This document shows positions 1 through 64,000 of a DNA stretch of 64,000 bases, piece after piece. The notes beneath the pieces were generated by a model. It saw only the letters and a list, made by a program, of their open reading frames with translations, was not told where the DNA came from and searched no databases. The DNA comes from an uncultured Candidatus Competibacteraceae bacterium (GTDB lineage Bacteria > Pseudomonadota > Gammaproteobacteria > Competibacterales > Competibacteraceae). Each line of letters opens with the position of its first letter. Positions within the stretch are counted from its first letter, which is position 1. A program made the translations under genes and the position numbers. The stretch lies in contig CAZDVY010000001.1 of NCBI GenBank assembly GCA_964508935.1, positions 7,493-71,492 of the forward strand, written 5' to 3'.

Positions 1-422
1 GTTTTCGTCAGCACTTCCTGCAGGGTGTGGGCGAAATTCTCGATGATAACGATGACCGTCGCCCCAGAATCGATTAATTGATGCTCCAGTTCGCGCGGCG
101 TGTACAGTGGATTGACGTTGACGACGGTCAGGCCGGCCCGCAATGCGCCGAACAGCGCGATCGGATATTGCAGCGCATTGGGCATCATAATGGCGATCCG
201 ATCCCCTTTACTCAGCCCCCGCGCTTGCAACCAGGCGCCAAAATCGCGGCTGAGCCGGTCGATGTCCCGATAACGCAAGGTCACGCCCATATTGGAGTAG
301 GCCGGCAGGTTGGCAAACCGCTGGCAACTCTTTTCCAGAATGTCCTTGAGTGAGGCAAACTCGCTCAGATCGATCTCGGTCGGGACTCCCGTCGGGTATT
401 CTTTCAGCCAGATCTTTTCCAC
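1..422 (-). CDS. fadD: Long-chain-fatty-acid--CoA ligase (FadD-like), N-terminal ~140 codons only; gene runs off the left edge
   Basis: Absent from the ORF track because it is open at the window edge. Hand translation of the minus strand from GTG 422-420 (AGGAGG 8 nt upstream) gives [121 protein letters not shown]. This is collinear with the E. coli FadD N-terminus as I remember it (KVWLNRYPADVPTEIN...GDRVALMMPNLLQYP...[16 protein letters not shown]). Confidence 0.85.
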
Positions 423-531
423 CTTCTTATCCTCCTGTGAATTTGTTTTCTTAGCCGGGGAGGCTCCTCACTGGAAAAACGCCCCGCTTCAACCAAACTT
501 GGGGTAAATCCCCTGCCGACTCCATCCGCCA

Positions 532-1191
532 ATGCCTCCCTCCGAACCCGTACTACTCATGAAAACCCGTGACCGCATTTTGCAGACCAGCCTGCAACTG
601 TTCAATGAACACGGCGAACCCCGTATTACGACCAACCATATCGCCGATGAATTGGACATCAGTCCGGGTAATCTGTACTACCACTTCCGTAACAAGGACG
701 ACATCATCTGGCTGTTGTTCCAGCAGTTCGAGCGGCAGATGGACGCGGCCCTCCAGGTCCCGGAGCGGCGGGTGCCTAACATGGAAGATATGTGGCTTTA
801 CCTGCATCTGGCCTTTGAGAATATCTGGGAATATCGGTTCTTCTACCGCGATCTCGATAATATATTGAGTAGAAACAAGAAATTGCGCACCCACTTTCGG
901 CGCATTATCGAGCGCAAGGTGAACACCGCCGTCGCCATCTGCACGGGTTTAGCTGAAGCCGGCATTATGAATGCTACGCCCGATGACATCGCCGCGCTCG
1001 CCCGCAATATCGCGGTCGTCGCGACCTATTGGCTGAACTTTCAGGGCATCCGCGCCAGTGTCGCCACCTCGCGCAACGACAGCGATCACCTGGCGATGGG
1101 CGTTTATCAGGTCTTGTCACTGGTTGCGCCGTTTTTGAAAGGTGAAGCCCGGGCACTACTCCAGCAAATCAGCCGCGAGTACCTGAAGTGA
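532..1191 (+). CDS. TetR/AcrR-family transcriptional regulator
   Basis: N-terminal HTH RILQTSLQLFNEHGEPRITTNHIADELDISPGNLYYHFRNKDDII is the TetR signature. Divergent from fadD, the typical layout for a fatty-acyl-CoA-responsive repressor. ATG at 559 is an alternative start. Confidence 0.85.
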   Translation: MPPSEPVLLMKTRDRILQTSLQLFNEHGEPRITTNHIADELDISPGNLYYHFRNKDDIIWLLFQQFERQMDAALQVPERRVPNMEDMWLYLHLAFENIWEYRFFYRDLDNILSRNKKLRTHFRRIIERKVNTAVAICTGLAEAGIMNATPDDIAALARNIAVVATYWLNFQGIRASVATSRNDSDHLAMGVYQVLSLVAPFLKGEARALLQQISREYLK

Positions 1192-2425
1192 TTTCCTCCA
1201 GCCGATCCAGCGTTGCGCTCAATTCCCGCACCAGCCGTCCACGATAGGGGGTCGGAGCCGCCAACCCTCGCTGGTTGCGCAAGCTGCTGTAATAGTGCCG
1301 GTCACGATCTTCCAGTACATCCAGCCGCATACGGATGCCATGCCGGGCTAATATCGGCTCCAGCTCCGCACGCCGGGCCAGCAAATCCTGACGAGTAGTT
1401 TGATAGGCGTGTTCGCACACCCAGCGCCGACCGGAAAAGCTGAATACATTGGTAAAAAACATCTTGGCGTCGTCGCGGTTCGGCTCGAACAGGATGACGT
1501 CGGAATGCTCGAACTCGGTATTGTACTTCTCCATTCCCACCTGCAACCGTGAATGGATCAGCGCGCGGAAGGTCTGGGACAGCACCGCCGGCAGTCCCCC
1601 TTCTACCAAGCGTCCGACCTGCGTCGGCCGCCCCGCCGCTGCGGCCAGGCGGGCGTCGAAAGGCACCAACGGATTGAGGCAGAACAGCAGATCGAGGTCC
1701 TCCTGCAAGGCGACCGAGGCGTGCATGGTTTTGCGCAGAGCGCCGTCCACAAAATAGCGTCCGTCGATCTTCACCGGCGGATACAGACCCGGCAACGCCG
1801 TGCTGGCCTGCACCGCCCGGGAAATCCGCACCCGATCATAACCCGGTGCGCCAAATTTCACCGATTCGCCGGTATCCAGATCAACCGCCACTACATACAG
1901 CTTATTTGGCAACTGGCGAAAATCGTCGGTGCGGCCCGGCATGCTCCACATCCGGGACAGATATTCGTAAATCGGTTCGTTGTCGAAAACGCCGGCTGGC
2001 AACGCTTGTCCTAATCGGGTTAACGATTGCAGGAAGCTCGAATCCAGGGGATTTTGCAGATAGTGCCTGCAGGATTCCCACAACAGTTTCGGCACCGACA
2101 ACAACCGCCGCCAGTATTCGCCAAAGGCTGGCGTCAGGAAAATCTGCGGATCGAGCGGGTGTTCTTCAGATTCGTTGCTGATAAACGTATGGCAGATTTG
2201 CCCGGTTTTCATCCGGTTGGCCAGTAGCGCTGCGACTACCGCGCCGGCGCTGACTCCGACATAAACGTCGAGGTCGTTGAAATCGATGCCAGTGAGCGCC
2301 TCGTCGAGCGCCCGCAAAGCGCCGATTTCGTAGATCAGCCCCACCGGCCCGCCGCCGGCAACCGCCAAGCCAATGCGAGGGCCGCTGGCCTGACGCTGAA
2401 TGCTTTCCGGCTGAGTGACGAGCAT
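1169..2425 (-). CDS. Patatin-like phospholipase/lipase
   Basis: Gly-rich oxyanion loop GLAVAGGGPVG, nucleophile elbow GVSAG (G-x-S-x-G) and FVDGALR (catalytic Asp) form the patatin Ser-Asp dyad pattern. 418 aa. Its 3' end overlaps the tetR 3' end by 23 nt (convergent). Confidence 0.85.
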   Translation of the reverse strand: MLVTQPESIQRQASGPRIGLAVAGGGPVGLIYEIGALRALDEALTGIDFNDLDVYVGVSAGAVVAALLANRMKTGQICHTFISNESEEHPLDPQIFLTPAFGEYWRRLLSVPKLLWESCRHYLQNPLDSSFLQSLTRLGQALPAGVFDNEPIYEYLSRMWSMPGRTDDFRQLPNKLYVVAVDLDTGESVKFGAPGYDRVRISRAVQASTALPGLYPPVKIDGRYFVDGALRKTMHASVALQEDLDLLFCLNPLVPFDARLAAAAGRPTQVGRLVEGGLPAVLSQTFRALIHSRLQVGMEKYNTEFEHSDVILFEPNRDDAKMFFTNVFSFSGRRWVCEHAYQTTRQDLLARRAELEPILARHGIRMRLDVLEDRDRHYYSSLRNQRGLAAPTPYRGRLVRELSATLDRLEEITSGTRG

Positions 2426-2455
2426 GTGGCCTCCGTTAATCGTTCGGGTTATTTG

Positions 2456-3793
2456 CTATGCAATCGCCAACTGGCTTGCCCGGATCGCCAGCTCCGCGAT
2501 TTCCGCCTCAAATCCAGCGACTAATTCCCCCGGTTCGGCGACGATCCCGCTATCGGTCGTCACTCCAACGGTGATGGCTCCGACATAGCTCAATACGCAA
2601 AATCCCACGCCGATCCCGGTGATTTGCGGCACCCAGGCCAACCCACGCGCGACTGGAGCGCCCGCCAGATACAGCGTCTCCTCGGGCCCTGGCACATTGG
2701 TCAGCACGGCTGTCGCCTTGGTCCCAAACAGCCGGATAATCCAGCGTTCCAGTCGGTCGGGCAGATGGCCGACCAGGCGAATCAGTGTCCGGTTCGCGAC
2801 AGCTTCCGGCGAGGCTTTGACTCGCTCCATGCGCGCCCGCACTGCCGCCAGTCGCGTGACGGGATCGGGAATGTCCAGCGGCAGTTTCAGAAAGATCACG
2901 GCAAACTGATTGCCCAATTGAATCTCTTCCTGGTACGGTCGCAGATTGACCGGCACCACCCAGCGCGCGGTCAGCCCAGGCCGCATCTCGCCGCGCGCCC
3001 GCAGATAGCGCCCCACAGCACCCGCCACTGCCGTCAACATCACATCATTGACCCTTCCGCCCAGACGCTGGCGAATATCAGCGATGTCGCTCAGTGGAAT
3101 CGGCACCGTCCACGCCATACGCTTGCGCCCGTTCAACGGTCTGCGCAGGAGGGTTCGCGTATCCGGTAGCAACCCGGCCTGCCGCAGCAGCGCCGCCATA
3201 AACGCAGCCCCCCACCGGACCCGTTCCAGCCCACTGGGCGGCGGCTTGATCGCCTTGGTAGTTTTCGCCGCCAACCGGGCTTGTTTCCGCCGTTCCTCCA
3301 GCGCCGCGCTCGCCCCGTTCACATGTGGCGTCCGATCCGCCAACGCCAGAAAAACCCGGAGCAGCGCAATCCCGTCAGCGATGCAGTGATGGACCCGGAA
3401 CACGACTGCACTGCCCGCACCCGCATTCCCTACTACAACGCAGCGCCATAACGGCTGGCCCATATCGAGAGGCTGACTGGCGATTTCACCAACCAGTGCT
3501 TCCAGCGCCGATGGATCGACCGCTTCCGGCAATCGCCGCCATTCAAGGTGGTTGTTCAGATCAAATGTTGCATCTTCGACCCAGGCATAACGGATGCCTC
3601 GCTGGACCAGCCGTTGGCGGAACCGGGCGAAGGACAACAACCGATTTTGCAAAGTCGCTTGCAGCCGTTCCTCATCCAGTGGCGTCGCTAACAACAACAT
3701 GATGGTGACCACCATCGGCTGTATAGGCGTATCCATCCGCGCCCAGGTTACATCGCCCCAGTCGGCCCATTCCCAGGCAGCGTCGGTAATCAT
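2456..3793 (-). CDS. Wax ester synthase/acyl-CoA:diacylglycerol acyltransferase (WS/DGAT), copy 1
   Basis: 445 aa with the acyltransferase active site HHCIADGIAL (HHxxxDG) and WS/DGAT-like C-terminal region (NVPGPEETLYLAGA). Confidence 0.85.
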   Translation of the reverse strand: MITDAAWEWADWGDVTWARMDTPIQPMVVTIMLLLATPLDEERLQATLQNRLLSFARFRQRLVQRGIRYAWVEDATFDLNNHLEWRRLPEAVDPSALEALVGEIASQPLDMGQPLWRCVVVGNAGAGSAVVFRVHHCIADGIALLRVFLALADRTPHVNGASAALEERRKQARLAAKTTKAIKPPPSGLERVRWGAAFMAALLRQAGLLPDTRTLLRRPLNGRKRMAWTVPIPLSDIADIRQRLGGRVNDVMLTAVAGAVGRYLRARGEMRPGLTARWVVPVNLRPYQEEIQLGNQFAVIFLKLPLDIPDPVTRLAAVRARMERVKASPEAVANRTLIRLVGHLPDRLERWIIRLFGTKATAVLTNVPGPEETLYLAGAPVARGLAWVPQITGIGVGFCVLSYVGAITVGVTTDSGIVAEPGELVAGFEAEIAELAIRASQLAIA

Positions 3794-3879
3794 AGGGTCA
3801 CTGTTCCTTCAACCGGAGGATGCTCTTTGACGGTTCCATACTGGCGTTCATTTTGGCAACAGAAATTAGAATGAACACC

Positions 3880-5385
3880 CTAACGAGGTGCTTTTGAACG
3901 ACTGTCCGGCCCAGCCAGTGCTTGGATAGACTGTTCGATCTGGCGGGCGTCCAGCTCTTCACCCCAGGGACTCATCAGAGTAATAAACAGGAGTTTGTCG
4001 AACTCGCCGGCAAACCGGCTGACGACCGCCTCCGGATCATCAACCAGTTTCCGGTCGGCCACCACCCCAAAATGCACCCGGTTATGGTAGCTCAGGATAC
4101 TGACACCCATACCAATCTGACCGGATTGCGGCACCCAGAACATCATTTCGGCCATACGGGCGCCGCCCAAATAAATCGCCTCATGCGGGCCTGGGACATT
4201 GGTCATGACCGCCGATGCCTTATTGCTCAGAATTTCCAGCAACGACTGTTGCAATATATTAGGTCCCATACCGACAGTGCCGAGCAGACCCAGCGCCAGA
4301 ATTGGCTGGTAGGACTCCTTCAACTCGTTCATCCGCCGCCGTACTTCGTACACCCGCTCCAGCGGATTGGCGACGCCCACCGGCAGCGCCAGGAATACCA
4401 GACCGAAGAAATTGCCCAAATTGGCGGCCTTGTCCAACGGCCGCAGATTGACCGGGATCACCGCGCGCACTTGCAGATCTTGGGGAACCGGATCGCCCTG
4501 CTCAATCAAGTAGTCGCGCAAGGCCCCCGCGACAGCAGCCAGCAGGACATCATTGACCGAACCGCCCAGCGCCTTGCCGACGGCCTTGACCTCGCGCAAG
4601 TCCAATGGCTCAGCCCAGGCCACCCGTTTGGACACCCCCAGATCACCCTTGAAGCGGGTTTTGGAATCGTCTTTCATCAGCGCCAAACGGGCGATTTCTG
4701 CCGCCAGTCGCGCCCCATTACGGGCGTAGTCGAGCACATGAGCAGGATGTCGGACGATATCAGCACCCTCATCGACCAGCCCCCGGCCCAGCTTGAGGGT
4801 GGTGTTGACCATTTTGTCGACCGGTTCAAAAAAGCGCTGGAAAATGCCTGATTCCTCAGCGTGCTCCGTTTCCTCCTCGGTCATCAGGGGCAGCGCATGG
4901 GGTTCGGGGTCCGTCAGCGACAACAGAACGTGAATCAGGGCGATGCCATCGGCGTAGCAATGATGGATGCGCAAAATGACGGCGCTGCCGCCCTGATAGT
5001 CCTCCACCAGATGGAACTGCCACAGCGGCTTGGAAAAATCCAGCGGCGTACTCATCAGGTCGCTGGCCAGATTTTGCAGTTCCACCTTGTCGGCGCGGCC
5101 CGGCAGCGCGGTGCGCAAGACATGCCGGCTGATGTCGAAATAGGGATCGCTCTCCCAAAAGGCACCTGCGGCCTTCTGTACCGCGAGTTGCGTGAATCGC
5201 CGGTATTTCAGAAAACGGGCTTCGATCACCTCCCGCAACCGGTCATAGTCCAGCCTTCCGGCAAAGATCATCACTCCGGTAATCATCATCAGATTGGTAG
5301 GCCGCTCCATGCGCAACCAGGCGGTATCGATCCCTGAGATGCGCTCGCTGTCTTTTTTCTTGGGCATAAAGAAATCCAGAATCAT
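3880..5385 (-). CDS. Wax ester synthase/acyl-CoA:diacylglycerol acyltransferase (WS/DGAT), copy 2
   Basis: 501 aa, active site HHCYADGIAL, C-terminal NVPGPHEAIYLGGA. Tandem to copy 1 but clearly divergent from it. ATG at 5367 is an alternative start. Confidence 0.85.
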   Translation of the reverse strand: MILDFFMPKKKDSERISGIDTAWLRMERPTNLMMITGVMIFAGRLDYDRLREVIEARFLKYRRFTQLAVQKAAGAFWESDPYFDISRHVLRTALPGRADKVELQNLASDLMSTPLDFSKPLWQFHLVEDYQGGSAVILRIHHCYADGIALIHVLLSLTDPEPHALPLMTEEETEHAEESGIFQRFFEPVDKMVNTTLKLGRGLVDEGADIVRHPAHVLDYARNGARLAAEIARLALMKDDSKTRFKGDLGVSKRVAWAEPLDLREVKAVGKALGGSVNDVLLAAVAGALRDYLIEQGDPVPQDLQVRAVIPVNLRPLDKAANLGNFFGLVFLALPVGVANPLERVYEVRRRMNELKESYQPILALGLLGTVGMGPNILQQSLLEILSNKASAVMTNVPGPHEAIYLGGARMAEMMFWVPQSGQIGMGVSILSYHNRVHFGVVADRKLVDDPEAVVSRFAGEFDKLLFITLMSPWGEELDARQIEQSIQALAGPDSRSKAPR

Positions 5386-5587
5386 TGGGAACTCGGTTGC
5401 TCCAATGCGGCCACCGGATGGCCCTGCATTCTAAGCTGCCGGATTACAAGGAACTTTGACAAATTGGCCGGGGTCTTTTGCTGAACGATGGCTTAGCCAC
5501 TACATGCAATCGGTGATTCGGCAGATTCGGTTATGGTTATAATCATTATTGACTCCATGAAAAACGCCAACTTGAGAGCTTCCAGAC

Positions 5588-5848
5588 ATGTCCGATCTTG
5601 CCGCCCGTTTCCAGACTGCCGCCGCCGACAGCAAAAAACTCAGCCAGCGCCCCGATAACGACACCCTGCTCAAGCTGTATGCCACTTTCAAGCAAGGATC
5701 GAACGGCGATGTCGAAGGCAAGCGGCCCGGCTTCACTGATCTGGTGGGCCGCGCCAAGTATGACGCCTGGGCCAAGCTGAAGGGTATGCCTAAAGAAGAA
5801 GCCATGCAGCAGTATATTGACCTGGTCGAATCGCTCAAAAACGCTTAA
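5588..5848 (+). CDS. Acyl-CoA-binding protein (ACBP)
   Basis: 86 aa. LLKLYATFKQGSNGDV...KRPGFTDLVGRAKYDAWAKLKGM matches the four-helix ACBP signature (Y.L(Y/F)KQ...GD... K(W/Y)DAW). Confidence 0.85.
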   Translation: MSDLAARFQTAAADSKKLSQRPDNDTLLKLYATFKQGSNGDVEGKRPGFTDLVGRAKYDAWAKLKGMPKEEAMQQYIDLVESLKNA

Positions 5849-5883
5849 TCCCACCCACAGCCCTCCCTGCAAGGGGAAAGGCG

Positions 5884-6369
5884 TCATGAACGCGGCGGCG
5901 GTTCCTGATCCTCCGGGCGGGGTCGCAACAGGCTTAATCCGCTCTCAACCAGCGACGAGCCGGTGCGAACCACCTTCCGGGCGGTTCGATCCAATAAATC
6001 ACCCGCGTTCAGCCCAGTCAGCGCATCGGTAAATCCTTTTCGCACCTCCTCCCGGAACGCTGGCAGGCTGTCCAGCGCCGCATCCCGAAATCCCGTGGTC
6101 AATTCCCCCCGAATCTGCGGCAGCAATTCGGCTGCGGCGTCCTCTACCCCGCAACGAACCTGGGTGCGCAACGGCTCCAGCAATTCCTGGCCCGCCGCTC
6201 CGGCTCCAGCCTTGACCCGCTTCTCCAGCAGATCCGCGAACGCTGCCCACTGCGCTTCCAGTTGCGGGCGAACCCACCACTGGAACGCCAGCCAACCCAG
6301 CGCCAGCGTCGCCAGGCTCGACGCCAGGGCGACGGTAACAACGAGCATGAACCATTGTCCGCCACTCAT
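5884..6369 (-). CDS. Hypothetical membrane-anchored protein with three ~19-aa helical repeats
   Basis: ATG at 6369 preceded by GGAGGG. N-terminal TM helix WFMLVVTVALASSLATLALGWLAF. It is followed by the repeats ELLEPLRTQVRCGVEDAAA / ELLPQIRGELTTGFRDAAL / DSLPAFREEVRKGFTDALT. No family recognised. Confidence 0.55.
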   Translation of the reverse strand: MSGGQWFMLVVTVALASSLATLALGWLAFQWWVRPQLEAQWAAFADLLEKRVKAGAGAAGQELLEPLRTQVRCGVEDAAAELLPQIRGELTTGFRDAALDSLPAFREEVRKGFTDALTGLNAGDLLDRTARKVVRTGSSLVESGLSLLRPRPEDQEPPPRS

Positions 6370-6484
6370 TGACTGTTTTCCCTCCGCATGTCATTACCAA
6401 TAAACCAATGATTTTCGGCATTCCGAAATCTATAATCGTTAATTGTCATCACTAAAATACCACTCAACGTGGAGCCTAACGATT

Positions 6485-8470
6485 ATGAATTACTTCGTCA
6501 CCGGCGCTTCCGGGTTCATCGGCCGTCGCTTGGTTGAAAAGCTGCTGCAACGTCAGGACAGCACCGTCTATTATCTGATTCTGGAGCGTGAACTGCCCAT
6601 GGTGGAGGTTCTGCGTCAGCGCTGGGGCCAGCATGCTGACCGCACCATGCCGATTGTCGGCGACCTGACCCAGCCCCGTCTTGGGGTGTTAGACAACGAT
6701 CTCGCCCGACTCAAGGGCAGCATCGATCACCTGTTCCATCTGGCAGCTATTTACGATTTCAAGGCCAGTGCCGAGGTCCAGGAAAAGGTCAACATCCAGG
6801 GGACCCGCAACGTCGTCGCTTTCGCTGAGGCGATTGAAGCAGGATGCTTTCACCTGACCAGCTCCATCGCCGCTGCTGGTCTGTACGAAGGCGTGTTCCG
6901 CGAGGACATGTTCGAAGAGGCTGAGGAACTCAGCAATCCCTACTATCGCACCAAACACGAATCAGAAGGCATCGTCCGCCACGAATGCTCACGCCCCTGG
7001 CGGGTCTATCGGCCGGGCATTGTGGTCGGCGATTCACGCACCGGCGAAATGGATAAAATCGACGGCCCCTACTATTTCTTCAAACTGATTCAAAAAGTGC
7101 GTAACCTGTTGCCGCCCTGGATGCCGATGGTCGGCCTGGAAGGCGGCCGGCTGAATCTGGTGCCGGTCAATTTTATCGTTGACGCCATGGATCATATCGC
7201 CCACCAGCCCGACCTGGATGGGCAGTGCTTCCATCTGGTCGATCCCAAACCGCACCGGGTCGGCGACATTCTCAACCTGTTCGCCCGTGCGGGACATGCG
7301 CCGGAAATGACCCTGCGGGTCAACGCCTTGATGTTCGCGTTCGTGCCGCAGATCATTAAAGCCGGGCTGGCGCAATTGAAGCCGGTGCGGCGCATCCAGG
7401 ACCAGATTCTCAAGGATCTCGGCATTCCGGCGGACGTCATGGGGTTGATCAACTATCCGACCCGCTTTGACTGCCGCGAGACCCTGAAAGCGCTGAAGGG
7501 TACTGACATCGCCGTGCCGCCATTGGAAACCTACGCCTGGAAGCTGTGGGACCACTGGGAGCGTCATCTCGACCCCGACTTGTTTGTCGACCGCAGCCTG
7601 AGCGGCGCCGTCAAAAACAAGGTGGTGTTGATCACCGGCGCTTCCTCCGGCATTGGCAAAGCCGCCGCGATCAAGATCGCCGAAGCCGGCGCCAGGACGC
7701 TCATCGTGGCCCGCAACGAAGAAAATTTGCTCGAAACACAACGGGAAATCCAGGAACACGGTGGTGTAGCGTTCATCTACACCGCGGATGTCGCCGACAT
7801 CGCCTCCTGCGATACGCTGGTGCAACAGGTGCTGAATGATCACGGTGGGGTGGACATTCTGGTCAACAATGCCGGGCGCTCGATCCGCCGGGCCATTGAG
7901 AACTCGCTGGATCGCTTCCATGATTACGAGCGCACCATGCAGCTTAATTACTTCGGCGCACTGCGGCTGATCATGGGCTTCATCCCGGCCATGCTGGCCA
8001 AAAAACGTGGCCATGTGATTAACATTTCTTCGATTGGCGTGCTGAGCAACGCACCGCGCTTTTCAGCCTACGTCGCCTCCAAAGCGGCGCTCGATGCCTT
8101 CTCGCGCTGCGCGGGTGCGGAATTCGCCGACAGCGGCATCGAATTCACCACCATCAACATGCCCCTGGTGCGCACGCCGATGATCGCCCCGACCAAGATC
8201 TATCAGCACATCCCGACACTGAGTCCCGAAGAAGCTGCTGATCTGATTGTCCAGGCCATCATTTCCCGACCGGAACGCATCGCCACTCGGGTGGGCGTCT
8301 TCGCCCAGGTACTGCACGCGGTCGCGCCCAAACTGTACGCAGTGATCATGAATACCGCATTCCGGCTGTTCCCCGAGTCGACAGCGGCCAAAGGACCGTC
8401 GACCGACGCCCAGGAACCTTCGCTAGAGCAGATTTCCTTTGCACAGTTCACCCGGGGGATTTACTGGTAA
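6485..8470 (+). CDS. Two-domain fatty acyl-CoA reductase (alcohol-forming; NAD-binding reductase domain + C-terminal SDR domain)
   Basis: From ATG 6485 (MNYFVTGASGFIGRRL, Rossmann motif; YYRTKHESE = YxxxK) to a second SDR module (VVLITGASSGIGKAAA, NNAGRS, YVASKAAL). 661 aa, the architecture and size I recall for Marinobacter Maqu_2507-type reductases. The ORF-track start at 6443 is TTG. Confidence 0.8.
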   Translation: MNYFVTGASGFIGRRLVEKLLQRQDSTVYYLILERELPMVEVLRQRWGQHADRTMPIVGDLTQPRLGVLDNDLARLKGSIDHLFHLAAIYDFKASAEVQEKVNIQGTRNVVAFAEAIEAGCFHLTSSIAAAGLYEGVFREDMFEEAEELSNPYYRTKHESEGIVRHECSRPWRVYRPGIVVGDSRTGEMDKIDGPYYFFKLIQKVRNLLPPWMPMVGLEGGRLNLVPVNFIVDAMDHIAHQPDLDGQCFHLVDPKPHRVGDILNLFARAGHAPEMTLRVNALMFAFVPQIIKAGLAQLKPVRRIQDQILKDLGIPADVMGLINYPTRFDCRETLKALKGTDIAVPPLETYAWKLWDHWERHLDPDLFVDRSLSGAVKNKVVLITGASSGIGKAAAIKIAEAGARTLIVARNEENLLETQREIQEHGGVAFIYTADVADIASCDTLVQQVLNDHGGVDILVNNAGRSIRRAIENSLDRFHDYERTMQLNYFGALRLIMGFIPAMLAKKRGHVINISSIGVLSNAPRFSAYVASKAALDAFSRCAGAEFADSGIEFTTINMPLVRTPMIAPTKIYQHIPTLSPEEAADLIVQAIISRPERIATRVGVFAQVLHAVAPKLYAVIMNTAFRLFPESTAAKGPSTDAQEPSLEQISFAQFTRGIYW

Positions 8471-8679
8471 CAGTCACCGGTTGGCTTCTGACTGCGTCTT
8501 TTTAATGCAGGCGGCGCGCGGTCCGGGAGCTTTTCCCCACCGGCTGGTCAAAGAAACCGGCAGGAAAAGCCGCCGAACGAATAGAATCCCTGCTGCGCGG
8601 CTCCAGAAAATCCGCATTCTGGAACTGCCAACCAATGGACCTGGAAATCTTTACTGAAACCACCCGTGAGAGCAGAACA

Positions 8680-9144
8680 ATGAAACTGAAAATTGGCGAT
8701 CCCGCCCCCCAGTTCACCGCGACAGCCACCGATGGCAGCCCCATTAAATTGTCCGATTACTTCGGACGAAAACTGGTGCTGTACTTCTACCCGATGGACG
8801 ACACCCCAGGCTGCACCAAACAAGCCTGTTCACTTCGCGATCATGATCAGGAAATTCAGGCCAAGGATGCAGCCATTCTCGGCGTTTCCACGCAAGATGC
8901 CGCCTCCCACCAGCGTTTCACGGAAAAATACAATCTTAGTTTCCCCCTGGTCGCCGATACTGACGGTGCCGTCAGCCGCGCCTACGGAGCCATAGGCAGC
9001 GGTGGACTGATGGGGACCGCAATGAACTTGTTCGGAGTTGCCAATCGCATCACTTTCATTATCGATGAAAGCGGTCATATCGCCCACATCATCGACAAGC
9101 CCGACTGCGCCAAACATGCCGAGGAAGTACTCAAACTACTTTGA
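8680..9144 (+). CDS. bcp: Thiol peroxidase Bcp (peroxiredoxin Q type)
   Basis: MKLKIGDPAPQFTA...LVLYFYPMDDTPGCTKQACSLRD carries the peroxidatic/resolving Cys pair in PGCTxxxC. 154 aa from ATG 8680, collinear with E. coli Bcp. Confidence 0.9.
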   Translation: MKLKIGDPAPQFTATATDGSPIKLSDYFGRKLVLYFYPMDDTPGCTKQACSLRDHDQEIQAKDAAILGVSTQDAASHQRFTEKYNLSFPLVADTDGAVSRAYGAIGSGGLMGTAMNLFGVANRITFIIDESGHIAHIIDKPDCAKHAEEVLKLL

Positions 9145-9409
9145 TGCCTTCCCCAACCTGTTGATCTTCAAGTGATTAAATCCGAGTCTACCTTGAACTG
9201 GCTTTTTATACCGTTTTTTAAAGACCGACTCACAAACTGGATTGTTTTATTGAAGATCATCAGTGCGGGGCTTTTCGCACAATTCGGGTAAACTATCCAT
9301 GCTTTCTTCAACGATACCCGGACCGTTCAGCCAGAACCGCACACATGGTTAAACTTTGGACATCCACGTCGATCCACGCTGCGCCCAGTTCTCTGGCGGA
9401 GGCTCTGCG

Positions 9410-10234
9410 GTGACGTACCACGCATCCAGCGCCTCCCTCCCCTGGGAACAGGGCGCCAGCAGCCATCCGGGCGGTCGCCGGGAACAGCAGGATCGCTGGG
9501 GTATCTTCGAGTCCCCCAGCCGGCAGGAGCTGCTGGCGATTGTGGCCGACGGTATGGGCGGACATCAGGACGGCGCATTAGGTGCGCAAATCGTTATTGA
9601 CACCGCCCGGAATTTTGTTCTTGACCCGCCGAAACTACTGCAATCCGACCCACTCGCCGCGCTCGACGGGCTATGCCAGCAGATGCATGCCACGATCAAT
9701 CAGCAGTCGGAAACCGCCCGCAGTACCCTGGTGATGGTCTGGCTCACTGCGGCGCATGCCTACTGGCTGAATGTCGGCGACAGCCGGTTGTATCACTTCC
9801 GGCGCGGCCGCCGAATAATGCGCACCCGCGACCACTCGGCGGTACAACTTCTCATGGATCTCGGCGAAATCAATGAGTCCCAGATGGCCACACATCCGGC
9901 ACAGAACCGGCTCTATCGCTGTCTGGGCGGCGAGGAACTCCCTAAAGCCGACCGGGGTGATTTTGCCGTTCAAGCCGGCGATCTGCTGGCGCTGTGTTCG
10001 GACGGTGTCTGGGAGCATGTAACGGAAGTCGAGTTCTGGACGGCAACACAGCACCATGGTCCTGCGGATGCCGCTCGCCTGCTGGCTGAGGAAGCGGCGC
10101 GGCGCGGCGGCACAACCGCAGACAACACCACGCTGGTGCTGTTGCGGGCGAGCAATACTGTGGCTGAAACGGCGACCTGGCTGCGTCGATTGTCGGCGGG
10201 TTTTACGTCGTTGTTCAACCGTACCCCTCGCTAG
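9410..10234 (+). CDS. PP2C-family Ser/Thr protein phosphatase (locus A)
   Basis: PP2C motifs GRREQQD, AIVADGMGGHQDG, CSDGVWE and TADNTTLVLL. I prefer GTG 9410 (GGAGG 7 nt upstream). The ORF is open from TTG 9356. Confidence 0.8.
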   Translation: MTYHASSASLPWEQGASSHPGGRREQQDRWGIFESPSRQELLAIVADGMGGHQDGALGAQIVIDTARNFVLDPPKLLQSDPLAALDGLCQQMHATINQQSETARSTLVMVWLTAAHAYWLNVGDSRLYHFRRGRRIMRTRDHSAVQLLMDLGEINESQMATHPAQNRLYRCLGGEELPKADRGDFAVQAGDLLALCSDGVWEHVTEVEFWTATQHHGPADAARLLAEEAARRGGTTADNTTLVLLRASNTVAETATWLRRLSAGFTSLFNRTPR

Positions 10235-10285
10235 TCCCCCGCCACTCCGATTCCGCCAGCACCGACCATTCCAAAGGGCAGCCCG

Positions 10286-12913
10286 ATGACCGAGGAAACC
10301 AACGCGCTCCCCACCGGCTACAACCTGCATCGTTACCAAATCGGAGGGGTGTTGGGTGCCGGCGGTTTCGGCATCACCTATCGGGCCATCCACGAAGCGC
10401 TGCAAAACCAAGTCGCCATTAAAGAATATTTCCCGGCTGAATGGGCGTATCGCGATCACAATAATATTACAGTCCGCCCCAATGCCCAGGGTCAAATACC
10501 GGCGCGTCAGGGTGAGCCGCCCTGTTATCAATGGGGCCTGGAACGGTTTCTGGACGAAGCCAAGATTCTGGTGCAGGTCAACCATCCTGGCGTGGTGCGG
10601 GTGCGTGATTACTTCACGGCCAACGGCAGCGCCTATATCGTCATGGAATATGAAGATGGCGAATCATTAAGCGCACTGTTGCAACGGGGCGGCATCCTGC
10701 CTGAACCTGAATTGCGCCGTCTGCTGGACGATGTGATGCCGGCGCTGGAAGCCGTCCACAGTCAAAACTACCTGCATCGGGATTTGAAGCCGAGTAACCT
10801 GTATATCCGCAACCACGATGGTCACGTTATACTGCTTGATTTTGGCGCGGCACGGCAGGCACTGGGCCGACGCACCCGGAGCGTAACCAGTGTTGTCACG
10901 CCTGGCTACTCGCCGATTGAGCAATATGTCACGGTTGGTGAGGATTATGGCCCTTGGACCGACATCTATGCCCTCGGCGCTGTCATGTACCGGTGCATCA
11001 CCGGGGCGCCGCCCATCGAAGCGCCAGGTCGGGTACTCAAGGATCCCGTCCAGCCCGCTATGGAAGTAGGTGCTGGCCTGTATTCGCGTGGACTGTTGCA
11101 AGTCGTCGACCAGGCACTAGCGGTTCGTCCCGAGGAGCGCTTTCAAAGCGTGGCTGCCATGCGGCAGGCGCTACAGGCTGCTGATCGATCCAACGATCAT
11201 GCCGATTTTTCCCAGATTCCCCCAATCCATGACAGCTTACTAGATTTGCCGTCGGCCACTCCCTCGCTGCACTTCAAGCCGATTCCTCCGCGTTCGGACT
11301 CTCCACAGCGATCACCGACTCCCTCCGCCGTACCCACTGAGACGCCTCGCGGGCGTGAATCTTCGTCTTCGCCTTCTCAACACCCTGTGCCTGGCTGGAC
11401 GCTGGATCGTATCGAACCGCGCGTATCGCCGGCGAGCGCCGCTGATCGTGGAGCGCCATCGCCGCTTGAGCTCACCGACGCTGATCTATCCCTGCCAATG
11501 CTGGAAAGTATCTGGGAACATTTGGACGAGAGCCCACCGTCGGTTGATCTGACTGCCGCTGACAGCATTCCCTCGGCAAATTTGACCGCGCAGGCCTCAC
11601 CGCCGGCAGAATCCTCGGAACCCCTGCTCAAACGGTCACCGCAATCGGTGCTGGAACACCTGAAGAAAGCTTCATCCAAACGGGCCCTGCTCACGGAATC
11701 GCGTTCTTCCCCCCGGACCTTGACCGTTTTCGGGGAAACCGATACTCCGCAGTCCATGTCGGGTAGTACGGAAGCCGCGTCAGATCTGGCTGAGCCAATC
11801 GCTGATTCCGGACCAGTCCACTGGACGCGAGTGCTACTGGCGGTTTTTGCCGTTTCCGGACTGTCAGGCATCGGCCTGCTCTCCTACGAGTACTATCACA
11901 CCCTCCAGGAACAGCGCCAGCGTGAAGCTGCCGTCTTGCAGCGCCAGCAGGAGGAAGCAGCGGTCCAACGCGCTCAGGCAGAAACCCGCGAGCGTGAGAC
12001 AGAATTCGCCAAACACCTCGAACAAGCCCGCAAGGCCATAGCCGACCAGCTATGGGATCGGGCTGGCCTCTATCTGGATCGGGCGGCAGCGATCAATCCC
12101 CAGCATCCGGCGCTGGCCACGGCCCGCACTGAACTGCTCGCTGCCCAGAATCCGGGGGTTATGGTCAAAACCCACACTGACCCTATTACTGGCCTGGAAT
12201 TGAATTGGATTAAAGGCGGCTGTTTCAACATGGGTAGTCCACCTACCGAACGGGATCGCAGCAGCGACGAATCCGTTCATCAGACCTGCGTCAAAGACTT
12301 CTGGATCGGCAAAACCGAGGTGACCAACAGCCAGTTCCGGCGCTTCAAACCTACGCACAACAGCGGTTCCTTCCAGGGGCGCTCTCTGAACGGAGACACC
12401 CAGCCAGCAGTCAACTTGAACTGGGATGACGCCCAGGCCTTCGTCGAATGGCTGAACTGGGAAACGGGTTCCGGCAAGCGCTTTCGACTGCCGACTGAAG
12501 CGGAATGGGAATACGCCGCCCGCGCTGGTGCCGCCACCCGCTATTACTGGGGCAACGAAATCGATCCCCGCTACGCCAACTTTTCCGACCGCAATGATCC
12601 TACTGGCGCATCCGTCGGTAATCTGGACGATGGTCAATCCGTGACGGCGCCAGTGGGAACTTACCGGCCCAACGTGCTGGGCCTGCATGACATGGCAGGA
12701 AATGTCTGGGAATGGACCTGTTCGGAATACCAGCCGAATCACGGCGGTGAGGAACAGCGCTGTTCGGCCAAGCCGGCTAACGAAGGCCAGCGGACCGTGC
12801 GGGGGGGGTCCTGGAACAATGGCCCCGGTGAACTGCGTTCGGCCAAGCGGCTGCCCCGGAAACCCGGCGACCGCGACGCATTGACCGGATTCCGAGTCGT
12901 TATGGAAGAATAG
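10286..12913 (+). CDS. Receptor Ser/Thr protein kinase with C-terminal FGE-sulfatase-fold ectodomain (locus A)
   Basis: Hanks motifs LGAGGFGITY, VAIKEYFP, HRDLKPSNL, LLDFGAAR, TPGYSPIEQY. Pro/Ser-rich linker, then TM helix WTRVLLAVFAVSGLSGIGLLSY (about 11818-11890) and a coiled-coil segment. FGE fold from about 12190 (GLELNWIKGGCFNMGS...RLPTEAEWEYAARAG...GLHDMAGNVWEWT...RGGSW). Confidence 0.85.
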   Translation: MTEETNALPTGYNLHRYQIGGVLGAGGFGITYRAIHEALQNQVAIKEYFPAEWAYRDHNNITVRPNAQGQIPARQGEPPCYQWGLERFLDEAKILVQVNHPGVVRVRDYFTANGSAYIVMEYEDGESLSALLQRGGILPEPELRRLLDDVMPALEAVHSQNYLHRDLKPSNLYIRNHDGHVILLDFGAARQALGRRTRSVTSVVTPGYSPIEQYVTVGEDYGPWTDIYALGAVMYRCITGAPPIEAPGRVLKDPVQPAMEVGAGLYSRGLLQVVDQALAVRPEERFQSVAAMRQALQAADRSNDHADFSQIPPIHDSLLDLPSATPSLHFKPIPPRSDSPQRSPTPSAVPTETPRGRESSSSPSQHPVPGWTLDRIEPRVSPASAADRGAPSPLELTDADLSLPMLESIWEHLDESPPSVDLTAADSIPSANLTAQASPPAESSEPLLKRSPQSVLEHLKKASSKRALLTESRSSPRTLTVFGETDTPQSMSGSTEAASDLAEPIADSGPVHWTRVLLAVFAVSGLSGIGLLSYEYYHTLQEQRQREAAVLQRQQEEAAVQRAQAETRERETEFAKHLEQARKAIADQLWDRAGLYLDRAAAINPQHPALATARTELLAAQNPGVMVKTHTDPITGLELNWIKGGCFNMGSPPTERDRSSDESVHQTCVKDFWIGKTEVTNSQFRRFKPTHNSGSFQGRSLNGDTQPAVNLNWDDAQAFVEWLNWETGSGKRFRLPTEAEWEYAARAGAATRYYWGNEIDPRYANFSDRNDPTGASVGNLDDGQSVTAPVGTYRPNVLGLHDMAGNVWEWTCSEYQPNHGGEEQRCSAKPANEGQRTVRGGSWNNGPGELRSAKRLPRKPGDRDALTGFRVVMEE

Positions 12914-12933
12914 GGATGCAGTTCGCTGTGTCC

Positions 12934-13389
12934 CTACTTGCCGCGACGGCTGACCATGAAGATGGCGGTTCCTTCAACGACAACCTTGTCGCCTACCGTG
13001 CAGACAGTATTCATGATGACCCGCCGGCGATCCGGGATAATCTCCTGGATAGTGCATAGCGCCGTCACGGTGTCGCCGATCCGTACCGGCGCCTTGAAAC
13101 GCAGTTGCTGATCGACGTAGACACAGCCGGGGCCAGGCAGGCGGGTGCCAGCTACGCAGGAGATCAGCCCGGCGCAGAACATGCCATGCACGATGCGGCT
13201 CTTGAATTGCGTCTGCGTCGCGAAGACTTCGTTACAATGCACCGGGTTATTATCGCCCGTTAATCCGGCAAACATCACGACATCGGTTTCAGTGACGGTC
13301 TTGGCGTGCGAAGCGCTCATACCGACCTTCAAATCTTCCAGATAATAACCGTGGATGCTGTCGTTATAACCTTCATGGTTGGAATACAT
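12934..13389 (-). CDS. MaoC-like (R)-specific enoyl-CoA hydratase (PhaJ-like hot-dog fold)
   Basis: FAGLTGDNNPVHCNEVFATQTQFKSRIVHGMF is the MaoC dehydratase motif. 151 aa from ATG 13389 (GGAGAC upstream). The longer track ORF to 13440 is probably an over-extension. Confidence 0.8.
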   Translation of the reverse strand: MYSNHEGYNDSIHGYYLEDLKVGMSASHAKTVTETDVVMFAGLTGDNNPVHCNEVFATQTQFKSRIVHGMFCAGLISCVAGTRLPGPGCVYVDQQLRFKAPVRIGDTVTALCTIQEIIPDRRRVIMNTVCTVGDKVVVEGTAIFMVSRRGK

Positions 13390-13578
13390 GTCTGTCTCCA
13401 CTGGATAAATGTTGATAGGGTGAGAAACGCAGCAACACATAGCCTACACGACCGGGCCACTTCTTAACCAATAAATGCATTGCATCCCCCGGGGGGACTA
13501 AATACCATAACTTGGCAAGATTTTACCCCTTTCTGGATTCATTTCATCATCACGCGCAACCCTAGACGAAGGTCAACA

Positions 13579-14328
13579 ATGAAAATTCTAGTCGCCGTAA
13601 AACGGGTCGTGGATTACAACGTCAAGGTTCGGGCCAAGGCGGACGGTTCCGGCGTGGAAACCGCTAACGTCAAAATGTCCATGAATCCCTTTGACGAAAT
13701 CGCCGTGGAAGAAGCGGTGCGTTTACAGGAAACTGGCAAGGCCAAGGAAATCGTAGCGGTTTCGCTGGGCGTCGCCGCCTGTCAGGACACCCTGCGCACC
13801 GCCCTGGCCATGGGTGCTGACCGGGGCATTCTGGTGGAAACCGATGTCGAACTGCAACCGTTGGCGGTCGCCAAGCTGCTTAAGGCGGTCGTCGAGAAGG
13901 AAAAACCGGATTTGATCATTCTCGGCAAGCAGGCCATTGATGACGACGCCAATCAAACCGGGCAAATGTTAGCAGCGTTGCTCGGCTGGGCGCAGGGCGC
14001 CTTTGCCTCGAAAGTGGAACTGGGCGATGGGACGGTCACCGTCACCCGCGAAATCGACGGTGGTCTGGAAACGGTCGCACTGCAACTGCCCGCGCTGGTC
14101 ACGACGGACTTGCGGCTGAACGAGCCGCGCTTCGTCAAGTTGCCCAACATTATGAAAGCCAAGAAAAAGCCGCTGGACGTACTGAAACCCGCCGATCTCG
14201 GCGTGGATATCACGCCGCGCCTAGTCACCTTGAAGGTGCAGGAACCGCCCAAGCGCCAGGCCGGCATCAAGGTTGATACCGTCGCCGCCCTGGTCGACAA
14301 GTTGCACAAAGAAGCCCACGTCATCTAA
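13579..14328 (+). CDS. etfB: Electron transfer flavoprotein beta subunit
   Basis: [49 protein letters not shown] is the canonical EtfB N-terminus. 249 aa from ATG 13579. Confidence 0.92.
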
Positions 14329-14346
14329 CGCCTCCGGGGTCCGAAC

Positions 14347-15297
14347 ATGAGCATTCTGGTCATTGCTGAACACGACAACGCCGTCCTCAAGGCGGCGACC
14401 CTGAACACCATCACCGCCGCGACCCAACTGGGCGACGACGTCCAGGTACTGGTTGCGGGTCACGGCTGCAGCGCGGTCGCCCAAGCCGCTGCCCAAGTTG
14501 CAGGTGTCAAGAAGGTGCTGGTTGCCGACGCTTCACATTACGCTCATCAACTGGCGGAAAACCTGGCGGCGCTGGTGGTCGGGTTAGCGGGTGGTTACAG
14601 CCATATCCTCGCCCCGGCGACCGCTGCGGGAAAAAATACCCTGCCACGGGTCGCCGCGTTGCTGGACGTGGCGCAAGTTTCCGAAGTCACCAAGATCGAA
14701 AGCGCCGACACCTTCGTCCGTCCGATCTACGCCGGCAACGTGTTGGCCACCGTCCAGTCCAAGGATACGGTCAAGGTGCTCACAGTACGCGGCACAGCTT
14801 TCCCAGCAGCGGCGGCGACTGGCGGTTCCGCCTCTATTGAGGCTATCGCTCCCGTAGCGGATGCTGGCATATCCCGTTTTGTCAGCCAGCAACTCACCCA
14901 ATCCAACCGTCCGGAACTGACCGCGGCCCGCATCATCATTTCCGGCGGGCGCGGTATGGGTAATGGCGACAATTTCAAGTTGCTGGAAGACGTGGCCGAC
15001 AAGCTGAACGCCGCAGTCGGCGCTTCCCGTGCGGCGGTGGACGCCGGTTTCGTTCCCAACGACTATCAGGTGGGTCAAACCGGCAAGGTGGTCGCCCCGG
15101 AAATGTACATTGCCGTCGGTATTTCGGGCGCCATCCAGCATTTAGCCGGCATGAAGGACAGCAAGGTGATCGTCGCCATCAACAAGGATGAAGAAGCGCC
15201 GATCTTCCAGGTCGCTGATTATGGCCTGGTGGCCGATCTGTTCGTCGCCGTGCCCGAATTCTCTAAAGAATTGGACAAACTGAAAGCGGCTGGCTAA
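14347..15297 (+). CDS. etfA: Electron transfer flavoprotein alpha subunit
   Basis: 316 aa, with the C-terminal FAD-binding signature [37 protein letters not shown]. Lies 18 nt after etfB. Confidence 0.92.
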
Positions 15298-15402
15298 AAA
15301 CCCGCCGACCCTTTTCGCGGACCCTCTTTCCGGCTTCTCAACGCCGGGAGCGGGTTTGCCACGCAAATCCCGAACCCCGAATCCTTAATCCAGGAGGCGT
15401 TC

Positions 15403-17196
15403 ATGACCGCCTATTTCGCCCCAACCCGCGACATGCAGTTTGTTATCAATGAATTGGCCGGCTTTGCCGAGGTCGCCACGCTCCCCGCCTTCGCCGAGCA
15501 GGAAGCCGGCCCGGAACTGGTCGAGGCCGTGCTGGAAGAAGCCGCGAAGCTGGCTGCCGAAGTGCTGGCGCCGCTCAACAAGACCGGCGACATTCTCGGC
15601 GCCCATGTGCATCCTGAACAAGGCGTCATCCCCGCCGATGGTTTCGCCGAGGCGTATCAGAAGTTCATCGAGGGCGGCTGGAATGGCATCGGCAGCCCGG
15701 CTGAATACGGCGGCCAAGGCTTGCCGGAACTGATCAACACCGCAACCCAGGAAATGTGGAATTCCGCCAATATGGCCTTCGCGCTGTGTCCCATGCTCAA
15801 CGGCGGCGCAATTGAAGCCATCAGCCGGGCGGGTTCTGCACAACAGCAGGCGCTGTACCTGCCGAAGATGATCAGCGGTGAGTGGACCGGCACCATGAAC
15901 CTGACGGAATCACAGGCCGGCTCCGATCTGTCCGCGGTGCGCACCCGCGCCGTCCCGGAAGGCGATCATTACCGCATCTTCGGCCAGAAAATTTTCATCA
16001 CCTGGGGCGAACATAACATGACGGCCAACACCATTCATCTGGTCCTGGCCCGTACCCCAGACGCCCCGGAAGGCGTCAAGGGCATTTCGCTATTCATCGT
16101 CCCCAAGTTCCTGGTTAATCCAGACGGTTCACTGGGTGCGCGCAATGACGTGCACGCCGTATCCGTCGAACACAAGTTGGGTATCCACGCCAGTCCGACC
16201 TGCGTGATGGCCTTCGGTGACCAGGAGGGGGCTATCGGCTATCTGGTCGGCCAGGAAAACAAGGGGCTGGCCTACATGTTCATCATGATGAACGAGGCCC
16301 GCTTCAAGGTCGGCGTGCAGGGACTGGCGATTGGCGAGCGCGCCTATCAGGCCGCCCGCGAATACGCCAAGGACCGGGTGCAGGGGCGACCCGTCGGGGT
16401 CAAGAGCGGCGACCGGGTGACGATCATTCATCATCCCGACGTGCGGCGGATGTTGATGACCATGAAGGCGCAAAACGAGGCCATGCGTGCGCTGGCCTAT
16501 GTCACCGCCAAGCACATGGACCTGGCTCGTCATCATCCCGATCCGGCGGTGCGCAAGGCGCAGCAGGCGCGGGTTGACCTGTTGATCCCGGTCGTTAAGG
16601 GCTGGGAGACCGAACTGGGTATCGAGGTCGCCTCACTGGGCGTCCAGGTGCATGGCGGCATGGGCTTCATTGAAGAAACCGGCGCTTGTCAGCACCTGCG
16701 CGATTCCCGCATCGCCACGATCTACGAAGGCACCACCGGCATTCAGGCCGCTGACCTGGCGGGCCGCAAGCTGAGCATGGATCAGGGTGCGACGATGCAG
16801 GCGCTGATTGCGGATATGGAAGCGACGATAGCCGATCTGGGCGCAGCGCCGGGCGATGACCTTGCAACTATCCGCGCTGCGCTGGGCGACGGTGTCAAAG
16901 CGTTAACCGAAGCGACCCGGTGGATTCTAGCCAGCCGCGATCCCAATGCAGTGATGGCAGTCTCTGTCGACTATCTGATGCTCACCGGCTACGTCTGTGG
17001 TGGTTGGCAGATGGCCCGCGCCGCCCGAGTGGCGCAAAGCAAACTGGCGTCCGGCGAGGACCCGGTGTTCCATGAAGCCAAGCTGATTACCGCCCGCTTC
17101 TACGCCGAACATATCCTGCCGAAGGCTGGCGCACTGTCGCGTTCAGTTCAGCATGGCGGTGTTTCCATGATGGCGTTGACTGAAGAACAGTTTTAA
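15403..17196 (+). CDS. Long (597 aa) acyl-CoA dehydrogenase with C-terminal extension
   Basis: ACAD-type motifs GTMNLTESQAGSDL, IFITWGEH and IYEGTTGIQAADL. The N-terminal MQFVINEL... and the ~600 aa size are typical of the FadE/PA0506-like long ACAD class. Follows etfBA. Confidence 0.85.
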   Translation: MTAYFAPTRDMQFVINELAGFAEVATLPAFAEQEAGPELVEAVLEEAAKLAAEVLAPLNKTGDILGAHVHPEQGVIPADGFAEAYQKFIEGGWNGIGSPAEYGGQGLPELINTATQEMWNSANMAFALCPMLNGGAIEAISRAGSAQQQALYLPKMISGEWTGTMNLTESQAGSDLSAVRTRAVPEGDHYRIFGQKIFITWGEHNMTANTIHLVLARTPDAPEGVKGISLFIVPKFLVNPDGSLGARNDVHAVSVEHKLGIHASPTCVMAFGDQEGAIGYLVGQENKGLAYMFIMMNEARFKVGVQGLAIGERAYQAAREYAKDRVQGRPVGVKSGDRVTIIHHPDVRRMLMTMKAQNEAMRALAYVTAKHMDLARHHPDPAVRKAQQARVDLLIPVVKGWETELGIEVASLGVQVHGGMGFIEETGACQHLRDSRIATIYEGTTGIQAADLAGRKLSMDQGATMQALIADMEATIADLGAAPGDDLATIRAALGDGVKALTEATRWILASRDPNAVMAVSVDYLMLTGYVCGGWQMARAARVAQSKLASGEDPVFHEAKLITARFYAEHILPKAGALSRSVQHGGVSMMALTEEQF

Positions 17197-17214
17197 CAGC
17201 CATATTATGGTTGC

Positions 17215-17244
17215 TTGGTTTCCACGCTTCGGCATGGAAACCAA
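17215..17244 (+). terminator. Stem-loop 19 nt after the acyl-CoA dehydrogenase stop (terminator/processing candidate, no U-tract)
   Basis: ttggtttcca (17215-17224) pairs perfectly with tggaaaccaa (17235-17244). The loop cgcttcggca can close further as gc-UUCG-gc (UUCG tetraloop). No T-run follows, so it is not a classical intrinsic terminator. Confidence 0.4.
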
Positions 17245-17463
17245 GCTGATCCTAGTCATTCGCCAATAGCGGTTTATTCGCTCAGATTGGCAAACAGATG
17301 AAACCCCAAGATGAGCCGGGCTGGCGAACTGGAAACACAAATCCTGGACTGGGAGAAATCGCATTGCAGCGATCGCTAGTACGCTGTCATCTGAACTTCC
17401 TGTATTTTTCAGGGGTGGACCCCCTCAAAATCTTACTGACAGGACACTAGCCAGGTTTAGTGG

Positions 17464-18999
17464 ATGGAATCCCATTTTCGTATACTAAAATCCCCTGAAT
17501 CCCTTACGGCAGATCCTGAATCTGTAGGCGCTTACGTCATGACCGAACTCACCATCCGCGAGTCTGCAATCTCCCGCGCCAATCTGCTGGACCGCACCAT
17601 GCACAATCTTCGCGAGGCGTGGCGCGACATGGCTGACTGGCGTGGAGGACTGTTTTCCGCAGCCCCCAGTCCGCATCTGCCCGACAAGGATGCGGAAACC
17701 CTGAAAACCCAGATGCGCGACTGTCTGGAAGCACGCGGCGGCGAAGTCTCGGCCCGCGCCCGCGCCGCCAATCTGGGGCGCATCTACCTGTCGCTGAACG
17801 CCCAAGGTCGCCAGCGGTTTTTGCAAATCCTGGCCCGTGAGTTCGACATCGACCGTCGGGCGGTGGACAAAGCGGCGGCAGCTCTGCAACAAGCCAGCGA
17901 TGATCTCAAGGAGCGCGCTAAAGCGGAACGGGCGTTGCGTCAAGCCCTGCAACCGCCGCGCCTGAGATTGTTGGCGCAACTCAACGCCCTGCCCGAAGGT
18001 TTTCTGTTCCTGGTGGACTTGCGTGAGGAGCTGCTGGGCTGGAGCAGGGACGATCCGACGCTGGCGGCGCTGGAGCGGGATTTGCTGTCGCTGTTGGCTT
18101 CCTGGTTTGATGTCGGTTTTCTGGAGCTGCGGCGCATCACCTGGGATTCGCCTGCTTCCCTGCTGGAAAAAATGATCGCCTATGAAGCAGTGCATCCCAT
18201 CCGCAGTTGGGATGATCTGAAAAACCGGCTCAGCTCCGACCGGCGCTGTTTCGCGTTTTTTCATCCGCGCATGGCCAGTGAGCCGTTGATCATCGTTCAG
18301 GTGGCGCTGGTTCACGGCATCGCCGACAATGTCCAGACCCTGCTGGATGAAACCGCGCCGGTCATCGATCCGCAGACGGCGGACACAGCAATTTTCTATT
18401 CCATTTCCAACGCCCATGACGGTTTGAGCGGCATCAGCTTCGGCAATTTCCTGATCAAACGGGTGGTCGATGAGCTGGCGGGTGAATTCAAGAATCTCAA
18501 GACCTTCGCTACCCTGTCGCCGATTCCCGGGTTCCGTCAGTGGCTGGATCGCAAACTGAATGACTCCAAAAACAGCGAGGAGGTGGAAAGCGAGTGGCTG
18601 ACCGCCGCCGAGCGCAAGGCGCTGGCCAGTGCGGCGGGGACGGGTAAGGAGCCGGCTTCGCTGAAAACCCTGTTGCAAACGGACTGGTCGCAAAAGCCGG
18701 AGCTGGCCAAGGCATTGAAGCATCCGCTGATGCGGTTGTGCGCTCGTTATCTGGTCAAGGAAAAGCACAATGGCGGCCCGGTGCTGGATCGGGTGGCGCG
18801 CTTCCACCTCTCCAATGGCTCACGCATTGAACGACTGAACTGGCTGGCGGATACCTCGGCCAATGGCATCGCCCAGTCGGCGGGCCTGATGGTGAACTAC
18901 CTCTATAAACTCAGCGATATTGAGGCCAATCACGAAGCCTATCGCGGTGAGGGCAAGGTCACCACGTCATCGGCGATCCGCGCCCTGCTCAAGCACTGA
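17464..18999 (+). CDS. Malonyl-CoA decarboxylase
   Basis: MCD-family blocks EAVHPIRSWDDLKNRL, FFHPRMASEPLIIVQVAL, FYSISN, GLSGISFGNFLIKRVV, LKTFATLSPIPGFRQWL and VARFHLSNGSRIERLNWLADTS...GLMVNYLY. ATG 17539 (MTELTIRE) is an alternative start. Confidence 0.85.
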   Translation: MESHFRILKSPESLTADPESVGAYVMTELTIRESAISRANLLDRTMHNLREAWRDMADWRGGLFSAAPSPHLPDKDAETLKTQMRDCLEARGGEVSARARAANLGRIYLSLNAQGRQRFLQILAREFDIDRRAVDKAAAALQQASDDLKERAKAERALRQALQPPRLRLLAQLNALPEGFLFLVDLREELLGWSRDDPTLAALERDLLSLLASWFDVGFLELRRITWDSPASLLEKMIAYEAVHPIRSWDDLKNRLSSDRRCFAFFHPRMASEPLIIVQVALVHGIADNVQTLLDETAPVIDPQTADTAIFYSISNAHDGLSGISFGNFLIKRVVDELAGEFKNLKTFATLSPIPGFRQWLDRKLNDSKNSEEVESEWLTAAERKALASAAGTGKEPASLKTLLQTDWSQKPELAKALKHPLMRLCARYLVKEKHNGGPVLDRVARFHLSNGSRIERLNWLADTSANGIAQSAGLMVNYLYKLSDIEANHEAYRGEGKVTTSSAIRALLKH

Positions 19000-19011
19000 G
19001 CGGCAACGCCC

Positions 19012-20589
19012 TCACTCCTGCGCAAAATAGCGATTCAGAAACTCATCGAAGGACATCTCGTCCGTCGCTTCAAGTTCTCGCTGTTCGCGCCAGGACCGTT
19101 CCGCCGCTGCGATGAAAAACGGCGTCCGTTCTTCGGCCAGCGGCGGTGCCTCGAAAAAGCGCCGATGCTGTTCGGATAAGCGCCGGGCGCAGCGGAAAAA
19201 ATTCTCGCCGCTGCCGCGCATCACCGCCAGCATCTGCGCCGAGGGCGTGCGCTCTGAATCAGCCAGCGTCGCCTGTTGTTCCGCCAACGCTGCTGCGTAC
19301 AACCGTTGTTCCGCGCCCATGTCCAACAATTCGCAAATCGGCTGCAACTGACCGAGCAGTTCCGCCGCCCAGCCTCGCAACGGCAAGGCTGGCGCGTGGC
19401 GGCGCTGCAACACCAGCGCTGGATCGCGCCCAGTCAGCGCCGTCGCCATTTGATTGTCGTCAATGATGCGCCGCTCTTCGGCGTCAAACGGCGGCGATTC
19501 GGCGAGCAGACAAAGCAGCAGAAAAGCTTCTAGAAAGCGCATCTGACTGACGGTGACGCCCAGCGGTTGCAGCGGATTGATGTCCACCGAGCGCAGTTCG
19601 ACATAAGCCACGCCACGCCGTCGCAACGCTATCGTCGGTTTTTCATTACCTTGCGGCGGCTGCTTGGGCCGCATCGAGGTGTAATATTCGTTCTCGATTT
19701 GCAGAATGTTGGCGTTCAATTGGCGGTATTCGCCAGCCACTTTGACGCCGATCTGCTCGTAAGGCGGCCAGGGCGTCCGGGTCGCCTGCGCCAGACTGGC
19801 GATATATTCGGGCAGCGAGTTATAGCAAACATTGACGCCGCTTTTCTTTTCGGTGCGGTTGGTATAGCCGACATTGCTCATCCGCAGCGAAGTAGCGCAA
19901 GGACCATAGCAAGTGTGGTCGTCAAATTCCGGCAGCGTGGTGGCCTTGCCGTCGAGGAACGATTTGCAAACTGCTGGCGACGCGCCGAACAAATACAAAA
20001 TCAGCCAGCCGAAGCGTTGCAGGTTGCGGATCAGGCCAAAATAGGCGGCAGAGCGGAAATCCTGCAACGGGCGCCGGTCGCCCTCCATGTCCTGAAACGC
20101 CGCCCAGAATTCGTCCGGCAACGAGAAATTAAAGTGAATTCCGGCAATGACCTGCATGATCCGCCCATAACGCCAAGCCAGCCCACGCCGGTAAACGTGT
20201 TTCATCTGGCCTAGGTTGGAGCGGCCATATTCGGCGATGGGAATGCTGGCCTCGCCGGCCAGAATGCAGGGCATGCTCGCCGACCACAGCAATTCATCGC
20301 CGATGCGCGGATACACAAAACGGTGAATTTCATCCAGGCAACGCAGCGCCGCCTCGGCGTCCGGCAGCGGTGGGGTGATGAACTCCAGCAGCGCCTCGGA
20401 ATAATCGGTAGTGATCAGCGGATGAGTCAGCGCTGAACCGAGCGCAGCGGGATGGGGTATTTGCGAGATATAACCGTCCGGGGCGACCCGCAGCGCCTCG
20501 CGTTCCAAGCCCAGCAAGCGGCCTTTCAGCAAAGCGCGCGGATCGGCATTGAACAGTCGGGTCAGACGCTGATGAAGGATGGAGTGCAT
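19012..20589 (-). CDS. gshA: Glutamate--cysteine ligase
   Basis: From ATG 20589: MHSILHQRLTRLFNADPRALLKGRLLGLEREALRV..., collinear with E. coli GshA (...LKGIQRGLERETLRV). 525 aa. The track ORF extends to 20682, which I regard as an over-extension. Confidence 0.9.
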   Translation of the reverse strand: MHSILHQRLTRLFNADPRALLKGRLLGLEREALRVAPDGYISQIPHPAALGSALTHPLITTDYSEALLEFITPPLPDAEAALRCLDEIHRFVYPRIGDELLWSASMPCILAGEASIPIAEYGRSNLGQMKHVYRRGLAWRYGRIMQVIAGIHFNFSLPDEFWAAFQDMEGDRRPLQDFRSAAYFGLIRNLQRFGWLILYLFGASPAVCKSFLDGKATTLPEFDDHTCYGPCATSLRMSNVGYTNRTEKKSGVNVCYNSLPEYIASLAQATRTPWPPYEQIGVKVAGEYRQLNANILQIENEYYTSMRPKQPPQGNEKPTIALRRRGVAYVELRSVDINPLQPLGVTVSQMRFLEAFLLLCLLAESPPFDAEERRIIDDNQMATALTGRDPALVLQRRHAPALPLRGWAAELLGQLQPICELLDMGAEQRLYAAALAEQQATLADSERTPSAQMLAVMRGSGENFFRCARRLSEQHRRFFEAPPLAEERTPFFIAAAERSWREQRELEATDEMSFDEFLNRYFAQE

Positions 20590-20665
20590 GTTCGCCTCGT
20601 CGAAGGGGAGCGGCATTGCCAGGCAAGCGCCGGTGGACAGGATAGAGTGGCGTAACGCGGCGATT

Positions 20666-23600
20666 TTACGCCGTTGGCGCAATCAGCGGCGGCAAGGCCC
20701 GAATGATTTTGACCGTCTCGACGCTGATTTGCGCGATCTGGCCGATCAGCCGGAGCAGAAATTGTGGATCGTCGGGACGATTGGGATCGTTGACCAGGCC
20801 ACTGCGCGAATCTGTTTTGACCTGATATTGGTCGATAACCCATTCCAGAGCGCAGCGATGGCCCAGGTGATACTCCAGGGCTTCGGGCGGAACGCCGCCC
20901 AGGGTCAGCCAGTCGTTGTAAAGAATCGCCGTTTTCTCCGCATTCCAGCGCATCCGCCGCACCGTCCAGTCATGCGGTTGATCGGGCGCGTAAAGGCGGG
21001 TCAACGGATATTCCGGTTGCTGTTGATAATTCAAGTGCAGTTCAGCGAGTTGTTGACCGGCCCGGCAATAGGCCCAAAAATCTGAAGCGTAGGGAATACG
21101 CGGCAGTTCGCGCCTTAAATTGGCGGCGTAGTGTTGGCGATAGTCTTCACTGTGCAATAATCCATAAATGTAATAAAAAATATCCCATTTGCTGATCCGC
21201 GAATCCCGGTAATGCCGACTAAACTGTAGCAAAGCCCATCCAGTGATATTTTCCTGACGGTGCTGGCCGTCTTCGCTGTAAATGTAGAAGGGAAAGCACT
21301 GTGTCGAGGAACCCGCGCCGACCAGATGCATATCCACCAAACCCTGACTGATCAGCACCATAAAGGGTTTTTCTGAACCTTTATCGGTATGGCAAATCAC
21401 CCGGTTTTCCTGTTCCTGAACACGGGTCGGCGCAATCAACGGAAATTGTCCGCGCCGGTGCGTCAGTAAAGGATCGAAATAAACAAACTGCGGGGTGAAC
21501 GGTCGATAAAGGCAGATGCGGATATGGTTCGGGTTCAGTCGGGTTTTTAGGCCATTTTCTAGCGCCTTTTTTAAACTGCTGGTCCAACTGATTTTCCGGT
21601 CTTCGTAATCAACCAGATCATCTACAGTAGGTTTCGGTTCATCAGCATCCAGCCATTTGTAAACCTGCGCGTTATAAAAATTGATCGTAGTCTTTATATT
21701 GGACAACAGGCGTCCCGCGTTGAAATGATAGGCCCAGGCGTCTCTGCCAGTTTGCACGCCAATGCTGAATTTCTTGAAAACTACATGCCGGGCAATCCGC
21801 CGCCCAGCTTTTTGCTCTTTGCTGCCCAAGGGAATAAATTTTTTAAAGTCTGGTCGCAAATTTTCTGTAAGCCATGTATGATTTAAATCAACTTTAGCGA
21901 GCTGTATTGGTAAATTGGAATAAATAATCGCGTCATTCAGGATTTTCTGCTTATCGTCATATTTTAAGTAGTCTTCAGTAGAATAAATCCAAATATCTGC
22001 TTTTTTACCATCAAGCTTTGGGCGTTTAATCAAAAAGGTAATGCCGACACCGACCCGAATCTTGTTATCAAAAATATTCCCGCCTTCTTGGCGCCGACGC
22101 TCTGCTGAAGTACGCGCATTTCCTTTTAAGTTAATATGATAGATTTCTGCAAATTCTTCAGCCAGACATTGGCGCATTCCATCAAACGCCAATCCGTCAA
22201 GAAAACTATTATTGCTGACAAACGCGATAATTCCGCGAGGCTGATTGCGCAAGCGTTCGGTTGCCCAGGCAAAAGCTTTGACATAGGGATCACTCAGCGC
22301 GTTTTTATTGGATGCGCTGGAATGAGCCGCGTAAGACTCGGCAACCCATTTTTCCACTTCGCCATAGACGCGATTTTTGTTATTGTCATTTTCGTTGGCT
22401 TGCCGGGCATTATAAGGTGGATTACCGATGATAACGAAAAGATCAGAGGCTTTTTGCCGGGTGACGCGATGCATATTCTCAGGAATGGAAAATCCAAAAC
22501 TATGCTGGCGACTTTCCGCCAGTTCAAAAGTATCGACCAGGCAAATCCCTTCAAAGGGTTGATATTCGCCGGCCATTTGATAATAGGCGTGTTCAATATT
22601 CATGCTGGCGATGTAATAAGGCAGCAGCATGATTTCATTGCAATGCAATTCTTCCGTGTATTTGTGTTTGAGCGCCGCCGGGTCAATTTCCCGTAAAATC
22701 CGGGTAATAAAATTACCGGTACCGACAAAAGGATCAATAATTTGTACACCGCTGGATGAAAGCGAACGATCAAATTCCCGCCGCAACAGTTCATTGACTG
22801 AATGCACCATAAAATCCACAATCGGCTGCGGGGTGTAAACGACGCCATAGGTATCCGCCGCCTTAATGGCAAATCCCTGAAAAAACTGTTCATAAACTGC
22901 GTTGAGAAAGCTCTGTTTTTCCGCATAATCGTCAATGGTTGCGGCAGTGCTTTCAAGCACCCGATAAAAATGATCGAGCTTTTTCAGGAATTCTTCGCGA
23001 CTGAAGGCGCGGGAGGTCAACGCAGCGATCACTTGTTCAATTTCCCGGGCGATGATGTTTTTATTGATGAAGTCGGGATTATTGAACACCTTGCGGAAAA
23101 TGCGCTCGGTCAGCAAATGCTGAATGAGCATTTCTTCAACGGCGGCGACCGCCAGATTGGGATTGATGGATTCCTGGCAGAGACGGAAAAAGCTTGCAAA
23201 CGCCGCGGAAAAATGCGGATTGCCGGCGCGTTCCTGCTGGACGATCACCAGCAGCGCCTGACCGAGTTCCTGCACCTTGTCCTTGAAACCGGCGACGGCT
23301 TCCTGCCATTGTTGATAGGCCGGCGGCTGGTAGCCGAAAAACAGTTGCAGAGCTTCGATCAATAAATCCGGGGCCTGACCGATGTCGGCGCGGAATACTT
23401 CGCGTCCGTTCTGCCACAGAATGATCCGGTCGGGCGATTGAAACAGGATATTGTCCTTGGGGTAGCCAGCGGCCCATTTTTTTTCAATCTCCTGCTCCAG
23501 ATCATCCTGACGATCCTTCGCTTCCCACAGACCCAGACGCAGGGCGAACTGATCGACAATCGCCCCATCGACGCGCAAAGGGCGGCGCTGATCGCGGGCC

Positions 23601-23773
23601 AGAGCGTACTGCTCTACCAGTTTTAAATTCGGGAGCTGGCTGGCGCAATGACGCAACAACGCGGCAAATGCCGGGGCTACCGCCCCTTCATGCTGCGCAT
23701 CGGCTTGCGCCATAGCTTCCAACTGCTGGTAATAGGCGCGGATCGCTTTATGATGAGGTTTGAGATTGAGCAT
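20666..23773 (-). CDS. Single-polypeptide restriction-modification candidate (Type IIG/IIL, MmeI- or helicase-less Type ISP-like): N-terminal PD-(D/E)xK nuclease motif + gamma-class N6-adenine methyltransferase + C-terminal specificity region
   Basis: 1035 aa. Nuclease-like motif RPLRVDGAIVDQFALRLGLWEAKDRQDDL (D...ExK). SAM motif IIDPFVGTGNFI and catalytic motif IV VIIGNPPYN. The C-terminus LPRIPYASDFW...LEYHLGHRCALEWVIDQYQVKTDSRSGLVNDPN resembles the C-terminal domain of LlaGI-type enzymes as I recall it. No separate M or S gene is adjacent. Confidence 0.75.
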   Translation of the reverse strand: MLNLKPHHKAIRAYYQQLEAMAQADAQHEGAVAPAFAALLRHCASQLPNLKLVEQYALARDQRRPLRVDGAIVDQFALRLGLWEAKDRQDDLEQEIEKKWAAGYPKDNILFQSPDRIILWQNGREVFRADIGQAPDLLIEALQLFFGYQPPAYQQWQEAVAGFKDKVQELGQALLVIVQQERAGNPHFSAAFASFFRLCQESINPNLAVAAVEEMLIQHLLTERIFRKVFNNPDFINKNIIAREIEQVIAALTSRAFSREEFLKKLDHFYRVLESTAATIDDYAEKQSFLNAVYEQFFQGFAIKAADTYGVVYTPQPIVDFMVHSVNELLRREFDRSLSSSGVQIIDPFVGTGNFITRILREIDPAALKHKYTEELHCNEIMLLPYYIASMNIEHAYYQMAGEYQPFEGICLVDTFELAESRQHSFGFSIPENMHRVTRQKASDLFVIIGNPPYNARQANENDNNKNRVYGEVEKWVAESYAAHSSASNKNALSDPYVKAFAWATERLRNQPRGIIAFVSNNSFLDGLAFDGMRQCLAEEFAEIYHINLKGNARTSAERRRQEGGNIFDNKIRVGVGITFLIKRPKLDGKKADIWIYSTEDYLKYDDKQKILNDAIIYSNLPIQLAKVDLNHTWLTENLRPDFKKFIPLGSKEQKAGRRIARHVVFKKFSIGVQTGRDAWAYHFNAGRLLSNIKTTINFYNAQVYKWLDADEPKPTVDDLVDYEDRKISWTSSLKKALENGLKTRLNPNHIRICLYRPFTPQFVYFDPLLTHRRGQFPLIAPTRVQEQENRVICHTDKGSEKPFMVLISQGLVDMHLVGAGSSTQCFPFYIYSEDGQHRQENITGWALLQFSRHYRDSRISKWDIFYYIYGLLHSEDYRQHYAANLRRELPRIPYASDFWAYCRAGQQLAELHLNYQQQPEYPLTRLYAPDQPHDWTVRRMRWNAEKTAILYNDWLTLGGVPPEALEYHLGHRCALEWVIDQYQVKTDSRSGLVNDPNRPDDPQFLLRLIGQIAQISVETVKIIRALPPLIAPTA

Positions 23774-23825
23774 GGCGGCTATAATAAATGACCTTTCGCA
23801 TTGTTACCCATGAGCTTTCCTAATC

Positions 23826-25205
23826 ATGCACGACAGTTTACTTCCTGCGCCACTCCCGCACTGCCTTCCCCTCATCCCTGTGGTCGAGAGCGAGTTTACA
23901 GCCTGGCTGGAGCGACAGGATCAAGTGCTGCGCCGTTGGCTGACGACCACCGGTTTCAAGGCCAAGCCGGGCAGTTTCAGCCTGATTCCCGGTGCCGACG
24001 GTCAGTTACAGGCTGTCGTTGTCAACATCAGCCAGGCCGATGATCTATGGGCGTTGAGTCACTTGCCGGCGGTGTTGCCGGAAGGCGATTATGCGCTGGA
24101 TGTCGCCGGGTTCGACGCCGAGCAAATCGAGCGGTTGACCCTGGGTTGGGCGCTGGGCGCTTACCAGTTTGTGCGCTACAAACAACCGAAGCGGGCCATG
24201 GCGCGGCTGGCGCTGCATCCGGCCTGCGCCGCCGAGCGCATTGAGAATGTGGTAGCGGCCGTGACTTTGGCGCGTGATTTGATCAACACCCCGGCGGAAG
24301 ACCTGATGCCGGAACATCTAGCCGAGGCGACTCAGGCGCTTGCGCAGGAATTCGGCGCGACCTTTGAACAAAGCGTCGGCGAGGCGTTATTGGCGCACAA
24401 CTATCCGCTGGTTCATGCTGTCGGGCGAGCCAGCGTCCATCCGCCCCGGCTGCTCGATCTGCGCTGGGGCGATGCGGCTCATCCCCAGGTGACGCTGGTC
24501 GGCAAGGGCGTCTGTTTCGACAGCGGCGGGCTGGATTTGAAGCCTTCGAGCGCCATGCGTTTGATGAAAAAGGATATGGGCGGCGCCGCGACCGCGCTGG
24601 GGCTGGCGCGGCTAATCATGAGCGCTGGCTTGCCTATCCGACTGCGAGTCCTGATTGCGGCGGTGGATAACGCCGTCGCCGGTAACGCCTTCCGTCCGGG
24701 CGACGTGATCCGCTCGCGGCAGGGGCTGACTATCGAAATTCATAATACCGACGCCGAGGGCCGGCTGATTCTCTGCGACGCCCTCAGCGAAGCGGCCAGC
24801 GAGCGGCCCGAAGTGTTGATTGATTTCGCCACGCTGACCGGCGCGGCGCGGGTGGCGCTGGGAACGGAAGTGCCGGCGCTGTTCTGCAACGATGAGGCGC
24901 TGGCCGCCGGACTGCTGGCGGCGGCGGAGCGGGAACAAGACCCGTGCTGGCGGTTGCCCCTGCATCAACCCTACCGGGAGATGCTGGACAGCAAGATCGC
25001 CGACATCGCCAACGCTTCTGACTCCTCTTACGCCGGAGCAATCACCGCCGCCCTGTTTTTAAAGGAATTCGTTCCCGATGGCCTGCCGTGGGCGCATATC
25101 GATCTGATGGCCTGGAATCTGAAGACTCAGTCGGGCCGCCCAGAGGGCGGCGAGGCGATGGCCCTGCGCGCCGTGTTCGGCTGGCTGGAAGAACGGTATG
25201 CGTGA
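23826..25205 (+). CDS. M17-family leucyl aminopeptidase-like protein
   Basis: VGKGVCFDSGGLDLKPSSAMRLMKKDMGGAA and NTDAEGRLILCD are the M17 metal-binding signatures. 459 aa. Confidence 0.85.
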   Translation: MHDSLLPAPLPHCLPLIPVVESEFTAWLERQDQVLRRWLTTTGFKAKPGSFSLIPGADGQLQAVVVNISQADDLWALSHLPAVLPEGDYALDVAGFDAEQIERLTLGWALGAYQFVRYKQPKRAMARLALHPACAAERIENVVAAVTLARDLINTPAEDLMPEHLAEATQALAQEFGATFEQSVGEALLAHNYPLVHAVGRASVHPPRLLDLRWGDAAHPQVTLVGKGVCFDSGGLDLKPSSAMRLMKKDMGGAATALGLARLIMSAGLPIRLRVLIAAVDNAVAGNAFRPGDVIRSRQGLTIEIHNTDAEGRLILCDALSEAASERPEVLIDFATLTGAARVALGTEVPALFCNDEALAAGLLAAAEREQDPCWRLPLHQPYREMLDSKIADIANASDSSYAGAITAALFLKEFVPDGLPWAHIDLMAWNLKTQSGRPEGGEAMALRAVFGWLEERYA

Positions 25206-25208
25206 GGT

Positions 25209-25242
25209 GGGTTGGGTTGCCAAAAAAACGGCAATCCAACCC
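25209..25242. terminator. Hairpin between convergent aminopeptidase and hbd genes (bidirectional terminator candidate)
   Basis: gggttgggttgcc (25209-25221) pairs with ggcaatccaaccc (25230-25242), giving 13 bp with one G-U, around an A7C loop. It starts 4 nt after the 25205 stop and lies 33 nt before the hbd stop. Confidence 0.45.
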
Positions 25243-25274
25243 TCGGCGAGAACGACGTTGGTGGGTTTAAATGC

Positions 25275-26171
25275 TCAGGCGACCGGATGCCGCAGTTGCG
25301 GATTGGCGATGGGCGGCTTGACCGAATAGTCGTAGAAGCCCTTGCCGGTCTTGCGGCCCAGATAGCCCAGTTGCACCAGGCGGGTCAGGGTGTGCGGCGG
25401 CGACACATGCGGCTGATGCATGTCCTGATAGATATTCAATGTCATCGCCTCCACTACGTCCAGCCCAATGTAGTCGGCCAACTCAAACGGCCCCATCGGA
25501 TGTCCGGCGCCCGATTTCATCGCATGGTCAATATCGGCAATGTTACCCGTTCCCATCTCCAGCAGGCGGATGGCGCTCAACATATAGGGCGTCAACAACC
25601 GGTTAACGATAAAGCCAGTGGTGTCCTGCACAATGACCGGGTCCTTACCCAGTTTCTTGCAGAACGCATCCAGAGTATTGATGGTGTCATCCGAGGTTTC
25701 GAAGGCGTGGATAATCTCGACCAGCTTCATCACTGGGGCCGGATTGAAGAAGTGCAGGCCGGCGACCCGATCCCGCTGCTTGCAGACCGCCATCATCGCC
25801 GTTACCGACAGCGTGGAGGTGTTAGTAGTCAGCAGCGCCTGCGGCGACACGATGCCTTCCAACCGCCGGAACAGGGCGTTCTTGGTGTCCAGATCCTCGA
25901 TGATCGATTCGACGATCAGATCGCAATCGGCCACCTCGGCCTCGCTGGTCGTGAAATGCAGCAGGCCCAGCGTCGCGTCCTTTTTTTCCACCGTCATCTT
26001 GCCGCGTTCGACCATCTTGCTGAGGGATTTGTCCAGGCCGGCGCGAATTTTATCGGTTGAACCCGGGGTCGCCTTGACCGCGACCGTCGGGATGCCTGCC
26101 TGTGCGCAGACCTGCGCGACGCCCAGTCCCATTGCTCCACAGCCCATGACACCGACTTTCTTGATTTCCAT
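25275..26171 (-). CDS. hbd: 3-hydroxybutyryl-CoA / 3-hydroxyacyl-CoA dehydrogenase
   Basis: MEIKKVGVMGCGAMGLGVAQV Rossmann N-terminus and C-terminal GRKTGKGFYDY. 298 aa. Confidence 0.88.
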   Translation of the reverse strand: MEIKKVGVMGCGAMGLGVAQVCAQAGIPTVAVKATPGSTDKIRAGLDKSLSKMVERGKMTVEKKDATLGLLHFTTSEAEVADCDLIVESIIEDLDTKNALFRRLEGIVSPQALLTTNTSTLSVTAMMAVCKQRDRVAGLHFFNPAPVMKLVEIIHAFETSDDTINTLDAFCKKLGKDPVIVQDTTGFIVNRLLTPYMLSAIRLLEMGTGNIADIDHAMKSGAGHPMGPFELADYIGLDVVEAMTLNIYQDMHQPHVSPPHTLTRLVQLGYLGRKTGKGFYDYSVKPPIANPQLRHPVA

Positions 26172-26326
26172 CGTGTGTTCCTTATAGCGTTGTTAAAATT
26201 GACGACAGGGTTTTCCGGCATTGGCGACGCGCCGGCAGCGAATAATCCTACACATTATAATGAAATTCCGGGTCGTTCGGGTAATCCGCCACAATCATGC
26301 TATCCCTCCCGCCCTGAACCCGCGCT

Positions 26327-27103
26327 TCAGCGATGCTTGAATTCGGCGGCGCGCTTGCTGGCAAACGCTTCCATGCCCTCCTTCTGGTCCTCGGTGGCGA
26401 ACACCGCATGGAAAGTCCGGCGCTCAAACAGGAGTCCCTCAGCCAAAGTTGTTTCATAAGAGCGGTTGACGCATTCTTTGGTCATCATCACGGCGGGCAG
26501 TGAGTAGCCCGCGATGGTTTCGGCGGTCTTGATGGCTTCTTCAATCAATTCGGCGACGGGAACAATCCGGCTGACCAGACCGGCTCGTTCGGCTTCCACA
26601 GCATCCATCATCCGCCCGGTCAGGCACAATTCCATCGCCTTGGACTTGCCGACCAGTCGGGTCAGGCGCTGGGTGCCGCCAGCGCCCGGCAGAATGCCGA
26701 GCTTGATTTCCGGTTGACCAAACTTGGCGGTGTCGGCGGCCAGAATGAAATCGCACATCATCGCCAACTCACAACCACCGCCCAGGGCATAACCGGCGAC
26801 TGCTGCAATCACTGGCTTGCGGCAACGACTGACCCGCTCCCAGTTGCGGGTGATGAAGTTGCCCGTGTAGGCGTCCATGTAGGAATAATCCTTCATGCCC
26901 TTGATGTCGGCGCCAGCGGCAAACACTTTTTCGCCGCCGGTCAGCACAATGGCGCGGATCGCTTCATCAGCCTCGATAGCGTCCAGCGCCTGAGTCAGAT
27001 CATCCATCAAGTCATTGGACAGGGCATTGAACGCCTTGGGCCGGTTGAGGGTCACCAGGGCTACCGGACCACGGGTTTCGACCCGGATATTTTCATAGTT
27101 CAT
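26327..27103 (-). CDS. Enoyl-CoA hydratase (crotonase family)
   Basis: From ATG 27103: [29 protein letters not shown]..., with [48 protein letters not shown]. 258 aa. Confidence 0.88.
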
Positions 27104-27307
27104 ACATTGATCCTCATTTTCCAAACGGATTATTAGCAGGGTCGTTGCGATTCTGGCAGAGATTGCCACCGCGCGGCTTGCACGGAAAAGCCGCGCACCT
27201 CTAACCGCCCGTCCATTTTAACCCATGGTTTGGATATTTTTTGAAGACGGCTTAAGGTTTAGAGGTTAGCCGCACTTGCTTGGTAAATATACGGCGCAAC
27301 GCGGATT

Positions 27308-27907
27308 TTACAGAACCGCTGCCCCTGCCGCTTCCAGCATTCGGGTCAACCGAATCAACGGCAGACCGATCAGACTGGTGGGATCGTCGCCCTCCAATCG
27401 CTCGAACAGCGCGATGCCCAGCCCCTCGGACTTGAAACTGCCCGCACACTGATAGGGTTGTTCCCGCCGCAGGTAGGTCTCAATCATCGTCGCGGTCAGG
27501 GAACGAAAGACCACCTGGAATTCCTCGACCGCCACTTGGCATTGCTCGCTGGCGCTGTCCAGCAGACACAATCCCGTATAGAAGAGGACGGTGCGTCCGG
27601 ACGCCTGCTGCAACTGCGCAACCGCTCGCGGGTGGTCGCCGGGTTTGCCGAGGAGGCTGCCGTCCAGGACGGCAACCTGATCCGAGCCGATGATCAGCGC
27701 ATCTGGCGCAGACCGGGCGACTGCCCGGGCTTTTTGTTCCGCCAGCCGCACCACCAGCGCCGGAGCTTCTTCGCCCGGCAGATGGGTTTCATCGACTTCG
27801 GAAGCCTGTACCGTGAAGGGCAATCCCAGCCGCATCAACAATTCGCGGCGAAACGGCGAGGCGGACGCCAGCAGCAGACGGCGGCCATCGGGCAAAGTTT
27901 CAGACAT
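27308..27907 (-). CDS. maf: Maf-like nucleoside triphosphate pyrophosphatase (YceF type)
   Basis: LLLASASPFRRELLMRLGLPFTVQASEVDE, with the classical position divergent from yceD-rpmF. ATG at 27907; the track start 27913 is GTG. Confidence 0.85.
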   Translation of the reverse strand: MSETLPDGRRLLLASASPFRRELLMRLGLPFTVQASEVDETHLPGEEAPALVVRLAEQKARAVARSAPDALIIGSDQVAVLDGSLLGKPGDHPRAVAQLQQASGRTVLFYTGLCLLDSASEQCQVAVEEFQVVFRSLTATMIETYLRREQPYQCAGSFKSEGLGIALFERLEGDDPTSLIGLPLIRLTRMLEAAGAAVL

Positions 27908-28004
27908 AAGCACCCTTCGATGAATGCATGGAAAAGATCGGCATTGTGCGGAATTTGGGTTTATTTTGACAGAATTCCGGCTTGCCGATATGATTCCGCG
28001 CCTT

Positions 28005-28541
28005 ATGCAGACCCCGGCGCTTCCCGAAAAAATTCACCCTTGGCGGATCGCCGCTGAAAGCGGCTGCCTGAACGGGAAGTTGGCGCTGGCGGCATTGCCG
28101 CGCCTGACCGCGGCGGTGGATCACGCCGACGGCATGGTCGCCGTTGCGCTGACAGCGGGCGTTGATGGACAAGGCATCCGGTTCATCAAAGGCGTCTTGC
28201 GCGCTGAAGTGGCGCTGATCTGCCAGCGTTGCCTGGGTTTATTACGGTGGCCGCTGGAGGTCACGGTCAGCCTGGGGCTGGCGCGCGACGAGGCGCACAT
28301 CGACCGGTTGCCGGAGGAGTATGAACCGTTGCTGATTGCCGAAGGCGGCAGCCTGGCTGTGGCTGATCTGGTTGAAGATGAATTGTTACTCGCCCTCCCG
28401 CAGATTCCCCGGCATGACGATCTGCGAGAATGCGTGGCCTTGGGTGAAGTCCGGTACGGCGAACCGGCGCTGGATGTGGAACGCCGCCAGCCCCTTACCG
28501 CGCTGGCTTCCCTGTTACAGGATTCCAAAAGGAGTCATTGA
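28005..28541 (+). CDS. yceD: YceD (DUF177) large-ribosomal-subunit accumulation protein
   Basis: Sits immediately upstream of rpmF. CQRC motif (ALICQRCLGLL) and acidic LVEDELLLALPQIPRH block as in E. coli YceD. Start uncertain (ATG 27924, 27990 or 28005). Confidence 0.8.
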   Translation: MQTPALPEKIHPWRIAAESGCLNGKLALAALPRLTAAVDHADGMVAVALTAGVDGQGIRFIKGVLRAEVALICQRCLGLLRWPLEVTVSLGLARDEAHIDRLPEEYEPLLIAEGGSLAVADLVEDELLLALPQIPRHDDLRECVALGEVRYGEPALDVERRQPLTALASLLQDSKRSH

Positions 28542-28544
28542 ATC

Positions 28545-28733
28545 ATGGCTGTACAAAAAAGCCGCAAAAGTCCCTCCAAGCGAGGCATGCGCCGTTCGCA
28601 CGACGCTCTGACCGGACCCACGCTCTCGACAGACCGCACCTCTGGCGAATTGCATCGCCGTCATCATGTGACCCCGAACGGCTTCTATCGTGGCCGCAAG
28701 GTGATCAATGCGCCAGTGGTCACCGAAGAATAA
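28545..28733 (+). CDS. rpmF: 50S ribosomal protein L32
   Basis: [22 protein letters not shown]...[14 protein letters not shown], 62 aa. Confidence 0.95.
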
Positions 28734-28754
28734 GGGTGACGCGCCATCGTTCCC

Positions 28755-29819
28755 TTGCATGCTATTCCACTCGATCCTGCCGGCTCTCGCGTGAATAGGC
28801 CGTTGACTATCGCCCTGGACGGCATGGGCGGCGATATCGGTCCCGAAGTGGTCGTACCCGCTGCCTTGCGGGTGTTAAAAACGTCGGAAGATGCGCTACG
28901 GTTGATTCTAGTCGGTCAAGAAGATGTGCTGTCGGCTTGCCTGACCCGGCTCAAAGCCAAGGACCATCCGCAGATCGTTATTCGTCATGCTTCGCAGTTG
29001 GTGAGCATGGATGAATCACCCGCGCAGGCTCTGCGGGTCAAAAAAGACTCTTCAATGCGGGTGGCGATCAACTTGGTGAAACAGGGCGATGCGGATGCCT
29101 GCGTCAGCGCCGGCAATACCGGCGCGCTGATGGCGACGGCCCGCTTTGTCCTCAAAACCCTGCCGGGTATCGACCGTCCCGCCATTTGCACCACCCTGCC
29201 GACGGTGCGCGATCATGTCCGGGTGCTAGATCTGGGCGCCAACGTGGACAGCAAGGCGGAGCATCTCCTGCAGTTTGCGGTGATGGGTTCGGTGCTGGCG
29301 GCGGTGAACGGCATCGAGCGGCCGCGCGTCGGCTTGCTGAATATCGGCGAAGAAGACATCAAGGGTAATGAACAGGTCAAGGAAGCGGCCCGTCTGCTGG
29401 CGGTCAGCGATCTCAATTACATCGGATTCGTCGAAGGAGACGGCGTCTATCTGGATGACGTGGATGTCGTCGTTTGCGATGGCTTCGTCGGTAATGTCGC
29501 CCTCAAGAGCAGCGAAGGCGTCGCCAAGCTGATCCGTCATTACATGACCCAGGAATTCAAGCGGAATCTGCTGACCCGCCTGGCCGGCCTGATCGCCTTG
29601 CCGGTTTTGCACGCTTTCAGCCGCAAGATTGATCCCCGTCGCTATAACGGCGCCAGCCTGCTGGGCCTGCCGGGCATCGTCATCAAAAGCCATGGCGGCG
29701 CGGATGCGCTGGCGTTCGCCAACGCGATTCAGGTCGCCATGCTGGAAGCCAAACAGGCCTTACCGCAACGCATCGATACCCATCTGTCCGCCCTTCACGC
29801 CGCGAGGCAAGCGCTTTGA
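28755..29819 (+). CDS. plsX: Phosphate acyltransferase PlsX
   Basis: [43 protein letters not shown] and [16 protein letters not shown] are collinear with E. coli PlsX. Confidence 0.92.
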
Positions 29820-30784
29820 ACTACGCCAGAATCGCCGGAACCGGCAGCTATCTGCCGGAGAAAGTGCTCACCAACGCCGATCTCGAACAACTGATCGATA
29901 CGACGGCGGACTGGATTGTGGAACGCACCGGAGTCGAAGAGCGCCACATTGCCGCACCGGACGAGACCACCTGTGATCTGGCCGAACGCGCCGCCCGCCG
30001 GGCGCTGGAAGCCGCCAATCTGGAACCGGGCGCTATCGACCTGATTGTTCTGGGCACGACCACTCCTGATCATGTTTTCCCCAGCGTCGCCACCCAGTTG
30101 CAGCATCGTCTGGGCTGCCACGGCGGCCCGGCCTTCGATGTACAGGCGGTCTGCACCGGCTTTGTTTACGCCATGGACATCGCCCACCGCTTCATCCGCA
30201 CGAATGCGGCCAAACGAGCGCTGGTGGTTGGAGCAGATACGTTTACCCGCATCATCAACTGGGAAGATCGCGGCACCTGCATCCTGTTCGGCGATGGCGC
30301 CGGCGCGGTGGTGCTGGAGGCGACGGATCAGCCGGGTATTATCGACAGCCGATTGGGAGCGGATGGCCGTTACAAGGAACTGCTATGGGTGCCGGCGGGC
30401 GTATCCAGCGGCTACGAGCAGACCCGGCAGAACGCAGCTTTCGTGGAAATGCGCGGCAGCGAGGTGTTCAAAGTGGCGGTGACCACCCTCAAGGATATGG
30501 CCGAACACATTCTGGCGGCGAATCAAATGACGGTCGCCGATGTGGACTGGCTGATCCCGCATCAGGCCAACCGCCGGATTCTTGCCGCGACCGCCAAGCG
30601 TCTGGGCTTGCCGGAAGAGCGGATGGTGGACTGTGTGCGGACGCACGGCAATACCTCTGCGGCTTCGGTGCCGCTGGCGCTGGATGTGGCGGTGCGCGAT
30701 GGCCGTGTCCAGCGAGGCCAAACGCTGTTACTGGAAGGCTTTGGCGGCGGGTTCACCTGGGGTGCAGTACTGGTGAAGTATTGA
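29816..30784 (+). CDS. fabH: 3-oxoacyl-ACP synthase III
   Basis: TTG start overlaps the plsX TGA (TTGA). [37 protein letters not shown] (active-site Cys), IPHQANRRI and [12 protein letters not shown]. Confidence 0.92.
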
Positions 30785-30797
30785 GGCGGAGAAGGTC

Positions 30798-31547
30798 ATG
30801 ATGAAGACGCTGGACGGTGAAATTGCCCTGGTGACCGGAGCCAGCCGGGGCATCGGTCAGGCGGTTGCCCGCGAACTGGGTCGGCGCGGGGCAACGGTGA
30901 TCGGCACGGCGACGACGGAAGCCGGCGCGGATGCGATTACGCAGGATTTGCAGAGGCGGGACATTAGAGGTCGCGGTTTGCAGTTGGAGGTCACTGACCT
31001 GACGTCGGTGGACGCAACGGTCAAGGCGGTGATTCAGGAATTTGGCGCGCCTAGTGTTTTGGTCAACAACGCCGGCGTCGCTCGCGATAACCTGCTGTTG
31101 CGGATGAAGGAAGAGGAATGGACGTTCATCCTCGACACCAATCTGAGTTCGGTCTATCGGCTGAGCAAGGCGGTGTTGCGGGGGATGATGAAGGCCCAGC
31201 GCGGGCGCATTATCAACATCACCTCGGTGGTGGGCATCATCGGCAGCGCCGGACAAGCCAATTATGCGGCGGCCAAGGCCGGCATTATCGGCTTCACCAA
31301 GTCACTGGCGCGCGAGGTGGGGTCGCGCAACATCACCGTCAACGCCGTCGCGCCAGGGTTGATTGAAACTGACATGACCCGGGCGTTGCCGGAGAGCCAG
31401 CGTCAGGCGCTGATTGAATCGATTCCATTGCAACGACCCGGTCAACCCGAGGATGTCGCGCATGTCGTGGCGTTCCTGGCTTCGTCAGACGCCGCTTACA
31501 TAACCGGCGCGACCCTGCACGTCAACGGCGGAATGGCTATGATATGA
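30798..31547 (+). CDS. fabG: 3-oxoacyl-ACP reductase
   Basis: IALVTGASRGIGQAVA, NNAGVARDNLLLRMKEEEW, NYAAAKAGIIGFTKSLAREV and TLHVNGGMAM. Starts 13 nt after fabH, with no fabD between them. Confidence 0.92.
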   Translation: MMKTLDGEIALVTGASRGIGQAVARELGRRGATVIGTATTEAGADAITQDLQRRDIRGRGLQLEVTDLTSVDATVKAVIQEFGAPSVLVNNAGVARDNLLLRMKEEEWTFILDTNLSSVYRLSKAVLRGMMKAQRGRIINITSVVGIIGSAGQANYAAAKAGIIGFTKSLAREVGSRNITVNAVAPGLIETDMTRALPESQRQALIESIPLQRPGQPEDVAHVVAFLASSDAAYITGATLHVNGGMAMI

Positions 31548-31754
31548 GGCCAGTCAACGGCTAGAATTTGGGGGAATCCGCGCTGGCGCGCCGGCGGTCA
31601 GCGTGGGGTCTGAAAATCGCCGAGTTTTGGAAAACATCACCGGATATTTTCTGCAATTCGCGCAAGTTGTGATACCGTTGCGCCGGATTTCACCCGCCAT
31701 TTACGGTGGGTGCGGATTGAAACAAGCAGACAGACACCGAGGAAGCAAACCGTC

Positions 31755-32000
31755 ATGACCGACATCAGCAATATCGAAGCCCGCGTTAAAAAAATCATCA
31801 TCGAGCAACTCGGGGTGAAGGAAGAGCAAGTCACTAATGAGGCCTCTTTCGTCGAGGATCTCGGCGCTGACTCGCTGGATACCGTTGAACTGGTGATGGC
31901 TCTGGAGGAAGAATTCGAACTCGAGATTCCCGATGAGGATGCCGAGAAAATCACCACGGTGCAGCAGGCGATTGATTACATCGCGGCGCATTTGGGTTGA
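31755..32000 (+). CDS. acpP: Acyl carrier protein
   Basis: [54 protein letters not shown] contains the DSLD phosphopantetheine site. 81 aa from ATG 31755. Confidence 0.95.
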
Positions 32001-32032
32001 AGGCGTCAGTTCAACGTCGTTCGGGTTCATCC

Positions 32033-32059
32033 GCCGCGACCGCCGCCGGGGGTCGCGGC
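32033..32059 (+). terminator. GC-rich hairpin between acpP and fabF (partial terminator/attenuator candidate)
   Basis: gccgcgacc (32033-32041) pairs with ggtcgcggc (32051-32059) around a 9-nt loop. Lies 33 nt after the acpP stop. No clear U-tract. Confidence 0.35.
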
Positions 32060-32096
32060 CTGATTGGTTCAGCGCAGCACAGCAGAGGATAGTCCT

Positions 32097-33338
32097 GTGG
32101 GCAAGCGGCGAGTGGTAGTGACCGGGATGGGGATCGTATCGCCCGTCGGCAGCACGGTGGAAACAGCCTGGAGTAACATTCTGGCCGGCCACAGCGGTAT
32201 TGGCCCGGTCACTGCTTTCGATGTCGCCAGTTTCCCGGTGCGCATCGGCGGGGCGGTGAGGGATTTTCAGGTTGAGCAGTATCTGCCGGTCAAGGAAGCC
32301 AAGAAAATGGATACGTTTATTCATTACGGCATCGGCGCCGCGATGCAGGCGATCCGTGATTCCGGGCTGGAGGTCACGGAAGCCAACGCCGAACGCATCG
32401 GCACCTATATCGGCTCTGGCATCGGTGGTCTGCCGGGCATCGAGGAAGGTCACTCCGCTTTTCTGAAAGGCGGGCCGCGTCGACTGACCCCGTTCTTTGT
32501 GCCGCGCAGCATTATCAACATGGTGTCGGGCAACCTGTCGATTCTGTACGGGATCAAGGGGCCTAATTTAGCGGTAGTGACCGCCTGCACCACCGGCACC
32601 CATAGCATTGGTCTGGCCGGGCGGCTGATCGCCTATGGCGACGCAGATGTCATGATCGCCGGCGGCGCGGAAATGGCGACCACACCGACCGGGCTGTGCG
32701 GTTTCGCGGCGGCGCGTGCGCTGTCGCTGCGCAACGATGAACCGGAGAAAGCCAGTCGCCCCTGGGATAAAGATCGTGATGGCTTCGTGCTGAGCGATGG
32801 CGCCGGGGTGGTGGTGCTGGAGGAATACGAACACGCTAGGCGACGCGGTGCACGCATTTACGCTGAACTTATCGGCTTTGGCATGAGTGGCGATGCTTAC
32901 CACATGACCCTGCCGCCGCCTGATGGCGATGGCGCCCGGCGGGCGATGATCAATGCGTTGCGCGATGCGGAAATTACTCCCGAGGCGGTCGATTACATCA
33001 ATGCCCACGGCACATCCACGCCGGCAGGAGACAAGATTGAGAGCAACGCCGCCAAAGCGGTATTCGGCGACCATGCCTACCGGTTGGCGATGAGTTCCAC
33101 CAAGTCGATGACCGGTCATTTGCTGGGTGCGGCAGGCGGAGTTGAAGCTATCTTCGCGGTGCTGGCGATCCGCGATCAGGTCGCGCCGCCGACGATCAAC
33201 CTGGATCACCCGGAAGCAGGCTGTGATTTGAACTATGTACCACATACTGCCCAGGAACGGCAGATTCAGGTGGCGCTGTCCAATTCCTTCGGCTTCGGCG
33301 GCACCAACGGCACAGTGGTGTTCCGCGCACTGAATTGA
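32097..33338 (+). CDS. fabF: 3-oxoacyl-ACP synthase II
   Basis: GTG 32097 (AGAGGA upstream) gives [18 protein letters not shown], collinear with E. coli [18 protein letters not shown] and giving 413 aa. Also [10 protein letters not shown] (active Cys), HGTSTPAGD and [10 protein letters not shown]. Confidence 0.92.
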
Positions 33339-33353
33339 AGGGCGTCAATTCCG

Positions 33354-34370
33354 TTGATTTTCAAACGGTTTTGGCGATGGGGATTGGCGCTGGCGTTTGG
33401 GCTGGCGCTGTTTGTGGTCCTGATTTACACCGATTACCAGCAATTTCTTGATACCTCGCTTAGCGTCCCGGTCAGCGGTCTGGTCCTGGAGGTTAAACCC
33501 GGTGTCGGCATCGGTTCTATCGCCCGGCAACTGCAACAACAACCCGGTTTATCGCGTCCCGCCTTCTATCTGGAAACTTACGCCCGATTGAACGGTCTCG
33601 GGTCCCGTCTGAAAGTGGGTGAATATGCGTTGGCCCCTGGTGTGACGCCCCGCACACTGCTCGACCGAATCGTCGCCGGCCGGGTGATCCAGTATCCGCT
33701 GACCATTGTTGAAGGCTGGACTTTTCGCCAATTACGGCAGGCTTTAGTTTCCCACCCGAAGCTCGTCCAGACTCTGTCAGACTTGAGCGACGCCGAGGTC
33801 ATGGCGCGGCTGGATCATCCCGGCGAGCATCCCGAAGGGTGGTTTCTGCCCGATACCTATCATTTTCCCGCCGGCTTCACTGATGCAGCGTTCCTGCGGC
33901 GGGCGCGGGCGGCTATGAATCAACGGTTGATGGAAATCTGGAATCGACGCGCGCCTGATGCGCCGGTCAACGATCCCTATCAGGCGCTGATTCTGGCTTC
34001 GATCATCGAGAAAGAAACCGGAATCGCAGCGGAACGGGCGGAGATTGCCGGGGTCTTCGCACGGCGTCTGCGCCAGGGTATGCGCCTGCAAACGGATCCT
34101 ACGGTGATTTACGGGCTGGGCGAGGCGTTTGATGGAAATTTGCGCCGCCGTGACCTCGAAACGGATACGCCGTACAACACCTATACCCGCCCTGGCCTGC
34201 CGCCGACGCCGATTGCCCTGCCGGGAACGGATTCACTAAACGCCGCAGTGAATCCGGCGCCCGGCGATACGCTGTATTTCGTAGCTGACGGTGCCGGCGG
34301 TCATGTATTTTCCCGGACGCTCGATGAGCACAATCGAGCGGTTCGGCGGTATCAGTTGCAGGGGAAATGA
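33354..34370 (+). CDS. mltG: Endolytic murein transglycosylase MltG (YceG)
   Basis: N-terminal TM helix, then YceG-like blocks EGWFLPDTYHF, ILASIIEKETG (catalytic Glu), LQTDPTVIYG and YNTYTRPGLPPTPIALPG. TTG start 15 nt after fabF. Confidence 0.88.
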   Translation: MIFKRFWRWGLALAFGLALFVVLIYTDYQQFLDTSLSVPVSGLVLEVKPGVGIGSIARQLQQQPGLSRPAFYLETYARLNGLGSRLKVGEYALAPGVTPRTLLDRIVAGRVIQYPLTIVEGWTFRQLRQALVSHPKLVQTLSDLSDAEVMARLDHPGEHPEGWFLPDTYHFPAGFTDAAFLRRARAAMNQRLMEIWNRRAPDAPVNDPYQALILASIIEKETGIAAERAEIAGVFARRLRQGMRLQTDPTVIYGLGEAFDGNLRRRDLETDTPYNTYTRPGLPPTPIALPGTDSLNAAVNPAPGDTLYFVADGAGGHVFSRTLDEHNRAVRRYQLQGK

Positions 34371-34371
34371 G

Positions 34372-35022
34372 ATGGCTGGTCGATTCATTACCGTCGAGGG
34401 CGGTGAAGGCGCGGGGAAAACGACGCAACTGATCTTCATGCGCGACTATTTGGCGCAGGCTGGCTACCGAGTCGTGGTCACCCGCGAACCAGGCGGTACG
34501 GCGCTGGGCGAGGAGATTCGCGGTCTGCTGCTGAGCCATCGCCATAACGGGATGACATTGATCGCTGAGACCCTGCTGATGTTCGCTGCCCGCGCTGAAC
34601 ATCTGGAACAAGTGATTCGTCCGGCGCTTGCTGAGGGTCACTGGGTGCTATGCGACCGCTTCACCGACGCTACTTATGCCTACCAGGGCGGTGGGCGCGG
34701 TCTGGCGCTGGAGCGGATCACCGTGTTGGAAGACTGGGTGCAGGGCGCGTTGCGGCCTGATTTGACCCTGCTGTTTGATCTGCCGGTAACGGTTGGTTTG
34801 GCTCGGGCCGGGAAGCGTAGCGCAGTTGATCGCTTTGAGCGCGAAGATATGGCCTTTTTTGAACGAGTGCGGGCCACTTATCGGGAACAGGGGGTCCAGC
34901 ACTCTAACCGTTACCGGGTGGTGAACGCTGATCAGTCAATTGCAGGAGTGTGGGCAGAGGTGCAAAACATTCTTGACGAATTCCTGCGTAGCTCTCTGGA
35001 TCGAAGTGATATACTACAATGA
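34372..35022 (+). CDS. tmk: Thymidylate kinase
   Basis: ATG 34372: MAGRFITVEGGEGAGKTTQL (P-loop), TREPGGT and CDRFTDATYAYQGGGRG. Confidence 0.92.
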   Translation: MAGRFITVEGGEGAGKTTQLIFMRDYLAQAGYRVVVTREPGGTALGEEIRGLLLSHRHNGMTLIAETLLMFAARAEHLEQVIRPALAEGHWVLCDRFTDATYAYQGGGRGLALERITVLEDWVQGALRPDLTLLFDLPVTVGLARAGKRSAVDRFEREDMAFFERVRATYREQGVQHSNRYRVVNADQSIAGVWAEVQNILDEFLRSSLDRSDILQ

Positions 35023-35051
35023 TATATATTCACCAGAATCTGGAGGACGTC

Positions 35052-35306
35052 ATGCCGAAGACCGCCAAAATCTTTATGAACGGGCGCAGCCAAGCTGTGC
35101 GGTTACCCGCCGAGTTTCGTTTCGATTGCCAAGAGGTTTTTATCGAAAAGCAGGGCGATAAAGTGATTTTGCGACCCAAACCGCAAAATTTGGGTAAAAG
35201 CCTAGTGGAGTTCTTCGCTAAAACAGAACCATTCCCCGATGATTTCCTGGCGGATCGCCACGATCTGCCTCTGCAAGATCGGGAGTGGTTCCGTGAAGAC
35301 GCTTGA
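35052..35306 (+). CDS. vapB: VapB antitoxin (AbrB/SpoVT-fold, MvpA-like)
   Basis: MPKTAKIFMNGRSQAVRLPAEFRFDCQEVFIEKQGDKVILRPKP matches the enteric VapB/MvpA pattern. GGAGG 5 nt upstream of the ATG. 84 aa. Confidence 0.85.
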   Translation: MPKTAKIFMNGRSQAVRLPAEFRFDCQEVFIEKQGDKVILRPKPQNLGKSLVEFFAKTEPFPDDFLADRHDLPLQDREWFREDA

Positions 35307-35694
35307 TACCAACATATGTAGCTACATCCTGCGTCGGCGGCGCCCACAGGTCATCGCGCATTTTGAAGGGTTGGCGTCTGACGATTTGTTCCTGTCAGCG
35401 GTGGTTGTAGCGGAACTCCGCTTTGGCGCGGCGAAACTGGGTTCAGAGCGATTCGCTGGCTATTTGGAGAATTGGCTGGGGCTTTTTGATTTACGCCCAT
35501 GGCCGGTGTCAGCCTCCCGATGTTATGCCCATCTGCGGCGTGGCCTCGAACGCCAGGGAACACCTATCGGTAGTATGGACCTAATGATTGCGGCTCATGC
35601 ATTGACGGAAAATGCAGTGCTGGTGACCAACAACCTGCGGGAGTTCGGGCGGGTGCCCAATTTGCAGCTAGAAAATTGGGTGGAAGCCGGTTGA
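35293..35694 (+). CDS. vapC: VapC PIN-domain toxin (MvpT-like)
   Basis: GTG 35293 overlaps vapB by 14 nt. LDTNICSYIL, VVVAELRFGAAK, MDLMIAAHA and LVTNNLREFGRVPNLQLENW are collinear with Shigella/Salmonella VapC, and all PIN acidic positions are present. 133 aa. Confidence 0.85.
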   Translation: MKTLDTNICSYILRRRRPQVIAHFEGLASDDLFLSAVVVAELRFGAAKLGSERFAGYLENWLGLFDLRPWPVSASRCYAHLRRGLERQGTPIGSMDLMIAAHALTENAVLVTNNLREFGRVPNLQLENWVEAG

Positions 35695-36674
35695 TGGACC
35701 AGACGCAACTCCCCTGGCATGCCGCGCTGTGGCGGCAACTCCAACAGCGTCGAACGGCTGATCGCCTGCCTCATGCGTTGTTGCTGGCCGGCCCAGCGGG
35801 GCTGGGCAAGTTGACTTTCGCCCGCCGACTGGCGCAGGCATTATTGTGTGCATCGCCGGATGTGGGGGGCGACGCCTGCGGTCAATGTCGGAGTTGCCGA
35901 TTGTTCCAGGCAGGTACTCATCCTGATTACAGCCCGGTGCAACCGGCCGAGGAAGGCAAGGTTATCAAAATCGACCAGATCCGCGATCTCTGCGCCTTTC
36001 TCGGTTATACCCCGCAATACGGCGGTTACAAGATCGCCCTGCTGGAGCCGGCGGACCGCCTCAATGTCAACGCCGCCAATAGTCTGCTGAAAACGCTGGA
36101 GGAACCGCCGGGCGATTGTCTGTTGCTCCTCGTGACGGCCCAACCTGCACGACTGCCAGCCACTGTGCGCAGCCGCTGTCAGGTCATCCCCTTTAGTCCG
36201 CCGATGTCGGACATCGCTATGCCCTGGCTCAAGGTGCGGATCGCGGGTGATTTGAATGTAGCGGCGCTACTGGAAACTGCTGGTGGCGCACCGCTAACAG
36301 CGTTGACCTATGCGGATGGGGAACGCTGGCGTCATCGTCGGGAATTGGCGGATGGTTATGAACAGGTGATGACAGGCCGGCTGGATCCAATCCGGGCGGC
36401 GGAACACTGGACGCGGGGTGATTTGGCTGAAAATCTGCGCTGGCTGGTCAGTTGGCAGATTGATGTGATTCGGCTTAAGATGAGTTCCCATCCTCCGCGC
36501 TTGAGTAACCCCGATTTGCGTTCCCTGTTACGGAGTTGGGCCGACCGACAGGCGCCGCGCCTCCTGTTCGACCGGTTAGACGCGGCTCTGCGTCTGTATA
36601 CCTTGTGTGTAACGGCCCAGGTCAGGGCTGACATGCTCCTGGAAGCGTTTCTCGGCGACGTGGCAGGCGAATAA
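35694..36674 (+). CDS. holB: DNA polymerase III delta-prime subunit
   Basis: ATG 35694 shares one nt with the vapC TGA. MDQTQLPWHAALWRQL...HALLLAGPAGLGK...CGQCRSCRLFQAGTHPDY...NSLLKTLEEPP...TVRSRCQ. Confidence 0.9.
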   Translation: MDQTQLPWHAALWRQLQQRRTADRLPHALLLAGPAGLGKLTFARRLAQALLCASPDVGGDACGQCRSCRLFQAGTHPDYSPVQPAEEGKVIKIDQIRDLCAFLGYTPQYGGYKIALLEPADRLNVNAANSLLKTLEEPPGDCLLLLVTAQPARLPATVRSRCQVIPFSPPMSDIAMPWLKVRIAGDLNVAALLETAGGAPLTALTYADGERWRHRRELADGYEQVMTGRLDPIRAAEHWTRGDLAENLRWLVSWQIDVIRLKMSSHPPRLSNPDLRSLLRSWADRQAPRLLFDRLDAALRLYTLCVTAQVRADMLLEAFLGDVAGE

Positions 36675-36717
36675 TACATCCGGTTTTCGCGAATAAACTT
36701 GATAGAAGGTTGCACCC

Positions 36718-37065
36718 ATGGCAGCTCCCCCCAGACAAGGCGTCATCTCCCTCGCGGTCAAGGACAAGGCGATGCTGCACGCCAATTACATGCCCTTTAT
36801 CAAGGGTGGCGGCATCTTCATTCCGACTGAAAAAATCTTTGAACTGGGCGATGAGGTTTTTCTTCTGCTAACCCTGCTCGAAGACCCCGAGCGGTTCGCC
36901 ATCACCGGCAAGGTAGTCTGGATCAACCATCGCACGACCCCCGGCAGTCGGCAGATGGGAGTAGGCATCCAGTTCGGCGGCGCAGACAGCGTCCGGTTGC
37001 AGAAAAAGATTGAAGCGCTGCTGGGCGGCTATACCCGGGCTGACCAGCCGACCAATACCATGTAG
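36718..37065 (+). CDS. pilZ: PilZ-domain protein (type IV pilus assembly PilZ-like)
   Basis: 115 aa. GVISLAVKDKAMLHANYMPFIKGGGIFIPT...GKVVWINH...MGVGIQF. Position between holB and tatD matches Pseudomonas PA2960. Confidence 0.8.
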   Translation: MAAPPRQGVISLAVKDKAMLHANYMPFIKGGGIFIPTEKIFELGDEVFLLLTLLEDPERFAITGKVVWINHRTTPGSRQMGVGIQFGGADSVRLQKKIEALLGGYTRADQPTNTM

Positions 37066-37079
37066 GCCACCGACCGATC

Positions 37080-37868
37080 ATGTTGGTAGACTCCCATTGC
37101 CATCTGGATCGGCTTGATTTCACCCGGTTCGGCGGCAGCCTCGCCGGCGTGCTGGACACGGCGGCGGCCCAGGGCGTCACCCGTCTGTTGAGCGTGGCGA
37201 CTAATCTGGAAGGCTGGCCGGCGCTGGCCCGGTTAACCGAGCCATACCCCTTCATCGCCCTGTCGGTCGGGGTCCATCCCAGCGAAGAGACGGGGCGCGC
37301 GCCGACGGTGGCGGAGTTGACCGCGCTGGGCCGGGCGTCGCGGGTTGTCGCCATCGGCGAGACCGGCCTCGACTATTACTATGGCCGTGACCAGAAAAAC
37401 CGCCAACAGGACTGGTTTCGCGTCCATATCGCCGCCGCCCGCGCGCTGGGCAAGCCGCTGATCGTTCACACCCGCGAGGCGCGGGAGGACACGCTGCGCA
37501 TTCTGGCTGAGGAAGGCGCAGCGGAGGTCGGCGGAGTGCTACACTGTTTCACCGAGGACTGGGACATGGCGGTGCGGGCGCTGGAATTGAATTTCTACAT
37601 CTCGTTTTCCGGCATTGTCACTTTCAAAAATGCCCGACCCATTCAGGACGCCGCGCAACGCCTGCCGGCGGATCGTTTGCTCGTCGAGACTGATTCGCCT
37701 TATCTGGCGCCGATTCCACACCGGGGCAAACCCAATCATCCAGCCTGGGTGCGGCATGTTGCGGAATGCGTCGCTCAACTGCGCGGCGAATCGCTGGAGC
37801 AGGTAGCGGAGACAACGACCGCGAATTATCTCCGGCTGTTCGGCGCGGCGGGCAGGGAGGCGACGTGA
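37080..37868 (+). CDS. TatD-family metal-dependent hydrolase (YcfH-like)
   Basis: MLVDSHCHLD, AIGETGLDYYY, PLIVHTREA, GVLHCFTED and LVETDSPYLAPIPHRGKPNHPA. Confidence 0.9.
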   Translation: MLVDSHCHLDRLDFTRFGGSLAGVLDTAAAQGVTRLLSVATNLEGWPALARLTEPYPFIALSVGVHPSEETGRAPTVAELTALGRASRVVAIGETGLDYYYGRDQKNRQQDWFRVHIAAARALGKPLIVHTREAREDTLRILAEEGAAEVGGVLHCFTEDWDMAVRALELNFYISFSGIVTFKNARPIQDAAQRLPADRLLVETDSPYLAPIPHRGKPNHPAWVRHVAECVAQLRGESLEQVAETTTANYLRLFGAAGREAT

Positions 37869-38488
37869 ATCACGCGGCGATGCGCGACCGGGTGCGGCGC
37901 TGTCTGCATTCCACCCATCACATTGAAACCATGACCGGCGATCATGCCGTGGCCGGCATGGCGCGCGAGGAGCGAACGCTAACGCCGGCGGCGGTGCTTG
38001 TGCCGCTGGTAGAGCGTCCTGAAGGCTATACGGTGCTGCTGACCCGGCGGACGGCCCATCTGGAGCATCACGCCGGGCAGATCAGCTTTCCCGGAGGGCG
38101 GGCTGAGGAAGAGGACGCCAGCCCGGTGGAAACGGCGTTGCGCGAGGCCGAAGAGGAAATTGGCCTGCACCGCCGGCATGTCGTCGAAATCGCCGGTTTT
38201 CTGGACTTGTATCAGACAGTGACGGGGTTTCTGATCACACCGGCGGTGGGGTTTGTCACGCCGCCGTTTGAGCTGCGGCTGGATGATTTCGAGGTAGCCG
38301 AGGCATTTGAAGTCCCGTTGGATTTCATTCTTGACCCGCGCCACCACGAGCGCCGCAGTATGCTCTATCAGGGTCGGCAACGGCAGTATTACGTCATTCC
38401 CTACGAAAACCGTTTCATCTGGGGCGCAACCGCCGCCATGCTGGTCAATTTTGCCCGGCGATTAACGGGAAACCTGCTGCTCCCTTGA
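37865..38488 (+). CDS. nudL: Nudix hydrolase, CoA pyrophosphatase (NudL-like)
   Basis: GTG 37865 overlaps the tatD TGA (GTGA). AAVLVPL, LLTRRTAHLEHHAGQISFPGG and the Nudix box ALREAEEEIGL. Confidence 0.8.
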   Translation: MNHAAMRDRVRRCLHSTHHIETMTGDHAVAGMAREERTLTPAAVLVPLVERPEGYTVLLTRRTAHLEHHAGQISFPGGRAEEEDASPVETALREAEEEIGLHRRHVVEIAGFLDLYQTVTGFLITPAVGFVTPPFELRLDDFEVAEAFEVPLDFILDPRHHERRSMLYQGRQRQYYVIPYENRFIWGATAAMLVNFARRLTGNLLLP

Positions 38489-38677
38489 ATCCGGCGCGCC
38501 GCTGACCGCACCCCGGTGATGGACAAACTGCCGCAACAGGAATTCCTCATCACGCGGGGTCAGGTCAAACCGCAAACTGGCGCTCTCAACCGTCTTGAGA
38601 GTGCACTGTCTCTGCTCGGCAAGCCATCGGAATGCCTGGCGCAGCGCCTCGCCTTCGGGAATGACGGATTCCAACAT
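38462..38677 (-). CDS. Small hypothetical protein (71 aa) directly downstream of ppc
   Basis: ATG 38677 with GGGAGA 6 nt upstream, 30 nt after the ppc stop and on the same strand. No recognisable motif. Overlaps the nudL 3' end by 27 nt. Confidence 0.35.
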   Translation of the reverse strand: MLESVIPEGEALRQAFRWLAEQRQCTLKTVESASLRFDLTPRDEEFLLRQFVHHRGAVSGAPDSREQQVSR

Positions 38678-38707
38678 GATGATCTCCCGGTACGCGCAAC
38701 CTTTGCT

Positions 38708-41530
38708 TTAGCCGGTATTTCGCATCCCGGCCGCCAAGGCGTTGATCGAGCGCAGCAAGGGCCGCAGCCAAGTTTCCGTTGCGGGCGAGTCGGCGCCGTA
38801 CTCCCGCAGCGCCTGCCGGTAGCGCGGCAGCAGCGTAACCTGGATATGATTCAGCGGGTCCAAGTAAGGCTTGCGCCGCTCCAGTGATTTGGCCAACGTC
38901 GGATTTTCTTCCAGCAGCGTCGGCACTTGCGCCACAGCCAGAATTTCCCGACAGGTCTGTTCATATTCGGTGCGGAACCGCTCGTAAATGCCGACTTCGG
39001 TATCGGCATTTTCGCACAGCCGGGCATACTCGCGGGCGATGCCCAAATCGACTTTGCTCAGGGACATCTGGCTGTTATTCAACAGAGCGTGAAAAAACGG
39101 CCATTCCTGATAGAGCCGCTGCAACCGGGCCAGCCGGTGGGGATCATCGCCGCGCCAGGCCGCTAGGGCGCTGCCAATGCCAAACCAGCCAGGCAGCGTA
39201 TGCCGTGACTGTCCCCAACCGAACATCCACGGAATTGCCCGCACCGAGTATTTCGAGCGGTCGCTCTTGGCCCGGTGCGAGGGCCGTGAGCCGAGGTTAA
39301 GCAGGCCAATTTCGTTGACCGGCGTGGCTTCGTAAAAATAATCCATAAACCCCGGTGTCCGTTCCGTCAGATCCCGGTAGACCGCTTCGCCCTGCCGGGC
39401 CAGTTCCGTCATGACCACTGCCGCTTCCGGCGGGTCGGCAGGAACGTCCTGAATGAGATGACGGCTGGCTTTCATCAGGCCGGTGATGCCCAAAGTCAGT
39501 TCATAGACAGCGGTTTCCAGGTTCTGATACTTGAACGACAGTACTTCACCCTGTTCGGTGATCTTGATCTGACCACGCACCGTACCCGGCGGCTGGGCCA
39601 GAATAGCATCATGAACCGGGCCGCCGCCGCGCCCGACCGTGCCGCCGCGTCCGTGGAACAGCCGACAGCCGAAACCGCGAGCCGCCGTCAGCGCTGCCGC
39701 CTGTTGCTGCGCCTGGTACAACCCCCAGTTGGAGGCCAGGATGCCGCCGTCCTTGCAGGAATCGGAGTAGCCGACCATCACATCCTGCACTCCGCCCGCA
39801 GCGGTCAGCAGTTCCCGGTAGGCCGGCTGATCCAGCAAGCGGGTCAGCAGGGTTTCGACCTGGCTCAAATCAGCAATGGTTTCAAACAGCGGGGCGACGC
39901 GCAGTTCACAATGCCAGCCACCATCGGCGCGGCGGCCCGCCAGACCCGCGAAACTGGACAGGAACAATACCTCCAGGACATGGCTGGCTTCATGGGTCAT
40001 GGAGATGACGTAATTGTCAAAGAGGCGCGGGCTGATTTCCACCCGCATCCGCGCCATGATCCGGAAGATATCCAGCGTTTCCTGGGTCGCCGGGCTGAAC
40101 GAGTCACAATACAGCAGCGGCGTGCCCGGTTGGGTTAACAACTCACCGAGGATGGTTAACCGTTCTTCCTCAGTCAGCGCCGTGTAATCGGGCAGATTGG
40201 GAGCCATGGCGAAAATTTCCGCAACCGCCGCCGTATGCCGGGCCGATTCTTGCCGCACGTCGAGCGCTGCCAGATAAAAGCCAAACGTTTCCGCCAGCCG
40301 GATTAAATCCTTCAGCTCACCCTCCGCCGCCGCGCTGTCGCCATGGGCGATCAGCGAATCGCGGATCAGGCGCAGGTCTTCGAGAAATTCCGATTCAGCG
40401 CCATAACCCCAGAACGGATGAGGCAGCGCCCCGGCATGACCTTCAATGCGCGCCCGGATCGACTCCAGGTTATGCCGCAAGCGATGGTAGATCAGGAAAC
40501 ATTTGCGCCGGTATGGTTCCTGGGCGTATTGCAACGGCGCATCGGCGAACAGCGCGGCCATGCGCCGGGCATCCGCCTCCAGGCTGGCGATGAACGGTGG
40601 CGAAGGCGTGACCAACGAACTGGAATAGGTCAACTGCCGGTTCAGCGCCTCGACCCGCCGCAAATACTCGCGCAGAATTGTCTGGGATTGCAGCCAGGCG
40701 GCCATCGCGGTGGTTTCAGGGGTGACGAAGGGATTGCCGTCGCGGTCGCCGCCGATCCAGGAGCCAAAGCGCAACAGAACGGGAATATGCACCGCCGTTT
40801 TGCCGCCCTCGTCGCCGTAGACTGTGTTGAGGGCGCGCTCCAGATTGCGGTAGAGCGTCGGCAGCGCCTGAAAGATAGATTCCCGAAAATAGTACAGGCC
40901 GTTCTTCACTTCGTCGCGCACCTGCGGTTTGTAGGCGCGCACTTCGTCGGTTTTCCAGAGCATCTGAATCTGGCTGCGCAGCTCCTCGATGATCTCGGCG
41001 CGCTGGCGGGGATTGAGCGCCGGATGATCGAGCTGGCCGTTGGTGATGAAGATGCGACGTTGCGCGCCCAGCAGCACGCGGCGCTTGGCTTCGGTGGGGT
41101 GGGCGGTGAACACCGGGATAAAGCAGAGTTGATTCAGCAAGGTTTGCAACTGGGCGGCCTGCACCCCGGCGGCGCGCAGCGTGCGCAACGTTTCATCAAA
41201 AGAACCGCGCCACAGCGGCTTGCCGCGCCGCACCTGGTCGCGGCGCTGCTGGTGCTGGAAATCCTCTTCGGCGATGTTGGTCAGGTTGAAGTAGGCGCTG
41301 AACGCCCGAACGACATGATTGAGCATTTCCGGGTTCAGCGCAGCGATGAACCGCATCAGCCGTTCGCGCGTCTCTGATGAGGGTTGGCGGCGCATCTCGG
41401 TAAACCCCTTGCGCAGGGTTTCTACTGCGTCCAAGGCATGGCGGCCTTCCTGATCGCGCAGGGTGTCGCCCAGCAAACGGCCGAGCAGTTTGACCCGGTC
41501 GCGCAGCGGTTTGTCAGATGAGATCGGCAT
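38708..41530 (-). CDS. ppc: Phosphoenolpyruvate carboxylase
   Basis: From ATG 41530: MPISSDKPLRDRVKLLGRLLGDTL..., VFTAHPTE, GYSDSCKDGG, FHGRGGTVGRGGGP and C-terminal GMRNTG. The track ORF to 41767 is an N-terminal over-extension. Confidence 0.92.
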   Translation of the reverse strand: MPISSDKPLRDRVKLLGRLLGDTLRDQEGRHALDAVETLRKGFTEMRRQPSSETRERLMRFIAALNPEMLNHVVRAFSAYFNLTNIAEEDFQHQQRRDQVRRGKPLWRGSFDETLRTLRAAGVQAAQLQTLLNQLCFIPVFTAHPTEAKRRVLLGAQRRIFITNGQLDHPALNPRQRAEIIEELRSQIQMLWKTDEVRAYKPQVRDEVKNGLYYFRESIFQALPTLYRNLERALNTVYGDEGGKTAVHIPVLLRFGSWIGGDRDGNPFVTPETTAMAAWLQSQTILREYLRRVEALNRQLTYSSSLVTPSPPFIASLEADARRMAALFADAPLQYAQEPYRRKCFLIYHRLRHNLESIRARIEGHAGALPHPFWGYGAESEFLEDLRLIRDSLIAHGDSAAAEGELKDLIRLAETFGFYLAALDVRQESARHTAAVAEIFAMAPNLPDYTALTEEERLTILGELLTQPGTPLLYCDSFSPATQETLDIFRIMARMRVEISPRLFDNYVISMTHEASHVLEVLFLSSFAGLAGRRADGGWHCELRVAPLFETIADLSQVETLLTRLLDQPAYRELLTAAGGVQDVMVGYSDSCKDGGILASNWGLYQAQQQAAALTAARGFGCRLFHGRGGTVGRGGGPVHDAILAQPPGTVRGQIKITEQGEVLSFKYQNLETAVYELTLGITGLMKASRHLIQDVPADPPEAAVVMTELARQGEAVYRDLTERTPGFMDYFYEATPVNEIGLLNLGSRPSHRAKSDRSKYSVRAIPWMFGWGQSRHTLPGWFGIGSALAAWRGDDPHRLARLQRLYQEWPFFHALLNNSQMSLSKVDLGIAREYARLCENADTEVGIYERFRTEYEQTCREILAVAQVPTLLEENPTLAKSLERRKPYLDPLNHIQVTLLPRYRQALREYGADSPATETWLRPLLRSINALAAGMRNTG

Positions 41531-41945
41531 GAGGGATTCCATCAAGTCTGGAGGGGCAAACCCACCCGAAAAAGAGAGATCTATGAGCATTGATGAAAAA
41601 TGAATGATGTAGTTCAGTCGATGGTCCAGATAACCTGAACCAGGATCGCCAGCCCGCGCCGATAGTGAACATGATGGAAGATGAGCCATGTCTTGCTGGG
41701 TCGCCGGCAAATCCTGGGATAGCATCTGGTTTCTGACGCCAGTCGACGCCTTGCATCTGTAAATCATCGGCTACAGCCGCTGGGGCTTGACGCATCTGTT
41801 GCTGATTTCCGCCAGTGTAATTCGACAGTCATCCTTGTGGAAACTATAGTAGTCAGGACCCCCCACGCCGCCCGTCCGCGTTCGGCGCCAGGGTTTGGCT
41901 CCATCCCGCCAGCCTTTCCACACACTGAAATAAAGGAAGCTGTCC

Positions 41946-43586
41946 ATGTCTGTTCCCAGCAACCTGCCGGTCTGGCAAGCATTGCAAGTTCATCATACCG
42001 CCATCGCTGACCTGCATCTGCGTGACTTGTTCGCCGCCGATCCCGGGCGTTTTAACAAGTTCTCCCGGCGCTTCGGCGACCTGCTGGTAGATTTTTCCAA
42101 GCACCGCATCACCGAAGAAACCTTGAGTCTGCTCATCGAACTGGCCCGCCAGGCGCAACTACCCGCCTGCGCCGAGCGGATGTTCAGCGGCGAGATCATC
42201 AACCACACCGAACAGCGCGCGGTGCTGCACGTCGCGTTGCGCAACCGGAGCGACCGGCCGATCTTCGTCAAGGGTCAGGACGTGATGCCGGAAGTGAACA
42301 ATGTGCTGGAGCACATGCGCAAGTTCGCTGATCAGATTCGCCGGGGCAAGTGGCGTGGCCACACCGGCAAGCGGATTCGCGACGTGGTCAATATCGGCAT
42401 CGGCGGTTCCGATCTGGGACCGAAGATGGTTTGCCAGGCATTGGAGCCTTACGGCGATCCGACCTTGCGGATGCATTTTGTCTCCAACGTTGATGGCGCG
42501 CACATCAGCCATGTCCTGGCGGAGTGTGACCCGGAAAGCACCTTGTTCATCGTGGCCTCCAAGACCTTCACCACCCAGGAAACCATGACCAATGCCCACA
42601 CTGCCCGCGTCTGGCTGATCAAGGAACTGGGCGATGAGGCGGCGGTGGCCAAGCATTTCGTCGCGGTGTCCACCAATACGAAGGGAGTGAGCGCCTTCGG
42701 CATTGACACAGCCAACATGTTCGAGTTCTGGGACTGGGTCGGCGGACGCTATTCACTGTGGTCGGCTATCGGCCTGCCGATCATGGTCTATCTGGGCATG
42801 GAGAATTTCCTGGAGTTGCAGGAAGGCGCCCACGAAATGGACGAACACTTCCGCACCGCGCCGCTGGAGGAAAATCTGCCGGTCATTCTGGCATTGCTCG
42901 GCGTCTGGTACATCGATTTCTTCGGTGCGGACAGCCAGGTCACGCTGGTTTACGACGATTACCTGCGCTCGTTGCCGGATTATCTGCAACAACTGGACAT
43001 GGAGAGTAACGGCAAGTCTATCGACCGCGACGGTCAACCGGTGACGGTCAAGACCGGGCCGATTCTGTGGGGCGGCCTGGGGAATAATGGCCAGCACGCT
43101 TTTTACCAGTTGCTGCATCAGGGCACACATCTGGTTCCAGCGGATTTTCTGGCCCCAGCGCACAGCCCGAATCCCATCGGCGACCATCATGCAATTCTGT
43201 TGGCCAACTGCCTGGCCCAGGCTGAGGCGCTGATGGTCGGCAAGACCGAGGCTCAGGCCCGCGCTGAATTGGAAAAGCAGGGGCTGAGCGGCGAAGCATT
43301 GGAGCAGTTGTTGCCGTACAAAGTCTTCCCCGGCAACCGACCCAGCACCAGCTTGTTTTATCGCCGGCTGACTCCGAAAGTCTTAGGCTCACTGCTGGCG
43401 ATGTACGAGCACAAAGTGTTCACCCAGGGCGTAATCTGGAATATCAATTCCTTCGATCAGTGGGGTGTGGAACTGGGCAAGCAACTGGCGAACGCCATTC
43501 TCCCTGAGTTGAAGGGCGAACAGTCCGTAGCGGGGCATGACGCGTCGACCGTTGGCCTGATCGAATTCTGTCGCGCTGCGGACTGA
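41946..43586 (+). CDS. pgi: Glucose-6-phosphate isomerase
   Basis: 546 aa. [46 protein letters not shown] and QLLHQGT. Confidence 0.93.
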
Positions 43587-43600
43587 CAGCAGCGGTTTGA

Positions 43601-44401
43601 TCAATGGCCCGTTTGTGCCGATGTCAGCGGGCCTTTTTTAGCGACTCCATACCGCACGGCATACCATAACCGCCCCAGCCATTCATAACCGTCGTAGTGA
43701 ATTTCCGCAATCGCCGCAACCGAAGGTAACCAGGACTGGGGATCGAGCGGTTCCAGTTGTTCATTGAAGAACAGGGTAGGCGCTGGAATGACGTTCAACC
43801 CCTGCGCCTGGAAAGCGGCGACAGCGCGCGGCAAATGCACGGCGTTACTGACCAGCAGGACAGTCTGAATGTGGCGCTCGCGTAGCAATGCGGCGCTGTT
43901 GACGGCATTTTCCCAGGTATTCCGGCTCATCGTTTCGGCGCTGACCGCACTCAGGCCAAACTCCTGCTCCAAAATGGCCTTCATTAAATCGGCTTCGGCA
44001 GGCTCTTCGGCGCCGGCCCGACTGCCGCGTCCACCGCTGGTCAGAACGGGCAACCCGGCTTGCCGCGCCAGCCGGGCGGCGTAGCGCACCCGACCCAGGG
44101 TACGATGATGCACGGTCGGGCTATTGCCGTATTCCGACGCATCCTCGTGCAATCCCCCGCCCAACACGACAATCGCCTCCGGTCGCAGCGATGACAGAAC
44201 CTGCTCGGTCAGCGGCGGATAAATCTGCAAGGAACGGTTTAACAGGCTGGCGGTGAAAGGGATGCTGCATAAATAGTTCAGCACTGCCCCGGTCAGTAGC
44301 AGCGTTAAACCGGGAGGTGGATGCCAGCGCCAGAGCAGCACACCGAGCAAGCTCATCAGTAACAGCCCGCCGGGAGGTAGCAACAAGCTCTTGATCAGCA
44401 T
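43601..44401 (-). CDS. DUF218 (YdcF/ElyC-like) membrane protein
   Basis: Two N-terminal TM helices, then AIVVLGGGL, VLTSGGRG and LLVSNAVHLPRA, typical of DUF218 proteins. Confidence 0.7.
   Translation of the reverse strand: MLIKSLLLPPGGLLLMSLLGVLLWRWHPPPGLTLLLTGAVLNYLCSIPFTASLLNRSLQIYPPLTEQVLSSLRPEAIVVLGGGLHEDASEYGNSPTVHHRTLGRVRYAARLARQAGLPVLTSGGRGSRAGAEEPAEADLMKAILEQEFGLSAVSAETMSRNTWENAVNSAALLRERHIQTVLLVSNAVHLPRAVAAFQAQGLNVIPAPTLFFNEQLEPLDPQSWLPSVAAIAEIHYDGYEWLGRLWYAVRYGVAKKGPLTSAQTGH
43606..43639 (+). terminator. Rho-independent terminator candidate for pgi
   Basis: ggcccg (43606-43611) pairs with cgggcc (43628-43633), followed by TTTTTT (43634-43639). Begins 20 nt after the pgi stop and lies inside the 3' end of the convergent DUF218 gene. 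Confidence 0.5.
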
Positions 44402-44529
44402 CAGTGCGAAACCGGGCAGACGAGGCAGGGAGGCTGATTGACACCGCCATGACGACGACGCACGATGCTTCTATAATCAATCATTCACAATATATCCATC
44501 AGTCCGTCATAGACCCGGAGAATGCCCCC

Positions 44530-44790
44530 ATGTTTGGAGAGAGTCACGATTTATTCCATGAGTTTCCCGAGTACAGGGACCGGATTGCTGAGCTGAAAGC
44601 TGTCAATGCCCAGTTCGCAGTGTTGTATGACGAATATCATACGGTCAACGCCGAAGTGGAACGGATCGAATTACAGATTGAGACTCCTTCAGACTTTTAT
44701 ACCGAGACCCTGAAAAAGCAGCGGCTACACCTCAAGGATGAGATTTACGCCATCCTGCGGACCCACTCACGCGCCGGAGCGTTGATCTGA
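44530..44790 (+). CDS. DUF465 (YdcH-like) small protein
   Basis: From ATG 44530: MFGESHDLFHEFPEYRDRIAELKAVNAQFAVLYDEYHTVNAEVERIE...LKKQRLHLKDEIYAIL. This is the DUF465 pattern. 86 aa. Confidence 0.75.
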   Translation: MFGESHDLFHEFPEYRDRIAELKAVNAQFAVLYDEYHTVNAEVERIELQIETPSDFYTETLKKQRLHLKDEIYAILRTHSRAGALI

Positions 44791-45114
44791 AAGCCGTTGA
44801 GAAGATACTCCATTCCCCTCTCCTCCTGAGGACGAGGGGGAGAGAGGCGCATCTAGCTCCCTGGAAAGGGGGGGAGTGCGTCGCCGCCGGACGGTGGTTC
44901 GATCGACTGCTGGCGCAGCTCTGGCCCGCGCCTGGCGCAGCCAGCCGAGGACGCAGCGCTCGATCTTATCCTGACTGGCCGGCGACAGATCGCGGAAAAT
45001 CAATGTTCCGGCACCAAGCAACAGGGTCAATCCACCCAGAAAGGTGACCAGGGGTTGCATGAACGCAATGGACAAAACCGCCAAGAGCGCGAGCAGAACA
45101 TGTCGAATTTTCAA
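44767..45114 (-). CDS. Small hypothetical membrane protein translationally coupled to the PP2C gene (locus B)
   Basis: TTG 45114-45112 overlaps the PP2C TGA 45113-45111 (TTGA). Hydrophobic IRHVLLALLAVLSIAFMQPLVTFLGGLTLLLGAGTLIF, then an Arg-rich and Ser/Gly-rich tail. The start is inferred. The track ORF runs on to 45174 inside the PP2C gene. Confidence 0.4.
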   Translation of the reverse strand: MKIRHVLLALLAVLSIAFMQPLVTFLGGLTLLLGAGTLIFRDLSPASQDKIERCVLGWLRQARARAAPAVDRTTVRRRRTPPLSRELDAPLSPSSSGGEGNGVSSQRLSDQRSGA

Positions 45115-46109
45115 GAGGCCCCTCCAGCATAGTCCTTGGGCTGGGTGAGTTTGCGCATGAGAATGACCGTACAATTATCATCCGGTTGGCATTGCTGCTG
45201 GCGGATGGTGGTCGCCAGTTCGGCCAATAATTCATCCAGGAGTTCCTCGATCGGTCGATGCGGTTGCGCCAACAGCATCGACCATCGCCGGATAAACGCT
45301 TGCGGATAATGCAGATGCCAAAGGCCATCGCTGGCCAGCAGGTAGACCCAATCGGGTTCCAGCGTCAGGGAGCGACGGTCGTTCAACCCACGCAAAAACA
45401 GGGGCAAATTGCCATCATGCAATTCATAAAGCTCCTCATCAATCGTATCCGCATAGAGATTCGGCGTCCCCAGGGTGCTGCCCAAAATAAAGGCCTGACT
45501 GATTTGGGAACTGGTCTGGACATGGACTTGCTGCCACCACTGGGCGCTGTCCAGCAGGCCCAACAGGGCGAGGTGAGTAGCGGGTACATGGTCTATCGTC
45601 AGGCACTGCACATGGTGGGCGTCAATGGCGTAAATGCGTGAATCGCCTACATGGAACAGCAGTCCGGGGGAATGGGGCGGAATTTCGAGTAGAATGAGCG
45701 TACAACCGGTTTCCAGCCCCGCTTGTTGAAATTCCTGATACAGCCGCCGGTGCAAGAGATGCAACTCATTGGATAGTTGAGCGAGTTCGACAACGGCTGG
45801 CAGTTCGAGCAGCCCTTCGACTGCTTTTTCCGAGGCTTCCCGTCCATGACTGTGACCACCCATACCATCAAGCACTGCCAGTCGTCGATGTCCGTGTGGC
45901 CAGCCGGTCAGTTGCAACTGGGTTTCCTGTTCGCGCCAAAGGAACCGGGCGCGTCCCCGGCCGTCAATCAGTAAAAAATTATCCTGGTTTTCCTTGCGCC
46001 CGTGGCCAGTTGGTGAAAGCAGCGAGCGCACAGCGATCTCCAACTGGGGGCCGCGACAGGATGATGCGCGATGAGGCGCCGCGTTTGAAAAAGAGGAATG
46101 AGTATGCAT
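45111..46109 (-). CDS. PP2C-family Ser/Thr protein phosphatase (locus B)
   Basis: GRKENQDNF, LAVLDGMGGHSHGREASE, LLASDGLWH and QPDDNCTVILMR. 332 aa. Confidence 0.85.
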   Translation of the reverse strand: MHTHSSFSNAAPHRASSCRGPQLEIAVRSLLSPTGHGRKENQDNFLLIDGRGRARFLWREQETQLQLTGWPHGHRRLAVLDGMGGHSHGREASEKAVEGLLELPAVVELAQLSNELHLLHRRLYQEFQQAGLETGCTLILLEIPPHSPGLLFHVGDSRIYAIDAHHVQCLTIDHVPATHLALLGLLDSAQWWQQVHVQTSSQISQAFILGSTLGTPNLYADTIDEELYELHDGNLPLFLRGLNDRRSLTLEPDWVYLLASDGLWHLHYPQAFIRRWSMLLAQPHRPIEELLDELLAELATTIRQQQCQPDDNCTVILMRKLTQPKDYAGGAS

Positions 46110-46304
46110 CTAAAGTCGGGTCATCGTCGTGAGCAACAGACATGATCAGTCCACCGGGCGGACAAGGTTCGATCCGTGGCGCCGGTGCTTCCTCGTGATC
46201 AGGCGCCCAGTCGTTTCATCCTTCTGCTAGACTAACTTAATGATGCGCCTTACGGCTGTTAATTCAAATAAATCTTTTGGAACTCTTTGATCAAACGATG
46301 GCTT

Positions 46305-48995
46305 ATGGATATCGAAACGCGTCTTGAGGAACTTGCGCAGGCTTATGCCGCTGGCCGTCTGAACGAAGCCGAGCTGGCGCGTCTTCAGGAAGAAGCCCTG
46401 CGCATAGTAGCAGACGATGGCGACCATGTACGGTTGTCAGACAGCGGCCTGCCCAGAGGAGAAAGCGATCCGGGAGGATCGCCGGCGGCTCCGGGAGCGT
46501 TGACGGCTGGGCGGGTGATTGGTCCTCCCGACCGGCAAATGCGACTGGTGCATGATCTCAGTGGTCGAGGACGTATCTGGCTAGCATACCCCGCTTTTTC
46601 TTCACAGGACGGCGGCGAACCTGCTGACGAATTCCGGGCCATCAAAATTTTTCTGCCCGCTGGTTACGAATCGGGTTCGATCGACTCAGTGCGCGACGAG
46701 CGGGCGTCGCGGGCGGATTTGATCGGCTTGCGTTCCTATCTCGCCAAAGCCAGGGCGCGGGTTGAGCTGGCCGTGAAACTCGACCATCCGGTAATCGCCC
46801 GCATCTATGGCTGGCGACAAGGTTCTGACGGATGGCCATTCGCTGAAATGGAATACCTCAACCCTCATCACGGTCGCAGCTTGGCGCAACTGCTTAAAGA
46901 ACAGGGAGGGGATGGGCTGTCCTGGGAGATGGCCGGAAAATGGTTGCGTCCAGTCGCGGCCGCTCTGGATTATGCGCGCCGCGAACATCGATTGGCCCAC
47001 CAGCATCTCGATGCAGACACCGTCTTCGTTACTGATCAGGGAACAGCTCGATTATTAGGCTTTGGTTTGGCGGCTGAAATTCGGGAACCACGCAGTGTTC
47101 TGTTTAGCACGGGTGGATCAGGGCGCGAGGCCACCGGAGAGGGTGCGATCGAATCGGTGGCCGCCGAAACGACCTTCCGCCGTGATGTCTTCGCTTTAGC
47201 GCTCTTGGCGTATCGGTTGCTGGCCGGACACAGCGTCCAGGAAGCCCAGGGCCAGCCGCCAGGCGCGGTGCCGCGCCCACCGGGATTGACGGACGACGCC
47301 TGGCAGGTTTTGCGGCGCGGCTTGGCGTACCCAAGTGAACTGTGTCCGACCGATGCCGGCCAGTTCATTCAGGCGCTGGACGCGGCGCAACGGCCAGCAA
47401 TAGCGTCTTCAGGCCGTGGTTCCCTGCCGAAGTGGACCTGGGCCTTGATGGTCGGACTAGCCTTGGCGATTAGCTTGGGCGTCTATTGGTTCAGCACGCC
47501 CATCGATCAGAGAACCGAACAGATCAGCTCCGAGGGCGTCGCTGGGCCGCCCTTATCTGGCGAACCGGAGCAAGGGACGACCACACCGGTGGAAGCGCCG
47601 GTCGAGGAAGGCGTTGCGTTACGGGAAGCAGAACGTGAAATCGACCAGCGCGCTTTCGAGGCTGCCCGCCGGATCGATACGGTTGCGGCTTACCAGATGT
47701 ATTTGCAACGCTGCCCGCAGTGTGGCTATGGCAAGGATGCGCGAGTTGCGATCAAGGGTTTGGAAACCCGAAAAAAAATCGAAGCGCTTAAAGCGGATTT
47801 CGCAGCACTGGCCACAGCGTTGGAGGAAGGGCGTGAAGAGCGTGGCAGCGAAGCGCTGGCCCGCCTGGATGCGCTGGCGACGTTAACGCCGGATGATCCA
47901 TTGATCACTGCTGGTCGGCAGCAATTAGCGCGCAGTTGGGTGAAAATGGCGCTGATCAGCCTGAACAAACCCGACCCGGACGAGGCGCGCAAATGGCTGA
48001 AAAAAGCGGAAGCCATCCAGCCGGAATTGCCGGAACTGGTCGCGCTGAATCAAGCGCTTAAACAGGCGGAAGCGGTTGAGCAGATCAAGCAAACCGATAC
48101 TGAAGCGTTCGCCGCCACCCGGCGCGCTGACACTCGCCGGGCCTACTGGGCCTATCTCGACCGTTGTGCGACGGGTTGCCGCCATCGCGCCGAAGCCGAA
48201 GCGGCTCTCGCCCGACTGGCCCCTGCTTATCCCGTGTTGCGGGACCGGCTAAACGACGGTTCGCAAGGGCCAGAAATGGTGGTGATTCCGGCCGGTGAAT
48301 TCCAGATGGGATCGCCATCCTCCGAAGTCGGTCGTTACAGCGATGAACCCACCCGGGCAGTGCGCATCGAAAAATCATTAGCAATCGGCAAATATGAAGT
48401 GATGTTTCACGAATATGACCGGTTTGCGACAGCGACGGGAAAGCCTCTGCCGGACGATCATGACTGGGGGCGCGGTCGGCGGCCGGTCATTAATGTCGAC
48501 TGGAAAAACGCTACTGCATATGCCGAGTGGCTGTCTCAGCAGACCGGCCAGCGCTATCGTCTGCCGACCGAAGCGGAGTGGGAATATGCGGCGCGAGCCG
48601 GAACGACCACCAGTCGCTATTGGGGCGACGATCCGAATGAAGGTTGCGCCTACGCCAACGCCGCTGATCTGGACGGCAAGAAGGTGTTTGTGGGCTGGAC
48701 GGTCATGCAATGCCACGATGGACAGGTCTATACAGCGCCGGTAGGCAACTATCGGAATAATGAGTTCGGTTTGTATGACATGGCAGGCAATGTGCTTGAA
48801 TGGACCTGCTCCATTTACGACAAGGAATCGAAGGCGCCAGCACAGCGTTGCCAGGAGCCAGGCGGCGACCAGGAAATGGTGGTGCGCGGCGGCTCCTGGA
48901 GTGACGAACCGCGCAACGTGCGTTCTGCCGACCGGCATCGCAGCCGTCCAGAATTCCGGGATTACTTCCTGGGATTCCGACTGGTTCGGGAATAG
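46305..48995 (+). CDS. Receptor pseudokinase: degenerate Hanks kinase domain + TM helix + Cys-containing helical repeats + FGE-sulfatase-fold ectodomain (locus B)
   Basis: The kinase-like region keeps RAIKIF (VAIK Lys). It has LSGRGRI for the Gly loop, HQHLDADT for HRDLKPSN and LLGFGLA for DFG. TM helix WTWALMVGLALAISLGVYWF (about 47432-47495). FGE fold from about 48268 (GPEMVVIPAGEFQMGS...RLPTEAEWEYAARAG...GLYDMAGNVLEWT...RGGSW). The ORF opens at TTG 46287; ATG 46305 preferred. Confidence 0.75.
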   Translation: MDIETRLEELAQAYAAGRLNEAELARLQEEALRIVADDGDHVRLSDSGLPRGESDPGGSPAAPGALTAGRVIGPPDRQMRLVHDLSGRGRIWLAYPAFSSQDGGEPADEFRAIKIFLPAGYESGSIDSVRDERASRADLIGLRSYLAKARARVELAVKLDHPVIARIYGWRQGSDGWPFAEMEYLNPHHGRSLAQLLKEQGGDGLSWEMAGKWLRPVAAALDYARREHRLAHQHLDADTVFVTDQGTARLLGFGLAAEIREPRSVLFSTGGSGREATGEGAIESVAAETTFRRDVFALALLAYRLLAGHSVQEAQGQPPGAVPRPPGLTDDAWQVLRRGLAYPSELCPTDAGQFIQALDAAQRPAIASSGRGSLPKWTWALMVGLALAISLGVYWFSTPIDQRTEQISSEGVAGPPLSGEPEQGTTTPVEAPVEEGVALREAEREIDQRAFEAARRIDTVAAYQMYLQRCPQCGYGKDARVAIKGLETRKKIEALKADFAALATALEEGREERGSEALARLDALATLTPDDPLITAGRQQLARSWVKMALISLNKPDPDEARKWLKKAEAIQPELPELVALNQALKQAEAVEQIKQTDTEAFAATRRADTRRAYWAYLDRCATGCRHRAEAEAALARLAPAYPVLRDRLNDGSQGPEMVVIPAGEFQMGSPSSEVGRYSDEPTRAVRIEKSLAIGKYEVMFHEYDRFATATGKPLPDDHDWGRGRRPVINVDWKNATAYAEWLSQQTGQRYRLPTEAEWEYAARAGTTTSRYWGDDPNEGCAYANAADLDGKKVFVGWTVMQCHDGQVYTAPVGNYRNNEFGLYDMAGNVLEWTCSIYDKESKAPAQRCQEPGGDQEMVVRGGSWSDEPRNVRSADRHRSRPEFRDYFLGFRLVRE

Positions 48996-49245
48996 CCCTG
49001 AACGTTTCGGGTAAAATATCCTGCAGTCGGTATTTTTCCGGGTCGACATGTCAGGTTGAGGACTCAGTCTGCGTGTAGGCATTACGGGATATGGCCGCTG
49101 GGCCTTTGCAGCAGGGATCGCTAAAACCATTTGAACAAGAGGGGTGATCCGAATGAGGTTACCCATTATCTGGGAGTATCGAAGCGATCGCGGGGTCCGG
49201 ACCGAAAAGCCCGACGGCGCTCGCTGATGCCATGATTAGGACGCC

Positions 49246-51219
49246 ATGATCAAAAAATCCAATACGCTGCCGGTTGGTTATCGTCTGCATCAGTACCGTA
49301 TTGAATCGGTGCTGGGTGCGGGCGGTTTCGGGATTACTTACATGGCTGTGCACGAAGCGCTGCGGACCCGGGCGGCCATCAAGGAATATTTTCCGGTGGA
49401 GTGGTCTTATCGGGACCGCGACGAGGTCAATGTTCTCGCCAACACTCAGGGCGGCTTGCCAACCTCGGATGCCGGCGAAGACGCCTGCTATACATGGGGG
49501 CTGGAGCGTTTTCTCACGGAAGCCCAGACCCTGGCCCAGGTGAATCATCCCGGTGTGGTGAAAGTACGGGACTTCTTTGAAGCCAATGGCACTGCCTATA
49601 TCGTCATGGACTATGAGGACGGGGAACCGCTGAGTCAACTCCTGCAACGGGAGAAAACCTTACCGGAGATACCGGTCCGCCGGTTGATCGAGGATGTATT
49701 GCCGGCCTTGGACGCCGTACACACTCGGGGCTATCTGCACCGCGATATCAAGCCCGCCAATTTGTACCGCCGCTCGGATGGTCGAACCATCCTGATCGAT
49801 TTTGGCGCAGCGCGCCAGGCGCTGGGTCGTCGTAGTAAAAGCGTGACTAGTGTATTTTCTCCGGGTTATTCGCCGATTGAGCAGTATCTGGTCGATGGCA
49901 AGGGCTATGGTCCTTGGACGGATATCTACGCTCTGGGAACCGTGTTGTATCACTGCGTGACTGGCGCAGCGCCGATTGAAGCGCCGGCGCGCGTCCTCGA
50001 AGATCCCCTGCAACCGGCCGAGGAGCTGGCCGCCGGGCGCTACAACCCGGCATTACTGCGACTGATCGACCGGGCCATGGCGGTCCGTCCCGAAAAGCGG
50101 TTTCAAACCGTCGCTCAGATGCGCGCGGCGTTTGAAGAGCCTTTGGCGAACGACGACGAGCGTACGGTCAAGCTGGAATTGCCGTTGCGCCCGGAGTTGC
50201 ACCGGAGCGGCGAAAAACCACGGCCGGCGGCAGGTGAACTGACTCATGAGTCCCACAAAGCCTCGACTCCCTCGCTATTTCAGCGACTGGGACAACATTG
50301 GCGGATGATGAGCGGATTGACGCTGGCTGTTCTGGTCGCCGGGGGAATAGTAATCTGGATGATGCAAGCGCCAGTCGAGCAACCGCCGATTGAGCAGCCT
50401 TCTCCGGTCAAGCCGACCAGTGGTATACCGCCCACTCATCCCCAACCAGGGCAAGTTTATACCGACCCGACAACAGGAATGGAACTGGTCTGGATTGCGC
50501 CGGGCTGCTTCAACATGGGCAGTCCGGAAACCGAACAGGATCGCAGCGCCAACGAGGCGCCTCATCAGGTTTGTCCGAAGGGCTTCTGGATGGGCAAGAC
50601 CGAAGTAACCAACGCCCAGTATCGACAATTTGAGAGCGGTCATGATAGCGGCGCCTATGAGTCCCACAACCTGAACGCGCCTGATCAGCCGGTCGTCCGG
50701 GTCAGTTGGCAGGAGGCGGTTGCTTACGCTGAATGGCTGTCGGGCAAGACTGGCTTGCGCTATCGACTGCCGACTGAAGCGGAATGGGAATACGCCGCGC
50801 GCGCGGGCCGGGCCGATTCCCGTTACTGGGGTGATGATCCGAATCAGGCTTGCCTTTACGCCAATATCTATGACAAAACCGCCCGTCAGGCCAAGCCGTT
50901 CAACTGGGCCAATTATCCCTGTCAGGATGGACAAGTCGCGGCGGCTCCAGTGGGTCAATACACCGCCAATGCGTTTGGTTTGCATGACCTGCTGGGCAAT
51001 GTTGCGGAATGGACTTGTTCCGAATACGACAGCGCTTATGCAGGTGGTGAAACCCGCTGCGCCGACCCGCAAGCAGCGGCAGGCGGGCGGCGGGTTCTGC
51101 GTGGCGGATCTTGGTCCGATTATCCGGGGCTGGTGCGATTCGCTTATCGTTTTCCCGCTGCGCCGGAATATGGCAAGTGGCGGTCTGATATCGGATTTCG
51201 CCTAGTGTTGGAACCCTGA
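49246..51219 (+). CDS. Receptor Ser/Thr protein kinase with FGE-sulfatase-fold ectodomain (locus B)
   Basis: LGAGGFGITY, AAIKEYFP, HRDIKPANL, LIDFGAAR and SPGYSPIEQY. TM helix MMSGLTLAVLVAGGIVIWMM (about 50305-50365). FGE fold GMELVWIAPGCFNMGS...RLPTEAEWEYAARAG...GLHDLLGNVAEWT...RGGSW. Confidence 0.85.
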   Translation: MIKKSNTLPVGYRLHQYRIESVLGAGGFGITYMAVHEALRTRAAIKEYFPVEWSYRDRDEVNVLANTQGGLPTSDAGEDACYTWGLERFLTEAQTLAQVNHPGVVKVRDFFEANGTAYIVMDYEDGEPLSQLLQREKTLPEIPVRRLIEDVLPALDAVHTRGYLHRDIKPANLYRRSDGRTILIDFGAARQALGRRSKSVTSVFSPGYSPIEQYLVDGKGYGPWTDIYALGTVLYHCVTGAAPIEAPARVLEDPLQPAEELAAGRYNPALLRLIDRAMAVRPEKRFQTVAQMRAAFEEPLANDDERTVKLELPLRPELHRSGEKPRPAAGELTHESHKASTPSLFQRLGQHWRMMSGLTLAVLVAGGIVIWMMQAPVEQPPIEQPSPVKPTSGIPPTHPQPGQVYTDPTTGMELVWIAPGCFNMGSPETEQDRSANEAPHQVCPKGFWMGKTEVTNAQYRQFESGHDSGAYESHNLNAPDQPVVRVSWQEAVAYAEWLSGKTGLRYRLPTEAEWEYAARAGRADSRYWGDDPNQACLYANIYDKTARQAKPFNWANYPCQDGQVAAAPVGQYTANAFGLHDLLGNVAEWTCSEYDSAYAGGETRCADPQAAAGGRRVLRGGSWSDYPGLVRFAYRFPAAPEYGKWRSDIGFRLVLEP

Positions 51220-51245
51220 ATGGACCGGTGAATGGAGAAAACGCC

Positions 51246-53399
51246 ATGAGCGAGACCGTTATGAAAGGGTTAGGGTTTGCGCTAGTGTGGATGCTAGCGC
51301 TGGTGTGGCCGGCCGATTTTGCGCGCGCTGCGGCGCCTGAAGCGCGAATGAACGTGGCAGTCGTCGAATTCAGCGTCATGGGCGATATGCATGAGCAGGC
51401 GGGCGCCGTTATTGCTGATTTGATGACGTCGGTGATTAACAATACCGGGCGCTTCACCCTCAAAGACCGGCTATCGCTATCAGCAGTAGCTAAAATCGCC
51501 AAGGCCCAGGATCAGGAACTGGGCTATACCGGGCTGCTCGATCCCAAGACCGCTGCTGAACTGGGTCAGCGGTATGGTTTAGACGCCGTGGTGATCGGGG
51601 CGGTCAGCAAGCCAGGTGACCTGATTACCGTTACGGCGCGATTGATCGATACCAAGACGGCCTCCCTGCTGCGCAGTGGTCAAATTCAGGGTAAGGACAT
51701 TGACACCATCCAGGTGAAGGTTAATGAACTGGCGGCGATGATTGCGGCGCCACCCGAACCGCCGCGCGCCTACGGATTGACGGTGCGCACCGAGCCGGCG
51801 AGCGCCAGCGTCCGTTTTCTAAACAGCCCAACGCCTTATCAACCGGGCGTCCGGTTGCCGCCTGGTGACTATGAGGTTGAAGTCAGCCAGTCCGGTTATG
51901 CCGCACGCCAGGAATCGGTGAAGATCGTAGACCGCGATGTCGCTATCACCGTGGCGCTGGACAAGGCCAAGTATGGCTTGACGGTGCGCGCTGAACCGGC
52001 GGACGCGCAGATCCGCTTGCTGGATGCCTCGGCCGCCTATCGGCCGGGAGTGGAATTGGCTCCAGGCAATTATGAGATCGAAGTGGTGAAGGACGGCTAT
52101 GTCTCCCGCAAGTTTCCGGTGCGAATTATCGACAGCGCATTGACTGTTCCAGTGACCCTGGAAAAACAACCGCCGCCACCGACACAGTATCGCTTGACGA
52201 TACAGACTGATCCTGCCCAGGCGACGGTTCGGTTACCGGGCGTCAAGACACCCTATCGACCAGGAGTAGAGCTGACGCCGGGAAATTATACGGTTGAGGT
52301 AAGCCAGTCCGGGTATGAGCCACAGCGGGTTACCGTCAATATCGTCGATAGTGATGTGACTGTACCGGTGAAACTGGTCAAATCGACCGAACCCGTCAAG
52401 CCGACCCAGTATCGGTTGACGGTTCGCCCCGATCCGCCAACAGCCAGGATACGGTTGCTGGGAATCAAGGCAGCCTACAAGCCAGGCCTAGCGTTAGCAC
52501 CAGGCAGTTACACGGTTGAGGTAAGCCACCCCGGCTATGATTCAAAACGGGTGTCGGTACGCATTGCGGATAGTGATGTGACTGTGCCGGTGGCCCTGAT
52601 CCAGCAACCCGAACCGCAGCAATACCGGTTGACGGTGCGGGCCGATCCGGCGGATGCCCAGGTGCGGTTATTAGGAACCCGCACAGCGTATCGACCGGGG
52701 GTGGCGCTGGCACCGGGCAGTTATACAGTAGATGTTTCCCGGTCGGGCTACGACTCACAGCGATTGACGGTGCGGGTCACAGATAGCGATGTCACCGTGC
52801 CGGTGGCACTGGCGAAGCAGCCCGAACCCGTGAAACCCGCTGAGTATCGGCTGACGGTGCGCACGACGCCCTCCAGCGCCCGGGTGCGATTGGTCAATTC
52901 CTCGTTTACCTACCGTCCCGGCGTACCCTTGCCGCCCGGCAACTACACGGTCGAGGTGAGTGGACGCGGTTATGAAACCGAGCAGAGGTCAGTGCGGATT
53001 GCCGATCGTGACGTGACGGAATCCATCACTTTGGAACGGGTTGCTACGGCAACCACTCCCGCGCCGCCCCCCCAGCCTGCGGCGCGGCCAGGAACCTGGC
53101 GGATCGGCTCAGTGCAGGTGGACGGCTCGATCAGTGGCGCGGATCGCTCCGAAGTGCAGCGGGTACTTAACCGCTATATCGGGCAGATCGCAACTCGCGA
53201 GAGCCTGCTGGACAGTGCGATGCAGGTCTATCGATCTACCGGGATCACCCTGAATTTCGCGGTGCGGAATTCGGCTTCAGGATCAGCGGAATTATCTGCG
53301 CGGGTTAGTCAGCGGCAGCGGCGCACTTATGAAAGTTCGGTCCCCCTGGTAACCCGTGGCCAACTGGAAAGCTCGGGTTTCAGGGTATCGGTTGATTGA
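51246..53399 (+). CDS. Secreted multidomain protein: LpoB/CsgG-like N-domain, six PEGA-type repeats, POTRA-like C-terminus (locus B)
   Basis: ATG 51246 (GGAGA 8 nt upstream). Signal peptide ...LALVWPADFARA/AAPE. The block VAVVEFSVMGD...AGAVIADLMTSVINNTGRFTLKDR...LGQRYGLDAVVIGAV...ITVTARLIDTKT resembles LpoB/CsgG/TolB-N alpha-beta domains. Six Y(G/R)LTVR..P..A.(V/I)R(L/F)...PG..L.PG.Y.VEVS..GY....V.I.D.DV.V.V.L units follow. The C-terminal WRIGSVQVDGSISGADRSEVQRVLNRYIGQIATRESLLDSAMQVYRSTGI resembles a ShlB-type POTRA. Confidence 0.7.
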   Translation: MSETVMKGLGFALVWMLALVWPADFARAAAPEARMNVAVVEFSVMGDMHEQAGAVIADLMTSVINNTGRFTLKDRLSLSAVAKIAKAQDQELGYTGLLDPKTAAELGQRYGLDAVVIGAVSKPGDLITVTARLIDTKTASLLRSGQIQGKDIDTIQVKVNELAAMIAAPPEPPRAYGLTVRTEPASASVRFLNSPTPYQPGVRLPPGDYEVEVSQSGYAARQESVKIVDRDVAITVALDKAKYGLTVRAEPADAQIRLLDASAAYRPGVELAPGNYEIEVVKDGYVSRKFPVRIIDSALTVPVTLEKQPPPPTQYRLTIQTDPAQATVRLPGVKTPYRPGVELTPGNYTVEVSQSGYEPQRVTVNIVDSDVTVPVKLVKSTEPVKPTQYRLTVRPDPPTARIRLLGIKAAYKPGLALAPGSYTVEVSHPGYDSKRVSVRIADSDVTVPVALIQQPEPQQYRLTVRADPADAQVRLLGTRTAYRPGVALAPGSYTVDVSRSGYDSQRLTVRVTDSDVTVPVALAKQPEPVKPAEYRLTVRTTPSSARVRLVNSSFTYRPGVPLPPGNYTVEVSGRGYETEQRSVRIADRDVTESITLERVATATTPAPPPQPAARPGTWRIGSVQVDGSISGADRSEVQRVLNRYIGQIATRESLLDSAMQVYRSTGITLNFAVRNSASGSAELSARVSQRQRRTYESSVPLVTRGQLESSGFRVSVD
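51771..53043 (+). repeat. Six in-frame tandem coding repeats (201-222 nt period) encoding PEGA-like units
   Basis: The conserved Tyr codons that open each unit sit at 51771, 51972, 52188, 52410, 52623 and 52845. DNA-level similarity is visible, e.g. gatagtgatgtgactgt(a/g)ccggtg in units 3 and 4 and gatagcgatgtcaccgtgccggtg in unit 5. Confidence 0.85.
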
Positions 53400-53411
53400 A
53401 GCTATTCGCTA

Positions 53412-55196
53412 CTACCTGTCGACCCACTCCTGTTTCGGATAACCCGGATGATCGATCATGGCGGTATGGTCGCCGCGCACGATAGGTAGATAGCGCGGCT
53501 TCCAGAACCGGGTGCGCAAATAGGTATCGAGATCGCGCCCGGCCAAATCGATTTTTGTCGCCACCCCTTCCCGCAGAGCCTGTTCAATCACGCGCGCCCC
53601 GACCCGAATGCTGACTTCACGCAGTTCACGCACCGGCGGATAAATACGTCCAGCTTGCAAATGAGCGACCGTCGTGTATTCGGCCAGCGCATAGGCGGCC
53701 TCCAGCACCATGCTATCAGTGATTTCCCGGCATTCGGCCAGCACCACGCCGAAACCCAGACCGGGGAAGATGAAGGCGTTGTTGCCCTGGCCAATGTGAT
53801 GCATCTGACCCTCACGGACGATGTCAGGGAAGGGACTGCCGGTCGCAACAATCGCCCGGCCCTCGCTCCAGTCCAAAATGTCTTCCGGCAACGCTTCGCA
53901 GGCCGATGTAGGGTTGGACAACGGGAAAATAATCGGGCGCGTGGCGTTGCGAGCCATTGCCTGTACGACGGGATGGTTGAAAGCGCCGGCCTGGCCACTC
54001 AATCCCAGCAAGGCCGTCGCCTTGGTGTGTTCAATGGTTTCCAGCAGGGTAGGGACGGCATTGCTAATCCGCCAGTCTGCTATTTTTTCACGGGGCTGCA
54101 GGTAATCCCGCTTGTAAGCTTCTACATTGCGCCCTTCCACCAGCAGACCGTGCGAGTCGAGGACGCAGACCCGGTCGCGAGCTTCTTCGCGGCTGAGACC
54201 TTCACGCATTAGTCCTTGAGTGATGGCCCAGGCCACGCCCACGCCGCCCGCGCCTGCGCCGTGAATGACGATTCGCTGGTCGCACAGCAATTCACCCTTG
54301 AGCCGGCTGGCGGAGATCAGGCCCGCCAGCGCCACTGCGCCTGTACCTTGAATGTCATCGTTAAAGGAGGGAATCTGTTTACGATAACGCTCCAGAACGG
54401 TAAATGCGACATCCTTGGACAGGTCCTCCCACTGGATCACTGCCCGTGGCCAACGATCGTGAATGGCCTTGACGAATTTGTCCAAAAAGGCTAAATAGCG
54501 CTCCCCACGCAACCGCCGCTGCCGGACGCCCAGATAAAACTCATCATTCAGCAATTCCAGCCGGTCGGTGCCGACATCCAGCTTGACCGGCATGGCGTGA
54601 AAAGGATTGACGCCACCACCGATGGTGTAGAGCGCCAGTTTGCCGATGGCGATGGCCAAACCGCCGTAACCCTGGTCGCCGATGCCGAGAATGGCGGAGG
54701 AATCGGTGGCGACGATCATCCGCACATCGTTCCACGGGAAGTTGCGCACCACTCCGGCGGCGCGGTCGATGTTCAGCGGCGAAAAAGATAATCCACGCGG
54801 ATTCTGGTAAAGATGGCTGAATTGTTGCACCGCCTGGCCGACGGTCGGCGTGTAGATGATCGGCATCATCTCTTCGAGGTGCTGTTCCAGTAGTGCGTAG
54901 AACAATGTTTCAGCGCGCTCCTGCAAGGCCCGCAGATACTGATACTTGGCGATGGGATCCGGTTCGCGCAGGAAGCCGCGATAGACCCGCTCAACCTGTT
55001 GTTCCAGCGTATTGACCTGTGGCGGCAGCAGGCCGTCCAGCCCCAGGGCAACGCGCTCGTCCTCAGTAAAGGCCGTGCCCTTATTGCTGAGCACCAGCCG
55101 CAACAGGGCGATGCCTTCCAGATAAACTTCCATGTACTCGCGGCCTTCCGCGTCTTTTCTGATATCGAAATAGGGGCTGATCGGTTCTCGGTTCAT
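53412..55196 (-). CDS. maeA: NAD(P)-dependent malic enzyme
   Basis: From ATG 55196: MNREPISPYFD...LSNKGTAFTEDERVALGLDGLLPP, YTPTVG, FNDDIQGTGAVALAG and HGAGAGGVG. The track ORF to 55331 is an over-extension into the AT-rich spacer. Confidence 0.9.
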   Translation of the reverse strand: MNREPISPYFDIRKDAEGREYMEVYLEGIALLRLVLSNKGTAFTEDERVALGLDGLLPPQVNTLEQQVERVYRGFLREPDPIAKYQYLRALQERAETLFYALLEQHLEEMMPIIYTPTVGQAVQQFSHLYQNPRGLSFSPLNIDRAAGVVRNFPWNDVRMIVATDSSAILGIGDQGYGGLAIAIGKLALYTIGGGVNPFHAMPVKLDVGTDRLELLNDEFYLGVRQRRLRGERYLAFLDKFVKAIHDRWPRAVIQWEDLSKDVAFTVLERYRKQIPSFNDDIQGTGAVALAGLISASRLKGELLCDQRIVIHGAGAGGVGVAWAITQGLMREGLSREEARDRVCVLDSHGLLVEGRNVEAYKRDYLQPREKIADWRISNAVPTLLETIEHTKATALLGLSGQAGAFNHPVVQAMARNATRPIIFPLSNPTSACEALPEDILDWSEGRAIVATGSPFPDIVREGQMHHIGQGNNAFIFPGLGFGVVLAECREITDSMVLEAAYALAEYTTVAHLQAGRIYPPVRELREVSIRVGARVIEQALREGVATKIDLAGRDLDTYLRTRFWKPRYLPIVRGDHTAMIDHPGYPKQEWVDR

Positions 55197-55364
55197 CGTT
55201 GACTTTGTGCGGGTGCGGTTGAAGCCAGGGTTTGAGTGGCAGGAGTAATGCCTAAAATTTTTAAACGGAGAAGTATGGCATTTAAAAATTGTAGAATCAA
55301 ATCGCTGGATCAAAAGTAAAGTGGCATTCATTAGGAACGTTACCCATGATCAGAACCGGGAGAG

Positions 55365-55437
55365 CGGTCCAGATCGGGCGGAATCAGCGCCTGCTCTTCA
55401 TTGTCGCTGATTCCGCCAATCGGTCCAGATTGGACCG
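55365..55437. repeat. Nested inverted/direct repeat element in the maeA-hypothetical divergent intergenic region
   Basis: Reading left to right: cggtccagat (55365-55374). Then a perfect 13-bp stem, ggcggaatcagcg (55377-55389) with cgctgattccgcc (55405-55417), around a 15-nt loop. Then the 7-3-7 palindrome cggtccagattggaccg (55421-55437), which repeats the first decamer. Confidence 0.7.
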
Positions 55438-55653
55438 AATTGGCTTCAGCTCTGTCACAAATTGATAAACAATGTCAATTATTAAAAAGCTTAACGATCA
55501 TCCTGAAGATTGGGTTGAGGTCAACAGTGGAGAGAATTATTAGATTAATCATTAGGATGTTAAATAAGTATGCACTTTAGCAGTTGGGTATGATAGTTGC
55601 TTTATGAGTCTGCACAGGAGTCATTTTCAGGTTAAGCAATTGGAGTCTTTTTT

Positions 55654-56034
55654 ATGAATATGCATCTCCACCGCAAGCAAATCGTTATTTTAGCGCTAGC
55701 TATTGCGTTGGCTGCCGCTTCCTATTGGATTCCCTTGCCACGCCAAACCGACGCTCCACCACCACGGTTGCTTGGCCTCATTGACCAGGCGGCGCCGGTG
55801 GAAGCCATCGCTTATGTCCGGGAACCTGCAACAGTTTGGCGGTTTCCCGTGACTGTACAAGTACCACAGACTCCCATTCAAACTGCTGTCCAGCGGTCGG
55901 CGGCAGAAGTTCATCCACTTCTGTCGTCGCCAGAGGAACGGCAGATCGGCCAACAAGATTTCACTGATGGTGCTCGCTCAACGACCTATCCTTCGTTAGC
56001 ACCGGTCAAGGGACTCGATATTCCTGGGCGCTAA
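55654..56034 (+). CDS. Hypothetical membrane/secreted protein (126 aa)
   Basis: N-terminal hydrophobic segment IVILALAIALAAASYWIPL, then a Pro-rich region. No motif recognised. Sits in an AT-rich spacer. Confidence 0.45.
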   Translation: MNMHLHRKQIVILALAIALAAASYWIPLPRQTDAPPPRLLGLIDQAAPVEAIAYVREPATVWRFPVTVQVPQTPIQTAVQRSAAEVHPLLSSPEERQIGQQDFTDGARSTTYPSLAPVKGLDIPGR

Positions 56035-56317
56035 CTCAAACGGTTCGAAGTTCGATTCGAATATGCTCAGCTTCTGATCCGATTTTCAAAAACCCTGTTC
56101 AACGACAGACTTCTTGTTGCGCGATCGAGCGCAGAATCCTCGGCTACACTATTGTTGCTCTCATTACGGGTATATTCACTTCGGTTGAGACGCGGTTTCA
56201 CGTTCATATCCCCATTACCGCAGACTGACAGGCATACTCTTGTCATAAGCCCTGCGAAGGGAGACACTGAGAAAAATATGAACGAAAATATCCGAAATGC
56301 CGTGGAGGAGCACAACC

Positions 56318-57100
56318 ATGAAACCGTGGATCAATGAAGATGTTTTCAAAAGCTGGACTGACGCCCAGAAGCGCCTATGGGAAAGTCTGTGTTCAGCAGT
56401 GCCGTTCCAGCCGCCCGCCGGCGTCGAAGCGTGGCGCGAAACCTATCTCAAGAATCTGAATACCTGGGAGTCAGCGGTCAAAAAAACCCTCGATCAGGAA
56501 GTGACCTGGGTCGAGCAGTGGGTGCATCGCGTTGCGCACGAACAAGGAACGCCAGAGATGATGGCCGCTTGGGTGCGGCAAATGGAAGAAGTGCTGCAAC
56601 GCTGGATTCAGACGCAGAACCAGTGGTGGGAAGAGTACTTTGCGGTTCTGCGACGGGGTGGGTTCGCCCATCCAGACTGGACTAATCCATCAGCAACATC
56701 GTCTCCCGCTATCGAGCCAGTGGCTGCGAAAGAGCCTGCGGTTGCCGCTGTTAAATCCGCAGTGGCTGAGCCGGAACTCACAGCCGCTCCAACCGGTCCT
56801 GAATCCTCGGTGGCTGCGCCAGCCACAACGATTTCCGAACTCCCGATAGCTGCGCCTGCTTCGGTCACTCTGCCCGTTGAATCGCCTGATGATCTCAAAC
56901 TCATCACCGGCATCGGTCCGGCGCTGGATAAGAAGCTACGCGACTGCGACATTACGACTTACCGGCAACTGGCTACGCTGAAAGACGCCGACATCGAACG
57001 GATCGAAGCGATCATCAAATCCTTCGGGCGCATCCGCCGCGATGACTGGATCGGTCAGGCGCGGGCGCGGCATTTCGAGAAATATCAGGAAACACTCTGA
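56318..57100 (+). CDS. Hypothetical protein: Trp-rich helical N-domain, Ala/Pro linker, C-terminal helix-hairpin-helix motif
   Basis: ATG 56318 with GGAGGAG 8-9 nt upstream (ATG 56297 also possible). The N-terminus WINEDVFKSWTDAQKRLWESL...WVEQWVHRV...WIQTQNQWWEEYF is loosely phasin/PhaE-like. The C-terminus is DDLKLITGIGPALDKKLRDCDITTYRQLA...RRDDWIGQA (HhH). Its stop lies 3 nt before asnS. Confidence 0.55.
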   Translation: MKPWINEDVFKSWTDAQKRLWESLCSAVPFQPPAGVEAWRETYLKNLNTWESAVKKTLDQEVTWVEQWVHRVAHEQGTPEMMAAWVRQMEEVLQRWIQTQNQWWEEYFAVLRRGGFAHPDWTNPSATSSPAIEPVAAKEPAVAAVKSAVAEPELTAAPTGPESSVAAPATTISELPIAAPASVTLPVESPDDLKLITGIGPALDKKLRDCDITTYRQLATLKDADIERIEAIIKSFGRIRRDDWIGQARARHFEKYQETL

Positions 57101-57103
57101 TCC

Positions 57104-58504
57104 ATGCCCGTTCATACCATTGCCGCTCTCTTGAGTGGTCAGGTTCCGCTGGGCAGCCGGATTACCGCGCAGGGCTGGGTGCGCACCCGCCGGGACTCGA
57201 AGGCCGGCCTGTCTTTCGTGACGCTGCATGACGGCTCCTGCTTTGAACCGTTGCAGATCGTCGCGCCTGCCGATTTGCCCAACTACGCCAGTGAAGTGGT
57301 CCACCTCACCGCCGGTTGCGCCGTGCGCGCCAGTGGCGAACTGGTCGCGTCGTCCGGCAAGGGCCAGACCGTTGAACTGCGGGTCGACCAGCTTGACGTG
57401 ATCGGTTGGGTCGAGGACCCGGAAACCTATCCCATCGCACCCAAGGCGCACAGCTTCGAATATCTGCGGACCGTCGCACATCTGCGGCCGCGCACTAGCA
57501 GTATCGGTGCGGTGGCGCGGGTCCGGCATAGCCTGGCGCAGGCGATCCAGCGCTTTTTCCACGAGCAGGGCTATTGCTGGATTCACACGCCGATTATCAC
57601 CGCCAGCGATTGCGAAGGTGCGGGCGCATTATTCCGGGTCAGTACGCTGGACGCGGTCAATCCGCCCCGGACCGCAGAAGGCGGCGCCGATTTCGATCAG
57701 GACTTTTTCGGGTGCGAAACCTTTCTGACCGTCTCTGGGCAACTCAACGTCGAGGCGTATTGCCTGGCGCTGTCCAAGGTCTACACTTTTGGCCCCACCT
57801 TCCGCGCTGAGAACTCCAACACCAGCCGTCACCTGGCAGAATTCTGGATGGTGGAGCCGGAAACCGCCTTCGCCGACCTGCACGCCAACGCTGATCTGGC
57901 CGAGGCGTTGCTGAAGTTTATCTTCCACGCCGTACTAGAAGAACGCGCCGACGACCTAGCCTTTTTTGCCCAGCGGATTGACAAAACCTGTATTCAGCGG
58001 CTGGAACAGGTCGTGCGCTCGCCGTTTGAACGCATGGACTACAGCGAGGCGATACGCATTCTGCAGCAGGCTAGGCGATCCTTCGAGTTTCCCATCCGGT
58101 GGGGGATCGATCTCCAGTCCGAACATGAGCGCTATCTGACCGAAGACTTCGTCGGTCGGCCCCTGGTGCTAATGAACTATCCTAAAGCCATCAAGAGCTT
58201 TTACATGCGCGTGAACGACGATGGCCGCACGGTCGCGGCCATGGACGTGCTGGCGCCGGGCATTGGCGAGATCATCGGCGGCAGTCAGCGTGAGGAGCGG
58301 CTGGACGTGCTGGATGCGCGACTAGATGAATTGGGAATGAATAAAACCACCTATAATTGGTATCGGGATTTGCGCCGCTATGGCAGCGTGCCCCATGCCG
58401 GTTTCGGATTAGGCTTCGAGCGCACAGTCAGCTATGTCACCGGCATGAGCAATGTGCGCGACGTAATCCCGTTCCCGCGTACACCGCGCAGTGCGGATTT
58501 CTAG
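57104..58504 (+). CDS. asnS: Asparagine--tRNA ligase
   Basis: 466 aa. [43 protein letters not shown] (class II motif 2) and GFGLGFER (motif 3). Confidence 0.93.
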
Positions 58505-58523
58505 GCTTTCAATGAATTGACCG

Positions 58524-60446
58524 ATGACTATGGTGCAACCGACCACGCCCTCCAAGAGTAGCGCCCGCCGCGCTAATGCGTTGCCGTCCGCCTGCCTGTT
58601 GGATGAGTATCGCATCGACTCCATTCTGGGCGCGGGCGGTTTTGGCGTGACCTACAAGGCGCTGGATACGCACTTGGAGACTTGGGTCGCCATCAAGGAA
58701 TATTTCCCGGTCGAATGGTCGTTCCGCGATGCGGATGGCGTCACGGTGCACCCGAACACCCAAGGCGCAACCAGCGGCCCCGAAGGACAATTGTCAGACT
58801 ATCTCTGGGGGTTGGAGCGCTTTCTCGATGAGGCGCGGGTGCTGGCGCGAGTCCAGCACCCTTATGTGGTTCGGGTAAAGCGCTATTTTCGAGCGCACGG
58901 CACTGCCTACATCGTGATGGATTATGAGGAAGGCGAACCGCTGAGCACCGTTCTGCGCGATGGGGAGACGCTCGGCGAGGATGAGGTGCGCGGCCTGCTC
59001 GAAGATGTGCTTCCGGCGCTGCAGGCTGTCCATGAACAAGGCTATCTGCACCGCGATATCAAGCCCTCCAATCTTTATGTTCGTTCCAGCGATCACCGGG
59101 TCATTCTGATCGACTTCGGCGCAGCGCGGGAGGCGGTGGGCCGACACAGCAAAAGCGTGACCAGTCTGGTGACGCCAGGCTATTCACCGCCGGAACAGTA
59201 CACGACCCGCAATGATCGCTATGGAACCTGGACTGATGTCTACGCCCTCGGCGCTGTACTGTATCGTTGTATCGCTGGTCGCGCTCCGATCGAAGCGGCT
59301 GAACGGCTGCTGGATGACAATCTGGAGCCGGCGATCAAGGTGGGCGCTGGGCGCTACAGCACCAATTTGTTAGAGGTGATTGACCGGGCTTTGGCGGTGC
59401 GTCCGGAACAGCGATTCCTCACCGTGGCCGATATGCAAGCGGCCTTAGCCGGTCCGCAGGATGAGAGCAGCAGCCAGACAGTGATCATGATGCCGCAGGC
59501 CAAGCCGATTAAGCTGGCGCAGCCACTGGGAATATCGCGGATTACTCAACCTCCAGAGAGGTTGGCGGAAGAATCGAACAAGAACAGTCAGCACGACGAG
59601 TTGATGAATATGACGCAGACGCCCACTGCCGCTGACTCTCAACTGCAACGACAGAAACTCCTGCATGTATCACCGTCAGGTGGAGCGGCGTCCCGATGGC
59701 GGCTACCGATCATGCTGGCCGGCGGCGTGACGCTGATGGCGACGGCGGCGATCATCGTCTGGCTCGGATCATCCGAACCGGTACTGGAGCGCACCCCAGT
59801 CTCGGAACAGAAACCGCCGCCTCGCTACAGTCTGAATCAGGGAGAGTTGACCCCATCACCGGCGTCGGTTGAAGCGCCGGTTGTGGTGACAACGCCGCCA
59901 GCGGTCACAGCACCGGAAGCTGCTCCTGCGGCGCCGCCGCCAGCTACGGCGCCCATCTCGCGTGATGCAGTCGAATCTCCGATTCCGGTGGAAAAGGGTT
60001 TAACGAGTCCACCGATTCCGGTAGAAGCACCGATTGTCGAGGGTGGGCCGGAACCATCCGATTCAGGCAGCCGTCCTCCGGCAGCGCAGGATCTGGAAAA
60101 ACCGCCGATTACCGGACCGGGCCAGCAATCAGTCGATACGGGAAAAACGCCGGAAGCAACCCCTGTGGAAAGCGCGCCGTTGCCTGGCCAGACTCCTGCC
60201 GTGACCACTAAGCCATCGGCTGATGCGTCAGCCGCGCAGGCAGTCAAGCCAAAACAGAAACTTCAAGCGAGCGACGCCAAACCACCGCCGAAACGACCTG
60301 CACGGCAAAGAACTGCCCGGAAGCGCAAAGAGCAACCGATCGTTGTTGCGCCGGATCAACCGGTTCAGACGCGGCCAGCACCGGTTGCGCCGAAGCGCAA
60401 TAATCTCTGGGATGCGCCCACTGACTCGGGATTCAACCAAAAATGA
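58524..60446 (+). CDS. Receptor Ser/Thr protein kinase with TM helix and Pro-rich/basic low-complexity ectodomain (locus C)
   Basis: LGAGGFGVTY, VAIKEYFP, HRDIKPSNL, LIDFGAAR and TPGYSPPEQY. TM helix WRLPIMLAGGVTLMATAAIIVWL (about 59695-59765). The tail is rich in P/A/V and ends KPPPKRPARQRTARKRKEQP. No FGE fold. Confidence 0.85.
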   Translation: MTMVQPTTPSKSSARRANALPSACLLDEYRIDSILGAGGFGVTYKALDTHLETWVAIKEYFPVEWSFRDADGVTVHPNTQGATSGPEGQLSDYLWGLERFLDEARVLARVQHPYVVRVKRYFRAHGTAYIVMDYEEGEPLSTVLRDGETLGEDEVRGLLEDVLPALQAVHEQGYLHRDIKPSNLYVRSSDHRVILIDFGAAREAVGRHSKSVTSLVTPGYSPPEQYTTRNDRYGTWTDVYALGAVLYRCIAGRAPIEAAERLLDDNLEPAIKVGAGRYSTNLLEVIDRALAVRPEQRFLTVADMQAALAGPQDESSSQTVIMMPQAKPIKLAQPLGISRITQPPERLAEESNKNSQHDELMNMTQTPTAADSQLQRQKLLHVSPSGGAASRWRLPIMLAGGVTLMATAAIIVWLGSSEPVLERTPVSEQKPPPRYSLNQGELTPSPASVEAPVVVTTPPAVTAPEAAPAAPPPATAPISRDAVESPIPVEKGLTSPPIPVEAPIVEGGPEPSDSGSRPPAAQDLEKPPITGPGQQSVDTGKTPEATPVESAPLPGQTPAVTTKPSADASAAQAVKPKQKLQASDAKPPPKRPARQRTARKRKEQPIVVAPDQPVQTRPAPVAPKRNNLWDAPTDSGFNQK

Positions 60447-60796
60447 AATTCAATCTGTGGCCTTTTTTACGCCGACGGCGTGAATCGATGGAAACAGTAC
60501 CGGTCCGGGCGCGGTTTATCCGTACTGATTCGGTAGGCAAAGGAGATCTGCGTCTGCGCTCAGCCTTATGCCGCCTGGGCCGGGCGCCAGACAACGACAT
60601 AAGCTTTGATAATGACTCGGTTTCCGGGCGTCATGCCGAGGTCTATTACCTGCCTGATGGTTCATTTCAAATCTGTGATTTGAATTCCACCAACGGTACT
60701 TTCGTCAACGGACAGCGGGTTCAAAGTCAACTTCTCAAGAATGGCGATGTGGTGGAATTAGGCGAAGTGCGCTTGCATTTCCGGGTCGGCGATTAG
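60443..60796 (+). CDS. FHA-domain protein 1 (locus C)
   Basis: Its ATG overlaps the kinase TGA (ATGA at 60443-60446). LGRAPDNDISFDNDSVSGRHAEV...ICDLNSTNGTFVNGQRV is a canonical FHA signature (G-R...S-x-x-H...N-G). Confidence 0.85.
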   Translation: MKFNLWPFLRRRRESMETVPVRARFIRTDSVGKGDLRLRSALCRLGRAPDNDISFDNDSVSGRHAEVYYLPDGSFQICDLNSTNGTFVNGQRVQSQLLKNGDVVELGEVRLHFRVGD

Positions 60797-60811
60797 GTCA
60801 GGGTAGGATTT

Positions 60812-61324
60812 ATGCCTCTTTATCGTGGTTTTAAAAAAGGGAGCTCATCCCCGAGCCCACCCGTTGAACCCACCCGGCGTATCGCCCGTCCCGAATCGGC
60901 GAATCGATCCCGTACGGATGGATCGCCGGTCGCCGAATCATCGGCGGCGATTCCAGCTACAACAACTCAAGATACGCTCTCCAAACTGGTGGTTGGCTGG
61001 CTAGTGGTGATTGGGGGTCCTGGGCGAGGCCAGGCGCTGCCATTGGGGTATGGCGTCAACGACATTGGGCGAGGCGCAGGTGCACGCATCCGGCTGGATT
61101 TTGGCGATGCGACGATTGCCTCCGAAAATCAGGCCGCCATCATTTACACCATGCGCTCCCGGCACTTCTATTTGCAATCAGTCGCTGCAGAAACCTGGCT
61201 CAATGGGCGTCCGGTTCGAGAATCGGTCGAGCTGAAAGGCGGCGAGACCTTGCAGATAGGACAGACCCGCCTGCGGTTTGCGCCACTGTGCGGCCCGGAT
61301 TTCGACTGGTGCGCTGCTCACTGA
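60812..61324 (+). CDS. FHA-like domain protein 2 (locus C)
   Basis: Disordered N-terminus, then LVVIGGPGRGQALPLGYGVNDIGRGAGARIRLDFGDATIASENQAAIIY...TWLNGRPV...LQIGQTRLRF. FHA-like topology, but with SENQ in place of the S-x-x-H phosphothreonine-binding motif. Confidence 0.65.
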   Translation: MPLYRGFKKGSSSPSPPVEPTRRIARPESANRSRTDGSPVAESSAAIPATTTQDTLSKLVVGWLVVIGGPGRGQALPLGYGVNDIGRGAGARIRLDFGDATIASENQAAIIYTMRSRHFYLQSVAAETWLNGRPVRESVELKGGETLQIGQTRLRFAPLCGPDFDWCAAH

Positions 61325-61339
61325 CACGGAGAGGGCGAT

Positions 61340-62179
61340 ATGGCGGCGTGGATTCATGATGAAGGCATGGCGCAAGGCAGCCGTTCCCGCCAGGAAGATG
61401 ACTATGGAGTATTTGAGTTGCCACCGGAGCTGGGCGCAGGTGACTTGTTGCTGGTGCTGGCTGATGGCATGGGCGGCGAGCAAGGCGGCGCCCGGGCCAG
61501 TGAGTTGGCAGTGCGCAGTTTTATCGGCACTTACGACACGGTGTCCGCAGTGACGATTCCTGAACGCCTCGAACGCACGCTAATCCAGGTAAACGCACAA
61601 ATGGCGCTGGAAGCGGCGACAGATCCGGAAAAGTTGAACGGCATGGGTTGTACTTTACTGGCAGTGGTGTTGGCTGAGGAAGGCCTGTACTGGATCAGCG
61701 TCGGTGATTCGCCGCTGTGGCTGTGGCGGCGGGGACGGTTGCATCGTCTAAACCAAGACCACGCCTATCGCAGCATCCTGGCGCGCCAGGTCTCGATCGG
61801 CGAGATCAGCGCAGAAGCCGCCGCCCGGCATCCCGATCGTAACGCACTGATGAGCGCAGTTACCGGTGATACTCTGGACTTGATAGACCTGCCGCGTCAG
61901 GCCTGCGCGCTCCGGCGCAGCGATCAGATTCTGCTGGCGAGCGATGGCGTACTGACGTTGAATGAGCAAGAGATTGCAGCAGTGTTGGCGAATCATCGGG
62001 TGAATGGAACACCCTGTCAGTCATTGCTGGCGGCGATAGCCGCCCATGGGCGTCCGCAGCAAGACAACATCACTGTGTTATGGGCGCGTTCGGCAAACTA
62101 TTCACCCAACGGCTCGTGGTGGCGTCGTTGGTGGGAATCGTTGGCCCAAAGCCGAGTCCACTCCCAGCCAGCCGAATAA
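61340..62179 (+). CDS. PP2C-family Ser/Thr protein phosphatase (locus C)
   Basis: SRQEDDYGVF, LVLADGMGGEQGGARASE, LLASDGVLT and QQDNITVLWAR. 279 aa. Its Trp/Arg-rich tail overlaps the convergent HAD phosphatase gene. Confidence 0.85.
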   Translation: MAAWIHDEGMAQGSRSRQEDDYGVFELPPELGAGDLLLVLADGMGGEQGGARASELAVRSFIGTYDTVSAVTIPERLERTLIQVNAQMALEAATDPEKLNGMGCTLLAVVLAEEGLYWISVGDSPLWLWRRGRLHRLNQDHAYRSILARQVSIGEISAEAAARHPDRNALMSAVTGDTLDLIDLPRQACALRRSDQILLASDGVLTLNEQEIAAVLANHRVNGTPCQSLLAAIAAHGRPQQDNITVLWARSANYSPNGSWWRRWWESLAQSRVHSQPAE

Positions 62180-62830
62180 ATCAACAGGCTGTTCCAGGAA
62201 TCCATCCGCTCCCCATGCCCCAGGCTGATCTTCGGCGCTCAGATAACCAAACCCTGCCACCAAGGCGATCATCCCCGCACGCTTACCCGCCTCCATATCC
62301 CGCTCAGCATCGCCGACATAGAGTGAGCGGCCGGGTGCAACCTTAATTTGCTCGCAGGCACACCACAACGGCTCCGGATCCGGTTTGCGTTTATTCAGGG
62401 TATCGCCGCTGACCACGCAAGCGGCCCGCGTCCACAATCCCAGCGCCTTCATTAGTGGTTCCGTCAGCCAACCCGGTTTGTTAGTGACCACTCCCCAGAG
62501 AATTGCCCGGTCTTCCAGATACGCCAGCACCTCGGCCATGCCGGGAAACAGCGTGGTCTCGATGGCGATGGCTTCCCGGTACAGTTCCAGAAATCGCTGG
62601 TTGCATTCGGCATACAACGGGTCGTCGCTCTCCAGTCCCAGTCCCGCTTTGAGCATTCCCGGCGAACCGTGTGACACCGTGGAGCGGATCGCTGCGAGCT
62701 CGGGTTCGGGTAACCCACGCTCACGGCAAAGCCGACGCAGCGCTCTCAACAAATCCGGTGCGGTATCCAGCAGCGTGCCATCCAGATCGAACAGCACACC
62801 CTCAGGCGGCACAGCGCCGGTGGCGATCAT
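62102..62830 (-). CDS. HAD-superfamily phosphatase (phosphoglycolate phosphatase Gph / MurNAc-6-P phosphatase MupP-like)
   Basis: HAD motifs [19 protein letters not shown] and LYVGDAERD. Its ATG overlaps the ubiG TGA (ATGA). In Pseudomonas the HAD gene downstream of ubiG is mupP, so Gph versus MupP cannot be decided here. Confidence 0.8.
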
Positions 62831-63543
62831 AAAGCGTCTGGCCGGCAGTGGACCATGTAGTTGACCGATACGCCCGGTCCCAGCCAGTAGCGACCCGTCA
62901 GCGGGTTGTGATGCAGGCCGGTCAATTCCCGAATGGTCAGGCCCGCCGCCCGCGCCCAGCCATCCAGTTCCGAAGGGCGGATAAACTTGCGGTAGTCGTG
63001 GGTGCCTTTGGGCAACATGCGCAGCACGTATTCCACGCCAATGATGACGAACAGATAGGACTTGGGATTGCGGTTGATGGTGGAGAAGATCACATGCCCC
63101 GCTGGTTTCGCCAACCGGACGCAGGCGCGAATGGTCGAAGCCGGGTCGGGAACATGCTCCAGCATCTCCATGCAGGTTACGACATCAAAACTGGCGGGTT
63201 CGCGCTCCGCCAGTTCCTCTGCAGCGAGGCGCTGGTAGTCGAGCGTTGCCCCGGATTCCAGCTGGTGTAATCGCGCCACCGCCAGTGGCGCTTCGCCCAG
63301 GTCGATACCCAACACCTGCGCGCCGCGCAGCGCCATACTCTCGGCGAGGATGCCGCCACCGCAGCCGACATCGAGGATGCGTTTGCCGGCCAGACCGCCA
63401 ACCCGCTGGTCGATATAGTCCAGGCGCAACGGATTGATGTCGTGCAGCGGTTTAAACTCACTGTCCGGGTCCCACCAGCGGCTGGCGAGTTCCTCGAATT
63501 TGGCGATTTCCTGATAATCCACGTTCGGCTGAGCAGTAGTCAT
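62827..63543 (-). CDS. ubiG: Ubiquinone biosynthesis O-methyltransferase
   Basis: [33 protein letters not shown] and SAM motif [16 protein letters not shown]. 238 aa. Confidence 0.92.
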
Positions 63544-63597
63544 GTCCGGGGTTCCATTGAAGAAGAGTCTGGTGGTTTGACCAGGGGATGCGGCCGT

Positions 63598-64000
63598 TTA
63601 CGCCCGGCCGGTGATTCGATCCCGCCAACAGCGCGCCCGTTGCACGGTCTCCACCAGATCCAGCGTAGTCAATTGCCGGTCGGCCAGTAAACGCCGGCCA
63701 GCGACCCAGACATCGGTCACCTGATGGCGGCCAGCGGCATAGACCAGGGTCGAAAGCGGATGATAAACCGGCTCGGTTTCCGGCGCGCCCAGATCGACAG
63801 CGATCACATCAGCAGATTTGCCCGGTTCCAGCGAACCGGTTTCTGCTGACAATCCCAAGGCCCGCGCCCCGTTGATGGTCGCCATGCGCAGCACCCGGGT
63901 AGCGGGCAGCGTGGCGGCGTCACCAGCCAGACTCTTGCCCAGCAGAGCGGCCAAGCGCATTTCACCGAACAGATCGAGATCATTATTGCTGGCGGCGCCG
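63598..64000 (-). CDS. Amidohydrolase, 5-methylthioadenosine/S-adenosylhomocysteine deaminase-like (MtaD/TRZ-ATZ family), C-terminal part; gene runs off the right edge
   Basis: The frame stays open upstream of the track Met (hand translation GAASNNDLDLFGEMRLAALLGK...). MATINGARALGL...GSLEPGKSADVIAVDL. Position upstream of ubiG as for PA3170-type mtaD. Confidence 0.75.
   Translation of the reverse strand, partial: GAASNNDLDLFGEMRLAALLGKSLAGDAATLPATRVLRMATINGARALGLSAETGSLEPGKSADVIAVDLGAPETEPVYHPLSTLVYAAGRHQVTDVWVAGRRLLADRQLTTLDLVETVQRARCWRDRITGRA

Follow-up and report, generated by a model that had tools for sequence, protein, structure and literature searches.

Between gshA and an aminopeptidase gene, the 64,000-nucleotide window (the whole stretch of DNA analyzed here) carries a single long gene whose product joins nuclease-like and methyltransferase motifs in one chain. 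Which family does this restriction-modification (RM) gene belong to, how might its DNA specificity change, and does its product restrict as well as methylate? We consider it very probable that this is the gene of a DrdV-like Type IIL RM enzyme, accessory at this locus, in which an internal cassette has been exchanged, with a predicted effect on specificity.

Family and genomic setting of the RM gene

The RM gene lies at 20666-23773 on the minus strand and encodes 1035 amino acids plus a stop codon from an ATG start; it was assigned as a DrdV-like Type IIL gene from the ORF, a full-length match to PDB 7LO5 and a fold match. The ORF and every motif cited by the first-pass annotation were found again in the translation, with DPFVGTGNF at aa 347-355, GNPPYN at aa 450-455 and ALEWVIDQYQVKTDSRSGLVNDPN at aa 975-998, in the C-terminal part of the protein. 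That annotation had proposed a single-polypeptide nuclease-methyltransferase, either Type IIG/IIL or helicase-less ISP-like, and this is supported by Pfam, PADLOC and an end-to-end alignment to DrdV. [quoted passage not shown] The DrdV-DNA complex also leads the Foldseek matches to the predicted model (E 2e-64). Pfam identifies ISP_coupler, N6_Mtase and Type_ISP_C, and the PADLOC Type IIG model REase_MTase_IIG spans the full protein. A NCBIfam match to an Alw26I-family methylase is far below threshold (35 bits against a cut-off of 353.5) and is uninformative.

The domain order is a PD-(D/E)xK nuclease, a helical connector, a gamma-class m6A methyltransferase and a Type ISP-like recognition domain. 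The connector (ISP_coupler, PF22240, E 6.4e-16; aa 166-282, 22928-23278, minus strand) is all-helical in the predicted model. The gamma-class N6-adenine methyltransferase core (Pfam N6_Mtase; aa 289-537, 22163-22909, minus strand) contains motif I, DPFVGTGNF, at 22709-22735 and motif IV, NPPY, at 22412-22423, both on the minus strand. Residues D347, G351, G353, N451, P452, P453 and Y454 are invariant in 120/120 homologues, and the motif VIII phenylalanine, F568, is present in all 120 as well. The dN/dS ratio is 0.02-0.14 across all domains and 0.02-0.06 in the methyltransferase core; every domain is under purifying selection. The RM gene adds one more, unremarkable member to the DrdV (Type IIL) family, which is already known, has a solved structure and counts more than 7,900 members. 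Since homologues are commonly named "predicted helicase" or "N-6 DNA methylase" in databases, the correct family name for an often mislabelled gene is the main practical gain.

Downstream and co-oriented lies gshA, encoding glutamate-cysteine ligase (19012-20589, minus strand; PF04262, E 7e-159), which was found in 12/12 genomes of the genus. The divergent neighbor encodes an M17 leucyl aminopeptidase (23826-25205, plus strand; PF00883 and PF21337). Both intervals reported at first pass were confirmed. The RM stop codon (20666-20668) is 76 nt from the gshA ATG (20587-20589), a start backed by alignment of gshA from three relatives, and the spacer between them (20590-20665) is a remnant of the ancestral gshA-peptidase spacer. 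On the other side, 52 nt (23774-23825) separate the RM start at 23773 from the aminopeptidase ATG at 23826. The neighbors encode acyl-CoA dehydrogenase, malonyl-CoA decarboxylase, gshA, the M17 peptidase, 3-hydroxyacyl-CoA dehydrogenase and enoyl-CoA hydratase; as previously noted, no helicase, separate methylase, S subunit or integrase is among them. The locus likewise has no tandem repeats, and no direct or inverted repeats bracket it above short chance-level matches. Promoter and terminator consensus matches near the gene were no better than those in shuffled sequence. The description of the gene as "lone" holds in that no partner is nearby, but three further single-chain Type_ISP_C enzymes are encoded on other contigs of the same genome, giving four in 3 Mb. 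Paralogues that look truncated (frames of ~786-840 aa) are cut by contig ends and are not shortened genes.

The first-pass annotation suggested comparing the gshA-aminopeptidase interval in relatives. Any homologue of the RM gene is present in 7/41 relatives. Only the closest genomes (G000, G010 and G009) carry the gene in this slot, whereas three other members of the genus (G006, G007 and G008) have an empty site, so this is not a core gene. These data show that the RM gene is accessory and was inserted into a divergent gshA-M17 peptidase spacer of ~120-180 bp in the common ancestor from which a small subclade of Competibacteraceae descends. When the residual 76-nt and 52-nt spacers are aligned to ancestral spacers, the RM stop overlaps GATTT-TA-CGCC, where GATTTTACGCC resembles the ancestral GATTTTGCGCC. 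This resemblance is only suggestive as a possible trace of the insertion point.

An exchangeable cassette at the end of the methyltransferase domain

Four alleles occupy the same aminopeptidase-RM-gshA slot, and the RM gene is intact in all four. They form a two-by-two pattern, in which two backbones each occur with two versions of an internal cassette. The product of one of these alleles, P0002, which carries a form-B cassette, is 99% identical to the RM protein over aa 1-540, 45% identical over aa 546-655 and 94% identical over aa 665-1035. Along the gene, DNA identity between alleles is 97-100% to ~22163, 28-57% to ~21848 and then 88-100%. DNA breakpoints against allele L038 place the cassette of the present gene, which is of form A, at 21848-22162 on the minus strand (aa ~538-642). 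Making up the final part of the methyltransferase domain, it includes Loop III, F568 (which stacks on the adenine) and the stretch that joins the target recognition domain (TRD), and it has the lowest GC within the gene (GC 0.37, GC3 0.32). Taken together, these comparisons show that the alleles have swapped a block of ~105 aa (aa ~538-642) by homologous recombination at conserved flanks.

The exchange extends beyond this locus. Family-wide, the cassette occurs in three forms (A, B and C). At least 16 switches of form are needed to explain their spread over the backbone tree, and in 10 sister pairs the cassette has the same boundaries. Pairs of cassettes of the same form have a dN/dS of 0.06 (A-A) and 0.12 (B-B). 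Searches of the whole assembly for a donor or silent copy of both forms, with blastn and tblastn, returned nothing but the expressed A copy. A B-type cassette is present in the C31 paralogue, but it is only 66-71% identical and was rejected as a recent donor. No published description of the cassette module was found in the literature searched.

What might the cassette specify? The RM protein and Type ISP enzymes (LlaGI, LlaBIII) have homologous coupler, methyltransferase and TRD regions and six recognition loops in common; the published residue-to-base code should therefore be transferable, with the qualification that its rules were drawn from 11 Type ISP enzymes and not from Type IIL enzymes. 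In Type ISP enzymes, Loop III (LlaGI 1115-1138) reads position -1, beside the methylated adenine (PMC4872093). Ala1118, Arg1125 and Asn1131 accompany G:C at -1 in KpnNIH30III, whereas a hydrophobic residue at 1118 together with Asn1131 accompanies an unread -1 (PMC4872093). Loop III of the RM protein, KGNARTSAERRRQEGGNIF, spans aa 550-568 (22070-22126, minus strand) and maps to LlaGI 1115-1133. Form A has Ala553, Arg560 and Asn566 at LlaGI positions 1118, 1125 and 1131, the same combination as in DrdV and KpnNIH30III. Form A is thus predicted to demand G:C beside the methylated base, with a site ending in ...A(m6)C, and form B is predicted to leave that base unread. If so, an exchange between A and B would alter restriction and methylation specificity in a single step.

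Further base-reading positions are predicted in the TRD (Type_ISP_C, PF18135, E 8.7e-98 over aa 665-999), which occupies aa 643-1035 (20669-21847, minus strand). LlaGI loops IV-VI were mapped onto the RM protein from pairwise HMMER alignments and a count by hand along the aligned LlaGI rows; the predicted model is poor at Loop III and in the TRD loops (pLDDT <50). The predicted base-reading positions are Q674 and G676 (Loop IV), S732 (helix H), H772 and R773 (Loop V) and H816 (Loop VI), and these positions vary among homologues. DrdV provides a comparison for the code: its R554, N673, R721 and D803 map to LlaGI 1125, 1228, 1286 and 1368, and the first three agree with the published rules for CATGNAC. 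By our own chemical reasoning, D803 would read C at +3. From these assignments we tentatively predict the site of this allele as 5'-G-?-?-C-N-A(m6)-C-3', in which +4 and +5 are left blank because the published code has no rule for Q674, G676 or H772.

We tentatively propose, as a possibility close to an even call, that the cassette is a plug-in specificity module of DrdV-like Type IIL enzymes and possibly of Type ISP enzymes too. Its three conserved forms, swapped by homologous recombination at fixed boundaries between genes that are otherwise nearly alike, alleles of this locus among them, would switch the reading of the base pair beside the methylated adenine, with G:C required by form A, no reading by form B, and possibly an additional reading of +2 by the longer loop of form C. 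We find it rather unlikely, although worth weighing, that the exchange is real and DNA specificity is unchanged, the benefit being evasion of phage anti-restriction proteins or altered oligomer contacts or cleavage licensing, or the exchange being neutral recombination between co-resident paralogues. The swapped block, at 105 aa, is about four times the length of Loop III (~24 aa) and reaches the methyltransferase-TRD junction, so its exchange may have a role other than in base reading. Loop III is also well conserved inside each form, which gives only three states and not many, and the Ocr inhibitor is known to target BREX PglX, a structural relative (8q56 in the fold search). Against this, the DrdV base contacts N548, R554 and D564 and the wedge residue K567 fall within the cassette. 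Moreover, the three positions that read -1 differ between forms just as the published code predicts, and forms A and B are both under purifying selection.

These alleles offer a nucleotide-resolution view of a chromosomal Type IIL enzyme that diversifies through a sub-domain cassette inside its methyltransferase domain, not through its main recognition domain, and exchange of this block recurs throughout the family. Should the cassette govern how the base beside m6A is read, as the published Type ISP code predicts, this would explain how a single recombination event shifts restriction and protection jointly. Specificity would then change by a route that bypasses the TRD, and the boundaries would be natural, pre-tested junction points, a ready handle for re-engineering such enzymes. 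Competibacteraceae are abundant in wastewater treatment communities. With several such enzymes per genome, the exchange bears on phage-host dynamics in this group.

The nuclease domain and a proposed mechanism

The N-terminal PD-(D/E)xK endonuclease domain covers aa 1 to ~150 (23324-23773, minus strand), as placed by alignment, conservation, model and fold match. The motif recognized at first pass, RVDGAIV...LGLWEAKD, supplies D69, E84 and K86 (codons 23567-23569, 23522-23524 and 23516-23518, minus strand), which align to DrdV D64, E79 and K81. Among 120 homologues, D69 is conserved in 120, E84 in 119 and K86 in 119. The domain is modelled with pLDDT 75-91 in alpha-beta-beta-beta-alpha-beta order and superposes on the DrdV endonuclease chains 7lvv_C/D (TMt 0.89-0.90, rmsd 1.9 A). 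Alignment and structure prediction had been named as the checks on this motif, and both uphold it: the D...ExK residues match DrdV, the fold superposes and the motif is family-invariant. On nuclease conservation and a domain dN/dS of 0.09-0.14, an orphan-methylase reading was rejected.

We infer the steps of action, together with activity and cleavage position, from DrdV (bioRxiv 10.1101/2021.01.06.425610). One chain would bind an asymmetric site of ~6-7 bp in a clamp between the methyltransferase and recognition domains. One adenine would be flipped out, leading to slow m6A methylation of one strand. Incoming phage or plasmid DNA would offer several unmethylated sites, and enzymes bound to such sites at the same time would oligomerise. 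Cleavage of both strands by their N-terminal PD-(D/E)xK domains would follow, a fixed distance downstream and with no need for ATP or translocation.

It is improbable that methylation is now the main role of the gene, with its product an epigenetic regulator or orphan-like methylase that restricts little or not at all in vivo. DrdV-type enzymes do methylate alone, the interface residues of DrdV are not conserved in the RM protein, the gene sits among housekeeping genes, co-oriented with gshA and 76 nt upstream of it, and four such enzymes in a 3-Mb genome pose a risk of self-cutting. However, the nuclease triad is intact and invariant in a domain held at the low dN/dS given above, the predicted fold matches the DrdV endonuclease at 1.9 A, and the gene contains no frameshifts or phase-variable repeats. 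An active restriction enzyme remains our preferred reading. Weaker still, and very improbable indeed, is a Type ISP enzyme served in trans by a helicase motor from a gene elsewhere: although the methyltransferase-TRD unit closely resembles those of LlaGI and LlaBIII and homologues often bear helicase names, no domain match backs those names, Pfam, NCBIfam and PADLOC find no ATPase or helicase domain in the RM protein, whose length leaves no space for a translocase, none adjoins it, the N-terminal 187 aa align with DrdV and not with Type ISP enzymes, and DrdV needs no ATP (bioRxiv 10.1101/2021.01.06.425610).

Comparison with known systems

DrdV, from Deinococcus (PDB 7LO5/7LVV), cleaves at a fixed distance (10/8), hemi-methylates its asymmetric site and is activated by multiple sites (bioRxiv 10.1101/2021.01.06.425610). 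The two proteins are similar in length (1029 and 1035 aa) and share domain order; the D...ExK triad, motif I, NPPY and the adenine-stacking Phe are all conserved, and Loop III of DrdV is likewise A-type. Overall identity is only ~34%, and besides the catalytic NPPY Asn, 2/11 base contacts of DrdV are kept (K486 as K490 and R554 as R560). All five TRD contacts are changed (N673G, R721S, Y764G, D803H and K807S). Because these contacts differ, the site of the RM protein is not expected to be CATGNAC. The interface residues of DrdV differ as well: D224/E230/D231 correspond to N231/N237/K238, K251/R252/K259 to R259/E260/D267, and K8/R12/D15/E41/R46 to A13/Q17/gap/S45/K51. Since these dimer and tetramer salt-bridge residues are not conserved, the geometry of multi-site licensing may differ. 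The charged oligomer interfaces are DrdV's own traits and do not define the family; their divergence lowers confidence in an identical geometry.

MmeI, the prototype Type IIL enzyme (PDB 5HR4), belongs to the same class, with an N-terminal D...ExK nuclease, a gamma-class m6A methyltransferase and a TRD in one chain, modification of a single strand and cleavage at a fixed distance (PMC2731913, PMC4833311). The first-pass comparison to MmeI therefore holds at the level of enzyme class, but the closest relative is DrdV. MmeI forms a separate sequence family: MmeI_Mtase scores 28.7 bits against a cut-off of 27, below the stronger N6_Mtase match, the Pfam MmeI_* set finds no MmeI N-terminal or TRD domain in the RM protein, and the fold search places 5HR4 40th (TMq 0.21). 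Type ISP enzymes carry an SF2 ATPase motor between nuclease and methyltransferase, which the RM protein lacks, and their N-terminal nuclease region does not align to it. They act by translocation and collision, whereas the RM protein would be expected to form a static multi-site assembly. BREX PglX/BrxX is a methyltransferase that has no nuclease domain and resides in a brx operon; the RM protein has a nuclease and no brx neighbors, and the BREX fold matches 8c45 and 9ewz are distant (TMq 0.24-0.25).

The cassette exchange itself resembles the behavior of RM genes in Helicobacter pylori, where specificity segments are likewise replaced between alleles or loci and restriction and modification shift together (PMC3983042, PMC3575425). 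In that species, whole TRDs of Type I S and Type III Mod genes move (PMC3983042, PMC3575425). In the RM gene, by contrast, what moves is the C-terminal portion of the methyltransferase domain, made up of Loop III and ~70 aa and occurring in three discrete forms, while the main TRD stays with the backbone.

The gene and its protein

The open reading frame at window 20666..23773 (minus strand) starts with ATG and encodes a protein of 1035 aa, referred to here as the RM protein. It carries the motifs that the first-pass annotation had read from the sequence: RVDGAIV...LGLWEAKD (D69, E84 and K86), DPFVGTGNF (aa 347-355), GNPPYN (aa 450-455) and the C-terminal string ALEWVIDQYQVKTD... (aa 975-998). 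The reported spacing also holds, with 76 nt between the RM stop codon and the gshA ATG (20587-20589), a start we confirmed by aligning gshA 5' ends from three relatives, and 52 nt between the RM start codon and the ATG of the divergent M17 peptidase gene (23826). Housekeeping genes surround it (acyl-CoA dehydrogenase, malonyl-CoA decarboxylase, gshA, M17 peptidase, 3-hydroxyacyl-CoA dehydrogenase and enoyl-CoA hydratase). Searches at and around the RM gene found neither tandem nor bracketing repeats, and promoter-like and terminator-like sites at the locus are as frequent as in shuffled sequence. An A8 homopolymer lies at window ~23480-23490 (codons ~96-98, E-K-K). Because other alleles lack it (EIERKW in P0002, a close database homologue), it is probably not a contingency tract.

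Pfam matches ISP_coupler (aa 166-282), N6_Mtase (aa 289-468) and Type_ISP_C (aa 665-999, E 8.7e-98), and no ATPase domain. The PADLOC Type IIG model (1024 positions) covers aa 12-987. The top PDB sequence match is 7LO5/7LVV (1029 aa; E 2e-198 over aa 12-1028), and the fold-search label identifies 7LO5 as the DrdV-DNA complex. D69, E84 and K86 align with DrdV D64, E79 and K81, and they are kept in 120/120, 119/120 and 119/120 homologues, respectively; all 120 also carry motif I, NPPY and F568. In the AlphaFold2 model (mean pLDDT 73; 75-91 across the first 150 residues), the N-terminal core is alpha-beta-beta-beta-alpha-beta. DrdV chains rank first in Foldseek (E 2e-64), and 7lvv_C and 7lvv_D, which are isolated chains of the DrdV endonuclease domain, match with target-normalised TM of 0.89-0.90 and rmsd of 1.9 A. 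Support for the nuclease motif, set beforehand as a test, was thus obtained from both the DrdV alignment and the predicted fold. Between alleles, dN/dS (Nei-Gojobori) is 0.09-0.14 in the nuclease domain, 0.02-0.06 in the connector and MTase and 0.10-0.14 in the TRD. These low values indicate that selection maintains function across the whole protein.

The family exceeds 7,900 proteins at E <= 1e-30, mostly of 1015-1045 aa. Where homologues have database names, these are often 'predicted helicase', 'DEAD/DEAH box helicase' or 'N-6 DNA methylase'. No helicase domain is on record for the listed homologues, and the 'helicase' name has probably spread from Type ISP relatives. The original proposal, a Type IIG/IIL or helicase-less ISP-like RM candidate, is correct as given, and ordinary: the gene is a further member of an already known enzyme kind.

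Distribution and insertion site

The source assembly comprises 3.0 Mb in 282 contigs, and the organisms named for close homologues fit its placement in Competibacteraceae. An RM homologue at E <= 1e-20 occurs in only 7/41 related genomes. gshA is present in 12/12 genus genomes, and the RM gene lies upstream of it only in the source genome and two relatives, G010 (about 81-82% aa identity) and G009, whose contig begins inside the last 55 RM codons (89% identical). Three other relatives (G006, G007 and G008) have no RM gene at this position: there gshA has the M17 peptidase gene as its immediate, divergently oriented neighbour, across a spacer of 117-176 bp. The RM gene therefore entered this spacer in a bacterium ancestral to the closest subclade.

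Comparison of filled and empty spacers defined neither a clean insertion junction nor a target duplication. The empty spacers of G006 (L030), G007 (L031) and G008 (L032) share a palindromic motif, GATTTTGCGCC...GAAAATC, with variable positions GATTTTG(C/T)GCC...TCGA(T/C)(G/C)AAAATCAC. The palindrome resembles an operator. The filled site (window 20655-20675) has only a look-alike of its left half, GATTTTACGCC, which overlaps the RM stop codon. As a remnant of the empty-site palindrome this look-alike is suggestive only, and insertion may have split a regulatory site common to gshA and the peptidase gene.

The source genome holds three more single-chain Type_ISP_C enzymes, 61%, 39% and 28% identical to the RM protein. 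The first (L002/L042; contig C31:21143-23605) follows a response-regulator gene and is cut by the contig end, the second (L003/L043; C18:10559-13576) is next to psd, and the third (L004/L044; C25:15499-17706), with no ISP_coupler match, lies between cobO and lrgB. Each is solitary amid housekeeping genes. G007 and G010 also have several copies of such enzymes.

Exchange of a central cassette

The orthologues of the source genome and G010 are 74-98% identical over most of their length and 29-56% identical at aa ~530-675, where the GC minimum also falls. P0002 is 99% identical to the RM protein over aa 1-540, only 45% over aa 546-655 and 94% over aa 665-1035. A further homologue, P0003, combines the backbone of P0004 (the G010 protein) with the RM protein's version of the segment. 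The P0002 and P0003 genes occupy the same pepM17|RM|gshA|MCD slot on metagenome contigs. The shared slot and the two-by-two identity pattern show that the four are alleles of one locus, built from two backbones and two cassettes.

At the DNA level, identity between the source and P0002 alleles is 97-100% as far as window ~22163, just past the FDGMRQCL codons, 28-57% from there down to ~21848 (...DF), and 88-100% beyond. These breakpoints show recombination at conserved flanks; the pattern rules out point mutation as the source of the difference. An intragenomic shuffling system is also rejected, since no second A cassette was found in the source genome and the B-type cassette of the C31 paralogue is only 66-71% identical to allelic B. 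Across backbones, dN/dS between same-form cassettes is 0.06 for A (dS 0.87) and 0.12 for B (dS 1.38). These values show that both forms are constrained and functional, with an age about that of the backbone split.

The cassette opens with ~24 residues that correspond to 'Loop III' of Type ISP structures (LlaGI 1115-1138), one of three MTase-domain recognition elements (PMC4872093). Typing of 120 homologues gave three discrete forms: A (KGNARTSGERRRxEGGN(I/V)F; 85 proteins), B (GGNVRKNPxLSGTTHNVFG; 29) and C (KGNVRKDSMRDGIPIGEKHTVFG; 6). A FastTree backbone phylogeny that leaves out the cassette columns requires at least 16 changes of form, and well-supported branches force at least 12-13 of them (shuffled mean 31.9; minimum possible 2). 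Ten sister pairs, 82-98% identical elsewhere, all fall to 10-45% identity in aa ~561-620, and each has exchanged a block of roughly aa 540-640. Form C (KGNVRKDSMRDGIPIGEKHTVFGLAAMVG), whose Loop III is longer, is scattered over the tree as six independent occurrences (P0053, P0066, P0073, P0077, P0089 and P0114). Lengthening of this loop might allow position +2 to be read (PMC4872093). DrdV has an A-type Loop III, and its next ~40 residues (the 600-640 region; WRAREKLEWLK...IEFDHIRPDAKHNWL) are nearer form B than A. Its cassette looks hybrid, which suggests that smaller sub-modules may recombine as well.

GC is about 0.60 in the flanks and 0.33-0.50 inside the RM gene. GC3 is 0.70-0.78 in flanking housekeeping genes, 0.64 in the nuclease domain, 0.63 in the connector, 0.47 in the MTase core, 0.32 in the cassette, 0.53 in the TRD and 0.67 in the last 135 codons; forms A and B are AT-rich to the same degree (GC 0.37-0.39). 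Composition thus varies along the gene as a mosaic, with its minimum exactly on the exchanged block. The mosaic fits repeated import of central parts from lower-GC donors, and amino-acid composition may contribute as well. Between the source and P0002 alleles, synonymous divergence is uneven, rising from 0 in the nuclease domain to 0.14 in the MTase and 0.25 in the TRD, which points to further recombination tracts. Outside the RM gene, ~420 bp of the M17 peptidase gene (window 24036-24455) are 78-90% identical to L038, the P0002-bearing contig, against 97-100% for most of that gene, which has the appearance of a separate tract of recombination within this housekeeping neighbour.

Allelic replacement of specificity segments, or 'domain movement', is well known in Type I S and Type III Mod genes (PMC3983042). 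A limited literature search found no description of exchange of an MTase-domain Loop III module, which is no proof of novelty. To an ordinary RM finding, the cassette polymorphism adds something testable and of moderate interest.

Predicted DNA reading and comparison with known enzymes

Within the DrdV block equivalent to the cassette, N548, R554 and D564 contact bases, F562 stacks on the adenine and K567 is the wedge residue. Position -1, the base pair adjoining the methylated T:A, is read by Loop III in Type ISP enzymes; in the published rules, including the supplement, Gln1118 and Lys1131 accompany C:G there, Ala1118, Arg1125 and Asn1131 accompany G:C (KpnNIH30III), and a small hydrophobic residue at 1118 with Asn1131 and no Arg1125 accompanies an unread position (LlaBIII) (PMC4872093). 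We aligned RM K550..F568 with LlaGI 1115..1133 (native numbering is the 5FFJ chain index + 164). Form A has the KpnNIH30III combination (Ala553, Arg560, Asn566), as does DrdV (A547, R554, N560), whose site CATGNAC has G:C at -1 by the Type ISP convention. In form B, Ile/Val stands at 1118 and Asn at 1131, and arginine is missing from the 1125 equivalent. These matches predict that recognition by the A allele here depends on ...A(m6)C and that B alleles should ignore that base.

The same mapping is correct for DrdV N673 (1228; Asn, A:T at +4) and R721 (1286; Arg, G:C at +6). It places D803 at 1368, and DrdV has C at +3; that D803 reads this C is our own chemical inference, outside the published rules. 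In the RM protein, H816 falls at 1368 (His, G:C at +3) and R773 at 1327 (Arg, C:G at +6); the published rules do not cover Q674, G676 or H772. For the methylated strand, the tentative predicted site is 5'-G-?-?-C-N-A(m6)-C-3'. The residue-to-base code behind all of these predictions was built on 11 Type ISP enzymes, and the AlphaFold2 model is at its least confident in Loop III and the TRD loops.

DrdV is a Type IIL enzyme with an endonuclease, a helical connector, an MTase (295-635) and a TRD (636-1029); it methylates A6 of CATGNAC, cuts 10/8 downstream and works without ATP (bioRxiv 10.1101/2021.01.06.425610). Its methylation is slow, and cutting is fast once several site-bound enzymes form dimers, trimers and tetramers (bioRxiv 10.1101/2021.01.06.425610). 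By all sequence and structure criteria tested, the RM protein belongs to the DrdV-like Type IIL family. It lacks the ATPase motor that defines Type ISP enzymes, and it falls outside the MmeI sequence family. DrdV's own oligomer interfaces carry charged residues that the RM protein does not share, and its licensing assembly may therefore be built differently from that of DrdV.

Follow-up and report, generated by a model that had tools for sequence, protein, structure and literature searches.

The closest described analogue of the locus presented here is the T6SS threonine-phosphorylation pathway (PpkA/PppA/TagR), in which TagR has an FGE fold. In the mechanism proposed for Pseudomonas, PpkA dimerises under the influence of periplasmic TagR, and the TPP model of this TagQRST-PpkA-PppA pathway, which serves here as an analogy, has a periplasmic protein activating PpkA (PMC6082577, PMC10482370). 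FGE-type (FGS), PEGA and kinase domains also recur in predicted conflict systems (PMC7159879; bioRxiv 10.1101/2023.09.22.558884). The 64,000-nt stretch of DNA analyzed in this study (the window) contains a five-gene module to which we assign roughly an even chance (about 0.5) of being a Competibacteraceae-specific transmembrane Ser/Thr phospho-signalling module of the PpkA/PppA type, which would report on conditions in the periplasm or at the outer membrane.

The Competibacteraceae are a family of wastewater bacteria. Like the T6SS threonine-phosphorylation pathway, their module includes a PpkA-like kinase and an adjacent PP2C phosphatase; unlike the T6SS switch of Pseudomonas, it has no T6SS genes nearby in the loci checked. 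The preliminary description of this DNA recognized no characterized pathway of such composition. PpkA/PppA/TagR is, however, a close characterized analogue.

Genetic organization of the module

ORF analysis of the window confirmed all five ORFs with the coordinates, overlaps and two-arm arrangement previously proposed, and profile and fold searches recovered every domain, although the POTRA match is statistically weak. The identified features are as follows.

44767–45114, minus strand: small membrane protein, 115 aa (ORF, junction sequence, hydropathy, orthologues)
45111–46109, minus strand: PP2C-type Ser/Thr phosphatase, 332 aa (Pfam, NCBIfam, invariant metal-binding motifs)
46110–46304, no strand: divergent intergenic region, 195 nt (GC content, conserved element)
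46305–48995, plus strand: pseudokinase-FGE protein, 896 aa (Pfam, catalytic-residue losses, FGE fold)
46512–47429, plus strand: N-terminal helix and degenerate kinase domain of the pseudokinase (aa ~70–375)
47442–47498, plus strand: pseudokinase TM helix predicted from hydropathy (aa 380–398)
aa 400–645 of the pseudokinase, plus strand: predicted periplasmic helical region with two invariant Cys pairs
48240–48992, plus strand: pseudokinase FGE/C-type-lectin-fold domain, predicted non-catalytic (aa 646–896)
48996–49245, plus strand: spacer, 250 nt, deletion scar (blastn against L091, L092 and L124)
49246–51219, plus strand: PpkA-like Hanks kinase with FGE fold, 657 aa (Pfam, NCBIfam, PDB match)
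49246–50145, plus strand: kinase domain (aa 1–300)
aa 354–372 of the kinase, plus strand: TM helix predicted from hydropathy, followed by a Pro-rich linker
50443–51216, plus strand: kinase FGE-fold domain, predicted non-catalytic (aa ~400–657)
51246–53399, plus strand: secreted repeat protein (PEGA gene), 717 aa (Pfam, DNA repeats, AF2, Foldseek)
N-terminus of the PEGA protein, plus strand: predicted signal peptide without lipobox Cys
51333–51770, plus strand: TolB-N/LpoB/PelC/CsgG-fold domain (aa 30–175; Foldseek 1e-7)
51777–~53060, plus strand: six PEGA units (Pfam PEGA)
53103–53396, plus strand: single POTRA-like domain (aa ~620–717; Foldseek, weak)

The left-arm genes overlap by 4 nt (TTGA). 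In the right arm, the pseudokinase and kinase genes are separated by 250 nt and the kinase and PEGA genes by 26 nt, and a sequence scan found no plus-strand terminator-like sites in either gap. The module is flanked by ppc, pgi, DUF218, DUF465 and malic enzyme genes, the last four of which had already been reported as housekeeping flanks. Its description as an accessory module was not borne out: the GC content is ordinary (58.8% in the window), and inheritance is vertical within a single family, in which the DUF465 and malic-enzyme genes remain its neighbours. The window also contains two more kinase/PP2C modules paralogous to it; one of them, located 7 kb downstream of the five-gene module, contains FHA proteins.

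The kinase, the pseudokinase and their FGE folds

The 657-aa protein matches the Pfam families Pkinase (7.6e-35) and FGE-sulfatase (2.9e-51), and the catalytic motifs expected of the Hanks kinase with a TM helix and FGE fold described earlier (HRDIKPAN, DFG, AIK and GAGGFG) are all intact. Its best PDB match is PpkA (5hnv; 216.7 bits, residues 4–297), compared to 96 bits for PknB, which on sequence grounds identifies the active kinase as PpkA-like. The 896-aa protein also contains an FGE-sulfatase domain (3e-52), while its Pkinase score (26.6 bits) is below the cut-off of 31.7. Comparison with StkP confirmed the degeneracy of its catalytic motifs: HRD is replaced by HQH, the catalytic-loop Lys by Asp, the Asn by Thr, and DFG by GFG, so that none of the HRD Asp, the loop Lys, the loop Asn or the DFG Asp remains; the β3 Lys (K114) is invariant. 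This pseudokinase remains under purifying selection, with a dN/dS of about 0.1 (0.10–0.12 for the kinase-like domain and 0.03–0.07 for the FGE domain), and about 100 clusters of full-length orthologues were identified, nearly all from Competibacteraceae. The invariant Cys pairs of its periplasmic region are C470/C473 and C621/C625.

The two FGE domains are 46% identical and are the most conserved parts of the proteins (dN/dS 0.03–0.08; 0.04–0.08 for the kinase). Alignment with the FGE of S. coelicolor revealed that neither has the pair of catalytic Cys residues found in true FGEs, and they are therefore probably binding modules. The earlier proposal, in which a kinase/pseudokinase pair plus phosphatase reads out periplasmic FGE folds, is sound with respect to the domains, the distinction between the two kinases and the topology (hydropathy places the kinase domains in the cytoplasm and the FGE folds in the periplasm), but it overlooked the absence of these cysteines.

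It is unlikely that the folds are instead PvdO- or EgtB-like enzymes which modify a periplasmic substrate (the PEGA protein or a metabolite), with the kinase parts regulating or anchoring them. Their closest relatives are PvdO, PorK/GldK and FGE, and PvdO is the best solved match of the pseudokinase fold (131 bits); in NCBIfam the PvdO family bears the name dihydropyoverdine dehydrogenase, but the match (163 bits) is well under the 500-bit cut-off. The very strong conservation of the folds, the four conserved Cys residues within the fold and the two Cys pairs in the neighbouring periplasmic region would suit an enzyme. However, besides the absence of the formylglycine-generating Cys pair from both proteins, there is no DinB or iron-binding domain such as those of EgtB/OvoA, fusion with a signalling kinase and pseudokinase is typical of sensor domains, and structural FGE folds (e.g. 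PorK/GldK) are well known.

The likeness to PpkA raises another explanation, namely that the module is the threonine-phosphorylation switch of a T6SS encoded elsewhere, with the kinase acting as PpkA, the PP2C as PppA and the FGE folds as TagR. The adjacent PP2C and the periplasmic activation of PpkA in the TPP model are consistent with this, as is a kinase-FGE fusion that adjoins TagF, PP2C and Fha within the T6SS cluster of Aliamphritea ceti (L006), but the latter kinase is only distantly related to that of the window (50 bits). Moreover, the 64-kb window contains neither T6SS structural genes nor TagF or a T6SS-type Fha, T6SS genes are also missing next to the module in four orthologous loci whose genes were listed one by one with Pfam, and no link between Competibacter and T6SS was found in the literature searched. 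Since at least three paralogous kinases of the PpkA-like kind are encoded in the genome, the resemblance marks a subfamily and not a T6SS role, and we regard this explanation as improbable.

In the preferred signalling model, the kinase and its dead paralogue would each cross the inner membrane once, each presenting a non-catalytic FGE fold to the periplasm, and together they may form a heteromeric receptor. Binding of a ligand or partner to the FGE folds would alter the kinase-pseudokinase contact and thereby switch on autophosphorylation, much as proposed for TagR and PpkA dimerisation, while the divergently transcribed PP2C would reset the system.

The left arm and the secreted PEGA-repeat protein

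The phosphatase exceeds the cut-offs of Pfam PP2C_2 (29.0 bits) and SpoIIE (36.9 bits), and it also matches NCBIfam Stp1_PP2C (1.1e-14), under the curated cut-off of that family. It represents a divergent lineage with two family-specific insertions (dN/dS ~0.10–0.14), and its metal-binding motifs, invariant relative to other PP2Cs, are intact (D43, DG(M)GG 81–85, GDS 155–157, SDG 260–262 and DN 311–312). As previously noted, its TGA codon overlaps the TTG start of the 115-aa hydrophobic protein, within CTCTTGAAAATT; this start (44767–45114) is favoured over a 135-aa ORF because the orthologues begin with MKIRH or MKTWH.

The small protein has no family in Pfam, NCBIfam or PADLOC. Hydropathy analysis predicts a hairpin of two adjacent hydrophobic segments. 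Conservation among the orthologues spans residues 1–63 (dN/dS 0.13–0.19) and includes the segment FRDLxPxxQ...LGWLR; the variable, basic, Ser/Thr/Pro-rich tail (dN/dS 0.36–0.68) is predicted to be cytoplasmic. No FHA-domain protein or obvious output domain is encoded in the five-gene module. Candidate outputs could be the Ser/Thr-rich tail of this protein, which is translationally coupled to the PP2C, and, from the paralogous kinase module, its FHA proteins.

The architecture claimed for the 717-aa signal-peptide protein (LpoB/CsgG-like domain, six PEGA units and a POTRA-like end) was also recovered, weakly in the case of POTRA. The protein matches Pfam PEGA with 95.6 bits and CsgG with 20.3 bits (cut-off 20.8), it has an N-terminal hydrophobic segment and no Cys, and the six repeat units are visible in the DNA (51777–52946). 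AF2 models have pLDDT values of 75 and 80. The modelled C-terminal domain has a β-α-α-β-β topology and in Foldseek matches POTRA domains alone, at E values of at least 7e-3 (rmsd 2.3–2.7 Å over ~77 residues), which makes the POTRA assignment weak. The protein has no β-barrel. Its orthologues (dN/dS 0.04–0.13) retain both end domains and vary from 579 to 1027 aa through the repeat region, with roughly 4–10 PEGA units as estimated from a ~70-aa unit.

In other organisms, the kinase, FGE, CsgG-like and PEGA domains occur fused in pairs. Of 100 remote relatives, 9 have the CsgG-like N-domain joined to FGE domains, whereas P0245 couples it to a PpkA-like kinase; a PEGA-FGE fusion adjoins a kinase gene in L004. 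These fusions make the suggested role of the PEGA protein as a partner plausible. It would be a periplasmic partner acting as a variable-length spacer or scaffold that starts at the receptor and extends in the direction of the cell wall and the outer membrane.

Conservation, the control region and the MCE cassette

The five-gene order is repeated in about 45 Competibacteraceae loci (49–96% identity), so the co-occurrence foreseen in the preliminary description extends across genomes, all of one family; homologue searches did not find the set outside Competibacteraceae. Among the orthologous loci, whose number differs by gene, the PP2C is present in 40 of 41, the small gene in 36 of 37, the kinase in 24 of 24 and the PEGA gene in 20 of 21. 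The PEGA gene is missing from one lineage (L128) and the PP2C from others (L103 and L106), and hence neither is strictly required.

Because the loci all belong to a single family and have the housekeeping flanks in common, the conserved order could partly reflect plain synteny. That inherited synteny alone accounts for the two arms and the PEGA gene being neighbours, without any joint work, is nevertheless improbable, given the overlapping or very short gene junctions. The unrelated flanks (DUF465, malic enzyme and a 126-aa hypothetical gene) are indeed conserved alongside the module, and the losses in single lineages point the same way, but the order is kept where synonymous sites are saturated, a kinase is paired with a PP2C in each related context examined, and domains of the separate proteins are fused elsewhere.

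Alternatively, the module could be a system of conflict or immunity whose FGE-type domains recognize invaders and whose kinase signals set off a response, along the lines of FGS-bearing systems (Kaur et al. 2020) or of kinase/C-lectin targets of diversity-generating retroelements. Besides the recurrence of the domains in predicted conflict systems, the variable PEGA repeat number, the array in L010, where PpkA-like kinases that differ in their sensor domains accompany a trypsin-FHA protein and a PP2C, and matches to the PADLOC models PD-T4-6 and mad6 may be cited in favour of this reading. These matches are, however, confined to the kinase domain, the other three proteins having none; no STAND, MoxR or vWA NTPase, effector domain, reverse transcriptase or template/variable repeat pair was found; the FGE folds are strongly conserved and not diversifying; and vertical inheritance, fixed chromosomal context and ordinary GC content also argue against such a system, which we consider very improbable.

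The AT-rich character of the 195-nt region between the arms was confirmed (49.7% GC; 36% in the last 80 nt). Its low-GC half (about 46216–46285) carries a strongly conserved element, TCCTTCTGCTAGACTA...ATGATGCGCCTTACGGCTGTTAATTCAAATAAATCTTTT, unique within the window. The full block hardly varies among loci sharing as little as 66% protein identity, a distance at which synonymous sites have become saturated, and the core CTTCTGCTAGACTA is still kept at 49–52%. A simple scan of the region detected no sigma-70 sites and no Rfam family was found for the element, which is a candidate promoter or operator of the right arm.

In 12 of the 34 loci with enough downstream sequence, an MlaE-ABC ATPase-MCE-TPR cassette is located between the pseudokinase and kinase genes, and cassette genes also occur in five further loci that are shorter or decayed. 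No cassette homologues were found anywhere in the window by tblastn. Within the 250-nt spacer, positions 49015–49055 resemble an internal piece of the MlaE gene and 49108–49150 the 3' terminal 43 nt of the TPR gene (blastn against L091, L092 and L124: 78–81% over 41–42 nt, E 5e-4 and 3e-6; 82% over 188 nt). Because these fragments remain, the gap is a deletion scar of the cassette.

The module thus appears to have been coupled at first to a lipid transporter. In the signalling model, the receptor genes of the ancestral operon would have enclosed genes for an Mla-type MCE ABC transporter and for a TPR protein, later deleted in the lineage of the window, and for this reason the monitored signal would most likely be envelope lipid or outer-membrane integrity. 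Since the MCE cassette is missing from the window, any lipid link of this locus is at most ancestral. A further connection with MCE systems is a distant homologue of the pseudokinase (41% identity), which is flanked by PqiA-like and PqiB-like genes.

Gene organization and conservation of the module

All five ORFs proposed in the preliminary description, which had placed an envelope-signalling module at 44767–53399, were recovered by ORF calling at the same positions. They are listed below together with the two non-coding spacers; the basis of each assignment is given in parentheses.

Features of the module
44767–45114, minus strand: small membrane protein, 115 aa (ORF and orthologue starts)
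45111–46109, minus strand: PP2C phosphatase, 332 aa (Pfam)
46110–46304: intergenic region, 195 nt (GC content)
46305–48995, plus strand: pseudokinase-FGE, 896 aa (Pfam)
48996–49245, plus strand: spacer, 250 nt (blastn against related loci)
49246–51219, plus strand: kinase-FGE, 657 aa (Pfam)
51246–53399, plus strand: PEGA protein, 717 aa (Pfam), 26 nt after the kinase-FGE gene

The phosphatase scored above the cut-offs of the Pfam families SpoIIE (36.9 bits) and PP2C_2 (29.0 bits), and its metal-binding Asp motifs (ED, DGxGG, GDS, DG and DN) are invariant in an alignment with five other PP2Cs. It carries two lineage-specific insertions and does not attain the equivalog level of NCBIfam Stp1 (54.5 bits vs 230). 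Its TGA codon and the TTG codon of the small gene share the sequence TTGA, i.e. the two genes overlap by 4 nt. The 115-aa reading of the small protein is correct, because orthologues, which begin with MKIRH or MKTWH, have no counterpart of the first 20 residues of a longer, 135-aa reading, which was rejected. The small protein contains two adjacent hydrophobic segments, is conserved through residue 63 and ends with a variable, Arg-, Ser-, Thr- and Pro-rich tail. The 3′ end of its gene overlaps that of the convergent DUF465 gene (44404–44790) by 24 nt (44767–44790).

The 195-nt region separating the two arms has a GC content of 49.7% (vs 58.8% for the window), falling to 36% in its last 80 nt. 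Within it lies a non-coding block (approximately 46216–46285, i.e. 20–90 nt upstream of the pseudokinase start), which reads TCCTTCTGCTAGACTA...GCGCCTTACGGCTGTTAATTCAAATAAATCTTTT and occurs once in the window. This block hardly varies even among loci with saturated synonymous sites and protein identities of only 66–76%, and its core, CTTCTGCTAGACTA followed by an ATAAT-like hexamer, is kept down to 49–52% identity. No promoter consensus or sigma-factor type could be assigned to the block. Scans for sigma-70 promoters and terminators yielded fewer sites than shuffled sequence and none in the intergenic region, and neither a riboswitch or sRNA family of Rfam nor a tRNA was detected in the two spacers.

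To examine the distribution of the module, the pseudokinase and the PEGA protein were each searched against 5.8 billion proteins. Each query gave approximately 100 full-length clusters, and nearly all of the named ones belong to Competibacter, Contendobacter or Competibacteraceae. Judged from these names, the organism is a member of Candidatus Competibacteraceae. Neighbourhood comparison with Ca. Contendobacter odensis (52% identity) and two other MAGs revealed an identical gene order, in which the DUF465, small and PP2C genes share one strand and the pseudokinase, kinase-FGE and PEGA genes lie on the opposite one. When metagenomes were scanned with only the pseudokinase domain as the seed, 64 loci were identified, and the domains of the window were mapped onto them. 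Presence was then counted over those orthologous loci whose flanking sequence sufficed for an assessment. The counts are not independent, as a few of the contigs duplicate one another.

Presence of module genes in assessable orthologous loci
PP2C: 40 of 41
Small gene: 36 of 37
Kinase-FGE: 24 of 24
PEGA gene: 20 of 21

Kinase-FGE, pseudokinase-FGE, PEGA gene and PP2C, whose co-occurrence the preliminary description had left to neighbourhood analysis, therefore recur together in orthologous loci. The exceptions represent natural "knock-outs": in one related locus (L128, 14739–14812) the PEGA gene is absent and the malic enzyme gene follows straight after the kinase gene, and in two others (L103 and L106) the PP2C gene is absent and the small gene is kept next to the pseudokinase gene.

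Three pairwise comparisons indicated purifying selection on all five genes; it follows that both the pseudokinase gene and the small ORF are functional.

dN/dS values from three pairwise comparisons
Active kinase domain: 0.04–0.06
Pseudokinase domain: 0.10–0.12
FGE folds: 0.03–0.08
Small protein, residues 1–63: 0.13–0.19
Small protein, tail: 0.36–0.68

The earlier view of the locus as a self-contained accessory module was not upheld. It is not an island: its GC content is ordinary, it is vertically inherited and family-specific, and the flanking DUF465 and malic-enzyme genes are co-conserved with it. The full module is limited to one mostly uncultured family. Among the nearest pseudokinase homologues from outside the family, those of L134–L136 (34–36% identity) have no module gene upstream, and their contigs end just after the pseudokinase-FGE gene, perhaps owing to an assembly break at repeated FGE sequence. 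A scan of genome contigs with the full-length pseudokinase alignment gave at least 80 generic FGE loci, recognized via the FGE motif LPTE[AT]EWE. No Competibacteraceae were present among the matches listed, and most of the FGE genes at these loci have no kinase, PP2C or PEGA neighbour.

Two further observations were made in the related loci. The pseudokinase-FGE genes of L134–L136 are situated directly 3′ of a fabH-fabG-fabF fatty-acid synthesis cluster. In addition, the window encodes a 126-aa hypothetical protein (55654–56034, plus strand), assigned to no Pfam family, beside the malic-enzyme gene, and this gene occupies the same position in many orthologous loci (e.g. L087, L088, L090, L102, L109 and L113).

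Domain composition and fusions of the encoded proteins

The 657-aa protein is an intact Hanks-type Ser/Thr kinase. It matches the Pkinase family (7.6e-35; 121 bits vs a cut-off of 31.7), retains intact GAGGFG, AIK, HRDIKPAN and DFG motifs in alignments to PpkA and PknB, and has one TM helix (aa 354–372). The best PDB match of its kinase domain is PpkA (5hnv; 216.7 bits, E 4.5e-63, residues 4–297), followed by PknB (96 bits). PpkA is the kinase of the threonine-phosphorylation pathway (TPP) of type VI secretion systems (T6SS). A mention of 5hnv in PMC9022976 was discarded, as it concerns a different kinase.

The 896-aa protein scores 26.6 bits with Pkinase, under the 31.7-bit cut-off, and its kinase fold is still recognisable. 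Alignment to StkP confirmed that its catalytic motifs are degenerate, as noted in the preliminary description, with essential kinase residues replaced (HRDLKPQN by HQHLDADT and DFG by GFG). In 10 homologues (down to 41% identity) the catalytic-Asp position is occupied by His or Asn and never by Asp (HQH, HQD, HQG, CQH, HRN and HRH were found), and the β3 Lys (K114) is invariant. BLASTP detected no similarity between the pseudokinase domain and the neighbouring active kinase domain. A single TM helix (aa 380–398) is followed by a helical region of approximately 250 aa and then by the FGE fold. The Cys-containing helical repeats reported for this protein were also found: two invariant pairs, C470/C473 and C621/C625, lie in repeated "Y..YL.RC" motifs.

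The FGE-sulfatase domains (PF03781) of the pseudokinase (3e-52) and the kinase (2.9e-51) are 46% identical. The catalytic Cys pair of FGE (LCH...YC in the Streptomyces coelicolor enzyme) is absent from both: S. coelicolor GGSYLCHDSYCN aligns with GGSW-SDYPGLV in the kinase, the pseudokinase has GGSWSDEPRNV, and there is no Cys within the last ~40 residues of either protein. The closest solved relatives of the two folds are PvdO (131 bits with the pseudokinase), PorK/GldK and FGEs. That PvdO is the closest relative speaks for the FGE folds acting as enzymes, but this is unlikely, given that the FGE catalytic pair is missing. PvdO, PorK/GldK (type IX secretion ring) and the variable proteins of diversity-generating retroelements (DGRs) have the same fold and periplasmic site as the FGE folds of the module and have likewise lost the FGE catalytic cysteines; in contrast to these folds, none of them is fused to a kinase, and the module locus contains no pyoverdine, T9SS or retroelement genes. 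The possibility that the locus is a DGR target was considered and rejected, the only repeats being the PEGA units and the paralogous FGE segments, with no template/variable pair.

The 717-aa protein has a signal-peptide-like N-terminus without Cys, with a signal region ending ARA-AAP; a lipobox Cys is absent (none in the first 60 residues). After a sequence search against the PDB had given no match, fold comparison was used. The N-terminal domain, which had been called LpoB/CsgG-like, indeed matched TolB(-N), GNA1162, PelC, LpoB and CsgG in Foldseek (E 1e-7 to 1e-4; model pLDDT 75), and the protein scores 20.3 bits with Pfam CsgG (cut-off 20.8). The count of six PEGA units was also correct (Pfam 95.6 bits; six DNA repeats at 201–222 nt spacing). 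The model of the C-terminal domain (pLDDT ~90 in the core) has a β-α-α-β-β topology, and its best 50 Foldseek matches are all POTRA domains, but weak ones (E 7e-3 to 0.6; rmsd 2.3–2.7 Å over ~77 residues). The protein stops at this POTRA-like domain, without a 16-stranded β-barrel of the Omp85/TpsB type. Orthologues keep both end domains and vary in the repeat region, their length ranging from 579 to 1027 aa; given a unit of ~70 aa, this would correspond to roughly four to ten PEGA units.

The adjacency of the module genes could be explained by shared ancestry alone, and the conservation of the unrelated DUF465 and malic-enzyme flanks alongside the module fits a purely syntenic arrangement of genes that do not work together. 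We consider such an arrangement improbable, since it is countered by the gene junctions and by domain fusions found elsewhere. The kinase and PEGA genes, 26 nt apart in the window, overlap by 4 nt among the called genes of the related locus L088. Two homologous proteins (P0114 and P0117) contain PEGA repeats fused to an FGE fold, and in one locus (L004) the gene for this fusion is placed directly after a kinase-TPR gene. An exhaustive HMMER search with the N-terminal domain of the PEGA protein returned 3084 representatives. Among the 100 remote relatives that were scanned, 97 match Pfam CsgG, nine of these relatives also match FGE-sulfatase and four PEGA. Local mapping identified nine proteins composed of a signal peptide, one to three CsgG-like domains and an FGE fold (secreted fusions P0256, P0269, P0271, P0282, P0286, P0293, P0302, P0367 and P0380). 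A further homologue, P0245, combines a PpkA-like kinase domain (249 bits to the window kinase) with a C-terminal CsgG-like domain, 63% identical to the N-terminal domain of the PEGA protein. Thus, single polypeptides exist for the combinations kinase-FGE, kinase-CsgG-like, CsgG-like-FGE, CsgG-like-PEGA and PEGA-FGE.

MCE cassette between the pseudokinase and kinase genes

The pseudokinase and kinase genes of many orthologous loci lie approximately 3.5 kb apart, compared to 250 nt in the window. The intervening sequence is occupied by a cassette of four tightly packed genes encoding an MlaE permease, an ABC ATPase, an MCE/MlaD protein and a TPR protein (a complete copy is present in L091, 12709–16348). 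The permease matches PF02405 (3.8e-31) and the MCE protein matches PF02470 and the NCBIfam MCE family (2.1e-25). The cassette proteins lie far under the MlaE and MlaD equivalog cut-offs. Cassette genes immediately follow the pseudokinase gene in 17 metagenome loci. Of the 34 loci that extend far enough downstream to be assessed, 12 carry three or all four of the cassette genes. The cassette of L103 is half-decayed and consists of truncated permease and ATPase pieces only.

No cassette homologues were detected by tblastn anywhere in the window. Comparison with the related loci by blastn showed that positions 49015–49055, within the 250-nt spacer, resemble an internal MlaE segment of L091 and L092 (78–81% over 41–42 nt; E 5e-4 and 3e-6), and that positions 49108–49245 align (82%) with the 3′-terminal 43 nt of the TPR gene (49108–49150) and the spacer preceding the kinase gene. 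From these alignments, the spacer is best read as a deletion scar of the cassette, since an insertion in other lineages would have left no internal gene fragments in the window.

A protein of different architecture provides independent support for the link between the module and MCE systems. P0103 (1260 aa; 41% identity to the pseudokinase; locus L003, 9388–15231), likewise from outside the family, contains two pseudokinase domains in tandem (HRN replacing HRD), a TM helix and an FGE fold. Its gene has no other module gene among its neighbours and is flanked on one side by a PqiA-like gene and on the other by a PqiB-like MCE gene. The resemblance to Mla/Pqi systems thus lies in the related loci, where an MlaE-family permease, an ABC ATPase and an MCE protein are encoded directly after the pseudokinase gene, whereas the window keeps only sequence remnants of the cassette. 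A literature search turned up neither an account of an Mla or Pqi system linked to a Ser/Thr kinase nor a paper combining MCE, kinase and PP2C.

Predicted role and relationship to known systems

We infer, with a probability of about 0.5, that the module is a sensor of the state of the envelope, with kinase and pseudokinase forming a receptor pair. That the input of this sensor was ancestrally tied to MCE-type lipid transport is proposed with less confidence. Its output might, speculatively, pass through the cytoplasmic tail of the small membrane protein or through FHA proteins encoded nearby.

The latter belong to one of two further kinase/PP2C modules; with the studied module, the 64-kb window contains three paralogous ones.

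Features of the other two kinase/PP2C modules of the window
9356–10234, plus strand: PP2C, 292 aa
10286–12913, plus strand: active kinase-TM-FGE protein, 875 aa (TM at aa ~514–534; FGE-sulfatase 5.5e-50)
58524–60446, plus strand: PpkA-like kinase, 640 aa (TM helix; long Pro-rich extracytoplasmic tail)
60443–60796, plus strand: FHA protein, 117 aa (PF00498, 1.3e-22)
60812–61324, plus strand: weak FHA/YscD-like protein, 170 aa
61340–62179, plus strand: PP2C

The 875-aa kinase is 64% identical to the 657-aa kinase in the kinase domain and 50% in the FGE fold, and its module (9356–12913) includes no pseudokinase or PEGA partner. The kinase domain of the 640-aa protein is 60% identical to that of the 657-aa kinase, and the three active kinase domains are mutually 60–64% identical; the PP2C of the studied module is only 25–30% identical to the other two. 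The FHA proteins (60443–61324) are the nearest candidate phospho-readers for the studied module. In a locus of an uncultured gammaproteobacterium (L010, 2726–12408), four PpkA-like kinases are encoded in an array. Three of them differ in their extracytoplasmic domains (Sel1 repeats, Lcl_C lectin-like and FGE), and no such domain was recognised in the remaining one; a trypsin-FHA protein is encoded amid the kinases and a PP2C at the end of the array. This looks like a multi-sensor version of the same type of signalling.

The closest characterised system to the module is the TPP of T6SS, in which TagR carries an FGE-sulfatase fold. The periplasmic proteins TagR (Pseudomonas) and RtkS (Serratia) act on the periplasmic part of PpkA, resulting in dimerisation and autophosphorylation, PppA reverses the phosphorylation, and TagTS (an ABC-transporter-like pair) together with TagQ (an outer-membrane lipoprotein) feed membrane-damage signals into the pathway (PMC10482370; PMC6082577). 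The TPP (TagQRST-PpkA-PppA-Fha1, with the RtkS variant in Serratia) and the module have in common (i) a Hanks kinase of the PpkA subfamily that spans the membrane once, with an antagonistic PP2C encoded adjacently, and (ii) activation on the periplasmic side via a separate periplasmic protein, as is proposed for the module; moreover, (iii) the ABC-like pair and outer-membrane-associated protein of the Pseudomonas pathway are paralleled by the MlaE/ABC/MCE cassette and the secreted PEGA protein. The module differs in that (i) the FGE fold is fused to the kinase and is not a separate protein, (ii) there is a dedicated pseudokinase paralogue, whose stalk is long, contains Cys and bears another FGE fold, (iii) the transporter, where retained, is of the Mla/MCE type and not of the TagS/TagT kind, and (iv) the partner, a PelC/LpoB-like–PEGA–POTRA-like protein that varies in length, is not lipidated. 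By this analogy, the module would share the logic of the TPP with different wiring.

In Aliamphritea ceti a kinase-FGE fusion is encoded inside a T6SS cluster, beside TagF, PP2C and Fha. Regulation by the module of a T6SS encoded elsewhere is unsupported and improbable, and the expansion of the kinase subfamily to three paralogues in the window argues against it. Pfam detected no FHA domain in the five module proteins, the FHA proteins of the window being confined to the separate module at 60443–61324. No T6SS, TagF or NTPase genes are present within the window, and the genes listed next to the module in L001, L002, L087 and L088 include no T6SS family. A literature search retrieved no paper combining Competibacter and T6SS.

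PASTA-type kinases read the state of the cell envelope through extracytoplasmic ligand-binding repeats. The kinase/phosphatase pairs of this type (PknB-PstP, StkP-PhpP and Stk1-Stp1) resemble the module in having a Hanks kinase with one TM helix, an extracytoplasmic ligand-binding part and a cognate PP2C. In the module, by contrast, the sensor has an FGE/C-type-lectin fold, the host is a Gram-negative gammaproteobacterium, and there are, in addition, a pseudokinase partner and a secreted scaffold protein. The NCBIfam models of PASTA-type kinases and PP2Cs gave partial matches far under their cut-offs (137 bits vs 450 and 54.5 vs 230).

FGS, PEGA, kinase and inactive-enzyme domains are also combined in the FGS/PEGA conflict systems, some of which act near the membrane (Kaur, Burroughs, Iyer and Aravind 2020, PMC7159879). 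Despite this shared repertoire, a conflict or immunity function of the FGS type is very improbable, because every core component is missing (the module is without an NTPase core, vWA, effector-associated domain and effector) and because the FGE folds are its most conserved and not its most variable parts; the locus as a whole is likewise conserved rather than variable. No STAND/MoxR-vWA/GTPase core or reverse transcriptase was found in the module or its neighbours, and PADLOC gave only generic kinase-domain matches on the module.

The statement in the preliminary description that no characterised pathway has this composition holds in part: a literature search found no paper combining FGE-sulfatase, kinase and PEGA, but the overall logic is already known from the TPP. 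What is new is the architecture (FGE-bearing kinase and pseudokinase, a PEGA/POTRA partner and recurrent MCE linkage); the building blocks are all known. A more far-reaching reading, which we regard as doubtful, is that of an undescribed form of envelope surveillance in the Gram-negative bacteria of this family. A lectin-like-FGE kinase/pseudokinase receptor pair would be physically coupled to an MCE transporter (Mla/Pqi-type) and to a periplasm-spanning PelC-like/PEGA/POTRA scaffold, and disturbed lipid traffic at the outer membrane would be translated directly into phosphorylation on Ser/Thr. TagQRST-PpkA would then be a specialised offshoot of an older design.

The known outer-membrane sensors of Gram-negative bacteria are two-component systems, Rcs and sigma-E, and the sensing of outer-membrane state and of intermembrane lipid transport is only partly understood. 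To our knowledge, the best-known example based on a Ser/Thr kinase, TagQRST-PpkA, has no known ligand and has been studied solely in the context of T6SS. The module offers (i) a natural FGE-kinase fusion, which fixes the parts that communicate, (ii) a bacterial kinase-pseudokinase pair maintained by selection, and (iii) a recurrent genetic linkage to MCE genes in two architectures, Mla-like and Pqi-like. If the proposed role is true, it would provide a testable path from lipid-transport status to phospho-signalling and a hint at the ligands of TagR-type proteins. Since Competibacteraceae are the main glycogen-accumulating competitors in phosphorus-removal plants, regulators of their envelope or aggregation are also of some applied interest.

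Two other regions of the window deserve mention. A 1035-aa ORF (20666–23773, minus strand) encodes a Type ISP coupler, an N6 DNA methylase and a Type ISP C-terminal specificity domain. Neither a nuclease nor a motor domain was reported for this ORF, and it may represent a truncated or methylase-only Type ISP restriction-modification enzyme. A neutral-lipid cluster (1169–8470), with a TetR regulator beside it (532–1191), comprises genes for a patatin-like phospholipase, two wax-ester synthase/DGAT proteins and a fused fatty-acyl reductase/short-chain dehydrogenase, which is notable in an organism known for glycogen and PHA storage.

Follow-up and report, generated by a model that had tools for sequence, protein, structure and literature searches.

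A Competibacteraceae receptor-like pseudokinase with an intact FGE-like ectodomain, encoded beside an active Hanks-type kinase

Introduction

Receptor pairs of a kinase and a pseudokinase are known from eukaryotes, where HER3 with EGFR or HER2 and the co-receptors of plant receptor-like kinases (RLK) work by allosteric activation or scaffolding. The cataloguing of bacterial Ser/Thr pseudokinases is recent, and a function is known for hardly any of them. Seven families are distinguished, ActPs1-3, GLW, CP1, DYD and DLHK (bioRxiv 10.1101/2025.01.12.632604; PMC12599244), each conserved as a family and built on a Hanks-type fold in which the catalytic-triad motifs are degraded. Several, GLW among them, are membrane-anchored, with the transmembrane (TM) helix C-terminal to the domain; in GLW, this tripeptide replaces HRD, and Leu or Trp stands at the beta3 Lys (PMC12599244). 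CP1 and DLHK are cytosolic multidomain proteins without a TM helix, linked to COG3899 and to helicase/DNA2, respectively (PMC12599244). Substitutions of the VAIK Lys are reported in all seven families; the residue is lost in all members of the actinobacterial ActPs1-3 and in 60% of DYD (bioRxiv 10.1101/2025.01.12.632604). The same work describes active Ser/Thr kinases, named Proteo1, with the layout kinase-TM-FGE-sulfatase.

Two membrane proteins with a pseudokinase fold are closer in layout to the protein described here. In YukC/EssB, a component of type VIIb secretion (PMC9600267), a cytoplasmic pseudokinase fold at the N-terminus is joined by one TM helix to an extracytoplasmic domain, and the protein forms a dimeric scaffold; it differs in its highly divergent sequence, in belonging to a secretion machine of Firmicutes and in lacking both an FGE-like domain and a kinase as partner. 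MviN (MurJ) of M. tuberculosis, a member of ActPs3 (PMC12599244), combines an intracellular pseudokinase domain with an extracytoplasmic binding domain. Unlike the present protein, MviN is fused to a 14-TM flippase and is missing the VAIK Lys along with the greater part of the activation loop, and its gene does not lie beside that of its kinase. According to what Gee et al. reportedly found in 2012, MviN is phosphorylated by the active Hanks kinase PknB and then recruits a regulator.

Here we describe a receptor-like pseudokinase gene and its surroundings in a window of 64,000 nucleotides from an uncultured Candidatus Competibacteraceae bacterium (GCA_964508935.1, contig CAZDVY010000001.1). 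The protein shares the TM helix position of GLW but has HQH in place of HRD and keeps the VAIK Lys (K114), which is retained in 100 of 101 orthologues, in contrast to all seven families. Domain profile searches found none of the accessory domains of CP1 or DLHK; the protein instead has one TM helix and an ectodomain of the FGE-sulfatase type. The Lys retention and the occurrence almost only in Competibacteraceae likewise set it apart from ActPs1-3 and DYD, and the descriptions of the seven families mention neither an FGE-sulfatase ectodomain nor an active kinase conserved as neighbour. Membership of these families was thus rejected by their published descriptions (Lys retention, motifs, architecture, distribution): bacterial pseudokinases are already known as a kind, and the present family fits none of the seven catalogued. 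An earlier reading of the sequence alone (hereafter, the sequence-only reading) had called tandem kinase/pseudokinase receptor pairs poorly described in bacteria, which is fair for such pairs but not for bacterial Ser/Thr pseudokinases as such (bioRxiv 10.1101/2025.01.12.632604; PMC12599244). The active kinases of the window and active relatives of the pseudokinase such as P0128, the closest, have the Proteo1 architecture, whereas Proteo1 members, being canonical kinases, differ from the pseudokinase itself.

Gene and domain organization

The gene is an open reading frame of 896 codons with an ATG start. The ATG at 46305 is preferred over a TTG upstream at 46287, because the N-termini of the orthologues begin at the same MD.E.RLEEL. 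The product is a predicted single-pass inner-membrane protein, the parts of which follow one another in this order:

46305..48995 (+): receptor-like pseudokinase, whole gene, 896 aa, with 101 full-length orthologues
46305..46415 (+): N-terminal helical hairpin, residues 1-37, SHOCT-like (AF2 helices 3-15 and 21-38)
46491..47399 (+): degenerate Hanks-type kinase domain, residues 63-365 (motif alignments, profiles, structure matches)
47433..47489 (+): single TM helix, residues 377-395, WTWALMVGLALAISLGVYW
47613..48224 (+): periplasmic all-helical region, residues 437-640 (AF2 model, orthologue alignment)
48225..48992 (+): PvdO/FGE-sulfatase-fold ectodomain, residues 641-896 (Pfam, PDB and Foldseek matches)

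The N-terminal hairpin is common to the pseudokinase and the active relatives of its family and may be an oligomerisation element; its resemblance to SHOCT consists of sub-threshold Pfam matches in relatives (E 0.001-0.006). An A-Y-x-x-Y-L-x-R-C-(x2-3)-C motif, with the invariant Cys pairs C470/C473 and C621/C625, occurs twice in the periplasmic helical region. This region is found throughout the pseudokinase clade and is missing from P0128.

The FGE-sulfatase domain (residues 655-895, PF03781, 178 bits) is intact, as are the reading frame and the TM helix, in agreement with the sequence-only reading. By sequence and structure, the ectodomain is best matched by the Pseudomonas aeruginosa protein PvdO (PDB 5hha; Foldseek rank 1, E 4.5e-37, identity about 33%) and by PorK/GldK. 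The FGEs in the PDB are matched at E about 1e-20. Like the proposed ectodomain, PvdO and PorK/GldK are periplasmic FGE-fold proteins, and they are not formylglycine-generating enzymes. PvdO, a soluble protein of pyoverdine maturation, consists of a single domain, and PorK is a lipoprotein of the T9SS ring; a fused kinase fold is absent from both. The ectodomain is PvdO-like in fold only, with 163.5 bits against the PvdO equivalog NF051459, the cutoff of which is 500. It contains four invariant Cys. Judged by eye, the segment RGGSWSDEPRNVRSADRHRSRP, which we take to be the place where FGE bears its catalytic, Cu-binding Cys pair near the C-terminus, is free of Cys, as is the PvdO segment aligned to it.

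Degenerate kinase motifs

Three active kinases are encoded in the window (10286-12913, 49246-51219 and 58524-60446), all with LGAGGFG, AIK, HRD(L/I)KP(S/A)N and DFG. The corresponding sites of the pseudokinase, checked by translation, read LSGRGRI (Gly loop), RAIK (beta3, with K114 at 46644-46646), HQHLDADT (catalytic loop, 46998-47021) and GFG (DFG site, 47058-47066). Relative to the canonical motifs, HRD has become HQH, the Lys and Asn of the catalytic loop are Asp236 and Thr239, and the Asp of DFG is Gly252. The domain also holds an IGP motif. The structural residues Asp294 of alphaF and the APE-like Glu288 are retained, and Cys347 stands where an Arg between alphaH and alphaI is normally conserved.

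This mapping, with Gly loop, HRD and DFG altered and the beta3 Lys kept, had been made by eye in the sequence-only reading and was borne out by four independent, concordant alignments: MAFFT with the three active kinases of the window, phmmer against StkP (E 1e-7), the Pfam Pkinase envelope (residues 151-313) and BLASTP against P0128. The BLASTP alignment (35% identity, pseudokinase segment REHRLAHQHLDADTVFVTDQGTARLLGFGLA) is free of gaps, and the positions of the degenerate motifs are fixed by it. Residues 60-370 hold no alternative HRD or DFG motif. Regarding the Glu of alphaC, its position is probably taken by Arg152 (100/101 orthologues), which precedes the HP motif by the canonical distance; in the MAFFT alignment, Lys148 falls there instead, and BLASTP to P0128 shows a 22-residue insertion in alphaC, which leaves the register uncertain and by which Glu132 (E in 89/101) could be the equivalent.

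By profile and by structural model, the cytoplasmic domain is a bilobal Hanks-type kinase fold. It scores 23.6 bits against PK_Tyr_Ser-Thr (GA 23.1), and Foldseek matched its AF2 model to PknA, PknI and PknB (E 1e-10, TM 0.69-0.76). Since the catalytic base and both metal ligands are lost, the domain fits the sequence definition of a pseudokinase. Canonical phosphotransfer is predicted to be ruled out by the residue loss, and binding of a nucleotide would be possible, given the retained beta3 Lys and the conservation of an acidic residue (Glu132 or Glu154).

Conservation and selection

About 100 full-length orthologues (101 scored) were found, nearly all in Competibacteraceae, and the same degenerate motifs are retained among them. 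The position of the HRD Asp is occupied by H in 94, N in three, G in three and D in one, and HQH is present in 94/101. At the position of the DFG Asp, G occurs in 87, S in 12 and A in two, and D in none. In the Gly loop (S-G-R-G-R-I), Arg or Gln replaces the third Gly, and Gly87 and Gly89 are kept in 82/101 and 63/101, respectively. Residues H232, Q233, H234, D236 and D238 are each retained in 84-96 of the 101 orthologues. The REPRSVLF stretch of the activation segment, which includes Ser264, is conserved, and residues 328-354 of the C-lobe are nearly invariant.

No frameshifts or truncations were seen among the about 100 orthologues. The dN/dS of the pseudokinase domain is 0.10-0.15, compared with 0.05-0.06 for the kinase domain of the neighbour, and the mean identity to the window sequence is 61% versus 84%. 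The pseudokinase domain is thus under strong purifying selection, in line with the selected role that the sequence-only reading had supposed from the intact frame, TM helix and ectodomain, and the degenerate motifs themselves are among what is conserved. Metatranscriptome contigs cover the gene, with possible carry-over of DNA in such contigs.

Gene neighbourhood

The genes around the pseudokinase gene are:

44767..45114 (-): small 115-aa membrane protein, conserved across many of the orthologous loci
45111..46109 (-): PP2C-type Ser/Thr phosphatase, divergent, with DGMGGH and VGDSR motifs
49246..51219 (+): active Hanks kinase of 657 aa next to the pseudokinase, with a TM helix, an FGE-like ectodomain and canonical GxGxxG, AIK, HRD, KPxN and DFG
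51228..53399 (+): third gene in the plus-strand string, encoding a secreted protein in which PEGA repeats come after a CsgG-like N-terminal domain

The start of the small membrane protein gene overlaps the stop codon of the PP2C gene. Across orthologous loci, the PP2C gene lies divergently upstream of the pseudokinase gene in 40/42, and a gene for an active kinase with FGE-like ectodomain lies downstream of it in all of the 29 informative ones; in 11 loci the two are separated by a Mla-like block of about 3.4 kb. A metatranscriptome contig (48967-49632) bridges the gap between pseudokinase and kinase, for which DNA carry-over is possible. No plus-strand terminator-like site was found in this 250-nt gap (48996-49245), in a promoter/terminator scan the sites of which were overall no more numerous than in shuffled controls. 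Rfam gave no matches on 43000-56000.

The pairing with the kinase at 49246-51219 that the sequence-only reading had proposed therefore holds for the informative orthologous loci, but it does not extend to the distant members of the pseudokinase clade (L009, L010 and L055-L067), near which no gene for a kinase, a PP2C or a PEGA protein lies, and is interrupted where the Mla-like block intervenes. Given these distant members, the fold evidently functions without a co-encoded kinase. The distant loci have no gene cluster common to all of them, only lineage-local synteny groups.

Origin and relatives

The same reading had called the two proteins paralogues. This stands for their architecture and for their ectodomains, which are homologous (47% identity), but not for their kinase domains, which are 27% identical and fall into separate clades. 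In the tree, the pseudokinase clade has an SH-aLRT support of 100, and a larger clade joining the pseudokinases with active N-helix kinases has 98; the active kinases of the window are placed on a separate long branch. The pseudokinase clade is, on this phylogeny, nested within an active kinase family other than that of the neighbour. As the kinase domains stem from different families, the pair was not born of tandem duplication, and a recent origin of the pseudokinase from the neighbouring kinase by such duplication was rejected. Also found within the pseudokinase clade are tandem double-pseudokinase proteins (P0118, P0120 and P0121). Sister pseudokinases carry HRN, HRH, HHN, HRT or HGD with varied replacements of DFG, and the HQHLDAD motif is limited to the Competibacteraceae orthologue group.

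Proposed role

On balance, and with moderate confidence, we favour the reading that the pseudokinase is retained by selection as a non-catalytic signalling subunit, which would act with the downstream active kinase in an envelope-signalling module specific to Competibacteraceae. The members of this putative module would be the pseudokinase receptor, the active kinase, the secreted CsgG/PEGA protein, the divergent PP2C and the small membrane protein. The pseudokinase would associate with the kinase via the periplasmic domains, via the surfaces of the kinase folds or via both, and might either tune the kinase's activity or act as a docking platform or substrate for it, an idea for which MviN may, by analogy, offer a mechanistic template. 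Ser264 of the activation segment is a candidate phosphorylation site, the PP2C would reset the signalling state, and the module presumably senses a signal. A role as partner, scaffold or decoy is what we infer from the sequence, and of the roles suggested by the sequence-only reading, those of allosteric partner and of decoy are plausible.

It is possible, though in our judgement unlikely, that the pseudokinase is instead an autonomous scaffold or sensor, which would form homo-oligomers via its SHOCT-like N-terminal helix and recruit other cytoplasmic proteins, the adjacency of the kinase then reflecting a shared regulon or pathway and not a physical pair. The members of the wider clade without neighbouring kinases and the splitting of the pair by the Mla-like insertion point in this direction; the tandem double-pseudokinases suggest that pairing between pseudokinases suffices, and the near-invariant C-lobe stretch suggests a dedicated binding surface. 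Against it, the linkage to the kinase is kept in every informative orthologous locus, even across the Mla-like block, and the ectodomains of the two proteins are homologous.

A more far-reaching version of the partnership is speculative and doubtful: the two proteins might be a pair of a dead and a live receptor of bacterial invention, in which the pseudokinase would be the ligand-sensing or specificity subunit and the allosteric switch of the neighbouring kinase, and of which the tandem double-pseudokinases would be self-contained versions. The likeness to HER3-EGFR/HER2 and the plant RLK co-receptors would lie in a dead receptor with an intact ectodomain as proposed partner of a live receptor of similar architecture. 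The putative bacterial pair would differ in its independent origin and inverted topology, with the kinase domain N-terminal and cytoplasmic and the ectodomain C-terminal. As a less likely twist on this receptor pair, the HQHLDAD loop together with Lys114 might form a new metal- or nucleotide-dependent active site.

Active exceptions among nominal pseudokinases have precedents in SelO, SidJ and WNK-type proteins. A non-canonical enzyme of this sort, in which a nucleotide would be bound via K114 and the rebuilt loop H232-Q-H-L-D236-A-D238 would perform different or relocated chemistry, is nevertheless quite improbable. It would account for the retention of K114 (100/101), for that of H232, Q233, H234, D236 and D238 beyond the need of fold maintenance and for the partial retention of two glycines in the Gly loop; neither canonical metal ligand is left, however, and the absence of HQHLDAD from the sister pseudokinases argues against a shared new active site.

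An alignment artefact behind the motif loss, with the protein being an ordinary active kinase, was rejected as highly implausible: the Pkinase match (score 26.7, under the GA of 31.7) is limited to the C-terminal two thirds of the domain, which makes alignment quality a fair concern, but four alignments agree, one of them gap-free to an active relative, and no other HRD or DFG exists within residues 60-370. Equally remote, and also rejected, is a decaying relic kinase part with selection on the ectodomain only, for which the faster evolution of the domain relative to the neighbour's (dN/dS about twice as high) could be cited, against the strong purifying selection, the intact orthologues and the long invariant stretches of the C-lobe.

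Significance

The value of the finding is moderate, the protein being of a known kind, from an uncultured organism and with a putative role. It is a tractable case, with about 100 intact orthologues, fixed partner genes (a kinase with homologous ectodomain, a PP2C and a PEGA protein) and close active relatives. The Competibacteraceae are glycogen-accumulating organisms, the rivals of phosphate accumulators in wastewater treatment, and the locus would mark a lineage-specific envelope-signalling module in this family. The protein family could reveal whether receptor pairs of a kinase and a pseudokinase are used by bacteria as they are by animals and plants.

Gene structure and predicted fold

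The pseudokinase gene and its neighbours are arranged in the window in the following order.

44767-45114, minus strand: small membrane protein
45111-46109, minus strand: PP2C
46305-48995, plus strand: pseudokinase, open reading frame of 896 residues
49246-51219, plus strand: active kinase with FGE domain, directly after the pseudokinase
51228-53399, plus strand: CsgG-like/PEGA-repeat secreted protein, after the active kinase

The ATG at 46305 was taken as the start of the pseudokinase, rather than the upstream TTG at 46287, because the orthologues start at the same MD.E.RLEEL. Against Pfam, the C-terminal FGE-sulfatase domain is strong (residues 655-895, 178 bits); the kinase matches are weak and restricted to residues 151-313, with Pkinase (26.7 bits) under its gathering score of 31.7 and PK_Tyr_Ser-Thr (23.6 bits) just over its score of 23.1. 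An AlphaFold2 model computed from 101 orthologues (mean pLDDT 73.7) predicts these parts.

Residues 3-38: N-terminal helical hairpin
Residues 63-365 (approximate): bilobal kinase-like domain
Residues 377-395: single TM helix
Residues 436-637: periplasmic all-helical region
Thereafter: C-terminal domain of mixed alpha/beta structure

In Foldseek searches of the PDB, the N-terminal domain resembled the mycobacterial Hanks kinases PknA, PknI and PknB (target-normalised TM 0.69-0.76) and the C-terminal domain resembled PvdO (5hha, 33% identity). The hairpin (46305-46415, residues 1-37) is common to the pseudokinases and their active relatives, several of which give sub-threshold SHOCT matches there (Pfam, E 0.001-0.006). 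The periplasmic region (47613-48224, residues 437-640) holds two copies of A-Y-x-x-Y-L-x-R-C-x(2-3)-C, separated by a long helical segment, with the invariant cysteines C470/C473 and C621/C625. These motifs occur throughout the pseudokinase clade, are absent from its closest active relative, P0128, and could be disulfide or metal sites.

Loss of the catalytic motifs

In the window's three active Hanks kinases (10286-12913, 49246-51219 and 58524-60446) the GAGGFG, AIK, HRD(L/I)KP(S/A)N and DFG motifs are all canonical; most of them are degraded in the pseudokinase.

Kinase motifs of the pseudokinase compared with the canonical forms
Gly loop: canonical GxGxxG; pseudokinase LSGRGRI
Beta3 Lys: canonical AIK; pseudokinase AIK, K114 kept
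Catalytic loop: canonical HRDxKxxN; pseudokinase HQHLDADT (46998-47021)
Metal-binding motif: canonical DFG; pseudokinase GFG (47058-47066)

This assignment, already proposed in the sequence-only reading, was recovered identically from four alignments: MAFFT with the three paralogues of the window, phmmer to StkP, a family HMM alignment, and a gap-free BLASTP alignment to P0128 (35% identity), in which the pseudokinase segment is REHRLAHQHLDADTVFVTDQGTARLLGFGLA (31 letters on the P0128 side). Since the alignments agree and the kinase-like domain offers no alternative HRD or DFG motif, the protein lacks the catalytic base, the Lys of the catalytic loop and the two metal ligands (the Asn and the Asp of DFG), which bears out the earlier claim that the catalytic Asp and the metal-binding residues had been lost. 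Judging from the sequence, canonical phosphotransfer can be regarded with high confidence as excluded. The alphaC Glu position is probably occupied by Arg152, which stands at canonical spacing before the HP motif in 100/101 orthologues; alternatively Glu132, conserved in 89/101, could be the equivalent residue, the alphaC helix of the pseudokinases having a 22-residue insertion. In the alphaH-alphaI loop, Cys347 stands in place of the Arg in 100/101.

Conservation and selection

A word-indexed search yielded 107 full-length homologues of about 900 residues (47-100% identity across the N-terminal 420 residues), beyond which E-values fall abruptly from 1e-95 to 1e-6; those with a named source are nearly all assigned to Candidatus Competibacter, to Contendobacter or to Competibacteraceae MAGs. 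When 101 of them were aligned, the degenerate catalytic state itself proved to be conserved: His232 and His234 are each kept in 94, Gln233 in 96, Asp236 in 92 and Asp238 in 84, and the DFG-Asp position is G (87), S (12) or A (2), never D. Lys114 is kept in 100/101 and the alphaF Asp294 is invariant. C-lobe residues 328-354 (LTD.AW.VLRRGLAYPSELCPTDAG.F) are almost invariant, a pattern expected of a protein-binding surface.

Pairwise Nei-Gojobori dN/dS, calculated between the window and six orthologous loci, was 0.10-0.15 for the pseudokinase domain (unsaturated dS), 0.05-0.06 for the kinase domain of the neighbouring kinase and 0.02-0.11 for the FGE-like domains. The pseudokinase domain is thus about twice as fast-evolving as the live kinase domain, yet it is clearly under constraint; identity to the window averages 61% for the former vs 84% for the latter. 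The number of full-length homologues, the conserved degenerate motifs and the low dN/dS uphold the earlier description of an intact gene under selection.

At one distant locus (L065:8001-10707) the homologue is divided between two ORFs (8001-9743 and 9985-10707), owing either to a frameshift in this copy or to faulty assembly. Orthologues with 54-56% identity to the window occur in MAGs labelled Synechococcaceae (L036) and Phycisphaerales (P0090). Synteny at L036 is fully that of Competibacteraceae, and both labels most likely reflect binning contamination, not horizontal transfer.

Contigs from four sludge/wastewater metatranscriptomes give the gene low-depth coverage, and one crosses the gap to the next gene (48967-49632), DNA carry-over being possible in both cases.

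Origin of the pseudokinase

The sequence-only reading regarded the neighbouring kinase as an active paralogue. This holds for the ectodomains, which are homologous (47% identity), but not for the kinase domains: those of the window's three active kinases share 60-64% identity with each other and only about 27% with that of the pseudokinase. In a maximum-likelihood tree the pseudokinase domains all fall into a single clade (SH-aLRT 100) nested inside an active N-helix family (SH-aLRT 98), and the window's active kinases are placed on a separate long branch. The pseudokinase ectodomain is also nearer to those of distant pseudokinases (58-66% identity) than to those of P0128 (49%) or the neighbour. 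Rather than being a degenerate copy of its neighbour, then, the pseudokinase is a lineage of old and separate origin that became linked to that neighbour.

The distant relatives were collected by exhaustive phmmer against 1.8 billion representatives. A first layer of about a dozen (35-42% identity) shares the architecture, including both periplasmic Cys-pair motifs, and its catalytic motifs are all degraded, but differently (HRN, HRH, HHN, HRT or HGD; NFG, DYG, DTG, DFD or DFS at the DFG position). The second layer (P0128, P0130, P0131 and others) consists of fully canonical kinases that have the N-terminal helix and an 'EIGP..RFRL' motif in common with the pseudokinases and end in a TM helix and FGE-sulfatase domain. 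The MAGs that carry the distant pseudokinases are labelled Competibacteraceae or unclassified proteobacteria, with several copies per genome. Relatives at 33-42% identity, three of them in the first layer (P0118, P0120 and P0121; also loci L010, L056, L057 and L058), contain two pseudokinase domains in tandem, each with its own 'IGP..RFR' lead-in, ahead of the same TM helix, helical region and FGE-like tail; the degraded motifs of these domains differ from one another (e.g., HHH/DFG with HRN/DFG; HGD/GFA with HGD/NFG).

Gene neighbourhood

With one genome per species, 46 orthologous loci were compared. All 29 loci with at least 7.5 kb of downstream sequence have the active kinase downstream of the pseudokinase and on its strand; it is directly adjacent in 18, and an intervening block of about 3.4 kb separates the two in the other 11. 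The block belongs to Contendobacter-type genomes (the 11 loci being L023, L027, L032, L037, L041, L044, L046, L047, L049, L052 and L064/L066); its sole annotated case (L007:10709-14348) encodes MlaE, an ABC ATPase, MlaD and a TPR protein, which hints at a module linked to outer-membrane lipid homeostasis. PP2C is divergent and upstream in 40/42 loci and looks active from its DGMGGH and VGDSR motifs. In the orthologous loci the active kinase is always followed by the secreted protein, whose N-terminal domain is CsgG-like; the protein also has about six PEGA repeats, and its C-terminal segment is distinct.

Elsewhere in the window, a second Ser/Thr signalling string (58524-62179) directly follows asnS and comprises an active kinase (640 aa) with a long Pro/Ala-rich tail and without an FGE domain, two short genes and a PP2C (61340-62179). 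A 1035-aa Type ISP restriction-modification enzyme (20666-23773, minus strand) lies in the only low-GC stretch (0.51-0.53 vs about 0.59) and was probably acquired horizontally.

Proposed role and comparison with known pseudokinases

Beyond the loss of catalytic residues, any functional role of the protein is one that we infer. The intact frame, low dN/dS and conserved surface patches point to a non-catalytic one. Because of the strict linkage to a kinase with a homologous ectodomain, to PP2C and to an envelope PEGA protein, the best supported reading, which we consider rather probable, is a kinase/pseudokinase receptor module whose dead subunit would either modulate the live neighbouring kinase or act as a docking site or substrate for it. 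Ser264, which lies in the conserved segment REPRSVLF, aligns with the activation-loop Ser/Thr cluster of active kinases. The main rival, an autonomous oligomeric scaffold, would agree with the existence of tandem double-pseudokinase proteins and with the distant pseudokinases, within 8 kb of which no kinase, PP2C or PEGA gene was found; set against the linkage in the orthologous loci, we judge it unlikely. A non-canonical enzyme using the conserved Lys114 and His/Asp-rich loop is more doubtful still, as that loop is confined to the pseudokinase's own orthologue group.

An atlas from 2025 that covers about 300,000 bacterial Ser/Thr kinases distinguishes seven pseudokinase families (ActPs1-3, GLW, CP1, DYD and DLHK), each of which includes VAIK-Lys substitutions, and records FGE-sulfatase as a domain partner for the active Proteo1 family only (bioRxiv 10.1101/2025.01.12.632604); the accompanying review describes neither a pseudokinase encoded with an active kinase nor one linked to FGE (PMC12599244). 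The present family keeps the Lys and has a TM helix, a PvdO-like ectodomain and a fixed kinase neighbour, and by published criteria it fits none of the seven. The closest functional templates are MviN, with a pseudokinase domain that PknB phosphorylates, and YukC/EssB, a membrane-bound pseudokinase acting as a scaffold. Bacterial pseudokinases are already known, and the protein is of that known kind and not a new one.
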